From Nitrospinaceae bacterium (GTDB taxonomy: Bacteria > Nitrospinota > Nitrospinia > Nitrospinales > Nitrospinaceae): a DNA stretch of 64,000 nt. Each line of letters opens with the position of its first letter. Positions within the stretch are counted from its first letter, which is position 1. Below the pieces are notes generated by a model. That model made no database searches, had not been told where the DNA came from, and saw nothing but the letters and a program-made list of their open reading frames with translations. The position numbers and the translations under genes were made by a program. Where the stretch lies: NCBI GenBank assembly GCA_965223665.1, contig OZ245011.1, positions 2,528,001-2,592,000 of the forward strand. The letters run 5' to 3'. Below, piece after piece: positions 1-64,000 of the stretch.

Positions 1-822
1 AACTTTGATGGTGAGCAGAAACTGGGGCAACCCATGATCAATTTTTCCATCGCACGAGATTGGGGGACTGTTGATTTTTTTATTTTACCTTATTTTCGAG
101 AACGTACCTTTCCCGGTCAAAAAGGACGACTCCGGTTCTCTCTACCAGTCGACACAGATCGCGCAATATATGAAAGTGGTGCTGAAGAATGGCACACTGA
201 CTTTGCTTTGCGTTACAGTCATACTTTTGGTGATTGGGATGTAGGCATTTACCATTTTGTCGGAACCAGCCGCGATCCCACTTTCCTGTTTAGAACCGAT
301 GGTTCTGGTAACCCCATAATTGTTCCTTTATATCAACAGATTAACCAGACCGGCCTAGATGTTTCCTACGTAATCGGCAACTGGCTATGGAAACTGGAGG
401 CGATTTACCGTATAGGACAAGGTGATTTACGGGGAGCAGCCACAAACAATTATTTTGCAGGAACGGGAGGTTTTGAGTATACCTTCACTGGAATATTTGG
501 AACACGTATGGACCTTGGAGTCATAGGCGAATATTTGTACGATGATCGGCAAAGCTTTGCAATAACCCCCTTTCAAAATGATGTGGCCCTGGGTTTTCGC
601 TTAGCCCTCAACGATGCAGCAAGTTCAGAAATTTTGTTTGGGTGGGTTCAAGATGTAAACTCGGACACACGATTTATTTTTGTAGAAGCCACCCGTCGTT
701 TCGGGGACCATGTAACGGTTGATTTAGAGGTAAGGACTTTCCTCAGCCAACCCCCCACCGACTTTCTCTTCGCCCTCCGTGATGACGATCTGGTCCAATT
801 GACTTTAAATTACTTTTTCTGA
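1..822 (+). CDS. Outer-membrane beta-barrel protein, C-terminal part (5' end outside window)
   Basis: Frame is open from base 1 (NFDGEQKLGQPM...). Alternating aromatic/polar beta-strand pattern and a C-terminal LTLNYFF BAM-type signal. Confidence 0.7.
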   Translation, partial: NFDGEQKLGQPMINFSIARDWGTVDFFILPYFRERTFPGQKGRLRFSLPVDTDRAIYESGAEEWHTDFALRYSHTFGDWDVGIYHFVGTSRDPTFLFRTDGSGNPIIVPLYQQINQTGLDVSYVIGNWLWKLEAIYRIGQGDLRGAATNNYFAGTGGFEYTFTGIFGTRMDLGVIGEYLYDDRQSFAITPFQNDVALGFRLALNDAASSEILFGWVQDVNSDTRFIFVEATRRFGDHVTVDLEVRTFLSQPPTDFLFALRDDDLVQLTLNYFF

Positions 823-1040
823 TTTTCTCAGTTTGTTTATTCCGGTTTGAAGTTTGAAGAAATTATTTTGAAAAGAGCTTTACAAACAATTTCTTTTTAA
901 GGAAGAGTGTTGAGTAAAAAAGAGAATATAATTCAAAAGGAGACCGAGTCTTTTCCAATAGATGATCAAGGCGTCAGAAAATAACTCTAGAGGCAAGGAG
1001 AACATAGTTCTTTAAAGGATTAATATATTTTTGTCTTTTT

Positions 1041-1901
1041 TTAAGCCCATTGTTTCTCCATCGAACACCACTCTGAGATAAAATCAATACCTCCAATTTT
1101 TTCTCCCGTATCGGCTAGAATCACATCCTTACCTATTTCTACCTGCTCGAATGTTGCTAGGTAAGCCGGCAATTTAAACTGTTTTCCTAAATGGCTTCCT
1201 TCAAGGTTCACCACAAAGCTTTGGTTTGAAATGCTTTGAATTCTTCCGTACATTTGGGTAGACTTACCTTCTTCCAAGTTTTCGGAAATATAGGTAATAT
1301 CTATCAGTATTTTTTTCCCTATCAAACTTTCAAAATTACCAATATTCTCTATTGTAATAAAATCAATTTCATCATAATAATTTTCCAGACAAAAATATGA
1401 AATCCAAAAACAATTCATGAGTTGCCCTAGACCGTCCAGATATTCTGAAAAGGATATTGAATTACCATTTTTCAAAATCAGTTTGAGACCATTCCCCGTT
1501 ATCTCTGGGTTCTCGATTTCATCCCATTGAATTAGAGTGGAAAATTTACTAAATGTTTTTTTTATCCATATACCTTCTGAGTCAAAGGATATTTCACGAA
1601 AATATAAAAAATAATAAAAATAAATTACAATTCCTGTAATCATCAGGTTCACAAAATAAGCACCAATTTCCTGTCCTTTATTGGATTGAGAAATTGCATA
1701 TTGGACACAAATGGCCCCAATCATAAATCCAAAAAAAATGACAAAAGCCTTTTTTCCTGGTTTTAAAGTAAACCAACCCAATTCACCTTGAATAGTAGAA
1801 GCTTTGATAAATCCACTTACTATCATCAAAAGGAGACTAAGACCAAGAAATACAAAAAAAATTAAACTATCAAATGGCATTGCTAGAATTTTATTTAACA
1901 C
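1041..1901 (-). CDS. Hypothetical membrane protein (3 N-terminal TM helices plus soluble C-terminal region)
   Basis: 286-aa ORF with three hydrophobic segments. Confidence 0.65.
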   Translation of the reverse strand: MLNKILAMPFDSLIFFVFLGLSLLLMIVSGFIKASTIQGELGWFTLKPGKKAFVIFFGFMIGAICVQYAISQSNKGQEIGAYFVNLMITGIVIYFYYFLYFREISFDSEGIWIKKTFSKFSTLIQWDEIENPEITGNGLKLILKNGNSISFSEYLDGLGQLMNCFWISYFCLENYYDEIDFITIENIGNFESLIGKKILIDITYISENLEEGKSTQMYGRIQSISNQSFVVNLEGSHLGKQFKLPAYLATFEQVEIGKDVILADTGEKIGGIDFISEWCSMEKQWA

Positions 1902-2015
1902 TTTTTCCTTAAATTATTATCCCATTAAATTTTCAATTACTCGGAGCATTCCATTGGGGGAAAAAAAATTTATCCCTTATTTTTTTGCGCTCAGGATTGG
2001 ATATTTAATTAACAG

Positions 2016-2055
2016 AATAAAAGGGGCTTGGCATATTTGCCAAGCCCCTTTTATT
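2016..2055 (-). terminator. Intrinsic (probably bidirectional) terminator downstream of tRNA-Leu
   Basis: Inverted repeat AATAAAAGGGGCTTGGCA-tatt-TGCCAAGCCCCTTTTATT flanked by A/T tracts, directly after the tRNA 3' end. Confidence 0.85.
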
Positions 2056-2059
2056 TTTA

Positions 2060-2146
2060 TGGTGCGAGGGGCGGGAATCGAACCCGCACGAGGTTGCCCT
2101 CACAGGATTTTAAGTCCTGGGCGTCTACCAGTTCCGCCACCCTCGC
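2060..2146 (-). tRNA. tRNA-Leu(TAA)
   Basis: Reverse complement reads GCGAGGGTGGCGGAACTGGTAGACGCCCAGGACTTAAAATCCTGTGAGGGCAACCTCGTGCGGGTTCGATTCCCGCCCCTCGCACCA: anticodon TAA, long variable arm, encoded CCA. Confidence 0.97.
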
Positions 2147-2469
2147 TCAATCAGCGATATTCACTTTGGTAAGAAGTATAGCTTCCCCGAATGAGGTCCG
2201 GGGATTTTTTTACTGCTTTTAAGCACTGAAAATCCATTACAATTATCATTAGATTCTCAAGTTAGGCTGGAAATGTATCAGTTTTTGTGAAATATTCAAC
2301 CCTTGTTTGACATCGAATTGAATCTTGCCCTCCAACCCTGCATCTAAAGAGGTACTTGATTTTCAATTTTACCTCAATCCTTCAAAATTTCTACAATTGA
2401 GGTTCAAAGAATATACAAAAAAGTATAAACCATCTGTTCAAAACAGAATAATTTACGAGAATATATATT

Positions 2470-3078
2470 ATGAATACAACCCGTCGTTTTACAGTAGTCG
2501 CTACTGAGCCCACTCCTAATCCTGCTGCCTATAAATTTAACGTAAATGGCACCATCATTGCGGAGGGATCTAAAGCTTATAATAATGAATCGGAAGCCGA
2601 GGGTGATCCGTTTGCCGAGCAAATTTTTTCTTTTGGTGTGGTCGACTTTATCTTTATTCAGGGCCGTTTTGTTTCGGTAACTCTCACCTCTGCGGAGGAA
2701 TGGGAATTGTTAATGGATCCCATGATCGAAGCCATTGAAGAAAACCTTATCCCCTATAATACTGGTTCTGAGAGGGAATCTAAAAAACCTTCTATTTTAG
2801 AAAAAGTGGACCTGGACAAGTTTGATGAATACCCTGATGATGAAAAAGCGGACATCATTGATGCCTATATGGATGAAACCGTTCGGCCAGCATTAGCGGG
2901 CGACGGGGGCGGGTTAATCGTAATGGGTGTGGAAGACAATGTCGTTAAAATACGATACCAGGGAGCTTGCGGCAGTTGCTCTAAATCCCAAACCAGCACC
3001 TTAGGTGCAATTCAAAGTATTCTAAAAAATAAACTCAGTGATAAATTATCCGTTGTCATCGGGGGTTTTATGGATTAA
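2470..3078 (+). CDS. Nfu/NifU-family Fe-S carrier (Nfu N-terminal domain plus NifU C-terminal CxxC domain)
   Basis: N-terminal EPTPNPAAYKF; C-terminal VRPALAGDGG...YQGACGSC. Confidence 0.88.
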   Translation: MNTTRRFTVVATEPTPNPAAYKFNVNGTIIAEGSKAYNNESEAEGDPFAEQIFSFGVVDFIFIQGRFVSVTLTSAEEWELLMDPMIEAIEENLIPYNTGSERESKKPSILEKVDLDKFDEYPDDEKADIIDAYMDETVRPALAGDGGGLIVMGVEDNVVKIRYQGACGSCSKSQTSTLGAIQSILKNKLSDKLSVVIGGFMD

Positions 3079-3159
3079 AAATCTAAAATCCATAATTTCC
3101 ATAAACTAAAAGAATCTGTTCACAATTCAATTGGTATACGGTACCACCTTGAAATTCTT

Positions 3160-3999
3160 ATGAGAGATCCAAAGCGAATTTTGCAAAAGATTTTTGGGAA
3201 ATCCGTAGATTTACAACCCTTTGAAAAATCAGGAGAACCTTTAGACCTTTTAGTTGAAACTTTGCGCGAGGTCCAGCGTTGCCGAAAGTTTAAACAATGG
3301 CTTAAAGACCATACTGGAATAGAAGCTGCCCTACCTCCCAAGTCTTTTCAAGAGCTTTTAAAAATTCCCGAAATTAATTTCTCAGAAACAGCGGACAGAA
3401 ATTTAGATATCCATCAAACCTCTCTATTAGAAACAAGAAACCCTGAAGATCCCGTTTCCATCGCTAACCTAAACACTTTCTTGAGAGAATTATTTAAAGA
3501 TCTAAACAATTTAAATGAATTAAAAACAAAAGAGCATTCGCAATTAAGATTAGTAGAAACTATGTCAGGGGATTTGGTAGAACGAGTAACATTTTATATT
3601 CAAAAATTGCAGCAATTGGATTTAAGAGGCGTGGGTTATTTGCTAACCGGATTCAGTGCTAAAAAAATTGAAAACCAGTTTCAAAAACTATTTCCAGATG
3701 CTAGCGGAGTACATCCCCTAAGAAAACATATAAGTAAGGTGCAACTTGAATTAGGATTTTATCACTTATGCTTAGAACTAAATATTAAATGGGCGGTCAC
3801 AGGTATGGATTTGTTTTCTATTTTAAGAAAAAATATACTCCATCAGGTTATTCAAAATACTGGAGAATTGGGTAACAGTATTTGGAACCTGGTTTATAAC
3901 GGAATGAAGTTACCCATTTGCCTTGAAATAGTGGGCATCAAGTTCGATGACGCACAAACCATATTTGATGAACAACAGGTTCCACTTACCAATGCCTGA
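3160..3999 (+). CDS. Hypothetical protein
   Basis: 279-aa ORF with no recognised motif. Confidence 0.6.
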   Translation: MRDPKRILQKIFGKSVDLQPFEKSGEPLDLLVETLREVQRCRKFKQWLKDHTGIEAALPPKSFQELLKIPEINFSETADRNLDIHQTSLLETRNPEDPVSIANLNTFLRELFKDLNNLNELKTKEHSQLRLVETMSGDLVERVTFYIQKLQQLDLRGVGYLLTGFSAKKIENQFQKLFPDASGVHPLRKHISKVQLELGFYHLCLELNIKWAVTGMDLFSILRKNILHQVIQNTGELGNSIWNLVYNGMKLPICLEIVGIKFDDAQTIFDEQQVPLTNA

Positions 4000-4036
4000 C
4001 TGCAAAGTTTAACAACCCCACAGCAGGCTACCTTTT

Positions 4037-4597
4037 TTAAAGATGCCCGCTGGTTTTAACTTGAAATCCTTCCACTTTATCCATTAACAACTGTTTGATG
4101 TTTGTCAGTTTCTTTGCTTCCAATAAAGCATTTTTACCTTCATCTTTTATTTTATTGAGACGAACATCCAATCGGACCAAATTTGTAAATAACGGAAGAA
4201 ATTTAGCGAGCATTTTTGCTCCCTCATCACCAAAATTATTGTCGGACAGTGTTAAATTTTGCAGACTCAAAAGATTATCAGAGACTGCCAGAAATTTTAT
4301 TCCGTCATTTCCCAAATTGTTGTAAAACAGATTGAGAGAAGTCAGGTTCACTAAATATTTTGATTGGGTCAGACTTTTCATTCCTTTCGGACCTATCAAA
4401 TTGGTACCCAATTCCAGTGTTCTTAAATCTTTCAAAAACTCCATGTTGGCAATATCTTTAGCACCATATTCTTTTAAATAGGCCGCCGTGAGGTCAAGGG
4501 TTTTGCCATCACTACTCAATTCGGATTTAACTAAATCCACCGTTTCTTGGAAGGCACGGTTTTGTCCCTTTGCTTCCCGATTCAGTGAAGTATCCAT
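4037..4597 (-). CDS. Leucine-rich repeat protein (RI-like/GALA-type, about 28-aa repeats)
   Basis: Repeats NLIGPKGMKSL, NNLGNDGIKFL, NNFGDEGAKML, NKIKDEGKNAL; GGAGG RBS upstream. Confidence 0.85.
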   Translation of the reverse strand: MDTSLNREAKGQNRAFQETVDLVKSELSSDGKTLDLTAAYLKEYGAKDIANMEFLKDLRTLELGTNLIGPKGMKSLTQSKYLVNLTSLNLFYNNLGNDGIKFLAVSDNLLSLQNLTLSDNNFGDEGAKMLAKFLPLFTNLVRLDVRLNKIKDEGKNALLEAKKLTNIKQLLMDKVEGFQVKTSGHL

Positions 4598-4788
4598 AAA
4601 AAACTACCTCCTAAAATACATTTATTTTTGGCCTATGGCCCTGTCAACCAACTGTAATAATTGAGACCTTCCGTTTCTCTATTTCTTTATAAATAGAGGG
4701 TTGTAAGGCTCCCATTTGTTCACCAAGGGCTCCAAAAAAGAAAAACTTAAGGTTTGGAACCGTTTTCTTGGTTTTCTCCCTCAAACTT

Positions 4789-4797
4789 TGCTATGAT
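4789..4797 (+). promoter_or_regulatory. Putative extended -10 promoter (TGcTATGAT) for nuoB
   Basis: TGnTATGAT about 50 nt upstream of the ATG at 4848. Confidence 0.45.
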
Positions 4798-4847
4798 ACG
4801 GCTTGCTATTTTAACCCGAACTATAGGATTTGAGGAGACTTTTTCTG

Positions 4848-5381
4848 ATGTCTAACTTAAGCCAGTCCGAACTGGAAGTCAGTCTCGGGAACAATGTTAT
4901 TGTGACCCAGATGACCCAAGCCGTCAACTGGGCTCGAAAATATTCTTTCTTTATTTATCCATTTATTACTGCTTGTTGCGGGATGGAATTTATGTCTGTA
5001 GCTGGCCCACGCTATGATTTAGATCGATTTGGGGCCGCTTTTCCGCGGTTTTCACCCCGGCAGGCCGATTTATTGATGGTAGTGGGTACCATCAGCCATA
5101 AACAAGCTCCTATTTTGGTTAAAGTTTACAATCAAATGACTGAACCGAAATGGGTTGTAGCTTATGGCGTATGTACCGTATCTGGCGGATTTTACGATAA
5201 TTATTCCACTGTAATGGGAATAGACACCTTAATTCCGGTGGATGTTTATATTCCGGGGTGTCCTCCAAGACCGGAAATGGTCATCGATGCACTCATTAAA
5301 CTGCAGGATAAAGTTCAACAAGAAACTTTGGCAGACCATGTAAAAGGTCCTGCTTTAGTCACTCCCCCTGAGCGTTTATAG
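4848..5381 (+). CDS. nuoB: NADH-quinone oxidoreductase subunit B (stand-alone)
   Basis: Motifs TACCGME, SPRQAD, EPKWVVAYGVC, VDVYIPGCPPRPE. ATG at 4848 follows a GAGGAG RBS. Confidence 0.93.
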   Translation: MSNLSQSELEVSLGNNVIVTQMTQAVNWARKYSFFIYPFITACCGMEFMSVAGPRYDLDRFGAAFPRFSPRQADLLMVVGTISHKQAPILVKVYNQMTEPKWVVAYGVCTVSGGFYDNYSTVMGIDTLIPVDVYIPGCPPRPEMVIDALIKLQDKVQQETLADHVKGPALVTPPERL

Positions 5382-5409
5382 GTAAGGAGTTATTTCCTCC
5401 AAACAGCGT

Positions 5410-6708
5410 TTACTCCCGATCCAAATGGATCGGGAGTTTTTTTATAGTTTGAATAAATTTTTCCGCCGCTTGTTTTTCTAAAACTGAAAAATTGGGATTC
5501 AGGCTCATTTTTTCCACCCCTTTCAATTTACGCTTCAAATATTCCTGAAAATCATTCTGAGCCGACTCCGGAATCGATAAGTTTACCTTTCCATTAGGAT
5601 AAATAAACATTTCTCTTAAAAAATTAAAATAGAGAACTCTTCTTTTTTTTCGATTTAAAATTTTTAAACCATGCCGCAAATGCATCATGAATTCATTTTT
5701 TCTATCGATTCGGTAAGCTAATCTTGTGTTATCATCTTTCTCCATTTGACCGAAATATAAGGATTTTGCTTGTTTCAATTTTTCTGAATTTAAATCCACT
5801 GTAGGGACGGGGAGCAATTTAACAGCCGCAATATCTAATAGTAAAGAAGCAATTCCCGTGCGCCTGGTCCAGTAAGCGGCTTCCAACGGTTGACTTCGAT
5901 ATAGTCGACTGACTTCTTTTAATAGAGGTTCTAATTTATGGATCGCCTTGGTTAAGGATTCAATTTCAGGGGAGTGGTTTTTTCTAATAAACCATTGCAC
6001 CTCACGCGGCACCTTAGATTGCTCCCTATAAGGTTGGGCAAAATAATCATCCAATATTTGATCCAATTCCGAAACCCAAAATGCCTGGACAACATCCACA
6101 AAATACGGAAAATTTAATATTAAAAATTGTGGATTCGCTTTGAGGTTTAACCCATAAGCTTCAAGTTCATTAACTGCGCCGAGGAAAGGCTGAGACAGGT
6201 GCAACAACTCATGCAAATGAGTGGCCTCCCCATAAACTTTAGAGTCAATAATAATACTGGAAGGAAACACTCTGATGGTTTCAAAGGTAGCATGCGCCAA
6301 TTGACCAGGTCGCAATAGCTGGTTTCCATACGGTTGGATAATATATTGTTTGAGGGAAAGGGATTTTACTTCTTCAGGAAAAAACTTTTTTAATCGTTTG
6401 AGTACCCTGTGTATCCTTTGTTCCGCACTTTTTGCCAATTCTTCTGCTTTATGACATCGAGAACACTTATAGTCATAAAAACCAGGAATCAAAACCGTCG
6501 ATTCCAGGTCATCTCGAAGTGGAAAAGAATAATTATAGGTTTCTAATTTCTCTCCCGTATTCTGAGGGTCCCGATGAGGAGAATGAATTTCTAATAAGGA
6601 ATTTAACTCTCCAATCCCTATAGCAATTTCCTGCGCAAATGCGACGGAACAAACACTTCCGCAAAAAAATAAAATACACAAAAAAGAAATTCTAAATGTT
6701 GCTCGCAA
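5410..6708 (-). CDS. Exported hypothetical protein with a CxxCH haem-binding motif and an HExxH motif
   Basis: Signal peptide (VAFA-QE), YKCSRCHK, HLHELLH...NELEAY. Start abuts the stop of the upstream cytochrome gene. Confidence 0.7.
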   Translation of the reverse strand: MRATFRISFLCILFFCGSVCSVAFAQEIAIGIGELNSLLEIHSPHRDPQNTGEKLETYNYSFPLRDDLESTVLIPGFYDYKCSRCHKAEELAKSAEQRIHRVLKRLKKFFPEEVKSLSLKQYIIQPYGNQLLRPGQLAHATFETIRVFPSSIIIDSKVYGEATHLHELLHLSQPFLGAVNELEAYGLNLKANPQFLILNFPYFVDVVQAFWVSELDQILDDYFAQPYREQSKVPREVQWFIRKNHSPEIESLTKAIHKLEPLLKEVSRLYRSQPLEAAYWTRRTGIASLLLDIAAVKLLPVPTVDLNSEKLKQAKSLYFGQMEKDDNTRLAYRIDRKNEFMMHLRHGLKILNRKKRRVLYFNFLREMFIYPNGKVNLSIPESAQNDFQEYLKRKLKGVEKMSLNPNFSVLEKQAAEKFIQTIKKLPIHLDRE

Positions 6709-8523
6709 TTAACCGCCCTGCCCCTTCGGGGTGGGAGTTTCTGATTTTACGTTTAAGCGTTGCCATACGCTCACTACCTTACGTCCATTACGATCTTCTT
6801 TTACGCCATCCCATACAGCCAAAGCTACTAAGATAGGTTCTTTTTTAACAAAATTTGCATCCCACTTATTTGCGCTGGCCATATCTCTGAGAAATACTAC
6901 CGTCCATTCACCATCCTTCCAAGTTCCATAACCTTCAACATTTTGAAGCTCGGGTCTTTGGGGCGTGATGGTTCCAAATCCCTCAGCATTTAATTCTTCA
7001 ACTGAATTTTGAGAAGTAGAATTTAATTTAGAAATTGGATTGGACATAACCCCTCCAAAAATCAGAGCATCCATATCCACCCCACCGGTTGAATATTCTG
7101 AGTCTTCAGTTGCTTCCAAAGTTTCCTCCAATCCAGCCTTCCAATGCCATATGTTAACTGGCTTACCGCGATTGCCCATTCCAAAAAAAGGTTCATTATG
7201 ACCATGTGTATGCAATGTCACATCACCTAAAGCAAATTGAACAGCGACTCCATCGCGGAAAATATCTCCTCGATTTTCAATAAAGCCATCCTTAGTGGGA
7301 TCTTTCCATTTAAGACGTATAGCTAATTGCTCTCCATTATTAACAGAAGAAAAGTTAACAATTTCTACCGCACCCCTTCTAGCAGACAGAGGTCGCAAAA
7401 CTAAATTTACTGACTTTATGTCTTTCCAGACCGGGCTTTCCGGATTAGTATCCAATTCATAGGGTACATATTGAGAGTAAACATCAGATTCAAATTCTCC
7501 CTTAGAAAACCCTTTAACAAACCGTGACCGAATATAATGAACCAAAGCCCAACGGTCTTCCTCAGATAAATTCGAGTAAGAGTTCATGGGGGTGCCATCT
7601 AATCCGGTAGAAATGGTTTTAAAAATGGCTTTGGGATCATGACCCGCTTTAAAATAATTGGGATTGGTAATGTCATGAACAAACACTGCATGTTTCCAGG
7701 CGTCCATCAATGAATCCGCCAATCGACCATCTCCTTTACCACCGTCGCCATGACAATCATTACATTTGTTTTTAAAATAGAGCTTTTTACCCTTTGTAAT
7801 CATTTCATCTGATGAAGGAATAGGATTTATTTTAATAGAATCTCCAGGGGGATCACTGCGAAATCGATCTGAAAAGCTTTTAATTAAATTGACTAAAGCC
7901 CAAGTATCTTCAGGAGACAATGCCTCACCCCACGCGGGCATAGAAGTATTTGGTACTCCATTAACAATAGTACGATATAAATCTTCATCTCTTGGTAATG
8001 TCCCAGTAGGTGTAGATCTAAATTTAAATATACCTTTGCGAAAATCGCGCGGCCATGGATATAAATAGTCAGTGGCCGTACCGCCACCATTTCCATCTCT
8101 TCCATGACAATACACACACATGTGTAAATATATGTTGCGCCCACGAGCCAAGAGAGCTTGCGCTTTGGTTTTGGGTTTTTGTATTTTTTCTAAATCATGA
8201 GCCCCGCGCGTTCGAAAAGGATCATTACCTTTCATACTCATACCGCCATGATCCATGCTGCCATGGTCCATATGACCGCCGTGGTCCATGGGCTCAGGCG
8301 CTTCTTCAACATATTCCGAACCGGGTTCAGTTTTTTTATCCTCTCCAAACCCAATCATACCCTCAGGTTTTGGAGCTAATTTTTCTAAATCATGCTTATG
8401 CTTCTCTTCTCCATGGGAAAACACAATGTTTGGAAAACATAAAAAAAGCCCTGCAATCCATAAAACCAGCAGGGCAATACTTTTGCCAAAACCCATTCCG
8501 GGTAAAATTTTTATCATAACCAC
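6709..8523 (-). CDS. Dihaem c-type cytochrome fused to an ethylbenzene-dehydrogenase-gamma/DOMON-like haem b domain (NxrC-like candidate)
   Basis: CVYCH and CNDCH motifs, PWPRDF..G.FKFRSTP, and a C-terminal domain with LAIRLKWKD, FRDGVAVQF, FGMG..GKPVNIWHWKA, AVWDG..EDRNG.K. Confidence 0.85.
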   Translation of the reverse strand: MVMIKILPGMGFGKSIALLVLWIAGLFLCFPNIVFSHGEEKHKHDLEKLAPKPEGMIGFGEDKKTEPGSEYVEEAPEPMDHGGHMDHGSMDHGGMSMKGNDPFRTRGAHDLEKIQKPKTKAQALLARGRNIYLHMCVYCHGRDGNGGGTATDYLYPWPRDFRKGIFKFRSTPTGTLPRDEDLYRTIVNGVPNTSMPAWGEALSPEDTWALVNLIKSFSDRFRSDPPGDSIKINPIPSSDEMITKGKKLYFKNKCNDCHGDGGKGDGRLADSLMDAWKHAVFVHDITNPNYFKAGHDPKAIFKTISTGLDGTPMNSYSNLSEEDRWALVHYIRSRFVKGFSKGEFESDVYSQYVPYELDTNPESPVWKDIKSVNLVLRPLSARRGAVEIVNFSSVNNGEQLAIRLKWKDPTKDGFIENRGDIFRDGVAVQFALGDVTLHTHGHNEPFFGMGNRGKPVNIWHWKAGLEETLEATEDSEYSTGGVDMDALIFGGVMSNPISKLNSTSQNSVEELNAEGFGTITPQRPELQNVEGYGTWKDGEWTVVFLRDMASANKWDANFVKKEPILVALAVWDGVKEDRNGRKVVSVWQRLNVKSETPTPKGQGG

Positions 8524-8557
8524 GACCTCTTGATTTGAGGAAAATTTGTTTTATCAA

Positions 8558-9061
8558 TTATTTGTCAGAACGAACCATAATGACGCCCTGATCCAAATCA
8601 GCTAAATCTTTCAAATTAAAATAATCTTCTTGTTGGCCCAACCCAAAATACCAGGCATTATCTAAATTTCTTTCATCGCCAGACCATACATAATAGCTTC
8701 CACCCTTAGAAAATACCTTGGGAAGCCCAATAGGTTCATTGTCTTTACTAAAATTTGGAACCTGTGGATCCCATATTTCCCTAAGTTCTTTCATTGAAGG
8801 AAGCCTCCAATTACTATGACCTGCAAACTTTTCAGAATTTTTCTTATCTACATATTCCAATGCATCATACCAATTCATACCCTTTTTTACTTCATGGTAA
8901 GAATCTGCTTTTTGCCATATAAGTCCAGTTTTAGTATCCAATATTGTTCCTTTTCCATTTTCTTTAAACCGAGGTGAATCCGCAAAAGAAAAGGAAGCCA
9001 TTACAAGAAGTAAAACAAGGAGGGAAGTCCAACCGAGAATTCCATTGTAAAATCTTTTCAT
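8558..9061 (-). CDS. DUF1566 (Lcl C-terminal-like) domain exported protein
   Basis: Signal peptide; GTILDTKTGLIWQ, MNWYDA..Y, FAGHSNWRLPSMKEL. Confidence 0.85.
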   Translation of the reverse strand: MKRFYNGILGWTSLLVLLLVMASFSFADSPRFKENGKGTILDTKTGLIWQKADSYHEVKKGMNWYDALEYVDKKNSEKFAGHSNWRLPSMKELREIWDPQVPNFSKDNEPIGLPKVFSKGGSYYVWSGDERNLDNAWYFGLGQQEDYFNLKDLADLDQGVIMVRSDK

Positions 9062-9163
9062 AATAGAGAAATAATTTAATTAATAGGTTAAATTTCTTTT
9101 ATTATACTAATCGGCCACGACCAAACAAACCCTTTTTATTTCCAAAAATTCAAGGGAAAATCT

Positions 9164-9916
9164 ATGAAAATTACAATCCTTGGTTCAGGAACAGCTTTCC
9201 CCGATTTAAATCGTAATTCGGCAGGAGTCCTCATTGAAAATGAAGGGATTTATTCATTAGTGGATTTCGGATATGGAAATGTTCATCAACTTTTAAGACT
9301 GGGCATTTCTTATCGCAATCTGGATCAAATCTTTTTTACACATCATCACCCTGATCATATGTGCGATTTGATTTATTTCCTTTTTGGTAGCAAATACCCC
9401 TTAGACCCAAGAATCAAGGATTTAAAAATCATTGCAGGACCTGGATTTAATTCTTATTTTAACAATTTGATGGAAGCGTTTAACGGGTGGCTAACTCCAG
9501 ATTCATATAATATTGAAATTATTGAACATGATCAGGGAACCCAAAAGTTTAATAACCTTTTAGTAACTGCGGGAGAAGTATCACATATTGAAATGAGTCG
9601 AGCTTTTCGATTTGAAGACACCACGGGAAAAAGTTGCGTCATTTCAGGTGATACTGATTACAGCCAAGATTTGGTAAAACTTTCAGAAAAGGTCGACTTA
9701 TTGATTCTGGAATGCTCTACACCGGATTCCATGAAAATACCTAAACATCTCACTCCTAAGTTATGTGGCCAAATTGCAAGAGAATCACAATGCAGGAAGT
9801 TACTCCTCACCCATTTCTACCCCTCCCATAATATAGAAGATGTAGAACAAGCCTGTAGAACGGAATACAATGGAGATATTATTATTTCTGAAGATTTGAC
9901 CGTAGCTGAGATTTAA
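9164..9916 (+). CDS. MBL-fold metallo-hydrolase (RNase Z/BN-like)
   Basis: ILGSG, VDFG, THHHPDHMCD (HxHxDH), ISGDT, LILEC, KHLTP, LLTHFYP. Confidence 0.88.
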   Translation: MKITILGSGTAFPDLNRNSAGVLIENEGIYSLVDFGYGNVHQLLRLGISYRNLDQIFFTHHHPDHMCDLIYFLFGSKYPLDPRIKDLKIIAGPGFNSYFNNLMEAFNGWLTPDSYNIEIIEHDQGTQKFNNLLVTAGEVSHIEMSRAFRFEDTTGKSCVISGDTDYSQDLVKLSEKVDLLILECSTPDSMKIPKHLTPKLCGQIARESQCRKLLLTHFYPSHNIEDVEQACRTEYNGDIIISEDLTVAEI

Positions 9917-10131
9917 GTTTTTCCTCACCTCTTTTAGCGTAAATAACGACACAATTTGTCACCCGAAGCTTCTAAAAGGCCTTGTCAGACAATAATTGTC
10001 GTTAATTCTCAACCAAAAAGTTCCATTAAATTTACATTTAAATTTTTTTGAAATTTTTTCATGCCTCAAAGGGATTAGAATTTGGTAATTAACAAACAAT
10101 CCTCATGCGGTTCCAATAAAATCTATAAATT

Positions 10132-10147
10132 TGGAACAGGGCTTGCT
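10132..10147 (+). promoter_or_regulatory. Sigma54 (-24/-12) promoter
   Basis: TGGAACAGGGCTTGCT: GG at 10133-34, exactly 10 nt, then GC at 10145-46; close to consensus TGGCAC-N5-TTGCW. Confidence 0.75.
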
Positions 10148-10193
10148 TTTTAACAGATCAAACACTCAATTTAGTTTTGAGAGAGGTATTAAA

Positions 10194-10535
10194 ATGAAAC
10201 GTTGGTTAAAAATAATTCCAGTCAGTATGTTAGCGGGTTTAATAGCAGTATCAGTTTTTGCAAACAAATGTCACTGCAGCTTTCATGGTTACTTCGGGGT
10301 GGGACAAAATTTAGCGCAACTATTCACATTAGCAATCTTGATCATTTTAAGTTCCTGCATATTCCTGGTAAAAGTTTATTCTGAATATTCTTATCAGAAT
10401 TTGGAACCTGCAAGATTCTCAAACTGTGAGGACACCTCTAGGAATATATATAAACAAATTGGCATTGGTAATAACTTTTGTGGCTGGAGTGCCATGAGAC
10501 GATCATCTGTTTCGCAGAAAATGTATACCTCGTAA
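10194..10535 (+). CDS. Small hypothetical membrane protein
   Basis: ATG at 10194 after a GAGAGG RBS; two hydrophobic segments and a CHCSFH motif; lies downstream of a sigma54 promoter. Confidence 0.5.
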   Translation: MKRWLKIIPVSMLAGLIAVSVFANKCHCSFHGYFGVGQNLAQLFTLAILIILSSCIFLVKVYSEYSYQNLEPARFSNCEDTSRNIYKQIGIGNNFCGWSAMRRSSVSQKMYTS

Positions 10536-11525
10536 GATTCTCCCCCCGACCAGCTTCTCGGGTATGCGGAAAGGAGCAGCCGCACTTACCGAGAAGCTGG
10601 CCTACCATTTTCCAGCAAACTTTTTTTCACCATAACTTTTTAAAACAAATGTAATGAGTTCAAAACTCACTCTTGGATATTTTTTTCTAAGGTTTGAACG
10701 AAGAGAAAAAATTTCAACTTCGATTTAGGGTTTGTATTCAATAGAAAAATAATTGTCAGGGTTATCTAAATTATTTGGAAAGTTTAAAGTCATCGAAAGG
10801 AAACTTTTTTGCTTTGTAAAAAAGTAAGGCAAATCCCAAAAAATTTAATAGGGCTGGGTTTCAAAGTCCAATTCCTAAGAAAATTAATTGCTAATGATAT
10901 GTGAAAGATTAATTGAGAAAACTGAAAGGGCTATTCAAGTGAAATTTTTTGATACTTAAGAAGTTGCCTCTAATTATCTACCTCTTATAAGAATTACATC
11001 CTGGATTACTCTATTTTTAAATTAAAACTTTATATTTAAAAACCTCATTTCAGAGATAATCACCGAAATATAGTGCTTAAAGTAAATAATATAATTGCAT
11101 GACCAAAGAGCCCTATAGGGGGTATTAAGTTAATGTAAATTTTTTTAAAAAAACACTTCCAAGAAAAACCTTAATTTCCCTCAAAGACTTTTTAGGAACA
11201 ATTTGAAAAATTCCCGAAAGAGAAGACTTTAGAATCTTGGAACTCTCAAATTTCTTTTAAAAGTCTAAAGAAAATGCATAAACGCACTAAAATCAATTAT
11301 TTTTAAGATTGCCGCTGCCAAATATAAACTAGTGCAATGGACCAATTTTGGCAAACAGCAGTGACAAAAAAAGTAATTTTCCAAAATCCGTAATTTCCAA
11401 ATTATTAGATTTCCTAAATTTTAATTTTTTTTTCCACCCACCCCCAATTTAATCAATTTATTTTCAATGAAAGCCAAAAATAAAACCTTTACAACTAATG
11501 TAAATAATTAAAAAACAAGGGTTTT

Positions 11526-11541
11526 AGGCATCCATATTGCT
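11526..11541 (+). promoter_or_regulatory. Sigma54 (-24/-12) promoter
   Basis: AGGCATCCATATTGCT: GG at 11527-28, N10, GC at 11539-40. Confidence 0.7.
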
Positions 11542-11587
11542 CTATTTATAGCATAAAATTTATACCTCATTAAGGGCAGAGTATGTT

Positions 11588-11803
11588 ATGATGGAAATTG
11601 ATTGGAAAAACTTAATAGCAGTATTAATGATTGGTTTAGGAACATTGGGAATTTTTGTGAGTTCAATATTATGGATTTCAAAATCTAAAAAAGAAAAATC
11701 CAGAGGCATGCCTTCATGGGTTGTAGAAAACCCCTTTGCAGCTGAAGACGTTTTAGGGCATCCAGATTTAGATAAAATTGTTGAACTTAAAAAAAGAGTT
11801 TAA
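11588..11803 (+). CDS. Small single-TM hypothetical protein
   Basis: 71 aa with one TM helix followed by a basic stretch; sigma54 promoter upstream and hairpins downstream. Confidence 0.6.
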   Translation: MMEIDWKNLIAVLMIGLGTLGIFVSSILWISKSKKEKSRGMPSWVVENPFAAEDVLGHPDLDKIVELKKRV

Positions 11804-11882
11804 ACCGCGATCTCCTCTGGGAATTTTCTCTCCCAAAAGTCTTTGGACTTTTTAGCACGGAGAGCATTGTATGGGAGGGTAA

Positions 11883-11915
11883 TAATATTGGGGCTCAGGA
11901 AGAGCCCCAATATTA
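11883..11915. terminator. Hairpin/terminator
   Basis: TAATATTGGGGCTC-aggaa-GAGCCCCAATATTA followed by an A tract. Confidence 0.6.
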
Positions 11916-12285
11916 AAAAAAATTTAAAGAAGAATACAAATGATTTGTCCAACTGTTCAGTATTAGTAATCCCCTAACCCTTATCCTTCTTCGCTTTGCT
12001 GGGCAGTTGGACATTTTTTATAATTTAAAAACGATTCAAAAAAAATTAAGCGAATTAACTTTCTTTTTTCCTTTTCTTAAAAAAATCAAAAACAATTGTC
12101 AAAATTTTAAAAACCCCTAAAGCAATAAAAATTCCAACAATTAATTGCAATAAAGGGGGAAGTTTATTAAGAAACTCTTCAAACCAAATGTAAATATCTT
12201 TAAACATTTATTTAAATAAATTTGATTAGAAATTCAATTAAGAAAGACCGTTATTATTCCCTAAAAGATTAATATTTCGTTCAAT

Positions 12286-13749
12286 TCAATTGACAAAAAT
12301 CGTCGTTTTTTCCGAATCCAAATCAATTTTTAAAATCCGATGATTATTGGTATCTGATACGTAAAGAATTTTATCCAAGCAAAGAACTCCCGCCGGTTCC
12401 CATAAACGAGAACATTGTTCATCGCAAATTAATTCAGCAGAAGCCTCTACAGTATGCACTTCTTCAGTTTTTAAATCGAGGGCTTTGATTTTATGGTTAT
12501 AAGAGTCGGCAATGAATAAGCAACCCTCAACATAGTGTACTCCTAAGGGATGTTGTAACTCTGCCTCTTTTCCTATCCCATCTTTGTCTCCAAAATCGAA
12601 CAGCCCCCTACCAACATAAGTTTTGGTAAATCCATGATCATCCAAGTTAATAGATCGTATGGCACTGGTTTCACTATCTGCAAGAAAAAGTTTGCCCTCA
12701 CCAATAGATAGTCCACTTGGTTGGGCAAAAGGTACCATTAACCTGGGTCCATCTTGAATTGCTTCCGCTCCCGTTCCCGCAAATTGCTCGACTGTATTGT
12801 CACCAATTTTATAAGCGCCAATTTGATGAGTTCCTGCGTTGGCAAAATACAAAGTATCACCTTCTATAGAAAGGTCCCATGGAGAACTAATCCCCACCTC
12901 TTTGGCTTTACCCTTACCTTTCAAAAATGCACCTTGTAGTCCTGTTCCGGCAACTGTAATGACTTTTTCATTATCTAATTCAATTTTTCTAATCAAATGA
13001 TTTTCTGTATCTGCCACCCATATTACACCCTGGTGATAACACAATCCTTGTGGACGAAAAAATTCAGCTTCCCAAAAACTTCCATCCTTTTGGCCAGCTC
13101 TTCCTGATCCAATTCTTCGGGTTATTTTCCCTGAAGGATTTACAGTCACAATTTGATTATGGTTGGAGTCGGCAATTGCAAATTCTTTTTCATTTAAACT
13201 GTAAGCAATTTTTCCTGGAAAAGATAAAGTAGCCTCTGAGTCATTCGGGGAGGGGTGTATCAAGTCTGTGGCTTTTCCCTTTAATATACCTTTTTCCTTA
13301 CATTCATTAATAACATTTTCTAGAGTTTGCTCCAAAAGCTCTGGGTTAGGTTCACCGGGTAACTGACCTAAAACATAGCCATCCGGTCCAATAAAAACCA
13401 ACGTAGGCCAAGCGCGTACCGCATATCTTTGCCAAATTTGGAAATCCTTGTCATGAACAATAGGATGAATAATTTCGTAACGGCTAATAGCCTTCTCCAA
13501 ATTTTCTGTTAATTTTTCCCCGGGAAATTTTGGGCTATGTACCCCAATCACAACAAGTGAATCTGCAAACATTTCTTCTATTCGCTTCAATGTAGGGATT
13601 ATGTGGATGCAGTTGATACAACAATATGTCCAAAAATCTAGGATGGTAATTTTACCTAATAGATCCGGAATATCCAGTGGTCGGGCTACATTAAACCAGG
13701 GTAAATCACTTGCATTTAATGCGGGAGCTCGCACCAGCCGCTCATTCAT
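12286..13749 (-). CDS. Thioredoxin-like plus NHL-repeat protein (NHLRC2-like)
   Basis: LDFWTYCCINC, GVHSPKF, AWPT, and NHL repeats (FRPQGL, VADTENH, ADSETS, QHPLGV, ADSYNH). Confidence 0.92.
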   Translation of the reverse strand: MNERLVRAPALNASDLPWFNVARPLDIPDLLGKITILDFWTYCCINCIHIIPTLKRIEEMFADSLVVIGVHSPKFPGEKLTENLEKAISRYEIIHPIVHDKDFQIWQRYAVRAWPTLVFIGPDGYVLGQLPGEPNPELLEQTLENVINECKEKGILKGKATDLIHPSPNDSEATLSFPGKIAYSLNEKEFAIADSNHNQIVTVNPSGKITRRIGSGRAGQKDGSFWEAEFFRPQGLCYHQGVIWVADTENHLIRKIELDNEKVITVAGTGLQGAFLKGKGKAKEVGISSPWDLSIEGDTLYFANAGTHQIGAYKIGDNTVEQFAGTGAEAIQDGPRLMVPFAQPSGLSIGEGKLFLADSETSAIRSINLDDHGFTKTYVGRGLFDFGDKDGIGKEAELQHPLGVHYVEGCLFIADSYNHKIKALDLKTEEVHTVEASAELICDEQCSRLWEPAGVLCLDKILYVSDTNNHRILKIDLDSEKTTIFVN

Positions 13750-14011
13750 ACGCCCCCTGAATAGCGTCCACTGCAGCCGGTTGAATGGTCTCCCAGTTGG
13801 CGGTAGGTTGTTTGGTCACAGTTATAAAGTCAGCCATCAAGAAAACACTGGCAACTCCTTCAATTTGAAATAATGCCTTTGCGACCGATGATTCCTCGGC
13901 TGCCTCAGGATTCGAGTATGTCTTATGCCCTGATTCAATGGCAGGCTGATTAATTGAAAATTTCAATGCATTTTCATTTGGAGTAGTTTCAATATTTACT
14001 GATACAGCCAT
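13742..14011 (-). CDS. Stand-alone Nfu/NifU N-terminal domain protein
   Basis: ETTPNENALKF...LFQIEGVASVF..DFITVTK...W. Confidence 0.85.
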   Translation of the reverse strand: MAVSVNIETTPNENALKFSINQPAIESGHKTYSNPEAAEESSVAKALFQIEGVASVFLMADFITVTKQPTANWETIQPAAVDAIQGAYE

Positions 14012-14049
14012 TATTATTTTTTCACCTCAATTTGATTTCTTAAATTTTT

Positions 14050-15243
14050 TTATTGATGAGCATCAACACTACGAAAAATACCAAAGGAACTTGTATAGCC
14101 ATGCAAAAAGGTGGTTTTCCCAATAGGACCAATTTCCCCGTTACAGAAAAACCCGCCAAGTGGAACATTTCCCAGTACCTTTCGAAACATTTCAGAATCG
14201 TGATTGGGCTCCCCATATAAATATTCACCCCGACCCAGGCAAGAAAAAAGTAGTGCACCACTGGCATCACTGGAATTTGATTTAGATTGATAACGCGTCA
14301 ACATTTCATTCAAATCTTCTGAAGACATCGCTTTATCCCGTAAATGAAATTGAACTAGTTGTCCTTCCCTTAATAAAGCACCAATGGACAACGCTCCTGT
14401 ATCACGATCCACACCAATTAAATTCCTTATGAGAAAATCCCCCTGCCCTGGGTTTTCATTAAAAGGATCCATTTCAATTCCTAAAAACAAAGATGTTTGA
14501 ATCAACTTGCGATCATTTTCATTCATTTCCTCCACCATCTCTTCTAAAACTTGTAGAGGAGGTTTGCCATCCACAGTCTCTAATAGGGTTTGATTACACT
14601 TCGTAATATTCATCGGTTTTCCAATGGGTCGACAGCCTTGCGCAACTATAGTGTCTAAAGTAACATTTCCGCTAAGCGCTACACCCACCATGCCAGAATC
14701 TAATATTTTATCTCCCAGGTAGAGCACATTTCCTCCGTGGGATTGAGCACCACTAGCTAAACCACCAACCTTAGCGGATTGAGGATAAGCATAATCTAAC
14801 CCAGATAAGAATTCTTCTCCGCGAAATGAAAAAGGGTCCGCTAAAATAATAAATTGGGGATTTTTTTCGTTTTTTACACCAATCCAATCTCTCCAAACCG
14901 AAGGAGACGTCTCACCCTCAGGTAAGCTCAATGTATCCGAGGAAATTGGTGTGATATCCACATTTGGCAAATACCCAGCCGTTAAACTGAATGCAGTTTG
15001 GTGTTCAATTTCATAACCTCCTCCAATAATACCTCCACCCGAACACCCTAATATTAAACCGGGCGAAAAATTTTCTCTGAGTAGAGCAGGTATTAAATCA
15101 AATTTACTTTTATGATGAGGAGAAACAAAAATTACGGATAGATTAGCTTCTTTGTCACCTAATTGGTGCTTAACCGATTTAACCGTTTCTTCAATGCATC
15201 TTTCTATAGACTCGTGGGTAGATATACTTGAAGCCCATTTCAT
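14050..15243 (-). CDS. FIST N/C domain protein
   Basis: GCSGGG, ADPFSF, GGLAS, QGCRPIG, FLIRNLIG, LLFSCLGRG, GFFCNGEIGP...HGYT. Confidence 0.92.
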   Translation of the reverse strand: MKWASSISTHESIERCIEETVKSVKHQLGDKEANLSVIFVSPHHKSKFDLIPALLRENFSPGLILGCSGGGIIGGGYEIEHQTAFSLTAGYLPNVDITPISSDTLSLPEGETSPSVWRDWIGVKNEKNPQFIILADPFSFRGEEFLSGLDYAYPQSAKVGGLASGAQSHGGNVLYLGDKILDSGMVGVALSGNVTLDTIVAQGCRPIGKPMNITKCNQTLLETVDGKPPLQVLEEMVEEMNENDRKLIQTSLFLGIEMDPFNENPGQGDFLIRNLIGVDRDTGALSIGALLREGQLVQFHLRDKAMSSEDLNEMLTRYQSKSNSSDASGALLFSCLGRGEYLYGEPNHDSEMFRKVLGNVPLGGFFCNGEIGPIGKTTFLHGYTSSFGIFRSVDAHQ

Positions 15244-15296
15244 TCTCTAACTCCCTTATATCAATTTATTCAACACGGACACCATCAGGTTTCCTG

Positions 15297-16718
15297 TTAA
15301 ATTGAGTTTATATAATCCAAAACCTTTTCAGCTACTTTTGTACCATTTAAAATACAATCAGGAACACCTGTCCCTTCATAGGCACTTCCCGAAAGATAAA
15401 GACCTGGAAATTTTTCCAGTTCCTGATAAATAGAACCTACAAGTTTTTGATGACCTACCATGTATTGAGCATTCCCTTTTTTATACTGAAATACATCACA
15501 AAACAAGGGATTTCCTGAAATTCCCATTATGTCTTTCAATTCTTTGAGGACCATATCCTTTATAGTATCTTCATTCTGTTCTGCTAAATCCTCCTGTAAC
15601 GCTCCACCCACAAATGAACGCAACAACACGTGTCCTTCAGGAACACGCCCAGCAAACTTTGATGACACCCAGGTACATGCAGTTATTTTACGTTTCTCAG
15701 TACTCGGAACAATAAATCCAAATCCATTCAGAGGATGCCCCATTTCCTCTTTTCGAAATCCCATTACTACAGCAGCAGTAGAAACATATTTTATATCTGA
15801 TAATCCATTTGCCAATAAGGGAGCGGTATCCTGAAGTAATTTGGAAGATATATTAGCAGGAGTCGAAACAATAACCGAATCGGCAATTAATATATCACCT
15901 GAATCCAAAGTCAAATGCCATTTACCTTCACGCTGTTGAATCTGCTTAACACAAACATTTTTCTTAAAATTAATATTGGGAGATTTTTTTATAGTACGAT
16001 CTACAATTTCACTTAATCCATTTTTTAAACTTACAAATAAAGTAAAGGGGGTGTAATTAGACTTTTTGGGGGGAGCTGCCGCCCGTTGCTTTTTCTGTAT
16101 CAGCATACCAAGGATTAAAGATCGATATTTTTTCTCAATTTGCGCAAACATTGGAAATGTACTGTGTAAACTCATTTCTTCGGGATCGCTCGCATATATA
16201 CCCGCTAACATCGGTTGCGCCAATCTTTGGACCGCTTCTTCTCCCAGTCTTCGACGAACAAATGAAGCTAAGCTCTCATCTGTTTTTTTTCGCCGCTTAG
16301 GAATAATCAAATCCAAACCCATTCGAATTTTTCCTGGCCAAGAAAATAACCTTGTAGTGATGAACGGCAAAAACTTCGTTGGTACCATGAGACTCAAACC
16401 ATCAGGAAGGGTAACCATTTTTTTATTGAGATAAACATAGGTTTTAGTGTTTTCTGGTCTCGTTCCAATGAGATGGTCTGCTAAACCGATTTTTTTGCAA
16501 TGCTCAATTGCCCAGGGTTTTTGGGAAATAAAAGAATCAGGTCCTTTCTCCAAGAGAAAACCATCTCTAAGTTCAGTACAAATTTTACCCCCAAAACGGT
16601 CAGTACTTTCTAGAACGGTACATTCTAATTGGGATTGGCCAGAGTCCATTGCCTCCTGAATCCGGTAGGCTGCAGAAAGCCCTGCAATTCCTCCTCCAAT
16701 AATCACAATACGTTTCAT
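15297..16718 (-). CDS. hemY: Protoporphyrinogen/coproporphyrinogen oxidase (HemY family)
   Basis: IIGGGIAGLSAA, EKGPDSF, DESLASFVRRRLG, GIYA, TWVSSKF, GVPDCI. Confidence 0.92.
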   Translation of the reverse strand: MKRIVIIGGGIAGLSAAYRIQEAMDSGQSQLECTVLESTDRFGGKICTELRDGFLLEKGPDSFISQKPWAIEHCKKIGLADHLIGTRPENTKTYVYLNKKMVTLPDGLSLMVPTKFLPFITTRLFSWPGKIRMGLDLIIPKRRKKTDESLASFVRRRLGEEAVQRLAQPMLAGIYASDPEEMSLHSTFPMFAQIEKKYRSLILGMLIQKKQRAAAPPKKSNYTPFTLFVSLKNGLSEIVDRTIKKSPNINFKKNVCVKQIQQREGKWHLTLDSGDILIADSVIVSTPANISSKLLQDTAPLLANGLSDIKYVSTAAVVMGFRKEEMGHPLNGFGFIVPSTEKRKITACTWVSSKFAGRVPEGHVLLRSFVGGALQEDLAEQNEDTIKDMVLKELKDIMGISGNPLFCDVFQYKKGNAQYMVGHQKLVGSIYQELEKFPGLYLSGSAYEGTGVPDCILNGTKVAEKVLDYINSI

Positions 16719-17042
16719 GGCTGCGTATTATGACAGGTTTAGCCTAACCGAGCAATTCAAGAAACAAATGCAATTTTTGATAAATAAGGAAAGATTTATT
16801 TCCAATTCAATACAGATGATTTTAGAAATGTTTTAATCTAAGGCTAATTCAAGATATTTAATTTACTGCCCTGATCCCATTCCTCCCCAAAAAAATGACA
16901 ACAAAAAGTAGTCATTTCAATAAAAATTTTGTAGACTAGCTTCCCCATTTTCCGAATATATTGGAAATCTGATTTTTTTCTGAAAAGAAAAACTTTGATT
17001 TCCCTGTAGCACTGTTTAACTGTATAATTAATTAAATTAATT

Positions 17043-17120
17043 CGGGGTGTAGCGCAGCCTGGCTAGCGCATCTGCTTTGGGAGCAGAGGGTCGGAGGTTC
17101 AAATCCTCTCACCCCGACCA
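17043..17120 (+). tRNA. tRNA-Pro(TGG)
   Basis: CGGGGTGTAGCGCAGCCTGGCTAGCGCATCTGCTTTGGGAGCAGAGGGTCGGAGGTTCAAATCCTCTCACCCCGACCA. Confidence 0.97.
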
Positions 17121-17552
17121 TTTTTTTGTAATATGCGGTTTTTCAATATAAAACTCCTACCTTAGCCAAATCTATAAAACCTGCTCAAGAACAAAATATT
17201 TCCAAGTATGAAGCAATAAATATCTCCAAATTTCCTCTTTGCTAATTGCTTTATTATCTTCCCTTAATTCGTTCGCACATTGTTTTAAATGTTGATATAA
17301 TTTGCTCACAAATAAATTTTGGCGTTAGCCGTTTAAGTATATTACATTCACTTAAAGCGCACGGGTTTCTGTCAAAACTGGGCAACTGGGAACTTTTTTG
17401 ATTCTAGAAAACCGTGAGGGTTTAAAATTTCTCTTTTCTCCTCCCTTCCTTTTTCTTTTTCATTCCCTAATGTCAGCAAAAAATAAATGAGCTTATTCTT
17501 TAATCGCAAGGCCTATCCTTGCCAAATTTCAATCTTTTGATAAGGTTCCGTT

Positions 17553-18047
17553 ATGAATAAATATACAAAGTATAGCGTCAAAGTTTTGTTTTTGTTATTT
17601 GGAATTATTTTATCTATGAATCCTTTATCCGCTGATGAACGGGTAGCTAAAGACGGAGATACCGTATCCATAAATTACACAGGAAAATTAGAAGACAATA
17701 CTGTTTTTGATGCTTCCAAGGGAAGAGGGCCATTAAAGTTTAAAGTAGGAACAGAACAAATTATTCCCGGAATGAATAATGCAGTTCGTGGCATGAAAGT
17801 TGGCGAGAAAAAAACTGTAAGCATTCCACCCACAGAAGCTTATGGAAACAGAAACGAGAAATTAATTTTTGATATTCCCCTCAAGCAACTTCCTCAGGGA
17901 GTTAAGCCAGGTTCTAAACTCATGAATCCTCAAGGTCATCCCGTAACCGTCAAAGAAATCAATGGAGAAAATGCGGTTTTGGATGCAAATCATTTTTTAG
18001 CAGGAAAAACTTTGATTTTTGATATTGAAATGGTTTCTATTGATTAA
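17553..18047 (+). CDS. FKBP-type peptidyl-prolyl isomerase (SlyD/FkpB-like) with signal peptide
   Basis: GDTVSINYTGKLED..FDAS, IIPG, AYG, LDANHFLAGKTLIFDIE. Confidence 0.9.
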   Translation: MNKYTKYSVKVLFLLFGIILSMNPLSADERVAKDGDTVSINYTGKLEDNTVFDASKGRGPLKFKVGTEQIIPGMNNAVRGMKVGEKKTVSIPPTEAYGNRNEKLIFDIPLKQLPQGVKPGSKLMNPQGHPVTVKEINGENAVLDANHFLAGKTLIFDIEMVSID

Positions 18048-18121
18048 AGACTAAATTTATTCGGCAATTGACTTACTTGAGGGGTAACGCCAAGAATTTA
18101 AAAAAATACCTAAATTAAAAA

Positions 18122-19045
18122 TTAATTTCTCTGGAGGTAGGGGATAAAAATCAAACCTAATAATATTTCAAATGCAATGAATATTAATATCCAATCACCC
18201 GGATGGTAGTTTGATTCTTTAGGTAGAATTTCCCATACTACCCAACAAACTATAACTAAACCCGGGGCATGAAACTTGACAAAACGAATTCCCCATTGAT
18301 CTCCAATCCACCAAAACACCATTCCCAGTAGGGGAATGGCAACAAGGATGAACAATATCCCTTCAACGGGTTCAAAGTTTCGGATTCGGTCCCAAGTCGC
18401 TTTACGGGTTCTATTAATTAAATCACTGAGAAAATTTAGTGCTTCACAACTTGGCTTTCCTTGAATACGATCCCGATTGCAGTCGTAGTCATAAAGTTGT
18501 TCAGCAAAATCCCAATCATGTATTCGTTCAAAACCCTTACCCAAATGGTAGCAGGGTCCATAGTCATCAGAATCGGGGGGTCTATAACCAGATCGACAAA
18601 GGGGTTCCAAATGCTTTTTCGCCAATTCAATATGATTCACCTTCAAATATTCTTTTCCTAAATAGAAACAGGTGATTTTTTTTCCTTCAGCGCAAATTCT
18701 TTCTAATGGCAAAGCTTCTTCCTTTAAACGTCCCATATCTTTTGCTAGCGAAAGCAAGGGAGCGCATGCTCTTAGATGACCTAAGGTAGGATGATTGTTA
18801 CAAGCAAGACGAAAATATTCGAGAGCTTTTTCTTGATTGCCTGATTGTTCTTCAGCAATTCCGATCGCAAGGCAAAAAACTGTAGCTCCTTTAATACATT
18901 CTTCCCTGGCATTTTCAGTATCCAAATTTTTTTCATCCGCCCTTACCACACCCAAGTTTAATTGAGCCAACATGAGGAAAATCCCAAAAATAATAAGAAA
19001 GGGAAGCTTAAAAGCCTTGATTTTAATCTTTTCAACGATAACCAT
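18122..19045 (-). CDS. Sel1/Hcp-like Cys-pair repeat protein with C-terminal TM helices (start uncertain, could extend to 19123)
   Basis: Repeated paired Cys (CIKGATVFC, CAEGKKITC) in helical repeats, an N-terminal signal and three C-terminal TM segments. Confidence 0.65.
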   Translation of the reverse strand: MVIVEKIKIKAFKLPFLIIFGIFLMLAQLNLGVVRADEKNLDTENAREECIKGATVFCLAIGIAEEQSGNQEKALEYFRLACNNHPTLGHLRACAPLLSLAKDMGRLKEEALPLERICAEGKKITCFYLGKEYLKVNHIELAKKHLEPLCRSGYRPPDSDDYGPCYHLGKGFERIHDWDFAEQLYDYDCNRDRIQGKPSCEALNFLSDLINRTRKATWDRIRNFEPVEGILFILVAIPLLGMVFWWIGDQWGIRFVKFHAPGLVIVCWVVWEILPKESNYHPGDWILIFIAFEILLGLIFIPYLQRN

Positions 19046-19513
19046 TATAAAATTTCTAAATGAGCTGCTCGAAAAACAGCCATTCTCATTGGACACCTTC
19101 GCAGAATGTATTAACAATCCCATCCCAAGCAGAAATTTAAATAAATATGGAATTTAACCCTTCAAGTAATTTTTAAATAATTATTTAATAAAAACCCTGC
19201 TTAGTGCATCATTTTACCTATTTCTGAAAATAATCCTTAATATTACTTCTGATTCAGAAGAAACGGTTAAATTGAGCCAAATTGGAACTATCCATTTTTT
19301 TTAAAATCCCTAACAAATTAAATGAAAGATTTATCAATCCATTTGAAGGCTAAATATTTTTAAAATTCAATTATTTTATAAATCCGGGCTTATCAAAATT
19401 TACCCTATTTTGACTTTTTCCTAGCTTTTACAAAAAAAAACCATATTTTAATGGTATCCTTTATTCAATATTTTTACTCATAATTGATAATTGATTTAAA
19501 CTTTTTCTTTAGT

Positions 19514-21034
19514 ATGGAAACAGAATATCGACATTTAAAAAATGTATTTAAAAATTTTAAGGAACCTGTCCTAATCTGTGACCCTGTCCATAAAAATATT
19601 TATTACGCCAACCCTTCAACCAGCAAACTCTTTGGATTTTCTGAAAAAAAATTCTCAACAAAAAAATTAACGGATGTCTTTAATATTGAATCCAAAGAGA
19701 TAAACGACTTCTTAAAATCCGTAAGTAATAAAAAAACAGATTTTTCTAAAACCCTGCAATTAAAAACAAAGTCAGGAAAACCGGTTTCATGTAATGTTTC
19801 GGGTTGCTTAATAGAAAACAGCCAAAATGAACTAATTCTTTTGTCTTTAAATAAAATTGAAAGCGGATTGGAAATTGAAATTACCGAAAATTATCTCCCG
19901 GTGAAAAAGCTTGAAGAAGGTCGCAAAGTTTTTTTTGATATGTTAGAAAATTTACCCATCGCATTTCATTTACAAGCACCTGATCATTCGGTTCCGTTTG
20001 CAAATAAAATGTTTCGTGATCGATTTGGGTCCCCAGGAAATAAACATTGCTTTGAATTGATGCATAACCGAAATGAACCTTGTCAATTTTGTCCGACTTT
20101 TCGAGTATTTGACTCTCATAAAAATGAAGTCTCTAAGTGGTCCGCAATGGATGGTCGTACTTATTTAACTGTCTGCACTCCCTTTAAAGATGAAAAAGGT
20201 AATCCCCTGGTAATGGAAATGGCCATGGATATTACCGAACAAGAAAATGCTAAAAAAGAGGCTTTAATTGAAAAACGAAAAGCAGAACAAGCTAATAATA
20301 TTAAAGCGGATTTTCTTGCAAGAATGAGTCATGAGCTTAGGACACCTTTAAACGCTATTTTAGGTTTTGGTCAGCTTTTAGAAATAGAAACAGATAATTT
20401 GACAACTCAGCAACATAATTTTATTACGCACATTTTAAAATCAGGACGACATCTTTTAAGACTAATTAACAATATATTAGAATTAACTTTAATCGATGCT
20501 GGAAATTTAGAATTGTCACCAACACATTTTTCATTTGATAAACTCATTGATGAAATTATTTCAGAAATAAAGGAATTATCTGGTGGAAATAAAGTTTCAT
20601 TCACACTCTCAGAGAATAAAAACGATATTAAACTTTTTGCAGATAGATATCGATTGAAGCAAATTCTTCTTAATGCTTTAAGAAACGCAATTAAGATAAT
20701 GGAAGGTGACGCCCATATCAAAATAAGTTGCGAACCTCATAAAAACAAATGGATAAAGATAGTAATTCAGGATATGCGCGGTAATACCTTGATAGAAAAG
20801 CTAGAAAAACATTTTCAACCTTTAAATCAATTAGGGTTTACTTCCAATGGAAGTTTTGGATTGGACGCAGAAATGACAGTTTGTCTACACCTTATAGAGT
20901 TAATGGGTGGTTCCATTTATTTTGAAAAAAGAAACGATCCTAGCAACGCCTTGATCCTTCAAATTTTAAAAGAGAACAGTATGATTCCTGAAAATATTGT
21001 TCGAAACAAGAATCGAAAATTTAAAAAAGTCTAA
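19514..21034 (+). CDS. PAS-domain sensor histidine kinase with a degenerate ATPase domain
   Basis: Two PAS-like regions (one with C-x10-CxxCP), H-box MSHELRTPLNAILGF, N-box QILLNALRNAIK; G boxes altered. Confidence 0.85.
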   Translation: METEYRHLKNVFKNFKEPVLICDPVHKNIYYANPSTSKLFGFSEKKFSTKKLTDVFNIESKEINDFLKSVSNKKTDFSKTLQLKTKSGKPVSCNVSGCLIENSQNELILLSLNKIESGLEIEITENYLPVKKLEEGRKVFFDMLENLPIAFHLQAPDHSVPFANKMFRDRFGSPGNKHCFELMHNRNEPCQFCPTFRVFDSHKNEVSKWSAMDGRTYLTVCTPFKDEKGNPLVMEMAMDITEQENAKKEALIEKRKAEQANNIKADFLARMSHELRTPLNAILGFGQLLEIETDNLTTQQHNFITHILKSGRHLLRLINNILELTLIDAGNLELSPTHFSFDKLIDEIISEIKELSGGNKVSFTLSENKNDIKLFADRYRLKQILLNALRNAIKIMEGDAHIKISCEPHKNKWIKIVIQDMRGNTLIEKLEKHFQPLNQLGFTSNGSFGLDAEMTVCLHLIELMGGSIYFEKRNDPSNALILQILKENSMIPENIVRNKNRKFKKV

Positions 21035-21161
21035 ATAAAACCCACAAAAAGTAAAATTTCCATCCCCCATCCTATCTAATTTGAAGAAATTAACTTTTTA
21101 AAAAATATTTCTCAGTCGAATTCTTAAATTATCCAAAATTGATCAAAGTATAATGATTAGA

Positions 21162-22577
21162 TTAGCTTTTAAATAATTCCATTGCTCTTTTGCGCTGCAT
21201 GGAATGAACAACTATAGGGTTAGGGTAATCATCGCCTAAAATACAATTTGCTTCTTTTTGTTCTTTCAATTTGGAATTATGAGGCCAATGGATAAGTTTG
21301 TTAGAGAATCGTGCAATTTCGGGGAGAAATTTTCTGATAAATTTTCCTTCAGGATCAAATTTCTTAGACTGAGTCACCGGATTAAAAATTCGAAACCAGG
21401 GTTGAGCATCACATCCTGTTGAAGCACACCATTGCCATCCCCCGTTATTGGCAGCAAGATCAAAATCCAATAGATTTTTTGCAAAATATTTCTCCCCTTT
21501 TCTCCAGTCTACCAGCAAGTCCTTAGTTAAAAAGGAAGCAACAATCATTCGAAGACGATTGTGCATCCAACCGGTTTGATTAAATCTGCGCATCGCAGCA
21601 TCAACAATCGGAAACCCGGTTTTTCCATCACACCATGCTTTAAAATTTTTTGTCGTTCCTGGCCATTGAATTCGATCGTACTCTCTTTTAAAACATCCAT
21701 TAACTACATAAGGGAATTTGTCAATTATCATTTGGTAAAACTCTCGCCAGATTAATTCTGACAACCAAGTCTGTGCACCCAGGTTCGAGTCTCCATAAAC
21801 TTTTCGAACTAAAGAACGAATAGATAAAGTTCCAAATCGCAAATGAACCGATAGCTCGGAAGTACTGTTGGGAAGTGAAGGATAATCACGGTAATTGTGA
21901 TAATTATTTATCTGTGGCAAATATTTTTTTAATTTTTTTTGACCCGCGTCTTCGCCAGGAACCAGCCATAAAGCCACTTTATCAAAACCTAATTTTTCTA
22001 AAGACCAGTTTCCAAAAAAACTACTTAAATCTTTTTCAGGAATTAATCCATCCAGTCTAGGTTTGAATTCAATAAACTGGGAAGGATCAATAAAATTGAG
22101 CCAGGCATTTTTATAAGGAGTAAATACTTTATATGGATTCCCAGATTTTGAAACCAACTCATCTCCCTCAAAAATGACCTGATCTTTAAAATCAAAAAAC
22201 TCAATTCCTATTGAATTACATGATGCCTGAACTGCTTTATCCCGTTGTTTAGCGTAGGGTTCATAGTCCCTATTTGTAAATATCGCCTGAGCTTTAATTT
22301 GATTGGCAAACTCTGGAACTTTAATTACAGGATCACCATGAAGAACCACTAAAGCCGAACCTCTACTTTGAAGTTTCTGATTGATTTCCTTTAAGCATTT
22401 AAAAATAAATGTCATTCGCCGGTCATTTTTATTTAATTTCTTTAAGATTGTAGTATCAAATACAAAAACTACCGCTATCTTTTTAGATTGTCGTGAAGCC
22501 TGATAAAGAGCCACATGATCTTTTAATCTGAGATCTCTACGAATCCAACAAATGGATTTTTCATATTTTATGGCCAT
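21162..22577 (-). CDS. phrB: Deoxyribodipyrimidine photolyase
   Basis: WIRRDLRL.DH, TSELSVHLRFG, ELIWREFY, TGFPIVDAAMR, GWMHNRLRM, NNGGWQW. Confidence 0.95.
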   Translation of the reverse strand: MAIKYEKSICWIRRDLRLKDHVALYQASRQSKKIAVVFVFDTTILKKLNKNDRRMTFIFKCLKEINQKLQSRGSALVVLHGDPVIKVPEFANQIKAQAIFTNRDYEPYAKQRDKAVQASCNSIGIEFFDFKDQVIFEGDELVSKSGNPYKVFTPYKNAWLNFIDPSQFIEFKPRLDGLIPEKDLSSFFGNWSLEKLGFDKVALWLVPGEDAGQKKLKKYLPQINNYHNYRDYPSLPNSTSELSVHLRFGTLSIRSLVRKVYGDSNLGAQTWLSELIWREFYQMIIDKFPYVVNGCFKREYDRIQWPGTTKNFKAWCDGKTGFPIVDAAMRRFNQTGWMHNRLRMIVASFLTKDLLVDWRKGEKYFAKNLLDFDLAANNGGWQWCASTGCDAQPWFRIFNPVTQSKKFDPEGKFIRKFLPEIARFSNKLIHWPHNSKLKEQKEANCILGDDYPNPIVVHSMQRKRAMELFKS

Positions 22578-22604
22578 GATTTTTTTGCAAACAATATTTT
22601 TAAT

Positions 22605-22991
22605 TTAATAATAAGTGTAAAAGGCTTTTTTCAATATTAAGAAAAAAGGAACCCACCAGATTAAATCGTTAAATATAATATGAATCCCAAAAATTAATGG
22701 AAGTTCTCCGGTGATAAGTGCTCCTATAAACCCTAAAGGTCCCAGAACCTTTCCCAGGAATCCTACCAAGACAATGCGCCAATGAAGAACGGGATTACTG
22801 GCAGCCAGCCAATAGGCAACACCATAAACGCCAACAATCATTCCTATACATTGCCATAGTGGCGGGTACAAAGGGGCGGCCATATCTAAAGCTATAAAAC
22901 TCTCTTTAGGAAATACAATAGCAATGGCACCCCAAAGAAAATTATAAATAGCCGCAGAATATAAAATGATTTGCATTGTTTTGTGTGACAT
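22605..22991 (-). CDS. Small four-TM membrane protein
   Basis: AAIYNFLWG, WQCIGMIVGVYG, GKVLGP, NDLIWWVPF; same strand and between blc and phrB. Confidence 0.7.
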   Translation of the reverse strand: MSHKTMQIILYSAAIYNFLWGAIAIVFPKESFIALDMAAPLYPPLWQCIGMIVGVYGVAYWLAASNPVLHWRIVLVGFLGKVLGPLGFIGALITGELPLIFGIHIIFNDLIWWVPFFLILKKAFYTYY

Positions 22992-23055
22992 GAGGTCATT
23001 ACCGAAAAAAATGAATAGACAATATATGGAAGAAAATTTGGATAGGCACTTTCAT

Positions 23056-23610
23056 TTACAATTGAGGTGTCAAAATTAAATAGGACAAGTCGAACCCTTG
23101 CTTCCGGAGGTTTGCTTTCAATTCTTCCAGAGTTTTTGACGACATTTTGGGAGAACGGCTTAGAATCCATAAATATTGTCGGTTAGGTTCGCTAACAACA
23201 GCATATTGATAGTCCTCATCCAACTCAATAATCCAATAATTACCTTTAAATGGCCAAAAAAACTGAACTTGCAGCTTAGCCTTAGTTAATTTGTCGGCTA
23301 CCGTGGCTCGTCCCACGGCATCAATTAATTTTCCATCAAAACTGTTCTTTCGGCATTTATTAGTTACTTTGATACTCTCCGCATCAATTTTTTCGTAAAA
23401 GGCCGTGGCTGCATAACAGCCTTTTTCAAATGAATGAGGATACCTGGCAATCTCATACCACTTCCCTAAGTACCTTTCGAGATCCACAAAAGAAACTACT
23501 TGTAATTCGGGAGAACTATTTCGAGGAACAGTCGAGCACCCCATCCAAAATAACAGGAGAACAGTAATCAACGCCAGAACTCTGAGTCGATTTTTATTTT
23601 TCTGGATCAT
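23056..23610 (-). CDS. blc: Outer-membrane lipocalin lipoprotein
   Basis: Lipobox-like WMGC, VDLERYLGKWYEIAR, FFWPFKGNYW, YLWILSR. ATG at 23610 follows GGAG. Confidence 0.9.
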   Translation of the reverse strand: MIQKNKNRLRVLALITVLLLFWMGCSTVPRNSSPELQVVSFVDLERYLGKWYEIARYPHSFEKGCYAATAFYEKIDAESIKVTNKCRKNSFDGKLIDAVGRATVADKLTKAKLQVQFFWPFKGNYWIIELDEDYQYAVVSEPNRQYLWILSRSPKMSSKTLEELKANLRKQGFDLSYLILTPQL

Positions 23611-23978
23611 AAGACTCCAATCCTTCAGTGGTTGCTTTTGGCGCAAATCATAATCATCCACAAAATTTTATTATATTATTTAAATAAAATAACATTATTT
23701 TCATTTTCTGGTTTAACTTCGGTTTTGTTATTAATTGGCTTATTTGACTTTGCCAAGCTCCTTATACACGCTTGCACCCGCTATTTGGATGGATGCACAA
23801 CCTATTTACAGCCATATTAAAAGTAAACGGGTTAATACCATTTAAAATTTTAGGGAAAAAAGTAAACCAGGGCCAATATTAGTCCTTAAAAAAACAGAAA
23901 GATAAAGGAAAAATTTAAAAATACCCTTCATAATGAGGGTGAAACTGGAGGAATTATGAGACCAACTTATTTATTGTT

Positions 23979-24491
23979 TTATTTACCGCAACATTTTTTG
24001 AATTTTTTATTGCTTCCACAAGGACAAGGATCGTTACGGCCTACTTTGCTTTCTTTTCGAACAAAAGGTTTTTTAGGAAGGGTTGAGGAGGAGGATACAA
24101 CTTTAGGTTTTGATTGCTTACCATAATAATACCACCGACCATTTTCTTTTAAGAATTTTGAAGTTTCTTCGAGGATTTGTTCTTCGTTATCTTTTTCGTA
24201 ATAAGCAGCAAAGGTTACCTCGCCAGCCTTATCTTCTGATGATCCATTTTTAGAATCAAATATTTCTAACTTTTTCCAATGCACCCCTTCATTGGCAGCA
24301 TCTAAATCTTTAATATTGTTTCTTTCTTCAGGGTGGGTAGTTTGTTTAATGTAATCCCATTCTTGCATAACATAAGCGGAGTAACGTGAACGCATCAGGT
24401 CTTCCGCGGTATCTGCAACCGTTGCTCCTCGAATCAGTGGCCCACAGCAGTCTGTATAAGGAAATACCGATCCACAAGGACATTCTTTCAT
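23979..24491 (-). CDS. YchJ-family protein with SEC-C motifs
   Basis: CPCGS...[16 protein letters not shown]-terminal [18 protein letters not shown]. Confidence 0.9.
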
Positions 24492-24677
24492 AAATTCCCC
24501 CTATTCATGAATCAAAGAATATCCGCTTCAAAGATCAATTAAAAGATTTTTTTTGTTTTATATGAAAAAGTGTTTAAATAAATTAACTATTTGGAAAAAT
24601 CTATCAAATTGAAAAATCTCCTATTAACAAACTCATTTATTGAAAGTGATTCTAAAATAAATAAAGGTCAATTTCAT

Positions 24678-27600
24678 TTATGGCAAAGTATAAATGATAG
24701 TCAGTTTAGGCCTCCATGTTGAAGCTTCCCGGGAATCAAAAATCATTCCATTGACAGATCCATCACTCCGTATAACAAATCCATTATTATTTATGCCACC
24801 ATCAATCCAACCCTGCACTAAATCTATTCCGTCTTGATTAAGATCAATAGTAGTTTCATTGAGGGCATCCATAGCTACCGTCCCCAAAACCGTTGCGCCA
24901 ATTGTGGAAGAGTCACTAAATGTATTCCAATTCACTGTGCCTTCACTCCAGCCTGTTTGAGCCTCATAAAAAAAGCTTTCTCCTGAACTACTGTTAAAAA
25001 TATCTATTGTAATACTTACGGATTGGACAACTGCATTGGTAGGAATTGAAGAAATATCCCAGGAAATAACCGAAAATAATTCTCCAAATGCTCGAGTTTC
25101 CGTGTTACGTTCTCGTCCATCTGACCACAGCTCTACATCTGCGCCCTTATTGGCAGTTGGATCGGCTTCATCAAGGTAAGAATCTTCCGTTCCTGCATAT
25201 CCTGAATCCGGTTCTACACCATCTTGAAAGCTTACAGTTACAGGACCGCCGGACGATTCTTCAACCGTCACACTCTGGGTATCCGTTCCTGTATTCCCCG
25301 CCGCATCCGTCGCACTCCAGGTCACCACAGTCGTGCCTAACGGAAAGGTCGCTGGCGCATCATTCGTCGGAGTGATCGAACCATCTACCAGGTCAGTTGC
25401 TGTCCCTGTACCCAAATTCGGAGTCGTATCCGTTGTCGTGATATCTGCAGGGGCTGTCACTGTCGGCGGAGTCGTGTCTGTCACCGTCACGTTCTGGGTA
25501 TCCGTTCCCGTATTGCCGGAACTATCCGTGGCACTCCAGGTCACAATCGTCGTCCCTACAGAAAATCCACCCGCAGGTGCATCGTTCGTTGGAGTCAATG
25601 AACCATCCACATCGTCATTCGCGGTACCCGTGCCTAAATCTACTGTGGTTGTCGGCCCCGTCGCTTCCATCGTCACATCTGCAGGCGCCGTCACTACCGG
25701 TGGTGTGGTATCTCCACCCGTAGAAACCGTGTAAGTAATTGTCAACTTGGGCCGGGTTGTCGCTGTCGTTGCTTCACTGGAATAAGCCCCCACACCATTA
25801 TTACTTCCTGCAGTTTTGAGAACCAAACCATTGTTAGAGATGCTTCCATCAATCCAACCCTGAACTAAACTCAGACCCTCAGCCGTTAAACTCACTTCGG
25901 TTTCATTGAAGGAAAACCCAGGTACCGTGGCGATAGTATTGGTACCTACATTGGTAGAACCTCCACCAAAGCCGTCCCAGGTTACTGTATTTTCATCCCA
26001 GGAAGTGAGCGCTTCAAAGAAATTATAATCACCAGAACTGGCGTCAAAAAAATCCATGATAATGCTCGCCGATTGGACCGTAGCATTGGTTGGAATACTG
26101 GAGACATCCCAAACCACAACCGTCATCACTTCTCCAAACAACCCATTATCCGGATCCTGCGCCACTCCATCAGAAAGCAATTGGGAATTAGAACCTTCAT
26201 TAACGTTCGGAGATGTTTCACGTAAATAACTGTCTTCCGTTTCTGCATATCCGGAATCCGGTTCTACACCATCTTGAAAGCTTACAGTTACAGGACCGCC
26301 GGACGATTCTTCAACCGTCACACTCTGGGTATCCGTTCCTGTATTCCCCGCCGCATCCGTCGCACTCCAGGTCACCACAGTCGTGCCTAACGGAAAGGTC
26401 GCTGGCGCATCATTCGTCGGAGTGATCGAACCATCTACCAGGTCAGTTGCTGTCCCTGTACCCAAATTCGGAGTCGTATCCGTTGTCGTGATATCTGCAG
26501 GGGCTGTCACTGTCGGCGGAGTCGTGTCTGTCACCGTCACGTTCTGGGTATCCGTTCCCGTATTGCCGGAACTATCCGTGGCACTCCAGGTCACAATCGT
26601 CGTCCCTACAGAAAATCCACCCGCAGGTGCATCGTTCGTTGGAGTCAATGAACCATCCACATCGTCATTTGCGGTACCCGTGCCTAAATCTACTGTGGTT
26701 GTCGGCCCCGTCGCTTCCATCGTCACATCTGCAGGCGCCGTCACTACCGGTGGTGTGGTATCTCCACCCGTAGAAACCGTGTAAGTAATTGTCAACTTGG
26801 GCCGGGTTGTCGCTGTCGTTGCTTCACTGGAGTACACTCCCATACCGTTATTGCTACCTGAAGTTTGAACAATAATACCGTTATTCGAAATACTCCCATC
26901 TATCCAGCCCTGAACAAGATCAATGCCGGTTTGATTTAAAGTGACAATGTTTTCATTAAATATTAATGGTGGTATCGATCCCAAAATCGTACTGCCAATA
27001 GTAGTGGAATGATTTATTATATTCCAGGTAACTTCCGGTTCCGTCCAATTCGCATCCACAGAATATAAGTCATGAGCCACCGGAGAATCATTAAACACAT
27101 TAAACGAAACATCTACTGAACTGATCACGGCATTAGGTGGTATAGCCGAAAGATCCCATTTCGTGACAAATGTTAACTCACCATACCGACCTGTATCCGG
27201 ATCCTGTGATACCCCATCTCCCCAAAGTTCAGTATCGTCTCCTAGGTTTTTATGAGGAGAAGTTTCAGTTAAAGTAGAATCCTCCGTCCCAAAATAAAAG
27301 GCACTTGGCTCCACCCCATCCTGGAAACTAATGGTGTTTGGGCTGGTAGCAGTGGGAACTCTTACTGTTACATTTTGCGAATCGGTTCCCGTATTACCTG
27401 CCGCGTCCGTTGCGGTCCAAATTACTATAGTGGTTCCCAAAGGAAACCCACCTGCCGGTGCGTCATTGGTTATGGAAGCTACACCAATATCATCCACTGC
27501 AGCAGCGGTTCCTAGAGACACAGAAGTTTGATCCCCAGTAGAATCCACCACTACATCCGGTGGAGCAATGATTGATGGAGAAATACTGTCTGCACCGGTT

Positions 27601-29852
27601 GGCAACGTATAAGTCACAGACAACCGCGGACGGGTGTCCGTTTGCCTGGAAAAAAACCGAATGGCGTTCCACCAGTCAGGATGCTCGCCTGGACCAGCAT
27701 TCTGCACCGCCAATCCATTATTGGTAATGCTGCCATCCACCCAACCCTGAATTACACTAATTCCTGCAGCATTCAATGGAATTGTGTTCAATGCAAACTT
27801 CTGGGGTGTGATGGTTCCCATGATCGTGGAACTTACATTGGTGGTTCCGCCTAATGAATTCCAGGTCGCTCCTGTTTCTGTCCATGAAGTCAATATTTCA
27901 TGCAGATGATAGGAAGTTTCACTACGGTTAAATAAATCAAAATACACGGTCGCCGATTGAATCGTCGCATTCGATGGAATGGAGGATAAATCCCAGGACA
28001 CCAACACCAGAGCATCACCTTCTATCGTATTTTCAAAAGGTCCGTGTGCAATCAGTTCTGCTTTCCCACCATAATTCGTATCAGGCGCCCCTTCAAAAAT
28101 ATAAGTATCCCGGGTTCCATTGTATCCGGAGTGGGGGTACGTCCCATCCTGAAAGTGTGCTGAATACACAGGCGGATCTACAAAACTCGGAGTAAAACTG
28201 AACTGACTCCCAGGGGCTGGGATCGCTGTATTACTTTCATGATCCTGAACGTTGATCACTGTAAGGTTATACGTCGTTGTGTTACTCAATTCTGAAGTCA
28301 GTAACCTCACGGTTCGATAATCATCCAACAGTTCTGCAGCCGTAATGGTAGCTCCGTTATCTAATACATAGTTAGCAGAATTCTCGGCACTTACTTTTTC
28401 CAGAGGCTCCGAAAACTGTACTTCTAATGTCAACGGATTCGGCGCATACACCGAAAACAACTCCGGAGGAAAGGTATTCAAATCATGAGTAATCGTAAAC
28501 TGGTCTTCGATTTTACCCAGGGAATCGATAAAGATCGCTTCCAGACGATTCTCATACACATCCAATACCATTGAACCTAATTTGTTTAATGAAAGGTACA
28601 TAGCTGGATGATTCAGTAATCCTCCAGAAATTTTGCCTGAACTTCCGGCCACGGCATAAACAGCGCCGTCATTTCCTGCCTTGGTCCCATTTGGATTTAA
28701 TGTTTTAGAATATGCTCCATCTGACATATGCAGCGGTTCGGATTTACCATTCCCACTGTCTAAGGCATGAGTGCCCAGATTAAAAGTCGTCTGATCTCCA
28801 TAATGTCCATTCAGAAAATAAGACCGCTCATAAGAATGACTGTGACCCGACAACACTAAATCCACTCCATTGCTTTCCAGAATAGGAACAATGTTCTCAC
28901 GCATTTCGATTAAAATCTGCTCTGCATTAGAGTTATGAGAACCACGGGTATAAGGAGGATGGTGCCAATACGCAATGATCCATTCCTTATCATTGGCCGC
29001 TAAATCACTTTGCAACCAGGTGATCATTGAGGAAGGCGCTACTCGAGGATGACCAAACGAATCCAAGACAATAAAGTGAATATTGCCGTAATCAAACGAA
29101 TAATACGCCTCAGTTCCCGAGGCCACTCCACCGGCTTCTGCCGCTCGAGGGAGTTGCCAGATGTCAAAATAGGTCCCGGTTTCATTTCCAGACGTTGCAC
29201 TTCGTGCATCATGATTTCCAAACGTTGGCCACACCGATACATTCCTTAAGAATTCCGGATACATTAAAAACACACCATCATGGTGATTACGGTCATTACC
29301 ATCATCATAGGCATTGTCTCCCAGCATCAACCAGATATCCGGATCACGGTCTTTTGTATAATTCTTAAATCGTTCACCCACCACTAGCGCACGAGTGTCT
29401 CCGGTACCAGAATCTCCAACAACCCAGATTCGAGTCGGCTTTGCCGTTCCAGCATTTGGTGGAGTTAAAAAAGTTCCATTATGCTTTGATTCTGTGGAAG
29501 GAGTGGTTGATGTTCCAACTGCATAATAATAACGGGTATCGGCAGTCAAGCTGGTGAGCGTCACTTCATATTCCCTCCAACTTTCAGGACAATAACCGCA
29601 TGACTTGGTCACTGCTGTTGTGTCGGTTTCTATAGTGGTTAAACTTCCCGGAGAGGTTCCAAAATGAATACTGTTATTGAAATCCTCGGAAGCGGGAACA
29701 CGCCATTTTACAATAACGCTGTTTGGAGTAAGAGTTTGAAGGAAGGGACCCCAGTCATTTAAATCTGCTGACGCAGTTTTTCCAAAAATCAAAAAACATA
29801 GGGACATTATTAATGTCCAATGTCGATTTTTTGTTAATTTCAAAAAGGTCAT
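24678..29852 (-). CDS. Secreted purple-acid-phosphatase-like metallophosphoesterase with Ig-like, 4 DNRLRE-like and 5 HYR domains (paralog A)
   Basis: Signal peptide; all five PAP motifs (GDSG, GDNAY, GNHD, HHPPY, GHSH); SFQDG...W.E..TW...NG...PKL modules; DTTPP.VTAPAD...FP.GTT.VTWSATD HYR units. AGGAGG RBS before ATG 29852. Confidence 0.85.
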   Translation of the reverse strand: MTFLKLTKNRHWTLIMSLCFLIFGKTASADLNDWGPFLQTLTPNSVIVKWRVPASEDFNNSIHFGTSPGSLTTIETDTTAVTKSCGYCPESWREYEVTLTSLTADTRYYYAVGTSTTPSTESKHNGTFLTPPNAGTAKPTRIWVVGDSGTGDTRALVVGERFKNYTKDRDPDIWLMLGDNAYDDGNDRNHHDGVFLMYPEFLRNVSVWPTFGNHDARSATSGNETGTYFDIWQLPRAAEAGGVASGTEAYYSFDYGNIHFIVLDSFGHPRVAPSSMITWLQSDLAANDKEWIIAYWHHPPYTRGSHNSNAEQILIEMRENIVPILESNGVDLVLSGHSHSYERSYFLNGHYGDQTTFNLGTHALDSGNGKSEPLHMSDGAYSKTLNPNGTKAGNDGAVYAVAGSSGKISGGLLNHPAMYLSLNKLGSMVLDVYENRLEAIFIDSLGKIEDQFTITHDLNTFPPELFSVYAPNPLTLEVQFSEPLEKVSAENSANYVLDNGATITAAELLDDYRTVRLLTSELSNTTTYNLTVINVQDHESNTAIPAPGSQFSFTPSFVDPPVYSAHFQDGTYPHSGYNGTRDTYIFEGAPDTNYGGKAELIAHGPFENTIEGDALVLVSWDLSSIPSNATIQSATVYFDLFNRSETSYHLHEILTSWTETGATWNSLGGTTNVSSTIMGTITPQKFALNTIPLNAAGISVIQGWVDGSITNNGLAVQNAGPGEHPDWWNAIRFFSRQTDTRPRLSVTYTLPTGADSISPSIIAPPDVVVDSTGDQTSVSLGTAAAVDDIGVASITNDAPAGGFPLGTTIVIWTATDAAGNTGTDSQNVTVRVPTATSPNTISFQDGVEPSAFYFGTEDSTLTETSPHKNLGDDTELWGDGVSQDPDTGRYGELTFVTKWDLSAIPPNAVISSVDVSFNVFNDSPVAHDLYSVDANWTEPEVTWNIINHSTTIGSTILGSIPPLIFNENIVTLNQTGIDLVQGWIDGSISNNGIIVQTSGSNNGMGVYSSEATTATTRPKLTITYTVSTGGDTTPPVVTAPADVTMEATGPTTTVDLGTGTANDDVDGSLTPTNDAPAGGFSVGTTIVTWSATDSSGNTGTDTQNVTVTDTTPPTVTAPADITTTDTTPNLGTGTATDLVDGSITPTNDAPATFPLGTTVVTWSATDAAGNTGTDTQSVTVEESSGGPVTVSFQDGVEPDSGYAETEDSYLRETSPNVNEGSNSQLLSDGVAQDPDNGLFGEVMTVVVWDVSSIPTNATVQSASIIMDFFDASSGDYNFFEALTSWDENTVTWDGFGGGSTNVGTNTIATVPGFSFNETEVSLTAEGLSLVQGWIDGSISNNGLVLKTAGSNNGVGAYSSEATTATTRPKLTITYTVSTGGDTTPPVVTAPADVTMEATGPTTTVDLGTGTANDDVDGSLTPTNDAPAGGFSVGTTIVTWSATDSSGNTGTDTQNVTVTDTTPPTVTAPADITTTDTTPNLGTGTATDLVDGSITPTNDAPATFPLGTTVVTWSATDAAGNTGTDTQSVTVEESSGGPVTVSFQDGVEPDSGYAGTEDSYLDEADPTANKGADVELWSDGRERNTETRAFGELFSVISWDISSIPTNAVVQSVSITIDIFNSSSGESFFYEAQTGWSEGTVNWNTFSDSSTIGATVLGTVAMDALNETTIDLNQDGIDLVQGWIDGGINNNGFVIRSDGSVNGMIFDSREASTWRPKLTIIYTLP
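25204..26831. repeat. Internal direct repeat, about 578 bp x2 (25204-25781 and 26254-26831, offset 1050)
   Basis: Line-by-line comparison; one mismatch noticed (25620 C vs 26670 T). Confidence 0.9.
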
Positions 29853-29941
29853 TATTTTTTCCTCCTTATTCTTAATCCACACATTTCCAACAATTTCCCT
29901 CTTTTTTCGGAAAAGAAATATATTTCAATTTTTTTTAAAAC

Positions 29942-29957
29942 CTACCTTATCAGGTAG
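29942..29957. promoter_or_regulatory. Palindromic putative operator CTACCT-TATC-AGGTAG
   Basis: Perfect 6-4-6 palindrome. ACCT-N4-AGGT recurs upstream of paralogs B and C. Confidence 0.55.
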
Positions 29958-30352
29958 CATAATAATTTCCAACAAAAATACACCTATTTTAGAGTAAAAT
30001 ATGCAAAAATTACCTACTCGAAACATATTCTCAACATATCGGAAAGTTGATAATTTTTTCATGTTTTTCATCTGAACTTTTAGTTGGGAATTGCAATAAA
30101 GAGGAAAAAATCTTGGAGAAGATACGAAGAGGAAATTAAAGCCTAACTTATATTGATAAGGCAGACCTGCTTAAACTTTTTCAATAATTTTTGATTCTAT
30201 CTTAGAATTAAAATCTTCCAATGCTTTTGGAGGGTAATGAGAAAGGGAAAGATTTTTCAGAATAGTTTGTTATTCAAAATTCAAATTTATTATCCACACC
30301 TGAGATGTTTGGTGAATTTTGATATATTCTTGTTAAAGTAAGAATCCTATAG

Positions 30353-33300
30353 TTACGGCAATGTATAATTAATAGTCAACTTGGGCATTCCGGTTGCAGC
30401 TTCACTTGAGTCGAAAATCATCCCATTAATGGTACCATCCCCTCGTATTACGATTCCTTCATTACTAATACTTCCATCAATCCAACCTTGCACTAAATCA
30501 ATTCCATCTTGATTCAAGTCAATAACATTTTCCCCCAAAGCATCAATTGGAACCGTACCTAATACATCCGTTCCTATGGCGGAGCCACCTGTAAAGGTAT
30601 TCCAGTTGACTGTTCCTTCGGTCCAGGAAGTTTGAGATTGATAAATAAAACTTTGTCCTGGACTGCTATTAAATATATCTATAGTAATACTAACCGATTG
30701 AACAATTGCATTGGTTGGAACCGATGATATATCCCAAGAAATAACTGAGAATAATTCTCCAAATGTCCGAGTTACAGGGTCACGCTCACGGCCATCAGAC
30801 CACAATTCTACATCTGTACCGTTATTGACAGTTGGAGCCGTTTCTTCAAGATAAGCATCTTGAGTTCCAGAATATCCGGGATCCGGTTCAACTCCATCCT
30901 GAAAACTTATAAAAAAGCCAACCACTTCAATCGTCACATTCTGCGTATCCGTTCCCGTATTGCCCGCAGTATCCGTCGCACTCCACGTCACGACAGTTGT
31001 GCCCACCGGAAACGTCGCAGGCGCATCATTCGTCGGTGTGATCGAACCATCGACTAAATCATTGGCCGTGCCGGTCCCTAAGTTTGGAGTCGTATTCGTT
31101 GTCGTGATATCCGCAGGCGCTGTCACTGTCGGCGGAGTCGTGTCTGTCACCGTTACGTTCTGTGTATCCGTTCCTGTATTGCCTGAACTGTCCGTTGCGC
31201 TCCAGGTCACCACCGTCAACCCGACCGGGAACCCACCCGCAGGTGCATCATTCGTCGGGACCAACGACCCATCCACATCGTCATTCGCCGTACCCGTGCC
31301 CAACGCCACTGTCGTCGTCGGGCCTGTCGCTTCCGTCGTCACATCTGCAGGCGCTGTCACTACGGGAGGCGTCGTGTCTTCTGTGATCGTTACGTTCTGC
31401 GTATCCGTTCCCGTATTGCCCGCAGTATCCGTCGCACTCCACGTCACGACAGTTGTGCCCACCGGAAACGTCGCAGGCGCATCATTCGTCGGTGTGATCG
31501 AACCATCGACTAAATCATTGGCCGTGCCGGTCCCTAAGTTTGGAGTCGTATTCGTTGTCGTGATATCCGCAGGCGCTGTCACTGTCGGCGGAGTCGTGTC
31601 TGTCACCGTTACGTTCTGTGTATCCGTTCCTGTATTGCCTGAACTGTCCGTTGCGCTCCAGGTCACCACCGTCAACCCGACCGGGAACCCACCCGCAGGT
31701 GCATCATTCGTCGGGACCAACGACCCATCCACATCGTCATTCGCCGTACCCGTGCCCAACGCCACTGTCGTCGTCGGGCCTGTCGCTTCCGTCGTCACAT
31801 CTGCAGGCGCTGTCACTACGGGAGGCGTCGTGTCTTCTGTGATCGTTACGTTCTGCGTATCCGTTCCCGTATTGCCCGCAGTATCCGTCGCACTCCACGT
31901 CACGACGGTCGTGCCCACCGGGAACGTGCCCGGGGAATCATTCGTCGGTGTGATCGAACCATCGACTAAATCATTGGCCGTGCCGGTCCCTAAGTTTGGA
32001 GTCGTATTCGTTGTCGTGATATCCGCAGGCGCTGTCACAGTCGGCGGAGTCGTGTCCGTCACCGTTACGTTCTGTGTATCCGTTCCTGTATTACCTGAAC
32101 TGTCCGTTGCACTCCAGGTCACCACCGTCAATCCGACCGGGAATCCTGCTGGAGGTGCATCATTCGTCGGGACCAACGGCCCATCCACATCGTCATTCGC
32201 CGTACCCGTGCCCAACGCCACTGTCGTCGTCGGGCCTGTCGCTTCCGTCGTCACATCTGCAGGCGCCGTCACTACCGGCGGCGTCGTGTCTTCTGTGATC
32301 GTTACGTTCTGCGTATCCGTTCCCGTATTGCCCGCAGTATCCGTCGCACTCCACGTCACGACGGTCGTGCCCACCGGGAACGTGCCCGGGGAATCATTCG
32401 TCGGTGTGATCGAACCGTCCACCAGGTCTGTCGCGGTTCCTGTACCTAACGCGGGAGTCGTATTCGTTGTCGTGATATCCGCAGGCGCTGTCACTGTCGG
32501 CGGAGTCGTGTCCGTCACCGTTACGTTCTGTGTATCCGTTCCTGTATTGCCTGAACTGTCCGTTGCACTCCAGGTCACCACCGTCAATCCGACCGGGAAT
32601 CCTGCTGGAGGTGCATCATTCGTCGGGACCAACGGTCCATCCACATCGTCATTCGCCGTACCCGTGCCCAACGCCACTGTCGTCGTCGGGCCTGTCGCTT
32701 CCGTCGTCACATCTGCAGGCGCTGTCACTACGGGAGGCGTCGTGTCTTCTGTGATCGTTACGTTCTGCGTATCCGTTCCCGTATTGCCCGCAGTATCCGT
32801 CGCACTCCACGTCACGACAGTTGTGCCCACCGGAAACGTGCCCGGGGAATCATTCGTCGGTGTGATCGAACCATCGACTAAATCATTGGCCGTGCCGGTC
32901 CCTAAGTTTGGAGTCGTATCCGTCGTCGTGATATCCGCAGGCGCTGTCACAGTCGGCGGAGTCGTGTCCGTCACCGTTACGTTCTGTGTATCCGTTCCCG
33001 TATTACCTGAACTGTCCGTTGCACTCCAGGTCACCACCGTCAATCCGACCGGGAATCCTGCTGGAGGTGCATCATTCGTCGGGACCAACGGCCCATCCAC
33101 ATCGTCATTCGCCGTACCCGTGCCCAACGCCACTGTCGTCGTCGGGCCTGTCGCTTCCGTCGTCACATCTGCAGGCGCTGTCACTACGGGAGGCGTCGTG
33201 TCTTCTGTGATCGTTACGTTCTGCGTATCCGTTCCCGTATTGCCCGCAGTATCCGTCGCACTCCACGTCACGACGGTCGTGCCCACCGGGAACGTGCCCG

Positions 33301-36300
33301 GGGAATCATTCGTCGGTGTGATCGAACCGTCCACCAGGTCTGTCGCGGTTCCTGTACCTAACGCGGGAGTCGTATTCGTTGTCGTGATATCCGCAGGCGC
33401 TGTCACTGTCGGCGGAGTCGTGTCCGTCACCGTTACGTTCTGTGTATCCGTTCCTGTATTACCTGAACTGTCCGTTGCACTCCAGGTCACCACCGTCAAT
33501 CCGACCGGGAATCCTGCTGGAGGTGCATCATTCGTCGGGACCAACGGTCCATCCACATCGTCATTCGCCGTACCCGTGCCCAACGCCACTGTCGTCGTCG
33601 GGCCTGTCGCTTCCGTCGTCACATCTGCAGGCGCCGTCACTACCGGCGGGGTCGTGTCGCCTGAACTGGTAATATCATAGGTAACGGTAAGTTTTGGTCT
33701 TCCCGTTGTAGCTTCACTTGAGTCGAAACCGATTCCATTGTTAGTACCTGCGCTTCTTACCACAATCCCATTATTGGGAATGGTACCGTCTATCCAACCT
33801 TGGACCAAATTGACACCATCAACTCCTAAACTAAATTCTTGCTCATTAAATAAGAAAGGACCGATAGTACCCAAAACCGTAGTTCCCATTGAACCGGTGC
33901 CTCCAAAATTACCCCAAGTCACCGTGTCTTCAGTCCATGTTGAGTTCGCTTGAAGAAAATCGTGATTTCCTGAAGAATCATTAAAGAAATCTAATGTAAT
34001 ACTTACAGCGGTTACGGTAGCATTAGAAGGTATAGATGTAACATCCCATGAGATTACAGAGACAACCTCACCGAATAATCCATTTACAGGGTCAGGCGCT
34101 ACTCCATCCGCCCACAATTCCGATGTATTGTCATTTACATCAGGAGAAGTTTCTCTAAGCAAAGCGTCTTGCGTGCCTAAATAAAGAATATCCGGTTCAA
34201 CCTCATTTTGGAAACTTGTCGTATTGCTACCTTCTACAGTGGGTACTTGAACAATAACTTGTTGCGTTGCTGTTCCTGCATTTGCAGCTGCATCGAGTGC
34301 TGTCCAGGTAACAATTGTGGTGCCTAAAGGATACCCCCCCGCAGGAGCATCGTTGGTCAATGAAACCACTCCAATATTATCTGTTGCAGTAGCAGTACCA
34401 ATGTTAACAGGGGTTAAACTACCCGTGGAAACAGCTGTCACATCGGGAGGTGGTGTCACTACTGGGGGTTCAGTATCTCCAGTGACCGGAGTCGTATAGG
34501 TTACAGTTAATTTTGGTTTTCCCGTTGCCGCTTCACTGGAATTAATAAAAATTCCGTCGTTATTATTATTTACTTGTTTGACTACAATACCATTATTATT
34601 AATGGAACCATCTATCCAACCTTGTAATAGATTGAGACCATCCGCATTGAGGGTAATAACATTTTCTCCAAAAATTCCTGGACTGATTGTTCCAATGGCT
34701 GTTGTCCCAACATTGGTTGAAGATCCACCTAAAATATTCCACGTCACAGTGGCCTCATTCCAAGAAGTCAATACTTCGAATAAATCATAATTGCCTCCAC
34801 TTACATTGGTCAGTTCTAAAGAAATACTGGCAGAGTCAACTGTCGCATCAATAGGAATAGAGGAAATATCCCAAGAAATTACCGAAATCACTTCGCCGAA
34901 TGTTCCATTTGTTGGGTCAGGTTGTACTAAATCTGCACTTAGGGAGGTTTCATCTCCTCGAGGTGTATCCGGAGAAGATTGACGAAGTAAAGAATCCTGG
35001 GTTCCAGCATAACTCGAATCCGGTTCAACCCCATCTTGGAAACTTACAGTAGTGGGTCCACCCGATCCAGCTGCTTGTACGGCGATAACTTGAGTATCCG
35101 TTCCAATATTTCCAGCGGCATCGTCTGCCGTCCAGGTAACAATCGTCGTTCCCTGGGGAAATCCATCCTCAGGTGCATCATTGGTCAAAGAAGTCACTCC
35201 AACGGCATCAGTGGCTGTAGCGGTACCAATATCAACCGGTGTTAACGGACCCGTTTCCGTAACTGTAATGTCTGCCGGAGCAGTTACTACCGGAGCCGTT
35301 GTATCTTCAATAGTTACATTTTGTGTATCCGTATTTATGTTTCCTGAAGTGTCTGTAACAGTCCAGGTAACTAGAGTGAGGCCTACCGGAAAACCACCTG
35401 CAGGTGCATCATTAGTGACTGAAGCAACCCCAACGTTATCTGATGTCGTTGGTGTCCCTAAAGAAACCGGAGTAGCGGGAGCCGTCGCTTCCATTGTGAT
35501 ATCTGCCGGTGCAGTGATGGTAGGTAATACATCATCTACTACTGTTATCGTTTGAGTATCAGTACCAATATTCCCCGCCGCATCCATGGCCGTCCAGGTT
35601 ACGATGGTTGCCCCTGCTGGGAACCCACCTGGAGGTGCATTATTTGTAAGTGATGTCACTCCTACATTGTCCGTTGCTGTGGCTGTGCCAATATCAACAG
35701 GTGTTAAGGGACCCGTAGCAGGAGTTGTAATATCTGCCGGAGCTGTCACAACAGGTGGTTCTGTATCTGTTCCTGCGGGAATAGTATAAGAAATTGCAAT
35801 TTTAGGACGACTTGTTGCTGTTGCCGCTTCACTGGAATGCACGCCCATTCCGTTATTACTACCCGAGGTTTGAATTAAAAATCCATTATTGGGAATTGTT
35901 CCATCGATCCACCCCTGAACTAAATCAATTCCGGCTTGATTTAAGGACACAATGTTCTCATTAAACGTAAGAGGAGGAATTGATCCAAATATCGTACTCC
36001 CCACTGTAGTATTATGACTGATTATACTCCAGGAAACTTCATCCTCTGTCCAACCCGCTTCTACTTCCACTATGTCATGGGCCACCGGTGAATCATTAAA
36101 AACATTAAATGAAACATCTACTGAACTGACCACGGCATTAGGTGGTATAGCCGAAAGATCCCATTTTGTAACAAAAGTTAATTCTCCAAATAATCCTGTA
36201 TCCGGGTCCTGTGATACCCCATCTCCCCAAAGTTCGGTATCGTCTCCTAAATTTTTATGTCGCGAAGTTTCAGTTAAAGTTGAATCCTCTGTCCCAAAAT

Positions 36301-38854
36301 AAAAGGCACTTGGCTCCACCCCATCCTGGAAACTAATGGTGTTTGGGCTGGTAGCAGTGGGAACTCTTACTGTTACATTTTGCGAATCGGTTCCCGTATT
36401 ACCTGCCGCGTCCGTTGCGGTCCAAATTACTATAGTGGTTCCCAAAGGAAACCCACCTGCCGGTGCGTCATTGGTTATGGAAGCTACACCAATATCATCC
36501 ACTGCAGCAGCGGTTCCTAGAGACACAGAAGTTTGGTCCCCAGTAGAATCCACCACTACATCCGGTGGAGCAATGATTGATGGAGAAATACTGTCTGCAC
36601 CGGTTGGCAACGTATAAGTCACAGACAACCGCGGACGGGTGTCCGTTTGCCTGGAAAAAAACCGAATGGCGTTCCACCAGTCAGGATGCTCGCCTGGACC
36701 AGCATTCTGCACCGCCAATCCATTATTGGTAATGCTGCCATCCACCCAACCCTGAATTACACTAATTCCTGCAGCATTCAATGGAATTGTGTTCAATGCA
36801 AACTTCTGGGGTGTGATGGTTCCCATGATCGTGGAACTTACATTGGTGGTTCCGCCTAATGAATTCCAGGTCGCTCCTGTTTCTGTCCATGAAGTCAGTA
36901 TTTCATGCAGATGATAGGAAGTTTCACTACGGTTAAATAAATCAAAATACACGGTGGCCGATTGAATCGTTGCATTCGATGGAATCGATGATAAATCCCA
37001 GGACACCAACACCAGAGCATCACCTTCTATCGTATTTTCGAATCGCCCATGTGCGATCAATTCAGCTTTGGTTCCGTAATTCGTATCCGGTGCCCCTTCA
37101 AAAATATAAGTATCCCGGGTTCCATTGTATCCGGAGTGGGGGTACGTCCCATCCTGAAAGTGTGCTGAGTAAACAGGTGGATCTACAAAACTCGGAGTAA
37201 AACTGAACTGGCTCCCAGGGGCTGGAATCGCCGTATTGGATTCGTGATCCTGAACGTTGGTCACTGTAAGGTTGTACGTCGTTGTGTTACTCAATTCTGA
37301 AGTCAGTAACCTCACGGTTCGATAATCATCCAACAGTTCTGCAGCCGTAATGGTAGCTCCGTTATCTAATACATAGTTAGCAGAATTCTCGGCACTTACT
37401 TTTTCCAAAGGCTCCGAAAACTGTACTTCTAATGTCAACGGATTCGGCGCATAGACAGAAAACATCTCCGGAGGAAACGTATTCAAATCATGAGTAATCG
37501 TAAACTGGTCTTCGATTTTACCCAGGGAATCAATAAAGATCGCTTCCAGACGATTCTCATACACATCCAATACCATGGAACCTAATTTGTTTAATGGAAT
37601 ATACATTGCCGGATGACGGATCAATACCGAAGACAATTGCCCCGAACTTCCGGCCACGGCATAAACAGCGCCGTCATCCCCTACTTTCGTACCATCCGGA
37701 TTTAAGGCTTTGGTATAGGCCCCATCCGCCATATGCAGCGGTTCGGATTTACCATTCCCACTGTCTAAGGCATGAGTGCCCAGATTAAAAGTCGTCTGAT
37801 CCCCATAATGTCCATTCAGAAAATAAGACCGCTCATAAGAATGACTGTGACCCGACAACACTAAATCCACTCCATTGCTTTCCAGAATAGGAACAATGTT
37901 CTCACGCATTTCAATTAATATTTGCTCTAAATTGGAGTTATGAGAACCTCTTGAATAAGGAGGATGGTGCCAATACGCAATGATCCATTCCTTATCATTG
38001 GCCGCTAAATCACTCTGCAACCAGGTGATCATTGAGGAAGGTGCAACTCGGGGATGACCAAACGAATCCAAGACAATAAAGTGAATATTGCCGTAATCAA
38101 ACGAATAATACGCCTCAGTTCCCGAGGCCACTCCACCGGCTTCTGCCGCTCGTGGTAACTGCCAGATATCAAAATAGGTCCCGGTTTCACTTCCCGAAGT
38201 GGCACTGCCAGCATCATGATTCCCAAACGTTGGCCACACTGATACATTCCTTAAAAATTCCGGATACATCAGGAAAACGCCATCGTGGTGGTCGCGATCG
38301 TCACCATCTTCATAGGCATTGTCTCCCAGCATCAACCAGATATCCGGATCACGGTCTTTTGTATAATTCTTAAATCGTTCACCCACCACTAAGGCACGGA
38401 TGTCCCCAGTCCCGGAATCTCCTACCGCCCAAATCCGAATCGGCTTTGCTGTCCCAGGGGTTGGGGGAGTTTTAAAGCTTCCATTGAGTTTGGTTTCTGT
38501 GGAAGGTGTGGTCGATGTTCCGACTGCATAATAGTAACGGGTATCGGCCGTCAAACTGAGAGTCACTTCATATTCTCGCCAGTCCTCAGGACAATAACTA
38601 CAAGACTTGGTCACTGCTGTCGCATCGGTTACTACGGTGGTTAAACTTCCCGGAGACGTCCCAAAATGAATGCTGTCATTGAAATCCTCGGAAGCGGGAA
38701 CGCGCCACTTCACAATTACGCTATTGGGGGTAAGAGTTTGGAGGAAAGGACCCCAATCATTTATATCCGCAAAAGCTGTTTTCCCAAAAAACAAAAAACA
38801 TAGAGTTATTGCAAAAAACCATTTATGGTTTTTTGTAGTAACAAAACCGGCCAT
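30353..38854 (-). CDS. Giant secreted PAP-like metallophosphoesterase with 5 DNRLRE-like and 17 HYR domains (paralog B)
   Basis: Same PAP motifs as paralog A; GGAGG RBS before ATG 38854; includes a 12-HYR tandem stalk. Confidence 0.85.
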   Translation of the reverse strand: MAGFVTTKNHKWFFAITLCFLFFGKTAFADINDWGPFLQTLTPNSVIVKWRVPASEDFNDSIHFGTSPGSLTTVVTDATAVTKSCSYCPEDWREYEVTLSLTADTRYYYAVGTSTTPSTETKLNGSFKTPPTPGTAKPIRIWAVGDSGTGDIRALVVGERFKNYTKDRDPDIWLMLGDNAYEDGDDRDHHDGVFLMYPEFLRNVSVWPTFGNHDAGSATSGSETGTYFDIWQLPRAAEAGGVASGTEAYYSFDYGNIHFIVLDSFGHPRVAPSSMITWLQSDLAANDKEWIIAYWHHPPYSRGSHNSNLEQILIEMRENIVPILESNGVDLVLSGHSHSYERSYFLNGHYGDQTTFNLGTHALDSGNGKSEPLHMADGAYTKALNPDGTKVGDDGAVYAVAGSSGQLSSVLIRHPAMYIPLNKLGSMVLDVYENRLEAIFIDSLGKIEDQFTITHDLNTFPPEMFSVYAPNPLTLEVQFSEPLEKVSAENSANYVLDNGATITAAELLDDYRTVRLLTSELSNTTTYNLTVTNVQDHESNTAIPAPGSQFSFTPSFVDPPVYSAHFQDGTYPHSGYNGTRDTYIFEGAPDTNYGTKAELIAHGRFENTIEGDALVLVSWDLSSIPSNATIQSATVYFDLFNRSETSYHLHEILTSWTETGATWNSLGGTTNVSSTIMGTITPQKFALNTIPLNAAGISVIQGWVDGSITNNGLAVQNAGPGEHPDWWNAIRFFSRQTDTRPRLSVTYTLPTGADSISPSIIAPPDVVVDSTGDQTSVSLGTAAAVDDIGVASITNDAPAGGFPLGTTIVIWTATDAAGNTGTDSQNVTVRVPTATSPNTISFQDGVEPSAFYFGTEDSTLTETSRHKNLGDDTELWGDGVSQDPDTGLFGELTFVTKWDLSAIPPNAVVSSVDVSFNVFNDSPVAHDIVEVEAGWTEDEVSWSIISHNTTVGSTIFGSIPPLTFNENIVSLNQAGIDLVQGWIDGTIPNNGFLIQTSGSNNGMGVHSSEAATATSRPKIAISYTIPAGTDTEPPVVTAPADITTPATGPLTPVDIGTATATDNVGVTSLTNNAPPGGFPAGATIVTWTAMDAAGNIGTDTQTITVVDDVLPTITAPADITMEATAPATPVSLGTPTTSDNVGVASVTNDAPAGGFPVGLTLVTWTVTDTSGNINTDTQNVTIEDTTAPVVTAPADITVTETGPLTPVDIGTATATDAVGVTSLTNDAPEDGFPQGTTIVTWTADDAAGNIGTDTQVIAVQAAGSGGPTTVSFQDGVEPDSSYAGTQDSLLRQSSPDTPRGDETSLSADLVQPDPTNGTFGEVISVISWDISSIPIDATVDSASISLELTNVSGGNYDLFEVLTSWNEATVTWNILGGSSTNVGTTAIGTISPGIFGENVITLNADGLNLLQGWIDGSINNNGIVVKQVNNNNDGIFINSSEAATGKPKLTVTYTTPVTGDTEPPVVTPPPDVTAVSTGSLTPVNIGTATATDNIGVVSLTNDAPAGGYPLGTTIVTWTALDAAANAGTATQQVIVQVPTVEGSNTTSFQNEVEPDILYLGTQDALLRETSPDVNDNTSELWADGVAPDPVNGLFGEVVSVISWDVTSIPSNATVTAVSITLDFFNDSSGNHDFLQANSTWTEDTVTWGNFGGTGSMGTTVLGTIGPFLFNEQEFSLGVDGVNLVQGWIDGTIPNNGIVVRSAGTNNGIGFDSSEATTGRPKLTVTYDITSSGDTTPPVVTAPADVTTEATGPTTTVALGTGTANDDVDGPLVPTNDAPPAGFPVGLTVVTWSATDSSGNTGTDTQNVTVTDTTPPTVTAPADITTTNTTPALGTGTATDLVDGSITPTNDSPGTFPVGTTVVTWSATDTAGNTGTDTQNVTITEDTTPPVVTAPADVTTEATGPTTTVALGTGTANDDVDGPLVPTNDAPPAGFPVGLTVVTWSATDSSGNTGTDTQNVTVTDTTPPTVTAPADITTTDTTPNLGTGTANDLVDGSITPTNDSPGTFPVGTTVVTWSATDTAGNTGTDTQNVTITEDTTPPVVTAPADVTTEATGPTTTVALGTGTANDDVDGPLVPTNDAPPAGFPVGLTVVTWSATDSSGNTGTDTQNVTVTDTTPPTVTAPADITTTNTTPALGTGTATDLVDGSITPTNDSPGTFPVGTTVVTWSATDTAGNTGTDTQNVTITEDTTPPVVTAPADVTTEATGPTTTVALGTGTANDDVDGPLVPTNDAPPAGFPVGLTVVTWSATDSSGNTGTDTQNVTVTDTTPPTVTAPADITTTNTTPNLGTGTANDLVDGSITPTNDSPGTFPVGTTVVTWSATDTAGNTGTDTQNVTITEDTTPPVVTAPADVTTEATGPTTTVALGTGTANDDVDGSLVPTNDAPAGGFPVGLTVVTWSATDSSGNTGTDTQNVTVTDTTPPTVTAPADITTTNTTPNLGTGTANDLVDGSITPTNDAPATFPVGTTVVTWSATDTAGNTGTDTQNVTITEDTTPPVVTAPADVTTEATGPTTTVALGTGTANDDVDGSLVPTNDAPAGGFPVGLTVVTWSATDSSGNTGTDTQNVTVTDTTPPTVTAPADITTTNTTPNLGTGTANDLVDGSITPTNDAPATFPVGTTVVTWSATDTAGNTGTDTQNVTIEVVGFFISFQDGVEPDPGYSGTQDAYLEETAPTVNNGTDVELWSDGRERDPVTRTFGELFSVISWDISSVPTNAIVQSVSITIDIFNSSPGQSFIYQSQTSWTEGTVNWNTFTGGSAIGTDVLGTVPIDALGENVIDLNQDGIDLVQGWIDGSISNEGIVIRGDGTINGMIFDSSEAATGMPKLTINYTLP
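30930..33657. repeat. Tandem repeat of 456 bp x6 (each unit encodes 2 HYR domains)
   Basis: Shadow ORFs recur at 31162, 31618, 32074, 32530, 32986 and 33442, a period of 456. Confidence 0.95.
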
Positions 38855-39029
38855 TTTCCCCTCCAAATATACTTTCGCTCCTTAAAAGTATCTATAACCT
38901 TTTCAGGTAGTTAAATAGTAATGTGTGTGACCATACCTTATCAGGTTGGGTAGATATTGCAAAAATAAATTCGCCTGTTTGGCGGTTAAATTTAAAAGTT
39001 TCAATACCGTAACAAATCAGCAATATTTC
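37074..39029. repeat. About 1.96-kb direct repeat, copy 1 (5' part and upstream region of paralog B)
   Basis: Appears identical to 43150-45105 (offset 6076); shadow ORFs are identical in both copies. Confidence 0.9.
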
Positions 39030-39155
39030 GGAAAGTTGATAAAAATATATTTTTTGATTGGATTAAATAAACTTTCGCTTGACGGAATGCAATTCCAGCA
39101 ATCAATTATGAGAAAGGACTAAATTTGCCACTTGTAGCAGCCAAAAACTAAATTT

Positions 39156-42100
39156 TTATGGCATCGTGTAATTGACAGTCAATTTAGGTCTACCAGTAAC
39201 CTCTTCACTAGAGTTCCATCCTATACCATCATTGGTTCCTGCACTACGAACCACAATTCCATTATTGGAAATCGATCCATCAATCCAACCCTGAACCAAA
39301 TTGGTTCCATCTATATTTAAAACAATTTCTTGCTCATTAAATAGGAAAGGATCGATAGTTCCCAGAACTATTGCACCAATGGAATCTGTTCCACCAAAAC
39401 TGTTCCAGGTAACAGAATCTTCTGACCAACTGGCGTTTGCTTGAAGAAAGTCATGAATGCCTGATGAACTATTGAAAAGATCTATAGTAATACTAACGGA
39501 TGTAACCACTGCATTTGTTGGAATTGGAGAAACATCCCAAGAAATAACTGATACCACCTCGCCAAATAAACCATTATTCGGATCCGGTGATACACCATCC
39601 GCCCATAATTCTAAATCATTGTCATTAATATCTGGAGAACTCTCTCTTAGTAGCGCATCTTGAGTTCCTAAATAAACAATACTCGGTGATACTTCATCCT
39701 GAAAACTTGTAGTATTACTTCCTGAAACGGTTGGAACCTGTATGGTTACTAATTGAATATCTGTACCGGTATTCCCCGAAGAGTCGGTAGCTGACCAGGT
39801 CACAACCGTTGTACCTACTGGGAACCCTCCGGCCGGGGCATCATTGGTCGGTACTAATGGACCATCCACATTATCGTTAGCGGTACCGGTACCTAAACTA
39901 ACCGGAGTCAGATCCCCTGTAGACACCGTCACAATATCCGCCGGTGCAGTTACTACTGGAGGAATCGTATCTCCTCCACCACTTGGTGTTGAGAAAGTAA
40001 TATTAAGTTTAGGTCTGTTAGTGGTTGCCTCACTGGAGTTAGCCCCGACGCCGTTGTTAGTGCCTGAAGTTTTAAGAACCAATCCGTTATTAGGAATACT
40101 GCCATCAATCCAACCCTGAACCAGACTGATTCCCTGCGCCGTTAAGTTGACCTCGGTTTCATCGAAGGAAAATCCAGGAATCGTGGCTATAATATCGGTG
40201 CCCACATTCGCAGACCCACCCCCAAAACTGTTCCAGGTTACCGTTCCCTCATTCCACGGGGTCAACGCCTGCAGGAAATTATACGGACCTGAACTCGCAT
40301 CAAAGAAATCCATCGTTATGCTCACCGATTGTACCGTCGCATTCGTTGGGATTCCCGACACATCCCAATTCACTACAGTCATCACTTCTCCAAACAAACC
40401 GTTACTCGGATCTGGAGCAACTGCATCAGACAACAGTTGCACATCCGTTCCCACATTTTGATCCGGAGAGGTCTGTCTTAAATAACTGTCCTGCACTCCC
40501 ACATAAGCCGGGTTCGGTTCCACTCCCTCCTGGAAACTCACCGCTTCCACTCCTCCAGATACCGGTATTTGTACCGTTACATTTTGCGTATCTGTACCCG
40601 TATTCCCTGAAGAGTCTGTAGCTGACCAGGTCACAACCGTTGTACCCACCGGGAATCCGCCTGCCGGGGCATCATTGGTCGGCACTAATGGACCATCCAC
40701 ATTATCGTTCGCGGTACCGGTACCTAAACTCACCGGAGTCAGATCTCCTGTAGACACCGTCACAATATCTGCCGGGGCTGTCACCACAGGGGGTTCCGTA
40801 TCACCACCGGTAGGTATCGAATAAGTGATCGTGATCTTAGGTCGATTCGTGGTCGCTTCACTCGAATTCGCTCCAACTCCATTATTGCTTCCACCGGTTT
40901 TCAGAACCAATCCATTATTGGCAATACTTCCATCAATCCAACCCTGAACTAAACTCAGACCCTCGGCCGTTAAATTCACCTCGGTTTCATTGAAGGAAAA
41001 TCCAGGAATCGTGGCTATAATATCGGTGCCCACATTCGCAGACCCACCCCCAAAACTGTTCCACGTTACGGTTCCCTCATTCCACGGGGTCAACGCCTGC
41101 AGGAAATTATACGGACCTGAACTCGCATCAAAGAAATCCATCGTTATGCTGGCGGAGGACACCACAGCCGTATTAGGAACTGAGGTTAAATCCCAGGACA
41201 CCACCGACATCACTTCCCCAAATAAACCGTTACTCGGATCCGGAGCAACCGCATCAGACAACAGTTGCACATCGGTTCCGAAATTTTGATCCGGAGACGT
41301 TTGTCTTAACAAACTATCCTGTGTTCCTGCATAGCCCGCATCCGGTAACACTCCTTCCTGGAAACTCACCGTTACCGGACCACCAGGGGCTTCCTGAACT
41401 GTGACCGATTGGGTGTCCGTTCCAGTATTCCCTGCTGCGTCCGTAGCGCTCCAGGTCACTATCGTGGTTCCCAGCGGAAACGTCCCAGGGGAATCGTTCG
41501 TGGGGGTAATAGCTCCGTCAACTAAATCATTGGCAGTTCCAGTCCCAATGTTCGGGGTCGTTTCAGTGGTCGTCAAATCAGACGGTGCCGTAACCGTTGG
41601 GGCTGTAGTATCTACAACCGTCACATCCTGAGTATCGGTTCCACTATTACCAGCCGCATCCATTGCGGTCCAGGTCACAGTCGTAGTACCCAGAGGAAAT
41701 TCTGCCGGGGCATCGTTAGTTAAAGAAGTAACACCTACATTATCTGTTGCGGTAGCTGTGCCAATATCCACTGGCGTTGTTGGACCGGTTGCTTCAAAGC
41801 CCACTATATCTGCAGGAGCCGTCACCACAGGAGGTTCCGTATCCGGACCCGTCAAAAGTGTGTAAGAAATAGTAATTTTAGGCCTGGTAGTTGCAGTGGT
41901 TGCCTCACTGGAATGCACGCCCATTCCATTATTACTTCCCGCAGTCTGGATATAAAAGCCACCATTTGGTATGGTGCCATCTACCCAGCCCTGCACAAGA
42001 TCAATACCTGCCTGATTTAAAGTGACAACATTCTCATTAAACGTAAGAGGAGGAATTGATCCAAATATCGTACTCCCCACCGTCGTGTTATGGCTGATAA

Positions 42101-44930
42101 TTTCCCACGAAACTTCGTTTTCTGTCCATTCCGCTTCCACTTCCAATATGTCATGGGCCACCGGAGAGTCATTAAACACATTAAATGAAACGTCCACAGC
42201 GGTTACAATAGCACCTGAAGGAATGGCCGATACATCCCATTTGGTAACAAATGTGAGTTCACCAAATTGGCCTGTATCTGGATCAACAGATACACCATCT
42301 CCCCAAAGTTCAGTATCGTCTCCTAAATTTTTATGTCGCGAAGTTTCAGTTAAAGTTGAATCCTCTGTCCCAAAATAAAAGGCACTTGGCTCCACCCCAT
42401 CCTGGAAACTGATCGTATTCACCAGAATGCTTTCCGGAACTTTAACCGTAACTTTTTGAGTGTCTGTTCCAGTATTGCCTGCCGCGTCCGTTGCGGTCCA
42501 GGTTACTATAGTCATTCCCAAAGGAAACCCACCTGCTGGCGCATCGTTACTGACTGTTGGAGATCCATTATCATCGACTGCAACTGCGGAACCAAGAGTC
42601 ACCGAAGTTTGATCCCCAGTAGCATCCACAATTACATCCTCCGGGGCAATGATTGATGGAGATATACTGTCCGCCCCAGTAGGTAATGTATAAGTCACCG
42701 ATATTCGAGGGCGTATATCGGTCTGTCTGGAAAAAAAGCGGATTGCATTCCACCAGTCGGGATGTTCGCCCGGTCCACCATTCTGCACTGCCAATCCGTT
42801 ATTTGTGATGGTCCCGTCCACCCAACCCTGAACTACACTGATGCCTGCGGCATTTAGCGGAACCGTGTTCAAAACAAACTTCTGTGGTGTGATGGTTCCC
42901 ATGATTGTGCCGCTTACATTGGTCAATCCGCCAAAGCTATTCCAGGTAGTTCCCATTTCCGTCCAGGAAGTTAAAATCTGGCGTAAATGATAAGACGTCT
43001 CACTGCGGTTAAATAAATCAAAATACACGGTGGCCGATTGAATCGTCGCATTCGATGGAATGGAGGATAAATCCCAGGAAACTAAAACAATTGCATCTCC
43101 CTGAATGGCGTTTTCAAAGAGACCATGAGAAACGAGTTCTCCCTTCGTCCCGTAATTCGTATCCGGTGCCCCTTCAAAAATATAAGTATCCCGGGTTCCA
43201 TTGTATCCGGAGTGGGGGTACGTCCCATCCTGAAAGTGTGCTGAGTAAACAGGTGGATCTACAAAACTCGGAGTAAAACTGAACTGGCTCCCAGGGGCTG
43301 GAATCGCCGTATTGGATTCGTGATCCTGAACGTTGGTCACTGTAAGGTTGTACGTCGTTGTGTTACTCAATTCTGAAGTCAGTAACCTCACGGTTCGATA
43401 ATCATCCAACAGTTCTGCAGCCGTAATGGTAGCTCCGTTATCTAATACATAGTTAGCAGAATTCTCGGCACTTACTTTTTCCAAAGGCTCCGAAAACTGT
43501 ACTTCTAATGTCAACGGATTCGGCGCATAGACAGAAAACATCTCCGGAGGAAACGTATTCAAATCATGAGTAATCGTAAACTGGTCTTCGATTTTACCCA
43601 GGGAATCAATAAAGATCGCTTCCAGACGATTCTCATACACATCCAATACCATGGAACCTAATTTGTTTAATGGAATATACATTGCCGGATGACGGATCAA
43701 TACCGAAGACAATTGCCCCGAACTTCCGGCCACGGCATAAACAGCGCCGTCATCCCCTACTTTCGTACCATCCGGATTTAAGGCTTTGGTATAGGCCCCA
43801 TCCGCCATATGCAGCGGTTCGGATTTACCATTCCCACTGTCTAAGGCATGAGTGCCCAGATTAAAAGTCGTCTGATCCCCATAATGTCCATTCAGAAAAT
43901 AAGACCGCTCATAAGAATGACTGTGACCCGACAACACTAAATCCACTCCATTGCTTTCCAGAATAGGAACAATGTTCTCACGCATTTCAATTAATATTTG
44001 CTCTAAATTGGAGTTATGAGAACCTCTTGAATAAGGAGGATGGTGCCAATACGCAATGATCCATTCCTTATCATTGGCCGCTAAATCACTCTGCAACCAG
44101 GTGATCATTGAGGAAGGTGCAACTCGGGGATGACCAAACGAATCCAAGACAATAAAGTGAATATTGCCGTAATCAAACGAATAATACGCCTCAGTTCCCG
44201 AGGCCACTCCACCGGCTTCTGCCGCTCGTGGTAACTGCCAGATATCAAAATAGGTCCCGGTTTCACTTCCCGAAGTGGCACTGCCAGCATCATGATTCCC
44301 AAACGTTGGCCACACTGATACATTCCTTAAAAATTCCGGATACATCAGGAAAACGCCATCGTGGTGGTCGCGATCGTCACCATCTTCATAGGCATTGTCT
44401 CCCAGCATCAACCAGATATCCGGATCACGGTCTTTTGTATAATTCTTAAATCGTTCACCCACCACTAAGGCACGGATGTCCCCAGTCCCGGAATCTCCTA
44501 CCGCCCAAATCCGAATCGGCTTTGCTGTCCCAGGGGTTGGGGGAGTTTTAAAGCTTCCATTGAGTTTGGTTTCTGTGGAAGGTGTGGTCGATGTTCCGAC
44601 TGCATAATAGTAACGGGTATCGGCCGTCAAACTGAGAGTCACTTCATATTCTCGCCAGTCCTCAGGACAATAACTACAAGACTTGGTCACTGCTGTCGCA
44701 TCGGTTACTACGGTGGTTAAACTTCCCGGAGACGTCCCAAAATGAATGCTGTCATTGAAATCCTCGGAAGCGGGAACGCGCCACTTCACAATTACGCTAT
44801 TGGGGGTAAGAGTTTGGAGGAAAGGACCCCAATCATTTATATCCGCAAAAGCTGTTTTCCCAAAAAACAAAAAACATAGAGTTATTGCAAAAAACCATTT
44901 ATGGTTTTTTGTAGTAACAAAACCGGCCAT
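39156..44930 (-). CDS. Secreted PAP-like metallophosphoesterase with 5 DNRLRE-like and 5 HYR domains (paralog C)
   Basis: N-terminal ~590 aa identical to paralog B; different C-terminal module order. Confidence 0.85.
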   Translation of the reverse strand: MAGFVTTKNHKWFFAITLCFLFFGKTAFADINDWGPFLQTLTPNSVIVKWRVPASEDFNDSIHFGTSPGSLTTVVTDATAVTKSCSYCPEDWREYEVTLSLTADTRYYYAVGTSTTPSTETKLNGSFKTPPTPGTAKPIRIWAVGDSGTGDIRALVVGERFKNYTKDRDPDIWLMLGDNAYEDGDDRDHHDGVFLMYPEFLRNVSVWPTFGNHDAGSATSGSETGTYFDIWQLPRAAEAGGVASGTEAYYSFDYGNIHFIVLDSFGHPRVAPSSMITWLQSDLAANDKEWIIAYWHHPPYSRGSHNSNLEQILIEMRENIVPILESNGVDLVLSGHSHSYERSYFLNGHYGDQTTFNLGTHALDSGNGKSEPLHMADGAYTKALNPDGTKVGDDGAVYAVAGSSGQLSSVLIRHPAMYIPLNKLGSMVLDVYENRLEAIFIDSLGKIEDQFTITHDLNTFPPEMFSVYAPNPLTLEVQFSEPLEKVSAENSANYVLDNGATITAAELLDDYRTVRLLTSELSNTTTYNLTVTNVQDHESNTAIPAPGSQFSFTPSFVDPPVYSAHFQDGTYPHSGYNGTRDTYIFEGAPDTNYGTKGELVSHGLFENAIQGDAIVLVSWDLSSIPSNATIQSATVYFDLFNRSETSYHLRQILTSWTEMGTTWNSFGGLTNVSGTIMGTITPQKFVLNTVPLNAAGISVVQGWVDGTITNNGLAVQNGGPGEHPDWWNAIRFFSRQTDIRPRISVTYTLPTGADSISPSIIAPEDVIVDATGDQTSVTLGSAVAVDDNGSPTVSNDAPAGGFPLGMTIVTWTATDAAGNTGTDTQKVTVKVPESILVNTISFQDGVEPSAFYFGTEDSTLTETSRHKNLGDDTELWGDGVSVDPDTGQFGELTFVTKWDVSAIPSGAIVTAVDVSFNVFNDSPVAHDILEVEAEWTENEVSWEIISHNTTVGSTIFGSIPPLTFNENVVTLNQAGIDLVQGWVDGTIPNGGFYIQTAGSNNGMGVHSSEATTATTRPKITISYTLLTGPDTEPPVVTAPADIVGFEATGPTTPVDIGTATATDNVGVTSLTNDAPAEFPLGTTTVTWTAMDAAGNSGTDTQDVTVVDTTAPTVTAPSDLTTTETTPNIGTGTANDLVDGAITPTNDSPGTFPLGTTIVTWSATDAAGNTGTDTQSVTVQEAPGGPVTVSFQEGVLPDAGYAGTQDSLLRQTSPDQNFGTDVQLLSDAVAPDPSNGLFGEVMSVVSWDLTSVPNTAVVSSASITMDFFDASSGPYNFLQALTPWNEGTVTWNSFGGGSANVGTDIIATIPGFSFNETEVNLTAEGLSLVQGWIDGSIANNGLVLKTGGSNNGVGANSSEATTNRPKITITYSIPTGGDTEPPVVTAPADIVTVSTGDLTPVSLGTGTANDNVDGPLVPTNDAPAGGFPVGTTVVTWSATDSSGNTGTDTQNVTVQIPVSGGVEAVSFQEGVEPNPAYVGVQDSYLRQTSPDQNVGTDVQLLSDAVAPDPSNGLFGEVMTVVNWDVSGIPTNATVQSVSITMDFFDASSGPYNFLQALTPWNEGTVTWNSFGGGSANVGTDIIATIPGFSFDETEVNLTAQGISLVQGWIDGSIPNNGLVLKTSGTNNGVGANSSEATTNRPKLNITFSTPSGGGDTIPPVVTAPADIVTVSTGDLTPVSLGTGTANDNVDGPLVPTNDAPAGGFPVGTTVVTWSATDSSGNTGTDIQLVTIQVPTVSGSNTTSFQDEVSPSIVYLGTQDALLRESSPDINDNDLELWADGVSPDPNNGLFGEVVSVISWDVSPIPTNAVVTSVSITIDLFNSSSGIHDFLQANASWSEDSVTWNSFGGTDSIGAIVLGTIDPFLFNEQEIVLNIDGTNLVQGWIDGSISNNGIVVRSAGTNDGIGWNSSEEVTGRPKLTVNYTMP

Positions 44931-45105
44931 TTTCCCCTCCAAATATACTTTCGCTCCTTAAAAGTATCTATAACCTTTTCAGGTAGTTAAATAGTAATGT
45001 GTGTGACCATACCTTATCAGGTTGGGTAGATATTGCAAAAATAAATTCGCCTGTTTGGCGGTTAAATTTAAAAGTTTCAATACCGTAACAAATCAGCAAT
45101 ATTTC
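43150..45105. repeat. About 1.96-kb direct repeat, copy 2
   Basis: Matches 37074-39029. Confidence 0.9.
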
Positions 45106-45360
45106 AAATTAAGAAAAAATAGATAATTAAATAGATTTAATAATTTAGGAAAATACGGTTGTTCCCAAAAAATCCCTTGATCCAACATTCTTAACTTTAA
45201 ACGTTAAACCAGAACCACCAATTTAGCTAAGGCCAAAAGGCTGAATTTATTAGTATGATAGAAATTTAAGTTCTTAAATAAGCTCTGACTTACTTAGAAA
45301 TAACCGAGTTGTGTGGTTGCTTTACAAAAAGCTTGAAACTGGAATCTGTATGATAGATCT

Positions 45361-45510
45361 ATGAAACAAAATTTCCAAGAACGCTTCAGCCTGGATGATA
45401 CTTCCGGCATTCTCTTTTATGATAACGAAAAGGAGAGGTTAGCCCTGGAAGAGGAAAATTATATAAATCCCGATTTCAAAGATTTTAGGACGTCACAGAT
45501 GTTTTTATGA
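45361..45510 (+). CDS. Possible 49-aa acidic small protein (MKQNFQERFSLDD...)
   Basis: Open frame ATG 45361 to TGA 45510; TATGAT lies 6 nt upstream, which would suit a leaderless mRNA. Confidence 0.3.
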   Translation: MKQNFQERFSLDDTSGILFYDNEKERLALEEENYINPDFKDFRTSQMFL

Positions 45511-45675
45511 AAAACTTATTTTTAAAGGCCATTAAAGAATTGGAGACCTTATTGTAGGATTAAAACAAATCTCCCTTTATACAAAGGGTAAAAAAAGGAG
45601 AATATTTTCTAGATAATTTTCTAATCTGAGATTAAGGAAATAAACTTTTTATATAGAATTGTTTTATTTTCTAAA

Positions 45676-45720
45676 GGCACGCCTGGCAGGACTCGAACCT
45701 GCGACCTACGGATTAGAAGT
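45676..45720 (-). mobile_element. att site: 3' fragment of tRNA-Arg(TCT)
   Basis: Reverse complement ACTTCTAATCCGTAGGTCGCAGGTTCGAGTCCTGCCAGGCGTGCC covers anticodon loop to acceptor stem. The 5' half of the tRNA is absent and an integrase is adjacent. Confidence 0.9.
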
Positions 45721-45892
45721 ACATCGAATACTTTAATTTCCTTTCCTTCCTTGATCTTCCCATAAGTTCCCAATATAATAATTTCAGCTATTTATAAACC
45801 TTATCGAGAAAATTGTTTTTCTTCGAAAGTAGAGATGGGAAGTATTGGGAATGCAAAAATGTGATAAAAATGTGATAAAAGTAGACCCGCGG

Positions 45893-47098
45893 ATGAATAA
45901 CAAATCGGTCCACTGGGTTGGGACTAAATATCCCGGGGTGCAATTCAGGGAACATGAGACTCGCAAATTTAAAAGGCGATTAGACCGCTCTATCATCATT
46001 CGCTATCGAAAACACGGAAAATTAGTGAATGAAACTGTTGGTTGGGAAACTGATGGTGCCACTTTAGAAGAAGCGGCGAAACTACGTGGACAAATCATTC
46101 AAAATATTCGCTTAGGTTCTGGATTTCAATCTTTAAAAGAAAAGCGAGAGTTGGAGCAAACCAAACGAAAGAAGAAAATCGAAGAAAAGAAATCTAAAGA
46201 AATAGAAAATATATCTTTCGAACAATTAGCTCAAAATTATCTAGACTGGGCCAGGTCCCATAAAAAAAGTTGGCGTGATGACTACTCCCGCTACCAATAT
46301 CATTTGGGTCCATCTTTAGGGAAACTAGTTGCGAAAAAGATTAAAGTTTTAGAATTAGAACGATTCAAGAAAAAATTGAATCACAAAGGTCTTGCTCCAG
46401 GAACCATTCGTCATTGTTTAGTCTTAATCCGGCAAATCTACAACCGTGCCTCGCGGATAGGATTATTTGATGGTCCAAATCCGATTAAGGAAACCTCTCA
46501 AATTGATCGCCATTTTTTAAAAACACCTGATAACCGACGCTTACGGTTTTTGAGTCGAGATGAAGCAGATTCCTTACTTACGGAACTGAAGCAAAGAAGT
46601 CCGCAAGTGTATAACATGACCTTACTTTCGTTGCATACGGGTATGCGAGCCGGTGAAATATTTGCGCTTACTTGGCAAGATATAGACTTGGCCCATAAAA
46701 TTATCACTATTCGAAATCCTAAGAACAATGAAAGTCGGCAAGCGTATATGACACCGCAGGTTTTTGAAATATTGGGGCAATTAAAAAATGCTAACTCTAA
46801 AAGACAACATCTGATCTTTAGTAATCGCAAGGGAAACCAAATTAAAGAGATTTCGAATGTGTTTTCAAAGATTGTGCAACAGCTTGGGTTAAATGACGGG
46901 GTAACAGATTTAAGAAGCAAACTGGTATTTCATTCGATCCGGCACACGTTTGCAAGCTGGTTGGCTCTTCAAGGAGAAACCTTATTAACGATAAAGGAAT
47001 TAATGGGTCATAAAGATATAAACATGACAATGCGTTATGCTCATTTAATTCCAGATCAAAAAAGAAATGCAGTAATTAAACTGGGGATAGGAGAATAG
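45893..47098 (+). CDS. int: Tyrosine integrase
   Basis: Catalytic residues in TGMRAGE, NPKN, FHSIRHTFAS, LMGH, TMRYAH. Start uncertain (45845, 45851 or 45893). Confidence 0.95.
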   Translation: MNNKSVHWVGTKYPGVQFREHETRKFKRRLDRSIIIRYRKHGKLVNETVGWETDGATLEEAAKLRGQIIQNIRLGSGFQSLKEKRELEQTKRKKKIEEKKSKEIENISFEQLAQNYLDWARSHKKSWRDDYSRYQYHLGPSLGKLVAKKIKVLELERFKKKLNHKGLAPGTIRHCLVLIRQIYNRASRIGLFDGPNPIKETSQIDRHFLKTPDNRRLRFLSRDEADSLLTELKQRSPQVYNMTLLSLHTGMRAGEIFALTWQDIDLAHKIITIRNPKNNESRQAYMTPQVFEILGQLKNANSKRQHLIFSNRKGNQIKEISNVFSKIVQQLGLNDGVTDLRSKLVFHSIRHTFASWLALQGETLLTIKELMGHKDINMTMRYAHLIPDQKRNAVIKLGIGE

Positions 47099-47105
47099 GA
47101 ATAAA

Positions 47106-48071
47106 ATGAATGAATTAATAAAGTATTTAGAAATTCATCCTTCCTTTAACCAAAATACAAAACCTGAGCAATTAGAGAAAATTTTGAGAGGTCCATGGTG
47201 TCCATTACTTGGAAGAATTCCAAAACTCGGGCTGCCATTAAATTCACCCGAAAACAGGTGTTTGTTTATAATAATTGAATCAAGAAAATTATGGGGGATC
47301 GACTTTGAGCCAACTTTTAATAGATGTGGAAAAAATCCCGACTGGCCGAAAAAGAATAGTATAAATTCTTACCCCGAAAAGGAATTTGCGGAGATTGTTT
47401 TAAAGACGGCGCGTGAAATTGATCGGTTGTCACCGTCGATAATGTTGAATTCTGAAATTCGAGATCCCAAGAAAGATTATCTTTTAATGGAAGATGGATC
47501 TTACGCTATTTCTAAGGGTATTGATCAGGTTCCAATTCATGAAATACGAATTGTTGCGAATTCTTTGTTACGTCCAAGCTATCAAAAATTTAAAGATCAA
47601 CAACTTTTGGCAAGTCTAGCTATTTACAGTGCTTGGCATGTTTTTGAATTTTTGATAAGAAAATTTTCAGATGTAGATATAACTGAAATACTTCCCAGGT
47701 TATACCGGGCGGAAGGTTTATTAAGAACAGCAAAAATAATAGAGGGTAATGAAAAAGCCGAAGATTCAATAAAGTTAGGATTCCAAAAAGGACAAAAAGA
47801 AGGAATCTCAGTCCAAAATAGATTAAATGCCAAGAAACCCAGAAGGCCTGATCCGTTAAATGAATTTATTTTAAATATCCTTAAAAAAAATAAAGGCAAT
47901 CTAAATTCAAATCAAATGTGGCAGATTATTAAAGCAAATGTAGGCGAAGACTGTATAGTGACTGTGACCGATTCGGTTATTGAGTATGAAGATAAAAATT
48001 CCAGGATAAACTCGTTAAAGAAAAAATCTTTCCCTCCTCGATTCCATAGAATAAAAAAATTGCTCTTTTAA
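47106..48071 (+). CDS. Hypothetical island protein
   Basis: 321-aa ORF 7 nt after int with an AGGA RBS; basic C-terminus. Confidence 0.65.
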   Translation: MNELIKYLEIHPSFNQNTKPEQLEKILRGPWCPLLGRIPKLGLPLNSPENRCLFIIIESRKLWGIDFEPTFNRCGKNPDWPKKNSINSYPEKEFAEIVLKTAREIDRLSPSIMLNSEIRDPKKDYLLMEDGSYAISKGIDQVPIHEIRIVANSLLRPSYQKFKDQQLLASLAIYSAWHVFEFLIRKFSDVDITEILPRLYRAEGLLRTAKIIEGNEKAEDSIKLGFQKGQKEGISVQNRLNAKKPRRPDPLNEFILNILKKNKGNLNSNQMWQIIKANVGEDCIVTVTDSVIEYEDKNSRINSLKKKSFPPRFHRIKKLLF

Positions 48072-48170
48072 AATTTCAAAAGCGCGCTTTTGAAATTTTA
48101 CCAATGTAAATTAACTATCAATTATTAACCCAATGGAAAAGTTGGGAACTTTACATTGGAAAGGAGAATT

Positions 48171-48383
48171 ATGAATAAAGAAATCAACCCTAAAATGATA
48201 GCCCGCACAAATGTTCACGAGTTATTCCCTGGTCTTTCCTCTAAATACTTAGCCAATTTGAAATCACTGGGGAAAGGTCCTCAACCTTATAAAGTGGGAC
48301 GAAGAATTTTCTACCTTGTATCCGACATTGAAGGGTTTATGAAGAAAAATCCTCTTCCTTTAAAAGCTGGAAACCCTATTTAA
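48171..48383 (+). CDS. AlpA/excisionase-like HTH DNA-binding protein
   Basis: GLSSKYLANLKSLGKGPQPYKVGRRIFYLVSDI matches the MerR-like HTH pattern of Xis/AlpA proteins; AGGAG RBS. Confidence 0.8.
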   Translation: MNKEINPKMIARTNVHELFPGLSSKYLANLKSLGKGPQPYKVGRRIFYLVSDIEGFMKKNPLPLKAGNPI

Positions 48384-48501
48384 ATTCTCAAATTGTTAAT
48401 TTAAGTCAATGCAGCAAATATTGAAAAATTTATTTTTTTACATAATTTTATACTGCCGTGAGAATAATACTTTCCAAAGGATTTAAAATCAAAGGTGAAT
48501 T

Positions 48502-49596
48502 ATGAAATGGTTTAAACATATGACCGATGCTCAAGATGATGAATTTATTGCCGAATTGGAATCTCAGTATCGTGGATTTGATGGTCCTGGTCGATGGTGG
48601 AGATTGTTAGAAATCATTGGCAAGCATGTGGACCAAACAGGGAAGTGTGAAGCCATCTATTCTGTTTCGCAATGGTGTCAAAAGTTAAAAGTGACGCGTT
48701 CAGGTCTGCTTAAGTTTACAAACTTGGTGGTAATTTGGGGCAAAGTGGAAACCAAAACTATTGATACAAGAATGCTAATAAGATGCCCTAAGTTACTAGA
48801 AATAAGAGATGAATATACAAGGAAATCCGGACAATCTCCTGATAAACTCCAACCAGAAACAGAAGCAAAAACAAATTTAAGAAATAATAAAAAAGAAAAG
48901 AGTGTAGAAAAGCCTTCACTCTCAATGACTGTGAAACAAAAATTTACAAATCTAAAGCAACTTGGTCCTCCCGCATCTTTAAATGGCAATGTATCTGATA
49001 TTGATAAATTCTTAAACCAAGCTCAACGTGTTCATACTAAGATCCGGGGACCAATGATCCTAAATCAAAAAAGGGACGTTAAGGTAGCGCATCGGTTAGT
49101 AAAGGAAATTCCAGACTTCAAACGGCTCAACCTACTCTGGACAATTTTTCTTAATCTAAATAATTCCTGGCTTAACACCAACCCTGGTAGGCGCTGTTTG
49201 AGCGTGTTCCCAAAGTTTTTAAATGATTGCCAAGCAGAAGTTAATCGTTTGTTTAAAGCCCGGGATTACCGAAAACAAAATAGCAGACGGGGAAACAAAA
49301 CAACGCCAAAATATGAACCCTTAACTAGAGATGATCAAATCACTTGGCAAACAGTTTTGAAAGAAGTTGAGTCTTCTAACTTGCCAGAGAATTACCAAAC
49401 CTGGTTTACCCCAATTTATCCCTTAGGCCGCAAGGGGAAAAAATTAATTATTGCAGTTCCTAACGAATATTTTTCACGTTGTTTATCTGAAAACTATTTA
49501 AAGAGGATTATGAAAATATTGAATGAACTGGATAGTACAATTGAAAATGTTGAATTTATGGCAAAACCTGAAGAAAACATGGGTGCATTCAATTAA
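48502..49596 (+). CDS. Phage-type replication initiator with a C-terminal DnaA domain I-like region
   Basis: N-terminal MKWFKH.TDA.DD...G.G.WW.LLE.I and PKLLEIRDEY (replisome-organiser-like); C-terminal WQTVL...YQTWFTP...LIIAVPNEY....SENY. Confidence 0.75.
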   Translation: MKWFKHMTDAQDDEFIAELESQYRGFDGPGRWWRLLEIIGKHVDQTGKCEAIYSVSQWCQKLKVTRSGLLKFTNLVVIWGKVETKTIDTRMLIRCPKLLEIRDEYTRKSGQSPDKLQPETEAKTNLRNNKKEKSVEKPSLSMTVKQKFTNLKQLGPPASLNGNVSDIDKFLNQAQRVHTKIRGPMILNQKRDVKVAHRLVKEIPDFKRLNLLWTIFLNLNNSWLNTNPGRRCLSVFPKFLNDCQAEVNRLFKARDYRKQNSRRGNKTTPKYEPLTRDDQITWQTVLKEVESSNLPENYQTWFTPIYPLGRKGKKLIIAVPNEYFSRCLSENYLKRIMKILNELDSTIENVEFMAKPEENMGAFN

Positions 49597-49632
49597 TGGT
49601 CAATTGATTTTTAGTTGATATCATTTTTATAG

Positions 49633-49730
49633 CTTACGGGTCCTTCCTAGGGGTCGTGCCTAACGGGTGCGCGGCAGCACTGGATATCGCTAGAGAACTG
49701 TCCAAAAAATGTTTTGACGTTTTGACGCTT
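49633..49730 (+). other. Lambda-like cos site (cosQ, cosN, possible cosB repeats)
   Basis: TTACGGGTCCT...AACG-GGTGCGCGGCAG-CACTGG-ATA-TCGCTA, then TTTTGACG x2; a GC-rich patch directly upstream of terS. Confidence 0.7.
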
Positions 49731-49806
49731 TAGAAAGTCTTTTAAACTGTTTTTGGATTCTCAAAACCTTTGTAACTCATTTCAAATAAAAGACTGAAAT
49801 ATTTTT

Positions 49807-50346
49807 ATGGAATTAGTTTCTCTTTATGAATATGAAAAAAGAACGGGAATCAAGCGTCAAAAAACTCACTACAATGTAAAAATTGGACGCCTCAAAACTT
49901 ATAAGGGAAAAATAAATGTAGATGAGGCCAATGAACTATTTGGCTTAATAGATAAGATTGAATCAAATCAAGAATCTTTTCATTCAAATAAATCCAATAA
50001 GAATGAAGAGGAATTCAATTACTATAAGGAACGAGCTATACATGAAAAGTTAAAAATACAACTCACACAATTAGAATTGGGAAGAAAGTCCGGTCAACTT
50101 GTGGAAATTGAATTAGTAGATCAGGAATTGAGTAAGTTAGTAACCGCAGTTCGCCAGAGGTTGTTGGCTTTACCTACCAAACTTACACCTCAACTAGTTA
50201 ATCAAAAATCTCCGGGGTTCATTAAAGAATTAATTACTGAAGCAATTTACGAAGCATTAAGTGAATTTCAACATTATAACCCGGAAAGCGGAAAAATTCT
50301 CTCCGAAAAACTCACATGCTCTCAAGGAGAAAGTGATAATTATTGA
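49807..50346 (+). CDS. terS: Terminase small subunit, lambda Nu1/Rpp-like
   Basis: N-terminal HTH; YYKERAIHEKLK.QL.QLE...SGQLV...V.......VRQRLLALP.KL.P coiled-coil pattern typical of Nu1-like TerS. Confidence 0.8.
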   Translation: MELVSLYEYEKRTGIKRQKTHYNVKIGRLKTYKGKINVDEANELFGLIDKIESNQESFHSNKSNKNEEEFNYYKERAIHEKLKIQLTQLELGRKSGQLVEIELVDQELSKLVTAVRQRLLALPTKLTPQLVNQKSPGFIKELITEAIYEALSEFQHYNPESGKILSEKLTCSQGESDNY

Positions 50347-50582
50347 CTCACTATCTTTTAACTTATATTATTTCTTTAAGAATTAAAGACAAAACTAATT
50401 TTTCAGGTTTCTCGAGAAGGGTTGAGGGTAAATTGTTCAAATCCTAAAAAAAGAAAATTCGATGTTATGCAATTTACATCTTCCTCAGCAAATTATTGAT
50501 ATTTTGAATTATTTTTTAAATTGGATAAAAAATTAATTTTTTTATTTAAATAAATTTAACTCCAATAGGTTCGTAGTTTTTT

Positions 50583-52277
50583 ATGAAAGCTGGTATTACT
50601 TTCCTAGGTATAATTTTAATAATAATTCCTCTTACTTTTTCTGATATTTTTGCAGATGGGGAGCGCGGTCTCAGAGTAATTTTGACTGACAAACCCAAAA
50701 ATAAAGTGTTCTATAAGGAAAGTCATGCATTAATAATCGGTGCAACCAATTATACGCAAGGTTGGCCTAGTTTTCCTAACATCGAAAACGAAATTAACAA
50801 GATAAAAGAAATTCTTTCAAAAATTGGATTTGATGTTGAAGTATTAATGGATCCCACAAAAAGCCAAATGGTTTCGTATATATCAGATTTTGCAGACCAC
50901 TTCGGTCAAGAGATTGATTCTCGCATATTTCTTTATTTTATTGGTCACGGATATTCTCACAAAAATTTCTTTTCTCAGAAAACCGGATTCTTTGTACCGG
51001 TTGATGCACCGAAACCGAATAAAGATTTAGACGGATTTATAAAAAAAGCCTTTTCTTTAAATGAACTAGAGTCTATTACCAGTGGAATTAAAGCAAAACA
51101 TATTTTGTATCTATTTAATAGTTCCTTTACTAATGCCAATATGTCTTCCACTCCTTTTTCACAAAATGAAATAACTTTGGAAACCAACCAAGCTTCCAGG
51201 CAAATAATAATTGCTGATACTAATAGTTTATTGGTTGGGAAAAAACATGGGTTGGGGGAAATGTTTGTTAATGCTCTAAAAGGAATGGGAGACTTCAACA
51301 AAGATGGAAAAATAACCGGAAGTGAATTAGCTAAATACTTTCGTGATTCAATAAAAGAGTATTCAAATGAGAACTGGGATATACAGTTTGGAAACTTCCA
51401 AAGTTTGGAGAATGCAAAAGGGGATTTTGTTTTTTCAAAAATCTCCTCAGAGTTATCAGAAGATAAATCTATTCACTCTTATGAAAATTCAGAAAAAGAT
51501 GAAAACACGGACGATTTTAAAACCGAGACCTCTATTGATGAAAAGAAGCGTATTGCTGAGGAGGAGAGAAGGATAAAAGAGATAAAGGAAAAGCTGAAAT
51601 TATCAAGTTTGGAACCCCAAAAAAAGATTCCTTTTGTAACCCAATCTACTCCCCCTGAAGGAATGGTATTTGTTCTAGGTTCCGAATACCTAGCCGGTTC
51701 TGAGAAAACAGGAAGTGACTCTGTACCTTTACGAAAAGTATTTATTCAGAGTTTCTACATTGATAAAACAGAGGTAACCCAAGAGAAATATAAAAAAATC
51801 ATGGGAAGAAATCCCTCAAGGTTTAAAGGAGAAAATCTTCCTGTGGAAAGAGTTAGTTGGTCAAAAGCCCGAAAGTATTGCCAAAAAATAGGTAAACGAC
51901 TTCCTACAGAGGCAGAATGGGAATATGCTGCGAGGGGAGGAGCTGGAAATAATTCACTCGGAGATTATTGGTTCAATGGAAATACTCAACATAGTCAACC
52001 AGTTGGGAAGAAGGAACCCAATTCAATTGGATTATACGATATGCTTGGGAATGTGTGGGAATGGACCCAAGACTGGTATGACAAAAATTACTATGAAACC
52101 AGATTGGATAATAACCCTCTTGGCCCTAAAAAAGGAACTAAAAAAGTTTTACGTGGTGGAGCATGGAATTCATCCTTGGATATGATTCATCCCTCTTATC
52201 GAAGTTACTACGATCCCAGATACAAGAGTGCGACTTTTGGTTTTCGATGTGCGAAAAGCTTAAAAAATAACCAGTGA
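50583..52277 (+). CDS. Secreted caspase-like (peptidase C14 fold, catalytic Cys absent) plus FGE/SUMF1-domain protein
   Basis: SHALIIG..NY, FIGHG, but LFNSSF in place of DxC. C-terminal FYIDKTEVT, PVERVSW, RLPTEAEWEYAARG, DMLGNVWEW, FGFRC. Confidence 0.85.
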   Translation: MKAGITFLGIILIIIPLTFSDIFADGERGLRVILTDKPKNKVFYKESHALIIGATNYTQGWPSFPNIENEINKIKEILSKIGFDVEVLMDPTKSQMVSYISDFADHFGQEIDSRIFLYFIGHGYSHKNFFSQKTGFFVPVDAPKPNKDLDGFIKKAFSLNELESITSGIKAKHILYLFNSSFTNANMSSTPFSQNEITLETNQASRQIIIADTNSLLVGKKHGLGEMFVNALKGMGDFNKDGKITGSELAKYFRDSIKEYSNENWDIQFGNFQSLENAKGDFVFSKISSELSEDKSIHSYENSEKDENTDDFKTETSIDEKKRIAEEERRIKEIKEKLKLSSLEPQKKIPFVTQSTPPEGMVFVLGSEYLAGSEKTGSDSVPLRKVFIQSFYIDKTEVTQEKYKKIMGRNPSRFKGENLPVERVSWSKARKYCQKIGKRLPTEAEWEYAARGGAGNNSLGDYWFNGNTQHSQPVGKKEPNSIGLYDMLGNVWEWTQDWYDKNYYETRLDNNPLGPKKGTKKVLRGGAWNSSLDMIHPSYRSYYDPRYKSATFGFRCAKSLKNNQ

Positions 52278-52280
52278 TTT

Positions 52281-55200
52281 CTATTTAACCGCAATCACAA
52301 GGTTCCTCATTCCTGTGGGTATTACTGCGAAAGGATGCTGCGTACTGTCCAGTTCTGAATTTGGAATGGATTTCAATAAAATTCCTCGACTTTGCATAGC
52401 AGATAATACTTCAATATTTCGCTTAGGAACTTCTTTGTCTACATAATTTCTTAATGAAGTAAAAAATAATTTTCCATCTTTAAATCGAGCCTTACCTTTT
52501 ATCCCATCTATGATTGCCCGGGTGAAAACGCCGCCCTTTTCCGTTTCTAATCCAAGTTCCTGACGAGATGTTCCTGTATAAATAATAGAATTCACATCAT
52601 GAATATCTTTAGCTAATTTCTGAAGGTCTTTCGAGTTTTCACTAATCACTTCCCCAGCTTCGCAAGTATCAATAATTACCATGCGTCTGCCAAGGGTTTG
52701 ATCTAAGATTTTATGCAATTTTACCCAATCAAAGCTAGTCCCCGAAGTAGACACTTTTAACTGACTATTGGATTTTTTGATTTCAGAATCTGCTGTCAAA
52801 AAATGATAATTTCCCTTTTCGTCAGTTATCCCGTGACCCGCAAAAAAATAGATCGTAGTATCATTTGGTCCAATATTTTGTATCTGGTTCAATAAAAAGG
52901 TATCAATGTCTGAGGCTTTTATTAATTTCCCATCTTGATCAGTCAAAATATTCACAACAACATTTTTAAAAAGTTTTTTTCCTTTAATTTTAAAAAGTTG
53001 AGCCATATTGAAAGCATCCAGAGGAGGGGAATACAATTGTTGCTTCTCAGGTAAATTGGGATATTGACCTATCCCAATAGCATTAACATGCAAGGTACCT
53101 TCATTGTTTTCGTTTTTATCTTTTTTGTTATTTTTTACCCATCTTTGATCACCATTTTCTGCCCACAAATTTTCAACCAGAACCTTTATGTGGTTATTAC
53201 TTCTTGGAAGAAAAGTTTGAAAATGTAAAGTATCCCCAGGATTGACTCCAGAAAGATTTCTTTGCTCTTGGGGAAGGATTTGGAAACCATTTACATAAAT
53301 GGTTATCCGTTCGGGTACCGTAATCTTATTTTTCCCCAGTTTGATGTTTATATCTGTTTTCCCTGATTTGTCGGTCTGGATGGATGCAATTTTTACATTT
53401 ACCGGAGCTCGTTTGATTAACTCATCAACCGAAATTTTTTCCAGGCCGGCCTTTTTAATTGCCCGCGTTGAGGAACTTAAAGCAAGAGTATCTCTAATAA
53501 TATCAGGACGATAAAGAAATCGGCGAAATTGGGAAGCAGTGTAATAATCGGCTGGCTTATCATATCCTCTATTTACCCGCCAACCCACATAACGATCTCC
53601 TTTGGGAGAAGCATCATAAAACCCCTCAGGTGTCCAAGCAACCCACTCATCATCAAATCCATGAAAAATACTGAGAAGCAGGCTACCTGAAGATATATCC
53701 CAAATCTTTATTGTTTGATCCGCGGAGCCTGAAAATAGCCAGCGGTTATCAGGCGAAACCGATAAAGCCCAAACATCAGACGTATGACCAATAAAGTCAT
53801 TCACTTTTTTGCCATTTTCAATGTTGTAAGAAGTTAAAACACCGTGAGCACCCCCACTAATAATTAATTTCCCGTTGTGAGTTATGGTAACACTTCGGTG
53901 GTCAGAACCCGTAAACTGGTCTTTCTTTATCCTTTTATGAAAGACTCCCTTTTTATAAATGTTAAGAGTAGGATGAATATTTTTATTAGGTGTATCTATT
54001 GACCAGTTTTCTATTTTCTTAAAAGCCTGAAAATAATTTTTATCGTCTTGTATTAAAGAACCGACACCAAGATTAAAATCACCAGAGGGTTCCTGCAAAA
54101 TAAAACTTTTTAAGAGAGGAACATTGAACTTAAGGCAACTTTTTCCAGGACAAATTCTTTTTTTTCTCCAAGCAAGTCTCTTTCCCTCTTTTGAAATACC
54201 AATACCAAAAATTCCTTTTCCTTTTCCAACCAATTTTTTTATAACTTCTCCAGTAGATATGTCCCATAAATAAAATTCATGGTTTACTCCTCCACCTGTG
54301 AGAGCGATTTTTCCATTTGGAGAAATAGCTGTCGCTAATGTAATATTGTCATGTTTGCTAAAAAAAGATAGACGCTTCCCAGTTGGAATTTCAAAAACAT
54401 TGTTTATTGAGGTATCACCAGCAGCTCCAGTTAAAACTTTTTTCCCATCCGGAGAAATGGAAATATTTGCTACATCGGAACCCTGCACTCCTAAGATTTT
54501 TAAATATTTTCCAGTTAGGCCGTTCCATATTCGAATACTATTGTCCCGGCTTCCCGAAAGTATGTACTCCCCATTCGGAGTAAAAGCAACTGTATCAACA
54601 AAATCTATATGTCCTCTTAAGTTGGAAATTAGGTTGCCAGATGAAACATCCCATAGTTTTAACGTATTATCATGACTCCCTGTTACAACCATTGAGTCAT
54701 CCGGTGAAAAAGCGACTGCCGCAACTTTTCCTTTATGACCTTTCAATATATGTTTTGTTTTTCCAGTTTTTAGATTCCAAATTCTAGCAATATTATCAAA
54801 GCCTCCTGAGATCAAAAATTTACCACTATTTGAAAAAGCTAAGTCTAGAATAACGTTTGTATGCCCCTTTAATAATTTGATTATTTCACCAGTATGGAAA
54901 TCTATAATTCGAATATTTCCACATTGGCCGGGGCATTCATTGTGAAACCACCCTCCCAAAGCTAACAGATTATTATTGGGAGAAAGAGCCGCAGCGTATA
55001 TCATTCCTTCTGTTGCATTTCCAATTTGTCCCCTGAAAACTTTTGTGGTAATTCCTCTTTCAATATCTATCACACGGGCAGTTTTATCGTCAGAGATTGT
55101 AACCAAACTTTTACCATCTTTAGTAAAAAATGCATCTCTAATAATGGATGTATGACCTCCTGAATTAATTTCAAGAATAGGCTTTTCAAATGAATTTTTA

Positions 55201-55397
55201 GTATTACTAACCTTATTGAATGAAATATTAGTTCTATAGAATAATGGGGAGGTTAAGGATACGTTTTGAGGGGCAGCGTTTAACTTACTAGTGAAATGAG
55301 AAAAAAAAATAAAACAAATAGAAGTAATTATACTTAATATCAAATGCAATTTAGAAAGAGACCTGACAGGAAGGCCTATTTTGCATGTTTTTGACAT
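52281..55397 (-). CDS. WD40-repeat plus caspase (peptidase C14) protein, probably exported
   Basis: Many GH...WD repeats, EWVAWTPEGFYDAS linker, intact FFAGHG and IIDTCEAG dyad, N-terminal hydrophobic signal. Confidence 0.9.
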   Translation of the reverse strand: MSKTCKIGLPVRSLSKLHLILSIITSICFIFFSHFTSKLNAAPQNVSLTSPLFYRTNISFNKVSNTKNSFEKPILEINSGGHTSIIRDAFFTKDGKSLVTISDDKTARVIDIERGITTKVFRGQIGNATEGMIYAAALSPNNNLLALGGWFHNECPGQCGNIRIIDFHTGEIIKLLKGHTNVILDLAFSNSGKFLISGGFDNIARIWNLKTGKTKHILKGHKGKVAAVAFSPDDSMVVTGSHDNTLKLWDVSSGNLISNLRGHIDFVDTVAFTPNGEYILSGSRDNSIRIWNGLTGKYLKILGVQGSDVANISISPDGKKVLTGAAGDTSINNVFEIPTGKRLSFFSKHDNITLATAISPNGKIALTGGGVNHEFYLWDISTGEVIKKLVGKGKGIFGIGISKEGKRLAWRKKRICPGKSCLKFNVPLLKSFILQEPSGDFNLGVGSLIQDDKNYFQAFKKIENWSIDTPNKNIHPTLNIYKKGVFHKRIKKDQFTGSDHRSVTITHNGKLIISGGAHGVLTSYNIENGKKVNDFIGHTSDVWALSVSPDNRWLFSGSADQTIKIWDISSGSLLLSIFHGFDDEWVAWTPEGFYDASPKGDRYVGWRVNRGYDKPADYYTASQFRRFLYRPDIIRDTLALSSSTRAIKKAGLEKISVDELIKRAPVNVKIASIQTDKSGKTDINIKLGKNKITVPERITIYVNGFQILPQEQRNLSGVNPGDTLHFQTFLPRSNNHIKVLVENLWAENGDQRWVKNNKKDKNENNEGTLHVNAIGIGQYPNLPEKQQLYSPPLDAFNMAQLFKIKGKKLFKNVVVNILTDQDGKLIKASDIDTFLLNQIQNIGPNDTTIYFFAGHGITDEKGNYHFLTADSEIKKSNSQLKVSTSGTSFDWVKLHKILDQTLGRRMVIIDTCEAGEVISENSKDLQKLAKDIHDVNSIIYTGTSRQELGLETEKGGVFTRAIIDGIKGKARFKDGKLFFTSLRNYVDKEVPKRNIEVLSAMQSRGILLKSIPNSELDSTQHPFAVIPTGMRNLVIAVK

Positions 55398-55486
55398 TTT
55401 TAGATCTTGTATTGACTAAAAAAATATTAATTTTTTTTTAAAAAGAAATACTTCGTATTCTAAATAATTATACAATGAAATTAAAT

Positions 55487-57670
55487 TTATTGATCACCTT
55501 GACAGGCTTGGTCTCCTTCAATACAGCCTCCGGCATCTAACTCCTCTGTTTCTTGTTCAAGTAGGACTATCATATCTGCCGGGTCAGTTTTCTCAGGTTG
55601 TCTTTCTTCACTTTTAGTTTTAGTAATTTGGCGAGTAGATTGAACCGCCTGTTCAGCGGGTTCATTAGTTGTCTGGCTGTCCACTCGGGCTTGGCATGCT
55701 GGTCCGCTGCAATTTCTACCTCCCCCTCCGGGATCCCGTTTATATCCTCTTGGTTGTCCTAAAAGCACAAGCTGACCGCCCTCTATCGAACGGTCTGGAC
55801 CCCTTGTATCCAAGGTAATATTGTCTAAAAAGGAAAGATCCCGAAATTTCCAATCTAACACTTGCCCTTCGGTAACGGAATTTTCATCTTCATCTACCAC
55901 AGTATCTAAATTTGATATTAGAATCCCAATATTCCCTCCTCTGGTTGTAATTCTATTGTTTGTTTCTTCAAATATAATTTCATTTGTTTCAAAAAGTACA
56001 GAGGGGGTTGGGTATTTCTGGTCCCCAGGCGTAATTCCTCCGTCAATACCGTCTATTAAAAATTTTTCACCATCTTTACGTAAGGTTTGTTTAAGATCCA
56101 AGATATTATCTGAAAGCCTTTCTAAAATTATTGCTTCATCTGCAATTAAATGAATGAATGTATCTTTTCCTATTCTTTCCAAGGCTTCCTCCGAAACAAC
56201 CTCTGTTCCTAGTTCCGCATTATCTCTACTGTCTGGAACCGGATCTGTTTGAAAACCACTAAGATCATTTTCGATGGATCCTCCATCAAATTCAGTTCTA
56301 CTATCTGAAAATATCGAGATTTCACCAATAGGTTTTTCCAAGAGTGGTCTTCCAAATTCCTCATCAGTGATTCTCAATATTCTTGGATCTAACAATAGAG
56401 CTCCAGCTGAGCCATTTGTAGAACCTGCATCTACAAATCCAGCAAAAGTGAGGTTTTCTTTTCCTGATACTTCTACCAATCCACCGTCGCCCGAAACTGA
56501 ACCACCTCGTGAATCAATATTTCCAAAATAACGTGTCGTTCCATCCGCCCAAAGAATGACCTTGCCACCGTCTCCGTTTTCCAAAGCAGATGCATCAATT
56601 ATTGTATTGGGCCCTACATAAGTTTGAGTAGCATTCGGTACCTCTCCCTTACCCTGGAAATCTCCTCCGACTAATGCAGTTCCTCCTCCAGATACTCCCG
56701 AAACATTTATAAATGCATATTGAAATAACCCTACCTTATCTCCCAACACATGAACCGTACCACCCATATCCCCTGATTCATTGCCAGATGCATCCAATTC
56801 GCCGGTTACAGCAGTAATTCCATTCTCTCCACCCATCAGCCAGATTTCCCCATTTTTCTCCTGGAGAGTATTTGCCCGGATTCGACCTGAATGATTCACC
56901 GTATTACGAATTACGGAACCTGCATCCAACGCTGAAAGTATTACTCTTCCACCATCTGCTTCAATTATTCCGGTATTTAATACTCTATTTTCAAGAATGT
57001 TACCTTGATCATCAAGAACATCCCCTTCCACTGCTTCAGATATTGCGAAGTTAATCAAACCATCACCCGCAAAATCAAGAGTAACCTCAGTACCTGAAGC
57101 CAAGGCCACAGACCCAAGGTTTGCCGTTATGGTCCCTTTGTTGTATACCGCCGGAGCAAGTAATCCTATTGTGGTTCCCTCAATATGCCCTTCATTAATA
57201 ATTGCAGACAAGGGATTATTTGGATCTTGAGAAAACAAATAATTTTGATTCAAAAAATCCTGGTCTGAAATATTCAATGTAGTTGCTACTAAGCCTCCGA
57301 CATTAATACGGGCATCTTGACCAAAAATAATTCCTGAGCGGTTCGTAAGAAAAACTTTTCCATTCGAGGATAAACTTCCCAAAATAGCACTGGGATTAGC
57401 CCCTACCACTCGATTGAGCGCAACAGCATTTGAATTGGGTTGAGAAAAATGAACAGACTCAGCTTTTCCAATACTGAAGGAATTCCAATTGGTTATCAGT
57501 TGTTGGGAGGATTGGTTAATCACCATACTCTTCGGATCAGGTTGGTGAATATTTCCTTGACCAGATGTGATTTGACCTCCTTGGGGAAGTGCAAAGGAAG
57601 AAAGAGGATTAGCAAAATAAAGGATAATTAGAAAGCTGAGAAAACTTTTCTTGAAAAATATTTTATTCAT
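55487..57670 (-). CDS. TpsA / filamentous-haemagglutinin N-terminal (TPS) domain exoprotein
   Basis: Signal peptide then ALPQGGQITSG, NWNSFSIG, LNRV.G..PS.I.G.L.SNG.VFL.N, and GG.VEVSG...LLLDP beta-helix repeats. Confidence 0.9.
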   Translation of the reverse strand: MNKIFFKKSFLSFLIILYFANPLSSFALPQGGQITSGQGNIHQPDPKSMVINQSSQQLITNWNSFSIGKAESVHFSQPNSNAVALNRVVGANPSAILGSLSSNGKVFLTNRSGIIFGQDARINVGGLVATTLNISDQDFLNQNYLFSQDPNNPLSAIINEGHIEGTTIGLLAPAVYNKGTITANLGSVALASGTEVTLDFAGDGLINFAISEAVEGDVLDDQGNILENRVLNTGIIEADGGRVILSALDAGSVIRNTVNHSGRIRANTLQEKNGEIWLMGGENGITAVTGELDASGNESGDMGGTVHVLGDKVGLFQYAFINVSGVSGGGTALVGGDFQGKGEVPNATQTYVGPNTIIDASALENGDGGKVILWADGTTRYFGNIDSRGGSVSGDGGLVEVSGKENLTFAGFVDAGSTNGSAGALLLDPRILRITDEEFGRPLLEKPIGEISIFSDSRTEFDGGSIENDLSGFQTDPVPDSRDNAELGTEVVSEEALERIGKDTFIHLIADEAIILERLSDNILDLKQTLRKDGEKFLIDGIDGGITPGDQKYPTPSVLFETNEIIFEETNNRITTRGGNIGILISNLDTVVDEDENSVTEGQVLDWKFRDLSFLDNITLDTRGPDRSIEGGQLVLLGQPRGYKRDPGGGGRNCSGPACQARVDSQTTNEPAEQAVQSTRQITKTKSEERQPEKTDPADMIVLLEQETEELDAGGCIEGDQACQGDQ

Positions 57671-57713
57671 GACTCCCCCAAGTATAAAAATATCAAAAAA
57701 ATATCCTTTGAAA

Positions 57714-59477
57714 TTAAAAAGTCAAAATTCCATTTACAAGCCAAGTATGATCACTCCCATCAGAGGGCCTTGGTCCTGACAGAGGCTTACTGTAACTTAC
57801 GGCAAATGAAAAAGCCGGGATCCAAAACTCAGCTTTTAATTTTGGAATATTGATTTGCAAACCAAACCCATATCCAGAGATATATTCATCATTAGATTCC
57901 CCCGGCAAAGCATCAATAACAAAAACACCCCCGTAATCAATAAATCCAATAAAAGAAAAAATATCCTTTAATGACAAACCATTGATGCCCAAAGGTATAT
58001 CTACAGGGAACGGTAAAACATATTCAGCAGAAACTGCAAATCCATGGTCTCCTGAAAACTCTGCCAAGGGATACCCTCGAACTGTACCTACACCCCCAAT
58101 GGCAAATAAGTCCGGGGCCAGAACCCTAGAGCTTGCTATTTGCCCTGACCCTTTTAATATGAAATAACTATTTAATACATTTATATTTTGATACCGAGTT
58201 ATTACTGCATACCCAATGGTCGCATCATCATTTCCTCCTCGGTCTAAAGGAAGAAGATTACTCTCGTCAAAAACCGTTTGCTGACCTCTTAAATCAAAAA
58301 ACGTCCACCCTAAAAAATTATCTCGTATATTTCCCCTAATCGCTATAAAAGCATCCCCAATATCATCATCACTGGTTTTGATAGTATCAAACTGGAAGTT
58401 ATTATAAATTCTGTATTCAAATCCTCCGAATAAACCAATTTGAATTGATCGAGATCTGAATACAGGGATTCCCAATTCAATGTTAAATAAATTTGCATCC
58501 CCTCCTCCTCTTAATGCCGAAAGAGATTGTCCCAGTGTAAAATCTGAATAAGTGTAAGAAAACTTTAAAGAAAACCCGAGGCTATTAAAAAAATATAAAT
58601 AAGAGGCATTGATATAATTTAAATCCTCGTCGGTTTTGATTCCTCTAAAATAAATTTGATCTCCAAGACTCAAAAGGTTCGCAACTAAAGCCGACACACC
58701 AAATCTGTTTCCGCCTGTAAAACGGGATCCAAAATTATCACCGTCAATAGAAATAGAATAATTTTGGGTTTCAGTAATTTGAAGGACCAGATCGGAAGTG
58801 CCTGGAAGTTCTCCTGGACGTAAAGTGGATCGAACAGTAACGCCCATAAGATCATTTAATTGCAAAAGCAAACTTTCAAGATTTTGTTCCCTTAAAGGAG
58901 CTCCTCCCGTAAGTTTTTTTAGTCGGGCTCTGATATCATTAGAATCAATCTTGTTGTTACCCAATATTTCAATTTGATCTACCCTACCTTCTGCAATTAT
59001 AATTTTTACTAGACCATCTAATATTTTCTGTTGTGGAATATAGGCTTCAGATAGAATAAAACCTTCTTCACCATAGAAAGAAGTTATCTTATTCGCAATT
59101 TGATTCAATTCCTCTACAGTCATTTTCTTATTTGGAGAAACTTCTATAATCTCAGATAATTTTTGGTCACTAAAAACCGTATTGCCTTCAAAAATAATTT
59201 GTTTTACCAATACCGATGGACCTTTTAACCTTTCCGGTGCTTTGACTTTTGGTCCTTTCGTACCTGTATCCGGTATTGAAATTTCTGGTTGTTTTTTTTC
59301 GGGAGGTCGAACCGTGGGTTGAGATTTTCGAAGGGATCTATCAATAACACCTGATTTACCAGCATCAGGAACTTGGGAAAGGGAAAAGTCTACAAAACCT
59401 AGAATTATTACAAAAGAAAGAAAAAACCCAACAAAAACAGGTCGAACAGTTAGAATTAGCATAGTGAAGATCACCAA
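57714..59477 (-). CDS. TpsB (ShlB/FhaC/HecB) outer-membrane transporter
   Basis: POTRA motifs (FEGNTVFS, ITSFY...GFILS..YIPQQ, EGRV), DNFGSRFTG, IGGVGTVRGY (VRGY loop), C-terminal F. Confidence 0.92.
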   Translation of the reverse strand: MVIFTMLILTVRPVFVGFFLSFVIILGFVDFSLSQVPDAGKSGVIDRSLRKSQPTVRPPEKKQPEISIPDTGTKGPKVKAPERLKGPSVLVKQIIFEGNTVFSDQKLSEIIEVSPNKKMTVEELNQIANKITSFYGEEGFILSEAYIPQQKILDGLVKIIIAEGRVDQIEILGNNKIDSNDIRARLKKLTGGAPLREQNLESLLLQLNDLMGVTVRSTLRPGELPGTSDLVLQITETQNYSISIDGDNFGSRFTGGNRFGVSALVANLLSLGDQIYFRGIKTDEDLNYINASYLYFFNSLGFSLKFSYTYSDFTLGQSLSALRGGGDANLFNIELGIPVFRSRSIQIGLFGGFEYRIYNNFQFDTIKTSDDDIGDAFIAIRGNIRDNFLGWTFFDLRGQQTVFDESNLLPLDRGGNDDATIGYAVITRYQNINVLNSYFILKGSGQIASSRVLAPDLFAIGGVGTVRGYPLAEFSGDHGFAVSAEYVLPFPVDIPLGINGLSLKDIFSFIGFIDYGGVFVIDALPGESNDEYISGYGFGLQINIPKLKAEFWIPAFSFAVSYSKPLSGPRPSDGSDHTWLVNGILTF

Positions 59478-59773
59478 GAAGAATTCAGGTTAAGCGCATT
59501 GTTACTTTGATATTTTAATTGCTGTTTTTTAGGGTGATCTTGCTATTTCATGTCTAAAAAGTCAACTGTTTTTTTTCCGAAAATGATTGGTTAGTTTACA
59601 AAATATTCTTAAAGCAGGTGGGCGAGAAAAAGGAAAGAAAATGAGAGTAAATATAATCAATTTACAAAAATCCAAGCAAATTAATTAAACTAAAGTTAAA
59701 ATAAACCCTATATTTTCCAAAATTTACTTTACATCCAACTATGACTGCAAAAACTACAAAAATTGGTTATTTT

Positions 59774-60817
59774 TTAAGGAACGGTTTCGAATCTCCAGCT
59801 ACTTTTATAAAATTCAACGGGTTGTGACGAATCAGAACCAAGCAGTTTAACACCACGAGAAACCAGTTTGTCATATTTGACTTTTGTTCCTTTGAATTGA
59901 TTTAATCCAGAACCTATTGGAATTAAATCTGTCGTCCCTAATTGAGTTTCACTGGCAAATACGGTTACCGTGTCAATTCCAAAAGGTGGAGAAGATTCTA
60001 TTTCAAACTTATCTCCCTTGAGTTTGTCGGGTATCTCGTAAATCTGCCCTCTCTTAAAAAAATTATTGGTTCTTGCCTTATTAGGAAGCAGTTGAATAAC
60101 ATTACCATCTAAATCTGTATCAATTATATTTGCGAAAAAATCATGATTGCCCTGTAAATAAATAATTATCTTCTCCCCTTCTTTATATTGTTTCTTTTCG
60201 GTCCATACCCTCACGGTGAGAGGAGACCCCTTTTCTTTTAATAAATTTGATAAACTTTTGGGTTGAAAAGTCTGCACTTTTTTAACATTTGAACCAACTT
60301 TTCCTTTATCAAATTGCTCCTGATTATTGGCAAGATAGTTTTTCTCGGAAGCATTAATTTTAGAACTGGAGTTTGAGAGTTCAAGAATATATTCAATTTT
60401 TGCATTTATTCGGACATGGTATTTTGAGGTCTTTTTATCAAAACCATCATCAATCCGCTCTAATAAAGTTACATAGTTTCCATCTTTATTTTTGACAAGG
60501 TGAAAATCAAAGTATTTATTTTTTAATTTTGTCTTTGACATGATTATATTCTTTGAATTCTCAACAGCTTTAAGTTTAGCATCTTGTAATGCCTTTTCCC
60601 TAGCTACTTCCAAAGATTCATTTGGGCCTACATAATAATAACCATTGCTTTGCCGAATTACTGAGCGGGTTTCTTCCTGTGGGACAATTTCTAATCCACG
60701 AAATTGCTGTGACGATGCATTAGATGCGTTAACCATGCAAAGAATATAAATAGCAATCATAAATTTGCCCATAGCTAACAAAAAATGATTTTGAAACATG
60801 TTTTCCTCAATATTCAT
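59774..60817 (-). CDS. Exported DUF4384-domain protein with an N-terminal LPP20/FlgT-like region
   Basis: AREKALQDAKLKAVE; LTVRVWTEKKQYKEGE...GNVIQLLPN...YEIP...PPFG.DTV.VFAS. Confidence 0.8.
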   Translation of the reverse strand: MNIEENMFQNHFLLAMGKFMIAIYILCMVNASNASSQQFRGLEIVPQEETRSVIRQSNGYYYVGPNESLEVAREKALQDAKLKAVENSKNIIMSKTKLKNKYFDFHLVKNKDGNYVTLLERIDDGFDKKTSKYHVRINAKIEYILELSNSSSKINASEKNYLANNQEQFDKGKVGSNVKKVQTFQPKSLSNLLKEKGSPLTVRVWTEKKQYKEGEKIIIYLQGNHDFFANIIDTDLDGNVIQLLPNKARTNNFFKRGQIYEIPDKLKGDKFEIESSPPFGIDTVTVFASETQLGTTDLIPIGSGLNQFKGTKVKYDKLVSRGVKLLGSDSSQPVEFYKSSWRFETVP

Positions 60818-61014
60818 AACAACCTCTAAATGAAAAAAATCTTATCGAGAAAGTTTAAACTAAAATGAATTTTTATCTGTTTCAGGAAGGAAAAACGAGT
60901 GAAAAAAATATTTAAATAAAAGAAAGTATTAAATTTCTTTTCCCAATTTTAAAAATAAACAAATTTTAAAATGAAACTTTCCAAAATAAAATAATTTGGG
61001 GATCTGGAATTTCT

Positions 61015-61758
61015 TTAGTTTTCCTGGGCAACCGAAAAATCATCCTCTTGAGCTCCCTGCCCCTCTACTTCAAGGACCCCCTCTTCACCAATCACCTTTT
61101 CTCCCAGCATGTTTGAGACCTCAGAAATATTAAGTGACATTTTTACATATGCATCACCAGATTCATTCCAGCCAAAGTCAGAAACATCTGCTAAATAACA
61201 CGTCGCAAGAACTTTTACTTTCACCTCATCTGAGGTCAGAATGTAATTATTAATAGTAGTATGGCTTTCCAGAGTGAATCCCACAATCCGCTTAGCCAAC
61301 TGTTTATAAGCATCTACTTCTGCAGCACGCAACGCTTTTAAAGGCCCTGCCAATGAAGGGGTAGATGTTGAAAAAGCAACTCGTTTAAAAACTTTATTAC
61401 CCAAATTTACCGTCTTACCATCTATATTAGTAATGCTTTCAAGTCTTACGGAGGCAGTGACTTTCGCCAAATCCTTTTCAGGATCATATAAAACCTCCTC
61501 AAATTTGATCCCCTTCATAAACGCTTTTGCTTTTGTCTCTGTTTTGCCAACAAATTTTGCTGCAACCATATTTTCCACCTCTTCGGTACTTCGTACTTTC
61601 ATGCCATAAACTGATTCGATTAAACCTCTTTCAGCTAAAACTTTTGCAGCCGTTATAGTCATAATTCTTTTATTTCCAGCACTAGCGCTAACCACGGAAA
61701 TTAAAAAGACAACAGCAAGCAAAATAAAAAAGCTAATGGTTTTATTAATTCTTACCAT
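61015..61758 (-). CDS. Exported hypothetical protein (LPP20-like)
   Basis: Signal peptide; duplicated AAKVLAERGLIESVYG / AAEVDAYKQLAKRIVG pattern. Confidence 0.65.
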   Translation of the reverse strand: MVRINKTISFFILLAVVFLISVVSASAGNKRIMTITAAKVLAERGLIESVYGMKVRSTEEVENMVAAKFVGKTETKAKAFMKGIKFEEVLYDPEKDLAKVTASVRLESITNIDGKTVNLGNKVFKRVAFSTSTPSLAGPLKALRAAEVDAYKQLAKRIVGFTLESHTTINNYILTSDEVKVKVLATCYLADVSDFGWNESGDAYVKMSLNISEVSNMLGEKVIGEEGVLEVEGQGAQEDDFSVAQEN

Positions 61759-62083
61759 CCGCCTCTCCTTCTAAAGATGGTTGGTCTTTATGTTTTTTAT
61801 TTAACTGAATTTTCCCCTCCTTTATAAGAGAAGATTTTTTGTCATAGGTCTTAAATAAAATCTTGGTAGTTTTTCTCTCATTAATAAATACTTTTGCTTC
61901 AACGCGTCCATTTTTAGGTAAATCCGGCAAAGAGCCAACAACACTTTTATTCAATTGATCCATCTGGTCAATTCTCTTTTCTATAAGCTCAGAATTCCCC
62001 CCCCATGCAAGCCCTACGAAAAATATACAAAGAATTTTTATAAAAAATAAAATATTCAAACATATGATCTTAGAATTCTTCAT
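61745..62083 (-). CDS. Small exported hypothetical protein
   Basis: ATG at 62083 overlaps the upstream stop; hydrophobic signal ending LAWG. Confidence 0.55.
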   Translation of the reverse strand: MKNSKIICLNILFFIKILCIFFVGLAWGGNSELIEKRIDQMDQLNKSVVGSLPDLPKNGRVEAKVFINERKTTKILFKTYDKKSSLIKEGKIQLNKKHKDQPSLEGEADGKN

Positions 62084-63428
62084 CACTAAGGATCCTTCCA
62101 ATTCCTGGAACACTTTTCTTTTGAGAATTAGGTTGCTTTTCTTTTTCTGGGGGATTGGAAGCTTGAGCATTGTGGCTTTGGACTGGCGCAGGATTCGATT
62201 GCACCCCTTCTGAATCCAAAATTTCTGGGGTTTCCTCTTTAGCAACTTCCGTAACAACACTCTTAGGAGCTTCTTCTAAATTATTTTGATTAATCTTGGT
62301 CAAAATCATTCGCCGCCCTAACGATTCTTTGTTAATGGGTATAGAAAAATAAATTTTTTTAAATAATTCTACATTTACTTTAGTGTTAGAAACCCCAAAA
62401 CTAGAGTCCACTTCTTTCAAAGCAGAAATCGTTGCCGGATCCAATGTACCATTTAAAGTAACATCATAACCGTATAAAAATAGCCATTCCTGAATTTTTA
62501 AAATAACTTCTGACTCGTTTAATGAAAAATAATAATTCTCTATCCCATCCACCACAACTATTCCAGGTTTAGCATCATCACCTAGAAGTCTCCAGTAAGG
62601 TAGGATAAAGTACTTTCCAATTATCTGAATCATACTCATTTCAACAAGAAGTCGGATTGCCGCATGCCTTCCCTGGACTTTTTTACTTGTTCCCTTAAGA
62701 CCGAAGTTAATTCCAAATAGACCAATCCCAAGCTCTTTACCTGCCACGGCCTTATGAACCTCCATGGTGGTAACCGTATTATTTCTTTGAATACCAACCA
62801 TAGTTTCAAAATTTAACAAATTGAAGTCCAGGGTTATACGAGCAAGCCCTTGCTTATTTCCAATACCACCTCTCAAAGACAAATCACCAGAAGACAAAAT
62901 ACTTGTTGGAGAACCCGGTATGGAAGCAGACCCATCAATATCCGTATTTTCTCCCTTTGTACTCAACCCTCTATCAAATTCTGTGATTCCACCACTTAAA
63001 ACCACCTCTGGGATAATTTTTTTCTCAAACCTTGAATATTCAGTATTTATCTGATTGGCCATAAAGTTTGGGTCGTATGGTATATATAATACGTTTCCAC
63101 CAATCGAGTTGAGCGAACTTTTAATCATTTCCGTAATATCTCTTGGTATTTCTCCTCCTGTCGAACCAGAGGTCCCGGTCAAATCGCTAATAGGTTTGCT
63201 TAGAATTTTCAAAATTGCCGTATCATAAATTTCGGTCATTAAACCTAAATCTCTTAATGCCTTTGTAAATGTAGTGGTTTTTACAGCGGGGGGAGTCGCT
63301 TTTAATTTTGCATCAACTTTTCTTGGGTCATTCGCGCAAGAAGAAACCAGGAAAAAAATAAGTAAGAAGGCCAACAAATAACTTGTCTGAAATATAAAAG
63401 ATTTACTTTTTAATCTATCTTCAAACAT
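62070..63428 (-). CDS. CsgG/HfaB-like lipoprotein with a peptidoglycan-binding-like C-terminal region
   Basis: Lipobox LVSSC; I.D.TG...EIPRDITEM, LSGGITEFDR, ITLDFNL; C-terminal QEWL...GY....G.LD.AT. Confidence 0.65.
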   Translation of the reverse strand: MFEDRLKSKSFIFQTSYLLAFLLIFFLVSSCANDPRKVDAKLKATPPAVKTTTFTKALRDLGLMTEIYDTAILKILSKPISDLTGTSGSTGGEIPRDITEMIKSSLNSIGGNVLYIPYDPNFMANQINTEYSRFEKKIIPEVVLSGGITEFDRGLSTKGENTDIDGSASIPGSPTSILSSGDLSLRGGIGNKQGLARITLDFNLLNFETMVGIQRNNTVTTMEVHKAVAGKELGIGLFGINFGLKGTSKKVQGRHAAIRLLVEMSMIQIIGKYFILPYWRLLGDDAKPGIVVVDGIENYYFSLNESEVILKIQEWLFLYGYDVTLNGTLDPATISALKEVDSSFGVSNTKVNVELFKKIYFSIPINKESLGRRMILTKINQNNLEEAPKSVVTEVAKEETPEILDSEGVQSNPAPVQSHNAQASNPPEKEKQPNSQKKSVPGIGRILSDEEF

Positions 63429-63735
63429 TGAAACCTTTGCATTTAAGAATATTTTTCTAAATAAGTAAATTATCCAAACTTCATCTATCACGCGAACAAT
63501 TGAAACTCAAGAAAATACAAATTCAATAGTTTTAAATCTAACCGGAAAAAAAATTCAGTTTTGGGGTAGGAGGTGACTAAACTCAGAAAAACCTTAAAGA
63601 GAAGATGGAGAAAAATTATCATACTAACCCTTCGCATAGAAAAATTTCCCTTGAGAGACAGTGACAGCTTTAAAGTACAAATCGATTTAGCAAAACAAAT
63701 AAACCTTTTGGGAAACTTACGAAATAGTATAAAAA

Positions 63736-64000
63736 TTACTTTTTGTCTGAAACAATATTAATTACTTCTTTTACATTTGATCCCGGTCCAATTACAATAC
63801 TGTTTTCATTATTGTCACCGTTATTGCACTTCGAGTTTTTTGAACAATTCTTAGCTTTGGATTTTGCTTTAACAATAATATAACTTATATTAGTATCGGT
63901 TTTACCTGCTTTGTCATTTTTGGCAATGCTATCATCAGTATATTTAGAAATACCATCGTCTAAATCTCCTCCTGCCATACTATTATCTAGAGGAAATGCC
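63736..64000 (-). CDS. Small hypothetical protein, 5' end outside window
   Basis: Frame stays open to the window edge (AFPLDNS-MAGGDLDDGISKYTDD...). Confidence 0.6.
   Translation of the reverse strand, partial: AFPLDNSMAGGDLDDGISKYTDDSIAKNDKAGKTDTNISYIIVKAKSKAKNCSKNSKCNNGDNNENSIVIGPGSNVKEVINIVSDKK

Follow-up and report, generated by a model that had tools for sequence, protein, structure and literature searches.

A candidate helper-dependent island with a lambda-like cos block and its own small terminase gene in a Nitrospinaceae genome

As described in PMC6739421, cos-type PICIs related to EcCICFT073 (Fillol-Salom et al. 2018/2019) are flanked by att sites and have int at one end. Their regulator and replication genes are followed by a cos site in which cosQ and cosN match those of a lambda-like helper, whereas cosB differs. 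Next comes a packaging protein, Rpp, which has a TerS-type winged helix-turn-helix (HTH) DNA-binding domain and needs the helper's TerS as a partner, and then accessory genes, with no structural genes. The pac-type SaPIs, in the accounts of PMC6739421 and PMC5052747, steer the helper's large terminase (TerL) with a TerS homologue of their own (TerS-SP), combined with headful packaging, small capsids and Ppi, which blocks the phage TerS. SaPIbov5, a cos SaPI, is described in PMC5052747 as carrying the helper's cos and an HK97-fold capsid homologue, Ccm. In marine bacteria, VEIMEs (PMC9618062), PICMIs (PMC10803314) and tycheposons (10.1101/2020.12.28.424599) are integrative elements with cargo for which transport in phage particles is established or assumed; VEIMEs are recovered as concatemers of small monomers, PICMIs have a reduced gene content without capsid-remodelling genes, and the main texts searched describe none of these satellites from Nitrospinota.

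We analysed a window of 64,000 nucleotides from a Nitrospinaceae bacterium (GCA_965223665.1 OZ245011.1:2528001-2592000), in which an initial annotation had read positions 45676-50346 as a compact 4.7-kb satellite. All of the listed features (att, int, orf321, a small HTH gene, rep, a cos-like block and terS) are present there on one strand, but these 4.7 kb are no more than the front part of a larger integrative island, C1:2573676-2612375. This island occupies 38,700 bp between exact 45-bp repeats in a tRNA-Arg(TCT) gene, and its remaining ~34 kb is cargo, inside the att sites. The suggested host phylum, Nitrospinota, agrees with our finding that Nitrospinaceae genomes with the same cos motif fall in the same order.

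The features of cos PICIs outlined in PMC6739421 recur in the island: att flanks with a terminal int, a putative regulator gene and a replication gene ahead of cos, cosQ and cosN matching those of lambda-like phages with a differing cosB, an own protein with a TerS-type winged-HTH domain, and accessory genes after it with no structural genes. It differs from them in that its TerS is a full-length homologue, its Rep is not a primase-replicase, and its host belongs to another phylum. As in the SaPIs, an own TerS homologue would steer the helper's TerL; unlike them, the island relies on cos and lacks any gene for capsid remodelling, and unlike SaPIbov5 it is of helper-genome size with no capsid homologue. 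The marine satellites differ from it in that the island, known from sequence alone, is proposed to undergo unit-length cos packaging at the size of its helper.

Borders and contents of the island

The left border, attL (45676-45720, minus strand), is a 45-nt 3' fragment of tRNA-Arg(TCT) that begins in the anticodon loop and extends through the acceptor end. This sequence occurs once in the window and had no match in 100 shuffles. As the initial annotation had recognised, it derives from tRNA-Arg(TCT): an intact tRNA-Arg(tct) gene 38.7 kb to the right, C1 c[2612330-2612406], has exactly this sequence as its last 45 nt at the 3' end. The right att (window-equivalent 84331-84375) lies inside that gene, beyond the end of the window. 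A genome of the same genus (G001) has the empty site, with both flanks 82-87% identical and only ~2.2 kb between them. No internal copy of the tRNA-Arg att in the island scored above shuffled controls. An independent 17.4-kb metagenome contig joins rep, cos and terS to the cargo without a break, reaching ~14 kb into the cargo. No att joints were seen in low-depth contigs from four runs of one study, which are of a kind that cannot show ends. Tycheposons also target tRNA genes. A 33-nt piece resembling another tRNA was observed ~115 bp inside the right end of the island.

The gene int (45845-47098, plus strand) is full length and encodes a tyrosine integrase of 417 aa (Pfam Phage_integrase, 3.9e-33; phrog_1, 5.7e-65), as annotated, with R...HxxR...Y catalytic motifs in its translation. 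It is followed by orf321 (47106-48071, plus strand), which belongs to no Pfam or PHROG family and had no relatives in IMG/VR; its nearest Atlas cluster, an uncharacterised viral one, is a lead only. A perfect 32-bp palindrome (16+16, no loop; 48069-48100), a candidate operator or terminator, lies between orf321 and a gene for a 75-aa HTH protein (48156-48383, plus strand). This protein weakly matched phrog_10458 (7e-5) and phrog_66, "excisionase and transcriptional regulator" (1.1e-3), and nothing in Pfam at E<=0.1; the small HTH of the original AlpA/Xis-like assignment stands, and the AlpA label is weak. The replication initiator gene, rep (48502-49596, plus strand), encodes 364 aa with a phage-type N-terminal domain and a C-terminal DnaA_N-like domain (7.4e-10). 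Its N-terminal third matches proteins carrying PF14297. We found no primase or helicase domain in Rep, as expected from its earlier description as a non-primase initiator. Rep shares 35-40% identity with its counterparts in two phages resident in this genome. Neither TerS nor orf321 has a close relative in the collections searched, where the island is a singleton.

Non-phage cargo does directly follow terS (50347-64000 in the window, the first 13.7 kb, and on to window-equivalent 84330). Within the window it encodes a caspase-FGE protein (50583-52277), a WD40-caspase (52281-55397), a TPS (two-partner secretion) exoprotein (55487-57670), a ShlB-type transporter (57714-59477), a DUF4384 protein (59774-60817) and ORFs of unknown function. 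Past the window (L001) are genes for a Dcm methylase, Vsr, DUF6339, DUF4420, a Z1 helicase, an AspBHI/Mrr-type endonuclease and a pentapeptide protein; the restriction cargo comprises Dcm-Vsr, Mza-type and methyl-directed genes. The GC content is a mosaic, 30-36% versus 42-44% where the restriction genes cluster. Among 29 cargo ORFs, which together cover 90% of this DNA, none matched a terminase, portal, capsid or protease PHROG, and no capsid-related PHROG or Pfam family was matched by these ORFs or the core. A lone cargo match to "tail protein" was rejected, as it falls within an FGE-sulfatase domain. No phage structural or lysis genes were found within the att sites, unlike in an intact lambda-like prophage, and the reported absence of terL and capsid genes holds, with portal included, for the true att boundaries. 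When resident-phage ORFs of >=50 aa were compared with the island by tblastn, only Rep, TerS and spurious ORFs over the cos block were recovered; the same search, with every resident-phage ORF, found no late-gene pseudogene fragments.

We compared the island with the traits by which PICIs are recognised, as these are set out in PMC10085698. The island has a terminal integrase, att repeats at a specific site with an empty counterpart in G001, a small terminase homologue, and no other phage structural or lysis genes. It also has the lambda-type cos arrangement, a cosQ/cosN-like sequence just 5' of terS that is conserved among related phages. In place of a primase-replicase module it has an initiator of another kind, and for the regulation module (alpA, merR or an stl homologue) it offers the 75-aa HTH protein with its weak PHROG matches only. 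It lacks a capsid-morphogenesis gene, which a sister element (G055) has; in the account of PMC10085698 such a gene is frequent in proteobacterial PICIs and missing from some bona fide ones. The census in that paper gives a median of 9.5 kb, with 17 of 1435 PICIs at 20-28 kb, measured from int to the last core gene and therefore not directly comparable with the 38.7 kb from att to att; from int to terS the island spans 4.5 kb.

The cos block and TerS

A cos core of ~55 bp (49636-49690, plus strand) precedes terS and is conserved at this place in six elements, three phages and three that lack TerL, and also in a complete IMG/VR phage. Within it, GGGTCCT (49638-49644) is what we take to be, in sequence and in position, the lambda cosQ heptamer, and it is followed by a cosN-like ACGGGTGCGCGGCAGC at 49663-49678. 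By analogy with lambda, we propose a 12-nt cohesive end at ~49666-49677. Aligned with the lambda cosQ-cosN junction, the block scored 42, against a mean of 21 and a maximum of 36 for shuffled sequences, and beat 300 of 300 shuffles, which bears out the annotation of a lambda-like cos. The cos cores of the island and of a resident phage, prophage A, are 91% identical over 43 bp, whereas the proteins are only 34-40% identical. Downstream is a cosB-like tandem repeat, two copies of GTTTTGAC (49711-49726, plus strand). It is unlike that of prophage A (three copies of GTGGGCA) and similar to that of a second resident phage, C2 (two copies of GTTGAC), in the same place; across elements, the cosQ/cosN-like core is conserved and the cosB-like repeats vary. 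The island repeats may be bound by the TerS that the island encodes. In the island, rep directly adjoins cos-terS with no genes between, whereas in prophage A, C2 and the G054 phage they are separated by extra genes, including a phrog_27 gene beside cos. Lambda (NC_001416) shares with the island the cosQ-like heptamer, a GC-rich cosN-like core, short repeats and terS; the cosQ-to-nick spacing would be 2 nt shorter in the island, and its TerS is ~15% identical to Nu1.

The terS gene (49807-50346, plus strand) encodes a small terminase homologue of 179 aa that matched phrog_57, "terminase small subunit", at 5e-21 over its full length (174/179 residues); failure to match any TerS profile had been named as grounds for abandoning the assignment. 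In Pfam, Phage_Nu1 was not matched at E<=0.1, and DUF1441 (0.02) was below its cut-off. An hhalign comparison of the TerS family with lambda Nu1 gave a probability of 83% (E 8.8e-6, 114 columns). For the Nu1-like designation the picture is mixed, with matches by PHROG and hhalign and none by Pfam. In the predicted structure, a winged HTH at the N-terminus is followed by a disordered linker and then by three long helices. Foldseek matched the N-domain only, to Xis/MerR-type winged HTHs (Pukovnik Xis, probability 0.93; BldC, 0.80), with no Nu1 among the matches listed, and there was a weak Cox-like PHROG match (7.5e-3). Most phage TerS proteins of the family have a long basic tail at the C-terminus that the island protein lacks; its absence could be the trace of a deletion and might weaken binding to TerL. 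The suggestion of an Rpp-type packaging protein does not fit, as we found a full-length TerS homologue instead of a partial mimic. An arrangement of this kind would resemble the own-TerS strategy of SaPIs moved into a cos system.

Resident phages and related elements

The search of the host genome for a prophage with a Nu1/gpA-type terminase, as had been recommended, turned up two lambda-like phages whose rep, cos and terS are homologous to those of the island, and these are candidate helpers. Prophage A is 42,849 bp long, with perfect 45-bp tRNA-Glu repeats at both ends and uninterrupted genes for a gpA-type TerL, a portal and a protease-MCP; contig C2, the second phage, has 36,972 bp. Their TerL is gpA-type (phrog_15) and their portal gpB-type (phrog_21). 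In lambda and in both resident phages terL comes after terS. Four phages (prophage A, C2, G054:C19 and the one from IMG/VR) have terS flanked by cos on one side and a gpA-type terL on the other. The island terS has no gpA-type terL downstream.

Across 120 genomes of the phylum, TerL adjoins TerS at 8 loci and does not do so at a minimum of 3 others, the island not counted. One such element (G055) is att-flanked, 14.3 kb long, and about a third the length of related phage genomes (~39-43 kb). Its order, int, regulator, rep, capsid homologue, cos, terS and defence cargo, is the canonical PICI order as presented in PMC10085698. The MCP homologue just upstream of cos-terS consists of the capsid domain only (Phage_capsid, 3.5e-43), and SaPIbov5, as described in PMC5052747, is the best match for this element. 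Two TerL-less terS genes, from elements in other Nitrospinaceae genomes, gave a dN/dS of 0.23, and by this measure such genes appear to be under purifying selection. To our knowledge, SaPIbov5 has no TerS of its own. The TerS proteins of TerL-less elements are not monophyletic, and each case could therefore be an independent loss.

A proposed satellite cycle and its alternatives

The gene identities, the cos block and the lack of late genes fit the original satellite interpretation, which was mistaken in its compactness and Rpp type and doubtful in its AlpA label. In our best reading, which we give about an even chance, the locus is an island that depends on a helper and is packaged, one cos-to-cos monomer at a time, in helper capsids of full size. 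Since it has int, rep, cos and its own terS and no capsid genes, the island probably borrows the capsids of the co-resident lambda-like prophages. Int, perhaps with the small HTH protein, would excise the island through the 45-bp att cores, and Rep, whose DnaA_N-like domain would be the helicase-contact domain, would copy the circle into concatemers. The Nu1-family TerS would then bind the island-specific cosB-like repeats and recruit the large terminase, of gpA type, from a lambda-like helper; this enzyme would cut at the cosQ/cosN core common to island and helper. The excised island would be ~38.66 kb, 90% of the 42.8-kb prophage A, so that one cos-to-cos unit would fill a normal helper capsid; the absence of a capsid-size-redirection gene could be explained in the same way, because the unit would already fit. 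The cargo, ~34 kb with genes for defence, secretion and caspase/WD40 proteins, would be carried along. The size ratio could also be a coincidence, and, given the GC mosaic of the cargo, the island may have grown to 38.7 kb when it was no longer mobile.

The main alternative, weakened by the evidence and in our estimate rather unlikely, is a lambda-like prophage that decayed in tRNA-Arg(TCT), with its late region (terL through the tail and lysis genes) and rep-to-cos genes deleted and unrelated DNA inserted. What is left of its core would then be relic genes; at most, Int could still excise the element, which would not be packaged. Prophage remnants are common, and the island's Rep, cos and terS are homologous to those of the resident phages and keep prophage order; TerS is shorter than most and ends near where terL would start, the cargo composition is mosaic, and the collections searched hold no relatives of the same architecture. 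Against this, tblastn with every phage ORF found no late-gene fragment, and at least two precise deletions (rep to cos, and terL onwards) would each have had to spare the ORFs and cos and to leave short gaps between genes. Both att cores are perfect, and nothing is missing from int. Remnants normally shrink, whereas this island keeps 34 kb of foreign DNA at a packageable length. TerL-less cos-terS elements also recur in the phylum, one in the canonical PICI order, with terS apparently under purifying selection.

That the locus is composite, a small element from int to terS and perhaps a few kilobases more beside older islands in the same tRNA gene, with the internal att erased, we regard as improbable. 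The mobile unit would then be far below 38.7 kb and, if packaged, would travel as a multimer or in small capsids. The cargo mosaic, a defence cluster that could be a separate module, and the other-tRNA fragment, which hints at earlier integrations, are consistent with this, as are the 9.5-kb median of known PICIs in PMC10085698 and the PICMIs, described in PMC10803314 as small and without capsid-remodelling genes. Yet no internal tRNA-Arg core rose above shuffles, the other-tRNA fragment is only at the very end, G001 is without the entire 38.7 kb and not a portion of it, and the metagenome contig runs continuously from rep into the cargo. More improbable still is that TerS is a domesticated DNA-binding protein, serving as a regulator, an excisionase or an anti-phage packaging decoy in an island that is not packaged. 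The resemblance of its N-domain to Xis/MerR-type winged HTHs, the Cox-like match, the missing basic tail and the wealth of defence cargo would suit such a role, and satellite packaging proteins are described in PMC6739421 as blocking helpers. The match to the TerS PHROG nevertheless covers the full length, beyond the HTH, and the gene lies directly 3' of an intact cos core, which would be superfluous for a pure decoy.

Extent and content of the island

The initial annotation described a compact phage-satellite core of 4.7 kb. Its listed parts are all present at 45676-50346: the tRNA fragment and, on the + strand, int (45845-47098), orf321 (47106-48071), an HTH gene (48156-48383), rep (48502-49596), a cos-like block (49636-49690), and terS (49807-50346). 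However, these 4.7 kb form only the head of an island that spans 38.7 kb. The 45 nt at 45676-45720 are single copy in the window and appear in 0 of 100 shuffles; on the minus strand, they read as tRNA-Arg(TCT), starting in the anticodon loop and running to the 3′ end. Hence, an intact gene was expected to the right. Using ARAGORN on the whole genome, we found an intact tRNA-Arg(tct) at c[2612330-2612406] of the source contig, C1. Its copy of the 45-nt core lies 38,700 bp from the first, and identity stops at the repeat edges on both sides. An intact tRNA close to the fragment was thereby rejected. In G001, a genome of the same genus, the left flank is 82% identical up to window position ~45,100 and the right flank, including the tRNA, is 87% identical; ~2.2 kb separates both flanks. 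Since the flanks nearly adjoin in G001, we conclude that the whole stretch between the repeats (C1:2573676-2612375) is an insertion.

In a sensitive scan, the tRNA-Arg core had no further copy inside the island. The sole above-noise match was a 33-nt tRNA-like fragment at window-equivalent ~84184-84216, ~115 bp inside the right end (sub-loci L002/L018; score of 17, shuffle maximum of 14). It resembles the anticodon-to-T-arm portion of another tRNA, with an anticodon loop that reads like Lys-CTT, and may be the scar of an earlier integration. Clusters of isolated 40- to 45-nt tRNA-Arg 3′-half copies were also seen in another genome, near 1.06, 1.53, and 3.42 Mb of G003:C1 (L026, L027, and L028). 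These span the same part of the tRNA as the att core and lie 1 to 5 kb apart, with many small ORFs between them. We dropped them as relatives of the island because no core-gene relatives lie nearby.

The integrase matched Pfam Phage_integrase (3.9e-33) and phrog_1 (5.7e-65). No family was matched by the 321-aa product of orf321, which also has no relative in IMG/VR. The label AlpA, proposed for the 75-aa HTH protein, is plausible but not established, given weak excisionase/regulator PHROG matches and no Pfam match. Rep has a C-terminal DnaA_N domain (7.4e-10); its relatives align to the N-terminal third only, a region common to phage proteins, part of which carry PF14297. No iterons were found in the island rep, and promoter and terminator scans gave results at chance level.

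As initially annotated, non-phage cargo follows terS; it lies inside the island, between the att repeats. We scanned 29 non-overlapping ORFs, representing 90% of these 34 kb, with Pfam, PHROG, and PADLOC. The cargo encodes a caspase-FGE protein and a WD40-caspase protein, a two-partner-secretion pair (TPS domain, ShlB type), two DUF4384 proteins, a pentapeptide protein, and several ORFs without a family. Beyond the window lies a ~10-kb defence cluster (L001 7644-18184; GC, 42 to 44%) with a Dcm methylase, Vsr, DUF6339, two ORFs without a family, DUF4420, a Z1 helicase (PADLOC MzaC, 8e-80; Helicase_II, 4e-44), and an AspBHI/Mrr-type methyl-directed endonuclease (6e-103). The adjoining of a methyl-dependent nuclease and a methylase in this cluster is unusual. 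Terminase, portal, capsid, and protease families were absent from the 29 cargo ORFs, so that the lack of terL and capsid genes claimed for the core holds across the true extent of 38.7 kb. One PHROG match to a “tail protein” (5.5e-9) does not mark a tail gene, as it falls in the FGE-sulfatase domain of the caspase-FGE protein.

Resident phages, the cos block, and TerS

A search of the host genome for a prophage with a Nu1/gpA-type terminase had been proposed. Using tblastn with the core proteins, we found two paralogous rep-to-terS modules. The first belongs to prophage A, a 42,849-bp lambda-like prophage outside the window (G000:C1:2236392-2279240; L003, L004, and L007). Perfect 45-bp repeats, copies of the tRNA-Glu(ttc) 3′ end, bound it at C1:2236392-2236436 and 2279196-2279240. 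It encodes an uninterrupted gpA-type TerL (phrog_15, 1.4e-247), a gpB-type portal, a protease-MCP fusion, connector proteins, and tail genes, with an integrase-like gene at ~2242514-2243314. The second is C2, a lambda-like phage that makes up a whole contig of 36,972 bp (L005 and L006), in which a stop codon splits the TerL gene into two ORFs (L005 3658-4689 and 4730-5587). We rejected C2 as a closed circle, since the contig ends do not overlap. The tail regions of the two phages are 80 to 89% identical at the DNA level, whereas their head and terminase genes differ. After spurious ORFs over the cos block were discounted, only Rep (35 to 40%) and TerS (34 to 37%), among phage ORFs of ≥50 aa, had counterparts in the island. 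We regard prophage A as the strongest candidate for a helper.

Upstream of terS, the island, prophage A, and C2 have a conserved block of ~55 bp, which two other genomes also carry, in one phage and in two TerL-less elements. A complete IMG/VR phage (UViG_3300022220_000009) has the block too, with a phrog_27 gene on one side and terS-terL-portal on the other. We joined the two ends of NC_001416 to reconstruct the actual lambda cos junction and aligned the block to it. The island scored 42 (shuffle mean of 21 and maximum of 36; n = 300), and prophage A scored 44 (shuffle maximum of 42). For C2, the score of 35 was below that of the best shuffle (40); taken alone, C2 therefore does not resemble lambda beyond chance. 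All six elements retain GGGTCCT, which we take to be the lambda cosQ heptamer (48473-48479), in agreement with its position in L009. In 5/6 elements, ACGGGTnCGCrGCAGC follows 18 nt after this heptamer, in register with the lambda nick region. The island and prophage A are identical at 39/43 cos bases (91%), compared to 34 to 40% protein identity. In contrast to this core, the short direct repeats on its 3′ side are of a different type in each lineage. These cosB-like repeats are GTTTTGAC (two copies) in the island, GTGGGCA (three copies) in prophage A, GTTGAC (two copies) in C2, and GTGAACA (two copies) in elements of G054 and G055, two other genomes of the phylum. Similarly, conserved cosQ/cosN and divergent cosB are described for the E. 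coli cos PICI EcCICFT073 (PMC6739421). We interpret the block as a putative lambda-type cos site with predicted cohesive ends. It contains no Rfam families. Exact matches to a 41-nt cos motif were seen in two Microbulbifer genomes (L037 and L038), with no homologues of Nitrospinota phage proteins within the 8-kb loci around them; these matches may be due to chance or to a distant phage lineage sharing the cos core.

The product of terS, annotated as a Nu1-like small terminase, matched PHROG 57, “terminase small subunit” (5e-21; residues 1 to 174 of 179); the lack of any TerS profile match, which would have counted against the initial annotation, is therefore not observed. Pfam Phage_Nu1 did not match, but hhalign aligned the TerS family with lambda Nu1 (probability of 83%; E = 8.8e-6; 114 collinear columns). 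From the family alignment and an AlphaFold model (mean pLDDT of 76.5), TerS has an N-terminal winged HTH (residues 1 to 45; pLDDT of >90) followed by a disordered linker, three long helices, and a conserved C-terminal motif, IxEALxEFxxY...GK. Foldseek matches to the model were limited to the N-domain and were Xis/MerR-type winged HTHs, the fold class given for the TerS DNA-binding domain in PMC6739421. The whole-chain fold search gave no PDB match at E ≤ 0.001, and comparison with PDB sequences gave chance-level matches only. Of the TerL-less TerS proteins, three can be aligned from end to end; these are 172 to 179 aa long and have no long basic tail, whereas most phage TerS proteins of the family are 189 to 207 aa long and have one; the TerS of G034, another genome compared, is 179 aa long. 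A word-indexed search of 5.8 billion proteins for relatives of the island TerS returned only TerS itself. A pattern scan with a 3-sequence TerS alignment found none in genome contigs or metagenome contigs and one phage in IMG/VR.

TerL-less terS genes and proposed helper-dependent packaging

Among 120 genomes of the phylum, PHROG 57 was found in 16 and PHROG 15 (TerL) in 12. TerL lies directly 3′ of TerS at eight loci and is absent at the island, G055:C22, G054:C16, and G057:C284; two loci at contig edges could not be judged, and several weak partial matches were excluded. We counted as uncertain the TerS-like ORF of G057:C284, which has no cos motif nearby, and a weak match in G004 that is limited to the TerS N terminus.

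The G055 element is a 14.3-kb island in tRNA-Lys(ctt) (L030 1599-15939), bounded by a 73-nt repeat (93% identity) overlapping the tRNA. Its genes are, in order, a P4-type integrase, a regulator, a Rep (HTH_36 and DnaA_N; four 19-nt repeats within the gene), a capsid-domain-only HK97-type protein (Phage_capsid, 3.5e-43) that is 49% identical to the capsid half of the prophage A protease-MCP, an 82-aa ORF, cos, TerS, a 1,649-aa NACHT/STAND NTPase, a SieA-like protein, and further small ORFs. This island shares the canonical PICI order given in PMC10085698, and its capsid homologue parallels the Ccm of SaPIbov5, a ~14-kb cos SaPI (PMC5052747). No gpA-type TerL was found anywhere in the G055 assembly (92% complete). 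The G054 element (L031 ~9690-10370) consists of a cos block and a TerL-less terS located 1.4 kb from tRNA-Glu and tRNA-Gln genes, and its contig ends just upstream. On another G054 contig, C19 (L034), lies a full phage whose TerS is related. Between G054 and G055, the orphan terS genes have 85% identity and are under constraint (dN/dS of 0.23 over 172 codons). Their common flank is only the 133 nt upstream, including cos; the other flanks are unrelated. In the TerS tree, these two group with the resident phage of G054 (support of 91/94), whereas the island TerS is a singleton with unsupported placement. Since the TerL-less proteins do not form one clade, and two of them group with a resident phage, cos-terS appears, from these sequences, to be a cassette acquired from local phages more than once.

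We consider the chances about even that the island is a helper-dependent element packaged by means of its own TerS and a helper TerL. Int would excise the island and Rep would amplify it. The island TerS would then read the island cosB and bind the gpA-type TerL of a lambda-like helper, with prophage A as the obvious candidate, which would cut the shared cosN. Lambda packages roughly 78 to 105% of its genome length. The cos-to-cos unit of the island, ~38.66 kb, would be 0.90 of the helper genome, which is within this range, and would fit a normal capsid. That may be why the island has no capsid-remodelling gene, whereas the 14.3-kb G055 element has one. More tentatively, and as somewhat less likely than not, we propose a cosmid-like satellite reduced to int, a regulator, rep, cos, and its own TerS, whose length is held at ~0.9 of the helper genome. 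A single cos-to-cos unit would be enough to fill a helper capsid without modification, and ~34 kb of defence and secretion cargo (88% of the element) would be carried between Nitrospinota cells.

The island could instead be a decayed prophage, as might be suggested by its being a singleton and by the missing tail of its TerS. However, there are no late-gene fragments, rep abuts cos, int and both att cores remain intact, and, at a packageable length, the element carries 34 kb of foreign DNA; we regard decay as rather unlikely. A composite locus containing a smaller mobile unit seems to us improbable, and it is very improbable that the terS product is a domesticated TerS-like regulator or decoy.

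Nitrospinota are the main marine nitrite oxidisers. We found no paper joining “Nitrospin*” with “phage satellite,” and neither a satellite census (PMC10085698) nor a marine VEIME study (PMC9618062) mentions the phylum in its main text. Satellites with int, a regulator, rep, and terS, and cos PICIs with helper-like cosQ/cosN, are already known. What is new, relative to that literature, is the phylum, the predicted cos site together with a complete TerS homologue, the helper-sized, cargo-dominated format, and the presence of candidate helpers in the same genome. If helper-dependent packaging is correct, phage satellites extend to Nitrospinota and include a further design, with cos and a complete TerS but no capsid remodelling, since the island matches its helper in length. 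Tens of kilobases of defence and secretion genes would be moved per particle, a concrete route for large genomic islands that lack a known transfer mechanism. On the more tentative, cosmid-like reading, the island and the 14.3-kb G055 element would represent two size strategies on one cos-terS cassette in a phylum without described satellites. The case is unusually testable, since the candidate helper, a 42.85-kb att-flanked prophage with a 91% identical cos core, is in the same genome.

Strain variation at the locus

We examined contigs from four metagenome runs of one study, in which the region is at low depth. One unbroken 17.4-kb contig links rep, cos, and terS to the cargo, indicating that this junction is not an artefact of the given assembly. 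The low-depth contigs of the four runs showed no joints and no ends, and no RNA run with the region was listed. Since the unitigs break off inside the 45-bp repeat, attL is not spanned by any one contig. A commoner strain has a summed depth of ~20, compared to 3 to 5 for the island. Its contigs, from three runs, diverge from the reference at window position 45105, which is also the end of G001 homology. Hence, the locus is strain variable, and the 570 bp before attL (45106-45675) are specific to the island-bearing genotype.

Farther to the left, the window contains six tandem copies of a 456-bp unit (30930-33658; 95% matches) inside a minus-strand ORF of 2,837 aa (30353-38866). Neighbouring giant ORFs of 1,734 and 1,928 aa have repeated modules in common. 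This repeat region has a high GC content (50 to 59%) and is conserved in G001.

Follow-up and report, generated by a model that had tools for sequence, protein, structure and literature searches.

The window (the whole stretch of 64,000 nucleotides analysed here) encodes, on the plus strand at 48502-49596, a putative replication initiator of 364 residues whose C-terminal domain is, by sequence and by predicted fold, a homologous DnaA domain I (DnaA_N). The explanation that we favour, with a probability of about one half, is that this protein is the replication initiator of the integrative island that carries it, that it recruits the host machinery via domain I, and that related forms serve the resident phages. 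In such a scheme the winged helix would bind the origin of the element and the C-terminal module would offer its alpha2/alpha3 docking surface, as origin-bound DnaA does at oriC. An assembly of several initiators on the DNA would then tether the host DnaB (with the DciA-type loader) or another domain I client. One polypeptide would thereby unite two roles that are split between Rep and the host DnaA in iteron plasmids, and the element would need no helicase, primase or loader of its own for replication. This explanation is supported by the DnaA_N match above cut-off together with a fold match to 4tps, a modular architecture typical of initiators, the location of all three genome copies in mobile DNA, the retention of client-face residues, the likeness of the mobile copies to host DnaA, the set of replication genes in the elements and the host, and the published precedent of plasmid RK2 for DnaB localised by DnaA.

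Architecture of the protein

The reading frame lies exactly at the stated coordinates, starts with ATG and is preceded by a ribosome-binding-like motif, AAGGTG. Its parts are the following.

48502..49596, plus strand: three-module putative replication initiator, 364 aa (Pfam, NCBIfam, AlphaFold2, Foldseek)
48535..48828, plus strand: module 1, residues 12-109, winged-helix-like, related to Lin1244_N (DUF4373), presumed to bind DNA at the origin (AlphaFold2, Foldseek, homologues with PF14297)
48829..48990, plus strand: linker, residues 110-163, rich in K, E and N, of low confidence (pLDDT < 50; variable length in homologues)
48997..49290, plus strand: module 2, residues 166-263, all-helical middle domain, conserved in homologues (AlphaFold2 of the domain alone, Foldseek, homologue alignment)
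49327..49563, plus strand: module 3, residues 276-354, DnaA domain I, DnaA_N (Pfam, NCBIfam, PDB sequence search, AlphaFold2, Foldseek)

The preliminary description had recognised DnaA domain I in the C-terminal ~80 residues, from a peptide that corresponds to residues 282-341, and this identification is borne out at the sequence level. Pfam DnaA_N (PF11638) matches residues 281-341 with 38.8 bits (E 7.4e-10, profile positions 3-64 of 65), above the curated gathering cut-off of 24.6 bits. In the PDB sequence search, the Bacillus subtilis DnaA domain I (4tps_B) was found with E 0.016 from the protein alone and with E 1e-09 from a four-sequence profile, and that of Escherichia coli (2e0g_A) with E 0.0086. 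The NCBIfam model of DnaA (TIGR00362) matches residues 282-358 over its positions 1-77 only, and since the score of 33.3 bits compares with a whole-protein cut-off of 343.9 bits, the protein is not a DnaA. Neither the AAA+ ATPase (PF00308) nor the DnaA-box-binding domain (PF08299) has a Pfam match in the 364 residues, and a separate, complete host DnaA of 445 aa is encoded elsewhere in the same genome. In contrast to DnaA, domain I thus stands here at the C-terminus, without these two domains, and on mobile DNA.

The predicted structure points the same way. We modelled the protein with AlphaFold2 from an alignment of eight rows (mean pLDDT 69.9), and residues 276-354 came out as helix-helix-strand-strand-helix-helix-strand (H276-291, H298-302, E306-311, E314-319, H322-331, H333-343, E349-354), with block pLDDT mostly 82-87. 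This is the KH-like alpha-alpha-beta-beta-alpha-(alpha)-beta order of DnaA domain I. The fold check proposed in the preliminary description gave the same answer: the only two Foldseek matches at E ≤ 0.001 are both 4tps DnaA domain I (TM 0.80-0.82 normalised to the target, rmsd 1.7 Å over 76 columns), followed in the ranking by the Helicobacter pylori domain (2wp0_D, TM 0.65). The protein therefore shares with the domains of 4tps, 2e0g and 2wp0 both an HMM family and a predicted fold. The word mimic, used in the preliminary description, does not fit, as these data argue for a true homologous DnaA_N domain, nearest to the DnaA of the host's own lineage.

Module 1 is more distant from known families. 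By Foldseek it resembles TubR, MarR-type regulators and the N-terminal domains of staphylococcal plasmid RepA (4pql, 4pt7, 5kbj) with E values of 0.002-0.03. The stretch from residue 1 to ~140 has more than 500 database matches at E ≤ 1e-10, and within it residues 1-47 hit two PHROGs without an assigned function. Lin1244_N was seen in 6 of the 10 N-terminal homologues that were scanned, of which P0025 alone passes the cut-off (26.4 vs 25), and the homologues that match PF14297 are 34-47% identical to our protein over residues 1 to ~130. A genome-wide search with PF14297 itself gave nothing at E ≤ 0.1. Judged by its homologues, module 1 appears related to Lin1244_N/DUF4373 without scoring as a member. 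The N-terminus had also been described as phage replisome-organiser-like. This holds in so far as its winged-helix family is common in phage and prophage replication-type proteins, and fails at the level of Pfam, where residues 1-270 have no match at E ≤ 1 and neither Phage_rep_org_N nor DnaB_2 matches the 364-residue protein at E ≤ 1.

The middle domain is conserved in 13 homologues and, when modelled alone, reaches a pLDDT of 90.6. Its best Foldseek match in the PDB has E 2.6, hence it has no solved relative there; in BFVD the best E is 0.037, the matches, all above E 0.03, being to uncultured-phage HTH and replication-type proteins.

Two known designs are close to this arrangement. In phage replisome organisers and in initiators of the lambda O type, an N-terminal specificity domain precedes a C-terminal module in contact with the helicase-loading apparatus, and Lin1244_N or Phage_rep_org_N is joined to a DnaD-like DnaB_2 domain. 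The N-terminal family Lin1244_N also occurs on homologues of the 364-residue protein; however, replisome organisers end in DnaB_2, whereas this protein ends in the middle domain and DnaA_N. In one Atlas cluster of DnaA_N proteins, DnaB_2 was seen on 13% of the members, which we record as a lead only. The second design is RepA (RepA_N) of staphylococcal multiresistance plasmids, whose N-terminal domain weakly matches module 1 (Foldseek E 0.007-0.018) and whose C-terminal part contacts the host. Both proteins are initiators built in two parts, but there is no sequence-family match between them and their C-terminal domains differ.

The tRNA-Arg island

The gene lies not in a small element but in a 38.7-kb island that is bounded by tRNA-Arg att repeats and runs past the end of the window. 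Its features in the window are given below.

45676..45720, minus strand: left att repeat, a 45-nt 3' fragment of tRNA-Arg(TCT) (pattern unique in the window)
45845..47098, plus strand: tyrosine integrase, 417 aa (Pfam Phage_integrase, E 3.9e-33, 115.1 bits)
47106..48071, plus strand: 321-aa reading frame with no Pfam, NCBIfam or PADLOC family and one weak PHROG match (E 0.021)
48069..48100, no strand: perfect 32-bp palindrome with 16-nt arms and no spacer (inverted repeat 100% complementary), candidate operator or terminator
48156..48383, plus strand: excisionase/AlpA-like protein, 75 aa, weakly assigned (phrog_10458, E 7.1e-05; no Pfam match)
49597..49806, no strand: spacer between the initiator gene and terS, candidate ori or pac region (sequence reading, k-mer scan, no Rfam match)
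49807..50346, plus strand: small-terminase-like protein (TerS), 179 aa (phrog_57, E 5e-21)
50347..64000: cargo, with a caspase-FGE fusion, a WD40-caspase, a TPS exoprotein with its ShlB-type transporter, DUF4384 and ORFs of unknown function

The intact tRNA-Arg(TCT) with the same 45 nt lies outside the window, at C1:2612330-2612406 (~84330-84406 in window coordinates). The two att repeats are identical at 45 of 45 positions, and a search of the own genome recovered the right-hand one at 96% across 51 nt. ARAGORN predicts a tRNA-Arg(tct) at the right copy and no tRNA at the left one. We thus find an integrase and an exact 45-nt repeat of the tRNA-Arg(TCT) 3' end 38.7 kb apart, as in integrative islands. 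In four public sequencing runs of one study, none listed as RNA, contigs at a depth of ~2-5 span the left junction as well as the genes; at this shallow depth they contain no joints, and loose ends occur only at the tRNA-like repeat, where tRNAs of other organisms also map.

The palindrome sits between the 321-aa frame and the excisionase-like gene, whose product also matches phrog_66, 'excisionase and transcriptional regulator' (E 0.0011). The island TerS is 40% identical over 134 aa to C1:2273771-2274163 and 37% identical over 166 aa to C2:3210-3686 (tblastn), both of which adjoin a large terminase gene. None of the island frames scanned has a capsid, portal or tail family, several of them being without any family. 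An own terS homologous to those of both resident phages, together with no virion structural family found, is what one sees in PICI-type satellites, which also share with the island the integrase, the small xis/AlpA-like gene and the rep gene. PICIs measure 10-15 kb. By comparison, the island is about as long as the resident phage contig C2 (36,972 bp) and is mostly cargo. This cargo is devoted largely to defence and secretion, and the ~20 kb beyond the window add Dcm and Vsr, a MzaC/MzaD-like pair, an AspBHI/Mrr-type endonuclease and a pentapeptide protein. Its large size and the predominance of cargo count against a recruiting initiator.

This cargo-rich composition, together with the failure to see an excised or circular form in the shallow public runs, would also suit a fixed, immobile island in which the initiator gene is a non-functional, decaying remnant, a scenario that we find scarcely credible, as the 364-residue frame is intact behind a good ribosome-binding motif, its three modules are modelled with confidence and keep their conserved residues, the integrase, xis-like and terS frames are also intact, and the att repeats have not diverged.

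In line with the preliminary description, by which the island encodes no primase, helicase or loader, no DnaB-type, DnaG/Toprim, Prim-Pol or DnaC/IstB family was found in it. Family searches for DnaB_C, Toprim_2, Prim-Pol and IstB had no match in the island, in contig C2 or in the prophage at 2.27 Mb, whereas the genes for DnaB, DnaG and DciA were found in the host, which is hence of the DciA type. This division of genes supports an initiator that borrows the host machinery.

The origin search was less favourable. The spacer downstream of the initiator gene has a G+C-rich block at ~49625-49700 and a tandem 8-mer, GTTTTGAC x2, at 49712-49727. We scanned 48000-50650 for iterons, defined as a repeat family with three or more well-matched copies, and found no such array, only scattered AT-rich 10-mers and the tandem 8-mer, which counts against the favoured explanation. 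Rfam gave a single, chance-level match at E ≤ 1 over 44000-53000, and the Rep_3/WH1-WH2 family has no match in the protein. For plasmid RK2 a published account describes two steps: DnaB-DnaC is initially placed at the DnaA boxes by DnaA and is afterwards moved to the unwound region through contacts between Rep and DnaB. The likeness to such iteron plasmids lies in a winged-helix origin binder (TrfA in RK2) and DnaA-type helicase docking that together bring DnaB to a mobile origin; the difference is that these functions are there on two proteins, with DnaA recruited via DnaA boxes, whereas in the island protein domain I and the presumed origin binder share one chain.

Copies of the module in other mobile DNA

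The combination of middle domain and DnaA_N is not peculiar to the island: two phages resident in this genome have it as well, as do mobile genes in 5 out of 60 related genomes of Nitrospinota. Each of the three copies in the genome studied lies in mobile DNA. The second belongs to a lambda-like prophage (at 2.27 Mb) with a portal and a gpA terminase, and the third to phage contig C2, where the gene adjoins nuclease genes. The C2 copy has 289 aa and no N-terminal DNA-binding domain; the module can therefore exist apart from an origin binder, which speaks against the recruiting initiator. In other copies the N-terminus varies: it is Lin1244_N-like in the 364-residue protein, P0021, P0023, P0024 and P0029, DUF1376-like in P0093 and L059 (both below cut-off), HTH_36 in L058 (above cut-off) and L060 (below), and of another type in L055. 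A module with exchanged N-termini is, at the level of sequence, as expected of modular phage and plasmid initiators.

A motif scan of 185,579 species genomes led to 11 confirmed loci, 10 of them titled Nitrospina, Nitrospinaceae or Nitrospinota and one 'Nitrospirae'. In a tree of DnaA and mobile copies (85 columns, without an outgroup from outside the order), the mobile copy of genome G036 nests inside the DnaA clade of its own host genus with support 98/99. This near-confinement to Nitrospinota and the position of the G036 copy support a module matched to its host. Among the 34 DnaA rows, that of the own host ranks first for the C2 copy and for one copy of genome G040, and 5th, 3rd, 10th, 4th and 8th for the remaining mobile copies, with small differences. 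The ranks of these five copies, from 3rd to 10th, rule out a general rule by which every mobile copy is nearest to its own host. Recent gene conversion with the host dnaA is also ruled out, by low nucleotide and codon sharing: the G036 copy and its host DnaA agree at 44/78 residues and 130/234 nucleotides, with the same codon at 12 of the 44 identical residues, and the island copy and the host DnaA at 35/75 residues, with 18 shared codons and 56.4% nucleotide identity.

Beyond these genomes, the scan of viral_contigs gave 63 pattern matches and no confirmed locus, and a word-index search with residues 270-364 alone returned only the query itself. Searching GenBank phages with the C-terminal domain (tblastn) gave four short unannotated records at 29-34% identity, which may be fragments of bacterial dnaA. 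Phage-rich Atlas clusters of DnaA_N proteins do exist, and 12 of 30 database hits have DnaA_N without the ATPase domain, none of the 12 being named by its source. These proteins, unnamed or automatically named 'DnaA N-terminal domain-containing', carry the same domain outside DnaA. One of them, from a Paenibacillus megaplasmid, is annotated only as 'helix-turn-helix domain-containing protein' and combines HTH_36 with a C-terminal DnaA_N. In the papers that could be searched, we found no functional description of such non-DnaA proteins and none of the fusion seen here, although databases hold unnamed or automatically named examples. A paper on Fusobacterium initiators mentions PF11638 solely as a component of canonical DnaA. 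An initiator tailed by DnaA domain I, a design common to the resident phages, thus seems to be rarely discussed.

The putative docking surface and alternative roles

The similarity of the domain I copy to the host DnaA is concentrated on one face. In residues 294-305 and 318-332, the alpha2/alpha3 face, 21 of 27 positions (78%) are identical to the host DnaA, against 14 of 52 (27%) elsewhere, and this retention of the client face favours docking by the protein. Residues Trp6, Trp25, Asn44 and Phe46 of E. coli align with W282, W301, N321 and Y323, and T26, W27 and F49 of B. subtilis with T300, W301 and Y323, so that the dimer-patch Trp of known DnaA domains I is kept, as are their aromatic and Asn positions of alpha2/alpha3. 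E. coli Glu21 aligns with N297, next to E296, a difference that we counted against recruitment; it reflects lineage and not loss, because the PEN motif is shared by the host DnaA. With Glu21 included, four of the five E. coli interaction positions are kept or conservatively replaced (Phe to Tyr). In a complex prediction of the domain I copy with residues 1-195 of the host DnaB, run without controls, the run scores were 0.52, 0.00 and 0.00. For DciA-type bacteria, we know of no client of DnaA domain I and of no data on a contact between domain I and DnaB.

In published work on model bacteria, alpha2/alpha3 of domain I is the surface bound by DnaB, DiaA, DnaD or SirA, and the aligned alpha2/alpha3 and Trp6 residues are sites of dimerisation or of binding to these four proteins. 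In E. coli, domain I is documented to contact DnaB; a review states that no such contact has been shown in H. pylori. By analogy with the E. coli biochemistry, we infer that domain I of the 364-residue protein binds the helicase. The prophage protein YfdR, SirA and DiaA/HobA act at this same alpha2/alpha3 interface, but they bind domain I, whereas the island protein follows the reverse strategy of carrying it.

The invariance of W282, found in 13/13 mobile copies and 34/34 DnaA rows, would also suit a different partner. The C-terminal domain could pair head-to-head, through helix alpha1, with domain I of the host DnaA and recruit the whole DnaA to the origin of the element. The Trp critical for dimerisation in E. 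coli is the equivalent of W282, Leu10 of E. coli aligns with the conserved L286, self-association of domain I is documented in the literature, and likeness to the DnaA of the host lineage would favour heterodimers. Nevertheless, we regard this pairing as unlikely, as helix alpha1 belongs to the parts that least resemble the host DnaA (5 of 14 residues identical), the Leu and Cys beside the Trp in DnaA (equivalents of L281 and C285; 100% and 97% conserved) are T and V here, and the best-kept face is that of the clients and not that of the dimer.

It is also unlikely that the domain makes no host contact at all and serves as a self-association module bridging origin-bound initiators, as a weak KH-like binder of single-stranded DNA, or as both. 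Domain I is described as KH-like, as a weak binder of single-stranded DNA and as a promoter of DnaA oligomerisation, and the invariant W282 is compatible with this role; yet a generic oligomerisation module need not remain host-like, and neither the 78% host identity of the client face nor the clustering of a mobile copy with the DnaA of its own host genus would be explained.

We consider it improbable that the protein is a decoy that titrates domain I clients or poisons DnaA assemblies and so stalls chromosome initiation when the element is induced. YfdR is reported to bind domain I in a Phe46-dependent manner and to compete with DnaB and DiaA, a free client face could compete in the same way, and the C2 copy without a DNA-binding domain would fit. 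However, most copies carry swapped DNA-binding N-termini, a hallmark of origin-specific initiators, and the genes occupy the position of a replication module, in the island with the xis-like gene on one side and terS on the other, on C2 beside nuclease genes.

If the island protein does recruit the host machinery in the way that we favour, it may be one case of a wider habit. We tentatively propose, as a possibility well short of an even chance, that elements of DciA-type bacteria captured the domain I of the host lineage repeatedly, as a host-matched adaptor that joins any origin-binding domain to helicase loading. Helicase delivery to the origin is understood in detail only for E. coli and B. 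subtilis, while most bacteria, this host included, use DciA. If the proposal is true, domain I by itself suffices as a recruitment signal, as these natural chimeras would demonstrate, and the isolated module gives a direct handle on the domain I client in bacteria with DciA and not DnaC or DnaI, offering small soluble baits, host-matched and mismatched, for finding it. Initiators that have only domain I of DnaA, with interchangeable DNA-binding heads, amount to a natural dissection of DnaA and suggest that domain I is a transferable signal for recruiting the host machinery. It is likely that many database proteins labelled 'hypothetical' or 'helix-turn-helix domain-containing' are initiators, and the design would account for the replication of small elements without a helicase, primase or loader of their own.

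A DnaA domain at the end of a putative initiator

The following reading frame lies a few bases downstream of an AAGGTG motif.

48502-49596, + strand: putative initiator ORF (rep), ATG start, 364 aa

The preliminary description had assigned its C-terminus (the quoted peptide corresponds to residues 282-341) to the DnaA N-terminal domain, to be checked by profile search and by AlphaFold plus Foldseek. Both approaches support the assignment. Residues 281-341 match positions 3-64 of the 65 in the Pfam profile DnaA_N (PF11638) with E 7.4e-10; the score of 38.8 bits exceeds the curated cut-off (24.6 bits). The match to the NCBIfam DnaA model (33.3 bits, for a whole-protein cut-off of 343.9) is confined to the first 77 positions; hence the initiator possesses domain I without being DnaA. 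Among PDB sequences, DnaA domain I of B. subtilis (4tps_B) was found at E 0.016 with the single initiator sequence and at E 1e-09 with a four-sequence profile, which also retrieved that of E. coli (2e0g_A, E 0.0086).

The AlphaFold2 model of the protein (8-row alignment) comprises three folded parts and a disordered linker, with a mean pLDDT of 69.9 and a pTM of 0.32, the latter because the modules are loosely connected. Residues 276-354 are modelled as helix-helix-strand-strand-helix-helix-strand. Foldseek gave only two PDB matches at E <= 0.001, both to DnaA domain I of 4tps (target-normalised TM 0.80-0.82, rmsd 1.7 Å over 76 columns), followed by H. pylori DnaA domain I (2wp0_D, TM 0.65). 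Since the domain is homologous to DnaA domain I, the term "mimic" initially applied to it is wrong.

Residues 12-109 are modelled as a winged-helix-like domain. Foldseek relates it weakly (E 0.002-0.03) to TubR, to regulators of the MarR type, and to RepA initiators of staphylococcal plasmids, in their N-terminal domains (4pql, 4pt7, 5kbj). No Pfam family matched the N-terminal part at E <= 1, and the PF14297 profile had no match in the window's genome at E <= 0.1. An exhaustive profile search with the initiator returned 1572 proteins at E <= 0.001, of which 536 reach E <= 1e-10; among the 150 matches listed, almost all cover only residues 1 to about 140. Lin1244_N (DUF4373) was present in 6 of 10 scanned N-terminal homologues and above its cut-off in one (P0025, 26.4 for a cut-off of 25), and PF14297 was precomputed on 2 of 20 word-index matches. 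As Lin1244_N was found on homologues and not on the initiator itself, we call the N-terminus related to this family and not a scored member of it. A linker of variable length and low model confidence (residues 110-163) leads to a conserved helical middle domain (residues 166-263; pLDDT 90.6 when modelled alone, 14-row alignment). The latter matched no PDB fold (best E 2.6), and its resemblance to the C-terminal regions of "helix-turn-helix" and replication-type proteins of uncultured phages is weak (E >= 0.037).

Recurrence on mobile DNA

The initiator belongs to an island bounded by tRNA-Arg, whose main features are as follows (G000 is the whole genome; C1, C2 and C3 are contigs).

Window 45676-64000 and G000:C1:2592001-2612406: island span, both parts
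45676-45720: left att repeat, 45-nt exact copy of the tRNA-Arg(TCT) 3' end, just 5' of the integrase
Between palindrome and initiator: small excisionase/AlpA-like gene, weak PHROG matches
49807-50346: small-terminase-like gene (TerS), phrog_57, E 5e-21
50583-52277, + strand: caspase-domain protein fused to an FGE-sulfatase-like domain
52281-55397, - strand: caspase-domain protein with WD40 propellers, 1038 aa
G000:C1:2612330-2612406: intact tRNA-Arg(TCT), about 38.7 kb downstream, outside the window

The gene order is integrase, a 321-aa ORF without family, a palindrome, the excisionase-like gene, the initiator, a 210-bp spacer, and terS; no second integrase was found among the island genes. 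The palindrome (48069-48100) is a perfect 32-bp one with 16-nt arms and no spacer, placed between the stop of the 321-aa ORF and the xis-like gene, and is a candidate operator. The rep-terS spacer holds a G+C-rich block in otherwise A+T-rich DNA, then tandem GTTTTGAC GTTTTGAC (49625-49727); this segment has no Rfam match and could be a pac or ori element. The cargo within the window comprises the two caspase genes, which stand back to back, a TPS exoprotein with a ShlB-type transporter, and DUF4384 proteins. Beyond it lie Dcm and Vsr, an MzaC/MzaD-like pair, an AspBHI/Mrr-type endonuclease, and a pentapeptide protein. The island joins a module of satellite type (int/xis/rep/terS) to defence cargo (Dcm and Vsr, MzaC/MzaD-like, AspBHI/Mrr-type) and secretion cargo. 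Outside it, 39156-44942 (- strand) encodes a secreted-looking protein of 1928 aa with several long internal repeats, within a stretch (24000-44000) where G+C reaches 0.42-0.57, clearly more than the 0.33-0.40 usual in the window.

Four DnaA_N frames occur in the window's genome (4.35 Mb, 6 contigs), namely the initiator and the following three.

445 aa: true DnaA
433 aa: P0021, a paralogue of the initiator with the same three modules
G000:C2:839-1708, 289 aa: phage-contig copy with linker, middle domain, and DnaA_N only, lacking the N-terminal DNA-binding domain

P0021 sits at the margin of a prophage whose genes include a lambda-family portal and a gpA terminase. C2, a phage contig of 36,972 bp, encodes a terminase, a portal, a protease, a major head protein, and a tape measure. 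C2 may be incomplete at its ends, as its last ORF runs off the contig, and the roughly 480 nt 5' of its DnaA_N copy contain no ORF of at least 80 aa. Its large terminase (G000:C2:3658-5587) is encoded as two neighbouring ORFs of 343 and 285 aa, which match consecutive parts of phrog_15; the gene may be frameshifted or interrupted, or the assembly may be wrong here. The island TerS has homologues in both phages, at 40% identity in the prophage (G000:C1:2273771-2274163) and 37% in C2 (G000:C2:3210-3686), each adjoining large terminase genes, which suggests that these resident phages could package the island. In its mobility module, with rep and terS types common to the resident phages, the island is like a phage satellite. 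However, phage satellites are typically small, whereas the island, at 38.7 kb, is near the size of C2.

Searching related genomes with the initiator gave matches in 52 of 61 (60 relatives and its own), mostly DnaA itself. Five of the 60 relatives contain six non-DnaA frames (371-457 aa), five of which pass the DnaA_N cut-off while the sixth scores 19.3 bits. DUF1376-like "FYPxxW" heads occur in three loci (L056, L057, L059) and in the database protein P0093, with Pfam matches only below cut-off; HTH_36 heads occur in L058 (29.5 bits, above cut-off) and L060 (below); L055 has another N-terminal type. Despite these differing heads, the middle domain and DnaA_N can be aligned throughout the mobile copies. 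This layout is that of phage and plasmid initiators, where a constant C-terminal module contacts the host machinery and swappable DNA-binding heads give origin specificity. The same design, an HTH_36 head and a C-terminal DnaA_N (38.6 bits, above cut-off), is found in an unrelated phylum, in a Paenibacillus rhizovicinus megaplasmid protein (L097, NZ_CP048287.1 108782-109780) annotated as "helix-turn-helix domain-containing protein" and nothing more. In a database search, 12 of 30 matches had DnaA_N without the DnaA ATPase domain, none of them named by any source, and the other 18 were canonical DnaA. The ESM Atlas contains phage-rich clusters automatically named "DnaA N-terminal domain-containing protein" (scores 0.77-0.90), which we take as leads only.

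Relation to host DnaA

In a motif scan covering 185,579 species genomes, the 11 confirmed loci are all DnaA N-termini; 10 come from genomes titled Nitrospina, Nitrospinaceae, or Nitrospinota and one from a genome titled "Nitrospirae". The host accordingly falls within this group. The island domain I shares 44% identity with that of host DnaA; with the two phage copies, the figures are 52% and 55%. Around alpha2/alpha3 (residues 294-305 and 318-332), the surface that binds clients in model bacteria, 21 of 27 residues are identical to host DnaA, against 14 of 52 in the remainder. PDB alignments place E. coli Trp6, Trp25, Asn44, and Phe46 at W282, W301, N321, and Y323, and B. subtilis T26/W27/F49 at T300/W301/Y323, while E. 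coli Glu21 aligns with N297, as it does in host DnaA. The E. coli work describes Trp6 as serving dimerisation and the other mapped positions as binding DnaB, DiaA, and YfdR (PMC5448010, PMC12122000), and the corresponding B. subtilis positions are described as binding DnaD (PMC6393240).

We built a maximum-likelihood tree from 47 sequences of domain I, 13 of them mobile and 34 from DnaA (85 columns). It excludes loci that duplicate genes already included (L004/L005, L061, L062, L068), repeats of relatives' genes (L044-L049, L051), and P0119, which had no domain match. The mobile copy of the related genome G036 falls inside the DnaA clade of its own host genus (support 98/99). The three copies of the window's genome and P0093 form a group (99/99) within an unresolved polytomy of host-family DnaA, and four long-branch mobile copies cluster apart (91/83). 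When all mobile copies were forced together, the log-likelihood fell by 22.9 units (AU p = 0.044); a single origin is thereby rejected only marginally, on a short alignment with long branches. That every mobile copy best matches its own host's DnaA fails as a general rule. Recent DNA exchange with host dnaA was also rejected: the G036 copy is identical to it at 44 of 78 protein positions but at only 130 of 234 nucleotides, and 12 of the 44 identical residues share a codon. We conclude that the mobile domain I derives from host-lineage DnaA, probably more than once, and that selection keeps its client face.

Proposed role in replication

The preliminary description also held that the island encodes no primase, helicase, or loader, and whole-genome family searches bear this out for recognisable families, with several island ORFs left without a family. 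DnaB_C matched only the chromosomal dnaB, contig C3, and one weak third site; Toprim_2 matched only a chromosomal dnaG-like locus; Prim-Pol had no match anywhere in the genome; and IstB-type matches occur, but none in the island, C2, or the 2.27-Mb prophage. The two phages carrying the module likewise lack these enzymes in recognisable form, and the host encodes DnaB and a DciA-type loader. C3 (7,749 bp), at 310-1281 and 3535-4821, has an integrase-like frame and, as the genome's second DnaB-like helicase, a divergent one with 29% identity to host DnaB; this contig may be another small mobile element bringing its own helicase.

Considering the domain composition, the mobile contexts, the swapped heads, the kept client face, and this absence of recognisable replication enzymes, we infer that the N-terminal head would bind the element's origin, while the tail would present the DnaA docking surface and tether there the helicase complex of the host, or some other client of domain I. 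In plasmid RK2, as described in PMC4980987, DnaB-DnaC is first held by DnaA at DnaA boxes and then brought to unwound DNA through contacts between Rep and DnaB; origin binding and helicase docking are thus split over two proteins, whereas both are proposed here for one. This mechanism has weak points. A repeat and k-mer scan around the initiator (48000-50650) found no origin, and the C2 form has no DNA-binding head. The domain I-DnaB contact is established for E. coli only; according to PMC5448010, none is shown for H. pylori.

Four other readings were weighed. In the island domain I, the position equivalent to the dimerisation residue Trp6 is also a tryptophan, and heterodimerisation with host DnaA, unlikely as we consider it, comes before the others. 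Pure self-association or ssDNA binding is rather doubtful, with identity to host DnaA concentrated around alpha2/alpha3. A decoy could carry the same client face, and we hold this role to be improbable. That the gene is a decaying remnant is very hard to credit beside its intact frame and conserved residues.

Modular initiators as such follow a well-known logic. Full-text searches, in a library that omits most subscription journals, gave no description of DnaA domain I fused to an initiator of a mobile element; such proteins are already in databases under automatic or uninformative names. The fusion is chiefly valuable because it dissects DnaA naturally and could reveal the contacts of domain I in DciA-type bacteria.

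Follow-up and report, generated by a model that had tools for sequence, protein, structure and literature searches.

The window analysed is a stretch of 64,000 nucleotides of a Nitrospinaceae genome; positions refer to this window unless stated otherwise. Its right part contains the beginning of an element which is integrated at a tRNA-Arg gene and carries a cos-like site directly followed by a gene for a small terminase (TerS). The same genome harbors two phages, a prophage on contig C1 (C1 prophage) and one represented by the phage contig C2 (C2 phage). The following features were assigned:

45676..45720, − strand: left attachment repeat, 45 nt identical to the 3' part of tRNA-Arg(TCT) (blastn-short, ARAGORN)
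45845..47098, + strand: tyrosine integrase, 417 aa (Pfam Phage_integrase, 3.9e-33; phrog_1, 5.7e-65)
47106..48071, + strand: 321-aa ORF (phrog_6149 only, E 0.021; no Pfam, NCBIfam or PADLOC family)
48156..48383, + strand: 75-aa protein, weakly excisionase/regulator-like (phrog_10458, 7e-5; phrog_66, excisionase and transcriptional regulator, 1.1e-3; no Pfam match)
48502..49596, + strand: replication-initiator-like protein (Rep), 364 aa, with a C-terminal DnaA_N domain (Pfam DnaA_N, 7.4e-10)
49636..49694, + strand: putative cos core block comprising cosQ, spacer, cosN and the start of an I2-like segment; 49/59 identity to the C1 prophage site
49638..49645, + strand: cosQ-equivalent GGGTCCT(T), invariant in 12/12 aligned sites including lambda, four of them chosen by a pattern that itself includes GGGTCCT(T)
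about 49660-49683, + strand: putative cosN, enclosing the predicted cohesive end
49666..49677, + strand: predicted 12-nt 5' cohesive end GGTGCGCGGCAG, placed solely by its register with lambda
49684..49711, + strand: I2-equivalent segment, TCGCTAG followed by an A-tract, named by analogy to lambda I2 (PMC4669245, accessible part)
49712..49727, + strand: tandem of two TTTTGACG copies, candidate TerS-binding site and R3-equivalent (cosB), bp 47-62 from the predicted end
49807..50346, + strand: TerS of the lambda Nu1 family, 179 aa (phrog_57, 5e-21)
49855..49862, − strand: third, inverted TTTTGACG copy, possible R2-like site, bp 190-197, within the terS coding region
50583..64000, no strand assigned: first part of a cargo region of about 33 kb, which reaches the tRNA beyond the window (Pfam, PADLOC, PHROGs)
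G000:C1:2612330-2612406 (about 84330 in window coordinates, beyond the window): intact tRNA-Arg(TCT) with the second 45-nt copy (blastn-short, ARAGORN)

The element is integrated at tRNA-Arg and lacks structural genes

Exact 45-nt repeats located 38,655 bp apart bound the element at tRNA-Arg. The corresponding site is empty in G012, a genome of the same genus: the tRNA is present, synteny resumes there and the intervening DNA is absent. A third att copy was sought in the genome and not found; a repeat-based att search inside 44900-50700 gave nothing convincing, the true partner being located outside the window. The element is thus no small island of 5 kb; its length of 38,655 bp corresponds to 90% of the length of the C1 prophage (42,804 bp) and 105% of that of the C2 contig (36,972 bp). 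The element could also represent two elements with the inner att site lost.

Rep has DnaA_N/Phage_rep_org_N clusters as its atlas neighbours and has homologues in the Rep proteins of the C1 prophage (tblastn; 35% identity, E 1.5e-63) and the C2 phage (40%). Behind terS, the cargo region encodes a caspase-FGE protein, a WD40 protein, a TpsA/TpsB-type secretion system and DUF4384 proteins, followed by Dcm and Vsr, MzaC/MzaD-like proteins and a methyl-directed restriction enzyme. Head, tail, TerL or lysis families were found for none of the 29 element ORFs of at least 70 aa (5 plus 24 in the cargo); the sole "tail protein" match (phrog_11262, 5.5e-9) falls on the FGE-sulfatase domain of the caspase-FGE protein.

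Anatomy of the cos-like site

GGGTCCT is located at 49638-49644, ACG at 49663-49665 and TCGCTA at 49687-49692, the gap between the latter two being 21 nt; the TTTTGACG copies at 49712-49719 and 49720-49727 form a perfect tandem. The first-pass annotation had given this motif, tandem and spacing correctly to the base, and the lambda string quoted there, including the 21 nt from ACG to TCGCTA, agrees with NC_001416. In this record cosQ lies at 48473-48479, the right end reads ...TTACG and the left end begins with the 12-nt cohesive end. GGGTCCT and ACG are separated by 18 nt in the island as compared to 20 nt in lambda; the 18-nt spacing from cosQ to ACG is found in all 11 non-lambda sites of the alignment.

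The predicted cohesive end is anchored by ACG before the left nick and by C after the right nick, both as in lambda, and this C is common to 11/12 aligned sites. According to the accessible part of PMC4669245, the CG dinucleotides flanking the nicks are highly conserved among lambda-like phages. At the predicted island nicks the left CG is present, and the right flank reads CA versus CG in lambda and the C1 prophage. The motif (T)GCTAG with the following A-run is present in most rows of the alignment. R3 occupies bp 50-65 in lambda and bp 48-60 in N15 (PMC9026076, accessible part); the TTTTGACG pair at bp 47-62 thus lies at the R3 position and may be regarded as cosB-like by position, as had been proposed. 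The inverted TTTTGACG copy is located 135 bp downstream of the direct pair. Inverted GTGGGCA copies are likewise contained in the C1 prophage terS.

Assembled contigs of four runs from one study were inspected; they yielded no termini and the integrated form only. One contig of 17,436 nt bridges cos and is the integrated or uncut state. Two contig joints were seen, 45073 to 45675 (in X1 and X3, a single contig in each) and 48519 to 49636 (one X1 contig); in both, the shorter side comprises no more than 27-30 letters.

Similarity to lambda and to related loci

The cos sites of lambda, 21, phi80 and N15 agree with the island site in the cosQ heptamer, the ACG left flank, the C after the predicted right nick and the 21 nt from ACG to TCGCTA. 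As in lambda-type cos regions, a repeat stands at the R3 position and terS, of the Nu1 family, follows directly. Differences concern the cohesive end, of which only 6/12 bases match lambda, and cosB, which is R3-I1-R2-R1 in lambda and a head-to-tail pair of 7-8-nt repeats in the island, nearer to the simple N15 type. Furthermore, the host of the island belongs to the Nitrospinaceae order and is no enterobacterium, and the island site is part of an element lacking TerL.

In local alignment to the 62-nt lambda cos junction, the window site obtained a score of 15. Of 144,974 genome chunks, about 15 reach this score, which corresponds to the 99.99th percentile. When 50 kb of E. coli BLR(DE3) were searched by nhmmer with profiles built without lambda, the top match fell on lambda cosQ, the E values being 0.22 and 0.47. 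Within the window, ACGGGTCCTT occurs once (0.12 expected), and TTTTGACG occurs seven times (3.88 expected), i.e., it is not enriched, three of the seven copies lying within 151 bp. Likeness to lambda by itself is marginal and not significant at the sequence level; the case for a cos site rests on the relatives.

Twelve TerS loci with upstream sequence were collected from the same bacterial order through the protein alone. Seven of them carry GGGTCCTT, 17 variable nt and ACGG upstream of terS, i.e., the same cosQ/cosN arrangement, which bears out the lambda layout proposed upstream of the island terS. The other five, more distant loci do not contain GGGTCCT; three show a possible variant and two nothing recognisable. 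The eight sites that had not been selected by a DNA pattern (seven via TerS, and lambda) have 15 invariant columns, which consist of the GGGTCCTT octamer and scattered cosN positions, and the spacer varies. Between the island and the C1 prophage, 49/59 positions of 49636-49694 are identical, compared to only 13/60 and 15/60 in the 60-nt flanks. A profile of the seven sites matched 49636-49694 with an nhmmer E of 2.9e-13, this site being a training member, and in the 4.35-Mb genome it found the three cos sites, all training members, and nothing else.

In 7/7 loci, a tandem of 7-8-nt repeats begins at bp 47-48; the genome-wide chance of a start within a 6-nt window is 7e-4 per locus. The repeats comprise five different sequences, which co-vary with the N-terminal helix-turn-helix of TerS: three loci with GTGAACA repeats have TerS N-termini 77-97% identical, as compared to 17-51% for loci with other repeats. 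Two further metagenome loci, with positions counted by hand, show the same tandem-repeat feature. Judged against its relatives, the cos-like layout is clearly non-random in sequence.

Comparison of 49600-49810 with 50,697 phage records by blastn yielded short chance-level matches only (E at least 2); the exact island cosN pattern had no match in viral contigs, and the island/prophage-type cos pattern had none in metagenome contigs. A loose cos pattern matched nine times in genome contigs, five of these in GC-rich genomes without further cos features, which are probably chance.

Among the relatives, full phages have cos between a gpZ-like gene and terS-terL-portal. The combination of cos and terS without terL was found in two other genomes: G041:C22 is a 14,268-bp island at tRNA-Lys with genes for Rep and an HK97-type capsid protein as well as NACHT/STAND and SieA-like genes, and in G040:C16 an integrase gene follows terS. 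Both have GGGTCCT upstream of terS; homologous islands lacking this motif, named at the outset as an argument against a cos site, were thus not encountered among the closer relatives. The G040 genome additionally contains a complete phage whose repeats are likewise GTGAACA.

The island encodes a Nu1-family small terminase

The ORF at 49807 had been proposed to encode TerS, and it belongs to the Nu1 family: residues 1-174 match positions 10-189 of the 199 positions of phrog_57, the profile which lambda Nu1 itself matches at 1.3e-76. Alignment of a 31-sequence TerS profile with Nu1 (hhalign) gave a probability of 86% and an E of 5e-6. Direct BLASTP against lambda Nu1 was not significant (E 0.25), Pfam and NCBIfam gave no match, and a word-based protein search returned only the protein itself. 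A PDB search with the TerS profile yielded weak generic HTH matches to residues 3-41 (E 0.065-0.9) and did not retrieve the Nu1 domain.

Island TerS is 34% identical to the C1 prophage TerS (E 1e-27), and its core (residues 70-160) is closest to that protein with 48-49%, including an identical run of 13 residues. A basic C-terminal tail is absent from three island TerS proteins and present in all four phage TerS proteins. For a complex of prophage TerL residues 1-220 with island TerS, the predicted score was 0.13 versus a mark of 0.32.

Candidate helpers in the same genome

The C1 prophage is integrated at tRNA-Glu and possesses a complete lambda-like head and tail module. The Pfam families GpA_ATPase and GpA_nuclease were found in its TerL, and its portal belongs to the lambda family; the resident phages are characterized by a gpA-type TerL, a portal of the lambda family and tail genes of the gpZ and gpJ types. 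A search for the island cosN in candidate helpers, suggested by the first-pass annotation, led to this prophage: its predicted cohesive end is identical to that of the island (12/12) and 13/17 spacer bases match. The predicted end of the C2 phage differs from the island's at 2/12 positions. Judged by these sequences, the tRNA-Glu prophage is the best helper candidate. However, the island repeat and TerS N-terminus are nearer to the C2 phage than to the C1 prophage (TTGAC core; 42% vs 24% identity), and the assignment of a helper is therefore not clean.

A probable helper-dependent element of phage size

The presence of a cos-like site and an own terS without genes for virus particles implies that the island probably spreads via the packaging machine and capsids of a co-resident lambda-like prophage. 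Going by sequence comparison, we consider it rather probable that the element is a satellite of phage size which depends on a helper and has a private specificity of TerS and cosB, in which 49636-49727 would be a lambda-type cos and 49807-50346 would encode the cognate TerS. The element would have retained int, an Xis-like gene, rep, cos and terS from a lambda-like siphophage and would carry about 33 kb of cargo instead of TerL and virion genes. Upon induction of a resident lambda-like phage, it would excise and replicate via its own Rep. Island TerS may then bind the private TTTTGACG repeats at the R3 position, and its conserved central and C-terminal half may recruit the gpA-type TerL of the helper, either directly or via mixed TerS oligomers. 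TerL would nick cosN, generating the predicted 12-nt 5' end at 49666-49677, and packaging into helper capsids would stop at the next cosQ/cosN. As the element is 90% as long as the prophage, an unmodified head of the helper would be filled by a single cos-to-cos unit.

A more far-reaching version of this model, a "cargo-filled phage chromosome", is proposed only tentatively. It assumes a family of helper-dependent islands in the Nitrospinaceae order in which nothing but int, xis, rep, cos and terS of a lambda-like phage has been kept. The window member would have exchanged its virion genes for the cargo at nearly helper length and would be packaged cos-to-cos in unmodified heads, and 14.3-kb relatives would carry a capsid gene instead. 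The cosQ/cosN read by TerL would be common to island and prophage, and the DNA-binding end of TerS and the cosB repeat would be private; these private parts would let the island compete with its helper for the helper's own TerL.

Alternative explanations

The resemblance to cos might be fortuitous, or the site might be another element, such as a structured RNA, an att site or a regulatory site. The modest lambda score, which about 15 genome chunks equal or surpass, and the nhmmer E values of 0.2-0.5 on lambda would fit such a reading; we nevertheless regard it as very improbable, since the motif recurs upstream of Nu1-family terS in seven of twelve loci found through the protein alone and in full phages occupies the place between the gpZ-like gene and terS-terL-portal. 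In addition, Rfam gave no family at gathering score for 44000-53000 (the sole match, HPnc0260 at 45596-45707, has E 0.96 and 34.5 bits vs a gathering score of 59 and lies away from cos), the fold z-score is −0.64, and the true att sites are elsewhere. A relic is harder to dismiss, namely a lambda-like prophage of the resident lineage at tRNA-Arg that lost terL through lysis and gained unrelated genes, with cos and terS as functionless leftovers. A decayed prophage would look alike in its rep-cos-terS order, which is collinear with the resident phages, and in its homologous Rep; the element is also prophage-sized and tRNA-integrated like the C1 prophage, and at the right flank of the predicted nick CA takes the place of CG. 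Against decay, the terS frame is intact across the whole family profile, and the cos block is conserved between flanks at random level. The island's own perfect tandem repeat stands exactly at bp 47-62, and the DNA-binding end of its TerS has diverged; the two give the impression of a specificity pair that is being maintained. Moreover, the combination of cos and terS without terL in two other genomes has different borders and sizes, and deletional decay would not be expected to exchange all virion genes for about 33 kb of cargo and to arrive at 90% of the helper length. We therefore consider a relic unlikely.

Island TerS and cos may alternatively serve mainly to capture or misdirect a lambda-like terminase and thus act in an abortive or interfering manner, transfer being absent or incidental. 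The cargo is rich in defence-type genes (Dcm and Vsr, MzaC/MzaD-like proteins and the methyl-directed restriction enzyme), the G041 island contributes its NACHT/STAND and SieA-like genes, and the missing basic tail of the three island TerS proteins recalls Rpp, which is shorter than TerS and blocks phage packaging, as described in the accessible part of PMC9026076. Such a decoy, however, would need neither cosQ, a termination signal, nor an adjoining integrase/Rep module, and the known Rpp interference proteins promote island packaging too (same source, same part). Nothing observed here tells interference from transfer; a role in defence without regular transfer appears to us distinctly improbable, even less likely than a relic. 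The helper-dependent satellite is thus the reading that we prefer.

Comparison with known satellites

Phage satellites typically have about one third of the size of their helper, roughly 10-18 kb. With 38,655 bp, the element greatly exceeds known satellites in size; it resembles them in its integrase with defined att sites, the absence of virion and lysis genes among the 29 ORFs of at least 70 aa, and its own Rep-like replication gene.

Gram-negative cos-type PICIs such as EcCICFT073, as portrayed in the accessible parts of PMC6092414, PMC9026076 and PMC6739421, likewise possess int, an AlpA/Xis-like gene and rep. Their cos also agrees with the island in that cosQ/cosN match those of the helper (in the island, of the candidate helper), cosB is unrelated and a gene for a winged-HTH protein, putative in the island, follows directly downstream. 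These PICIs are about 15 kb in size and encode Rpp, a shorter TerS-like protein which must pair with the helper TerS; in contrast, the island of 38.7 kb encodes a full-length TerS of 179 aa. Rpp is characterized as short, TerS-like and without a TerL-binding end, and the match of the island protein extends over the full TerS profile. At this element size, neither cos-skipping nor a small capsid would be needed.

The pac-type SaPIs, in the sections of PMC6092414 at hand, follow the logic proposed for the island, combining an own small terminase of private specificity with the large terminase and capsids of the helper. They differ from the island by headful (pac) packaging, an unrelated TerS family, usually remodelled capsids and a size of about 15 kb. 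SaPIbov5, and P4 with P2 (compare PMC5052747), are helper-dependent elements carrying the cohesive-end site of the helper, as the island would be. They are not known to have a terS of their own and make small capsids, whereas the island has a TerS/cosB pair that is putatively private, and a gene for capsid size was not detected in it. The cf-PICIs resemble the G041:C22 island, in which a gene for an HK97-type capsid protein adjoins cos and terS; as far as the accessible part of 10.1101/2022.09.08.507074 describes, cf-PICIs possess the complete genes for head and packaging, TerL included, unlike the G041 island, which has the capsid gene only, and the window island, which has none.

Significance

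Literature on Nitrospinota prophages described no satellite or cos site among the matches listed. The present analysis extends the cosQ-cosN-R3 layout of lambda, known from coliphages, to phages of a distant lineage of marine nitrite oxidisers. Comparison within this lineage separates fixed parts, namely the octamer of cosQ, the flanks of the predicted nicks and a repeat beginning at bp 47-48, from parts that are free to vary, namely the sequences of spacer and repeat, and the co-variation of the repeat with the TerS N-terminus provides a ready-made specificity table for the recognition of DNA by TerS. If the island is mobilised, it would represent a kind of satellite new to the literature searched, as large as a phage genome and equipped with a Nu1-type TerS and a cosB of its own in place of Rpp or a copied cos, and about 33 kb of defence and secretion genes would be moved with each capsid-load.

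Cos site in the window

A site with the anatomy of a lambda-type cos lies in the intergenic region between two ORFs, where it forms a G+C-rich island within A+T-rich DNA. The region contains the following features.

48502-49596, 364-aa ORF
49638-49644, cosQ heptamer GGGTCCT
49663-49665, ACG
49687-49692, TCGCTA
49712-49719 and 49720-49727, TTTTGACG twice in perfect tandem
49807-50346, 179-aa ORF (terS)
49855-49862, third copy of TTTTGACG, inverted, within terS

The heptamer, the 21 nt between ACG and TCGCTA and the tandem pair had all been reported in the first-pass annotation and were found as described; the lambda string given there agrees with NC_001416 (cosQ at 48473-48479, likewise 21 nt between ACG and TCGCTA). 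The sole difference of this layout from the lambda string is the stretch from GGGTCCT to ACG, which measures 18 nt in the window and 20 nt in lambda. The predicted right nick flank of the island is CA, not CG.

Resemblance of these sequences to lambda alone makes a marginal case against chance. The lambda 62-nt junction, joined in a script, was locally aligned with 144,974 chunks covering the whole genome; the window site scored 15, corresponding to the 99.99th percentile, and about 15 chunks scored as high. Profiles built without lambda were searched with nhmmer against 50 kb of E. coli BLR(DE3), and their best match fell exactly on the lambda cosQ with E-values of 0.22 and 0.47. In the window, TTTTGACG is not enriched (7 copies observed, 3.88 expected). 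The case against chance comes from the comparison with related sites.

Conservation of the cos layout upstream of terS

A TerS profile search of 102 genomes of the same order yielded 14 loci in 10 genomes; two are cut by contig ends and 12 have upstream sequence. In seven of the 12, GGGTCCTT is followed by 17 variable bases and ACGG(G/A)T.CG..GC. Three more distant loci (L019, L013 and L015 on contigs G003:C22, G008:C130 and G006:C37) have AAGGTACT(C/A)CC in place of GGGTCCTTCC, which may be a variant termination signal, followed by a stretch that we read as cosN-like. Nothing recognisable as cos was found upstream of terS in the remaining two. Across eight sites, namely the seven loci and lambda, none of them picked by DNA pattern, 15 columns are invariant; these comprise the octamer and scattered cosN positions, and the spacer varies freely. 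Judged from these alignments, the cos layout upstream of terS is a family trait.

Pattern scans retrieved four IMG/VR contigs, in every one of which an ORF of 175-207 aa begins 94-135 nt after cosQ, six sites in metagenome contigs and nine in genome contigs. Two of the nine are TerS loci already found by profile, and two are from Microbulbifer with a lambda-like right flank; the other five, from GC-rich genomes, look like chance.

The 179-aa ORF as small terminase

Profile comparisons identify the 179-aa ORF as a small terminase of the Nu1 family. It matches phrog_57 over almost its full length (5e-21), lambda Nu1 matches the same family (1.3e-76), and hhalign of a 31-sequence TerS profile with Nu1 gave a probability of 86% (E 5e-6). 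Direct BLASTP to Nu1, Pfam and NCBIfam returned nothing for this ORF.

Each of the four phage-borne TerS in this group (207, 193, 189 and 199 aa) has a basic, lysine/arginine-rich C-terminal tail; the three island-borne TerS (179, 172 and 177 aa; window 49807-50346, L024 18843-19361 and L025 14696-15229) all lack it.

Related phages in the same genome

The window's own genome contains a second copy of the cos site (81% identity over 75 nt). The block common to both copies spans 49636-49694 with 49/59 positions identical, and the 60-nt flanks match at only 13/60 and 15/60. The second copy belongs, as cos, to a genuine prophage on contig C1, which comprises 42,804 bp between exact 45-nt repeats of a tRNA-Glu 3' part. 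A gpZ-like gene adjoins this cos on the upstream side, and the genes after it are arranged as follows.

L005, minus strand, TerS, 207 aa (phrog_57, 2.3e-25)
L005, minus strand, TerL (phrog_15, 1e-247; Pfam GpA_ATPase and GpA_nuclease)
L005, minus strand, head-tail joining protein, lambda-family portal, protease/capsid fusion
L005, minus strand, head closure, tail terminator, major tail, chaperone and tape measure proteins
further along, minor tail proteins and gpJ-type central fibre

The gpZ-like gene (Minor_tail_Z / phrog_27) lies directly upstream of cos in four of four full phages (L005 10099-10632; L022 2499-3041; L026 5058-5669; L027 5076-5645) and so comes last on the packaged chromosome, apart from the other tail genes. 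Additionally, the C1 prophage encodes its own cytosine methyltransferase and type II restriction endonuclease (L056 8406-11390); a modification conflict with the Dcm, Vsr and methyl-directed restriction enzyme of the island is conceivable.

Contig C2 (36,972 bp) has another terS, the third, preceded by this cos layout; it is a related phage with tail genes 89% identical to those of the C1 prophage. The C2 TerL is distributed over two ORFs that do not share a frame (L022 3658-4689 and 4730-5587, matching phrog_15 positions 334-673 and 693-950), owing either to a frameshift in the gene or to an error of assembly; if the split is real, the C2 phage would itself need the TerL of another phage.

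Tandem repeats at the position of R3

With the base following ACG counted as bp 1, a perfect tandem repeat with a 7-8-nt unit starts at bp 47 or 48 in all seven order-level loci. The chance rate of such duplications in this genome is 1.2e-4 per base and 7e-4 per 6-nt window.

Table. Tandem repeats downstream of cosN.
Island: TTTTGACG x2
C1 prophage: GTGGGCA x3
C2 phage: GTTGACA x2
Three loci: GTGAACA x2
One locus: GGTTAAC x2
Two metagenome loci (from bp 48, hand-counted): GGGTTACT x2; TGTTTAC x3

Passages of PMC9026076 place R3 at bp 50-65 in lambda and bp 48-60 in N15 and describe the cosN-cosB distance as critical. By analogy, the repeats lie where a TerS-binding site would be expected and are candidates for it. 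The proposal that the TTTTGACG pair is cosB-like thus gained support, since its position fits R3 and the repeat sequence varies with the TerS N-terminus; binding is predicted. TerS N-termini of the three GTGAACA loci are 77-97% identical and those of every other pair 17-51%, but two of the three loci are close kin, and the co-variation therefore amounts to a few independent comparisons, not seven. Like the inverted TTTTGACG copy in the island terS, inverted GTGGGCA copies lie within terS of the C1 prophage. In both the TTGAC core of its repeat and the N-terminus of its TerS, the island resembles the C2 phage more closely than the C1 prophage.

Borders and gene content of the island

The left end of the island, 45676-45720, matches 45 nt of the tRNA-Arg(TCT) 3' part exactly; the intact tRNA-Arg(TCT) with the second copy lies 38,655 bp rightward, beyond the window, and no third att copy was found. 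In G012, a genome of the same genus, the tRNA-Arg is present, synteny resumes there and the intervening DNA is absent. The island encodes, in order, an integrase, a 321-aa protein of no assigned function, a 75-aa weakly Xis-like protein and a Rep-like protein with a DnaA_N domain, followed by cos and TerS. The cargo comprises a caspase-FGE protein, a WD40 protein, a TpsA/TpsB pair, DUF4384 proteins, Dcm and Vsr, MzaC/MzaD-like proteins, a methyl-directed restriction enzyme and a pentapeptide protein. No head, tail, TerL or lysis family was detected among its 29 ORFs of at least 70 aa. The island Rep shares 35% and 40% identity with those of the two resident phages; the island therefore descends from, or exchanged genes with, the resident phage lineage. 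A 17,436-nt contig of a public run extends from rep through cos and terS into the first cargo genes; the assembly may itself derive from that run, and the contig is therefore no independent evidence.

In one contig of public run X1 (depth 5.45, shorter side 27 letters), rep is missing and 48519 is joined directly to 49636, where the conserved cos block begins; the contig could stem from a related element of that community or from misassembly. Next to the island, 39156-44942 (minus strand) encodes a 1928-aa HYR/CBM96/metallophosphatase surface protein, which has several paralogous copies in G012 (82-84% DNA identity) and a contig depth in public runs much above that of the island.

Two further genomes of the same order carry loci without TerL. 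Contig G041:C22 (66598-80917; L025, L054, L055) harbors a 14,268-bp island between 52-nt repeats at tRNA-Lys(CTT), with genes for an integrase, a 228-aa protein, Rep, an HK97-type capsid and an 82-aa protein, then cos, TerS, a 1649-aa NACHT/STAND protein and a SieA-like gene. It is very nearly a third as long as the 42,804-bp C1 prophage; the one-third ratio is typical of satellites, and the base-exact match is surely coincidence. On contig G040:C16, an integrase gene comes after cos and terS, and the GTGAACA repeats of this locus recur in a full phage (C19) of the same genome.

Proposed packaging of the island

Cos-carrying satellites (EcCICFT073-type islands with Rpp, SaPIbov5, P4) and satellites with their own TerS (pac-type SaPIs) are already known, and part of PMC9618062 reports TerS homologues in marine VEIMEs. 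In the portions of the open literature covered, we did not come across a cos-type island that encodes a full-length Nu1-family TerS of its own together with a private cosB, a satellite as large as a helper genome, or any of these features in Nitrospinota.

According to sections of PMC4669245 and PMC9026076, cosB-bound TerS positions TerL to nick cosN in lambda, and termination requires cosQ, cosN and I2, not cosB specificity. The search for the same cosN in candidate helper phages was positive for the C1 prophage, which shares with the island cosQ, the predicted 12-nt cohesive end (12/12) and 13/17 spacer bases; the predicted end of C2 differs at 2/12 positions. TerS of island and C1 prophage are 34% identical overall, with 24% in residues 1-50, which by analogy correspond to the DNA-binding end of Nu1, and 49% in residues 70-160, including a 13-residue identical run; apparently, the core was kept and the DNA-binding end diverged. 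By analogy with lambda, the shared parts would be exactly those read by TerL and the translocating complex, and the differing part that read by TerS, which is why the island is read as helper-dependent.

The lambda packaging window extends over roughly 78-105% of genome length. The island is 90% as long as the C1 prophage, and an unmodified head would hold one unit. The cos anatomy is secure, whereas the biology of the island is what we infer: most likely, it is a helper-dependent element whose own TerS would direct the TerL of a helper onto island DNA, either by direct recruitment or via mixed TerS oligomers.
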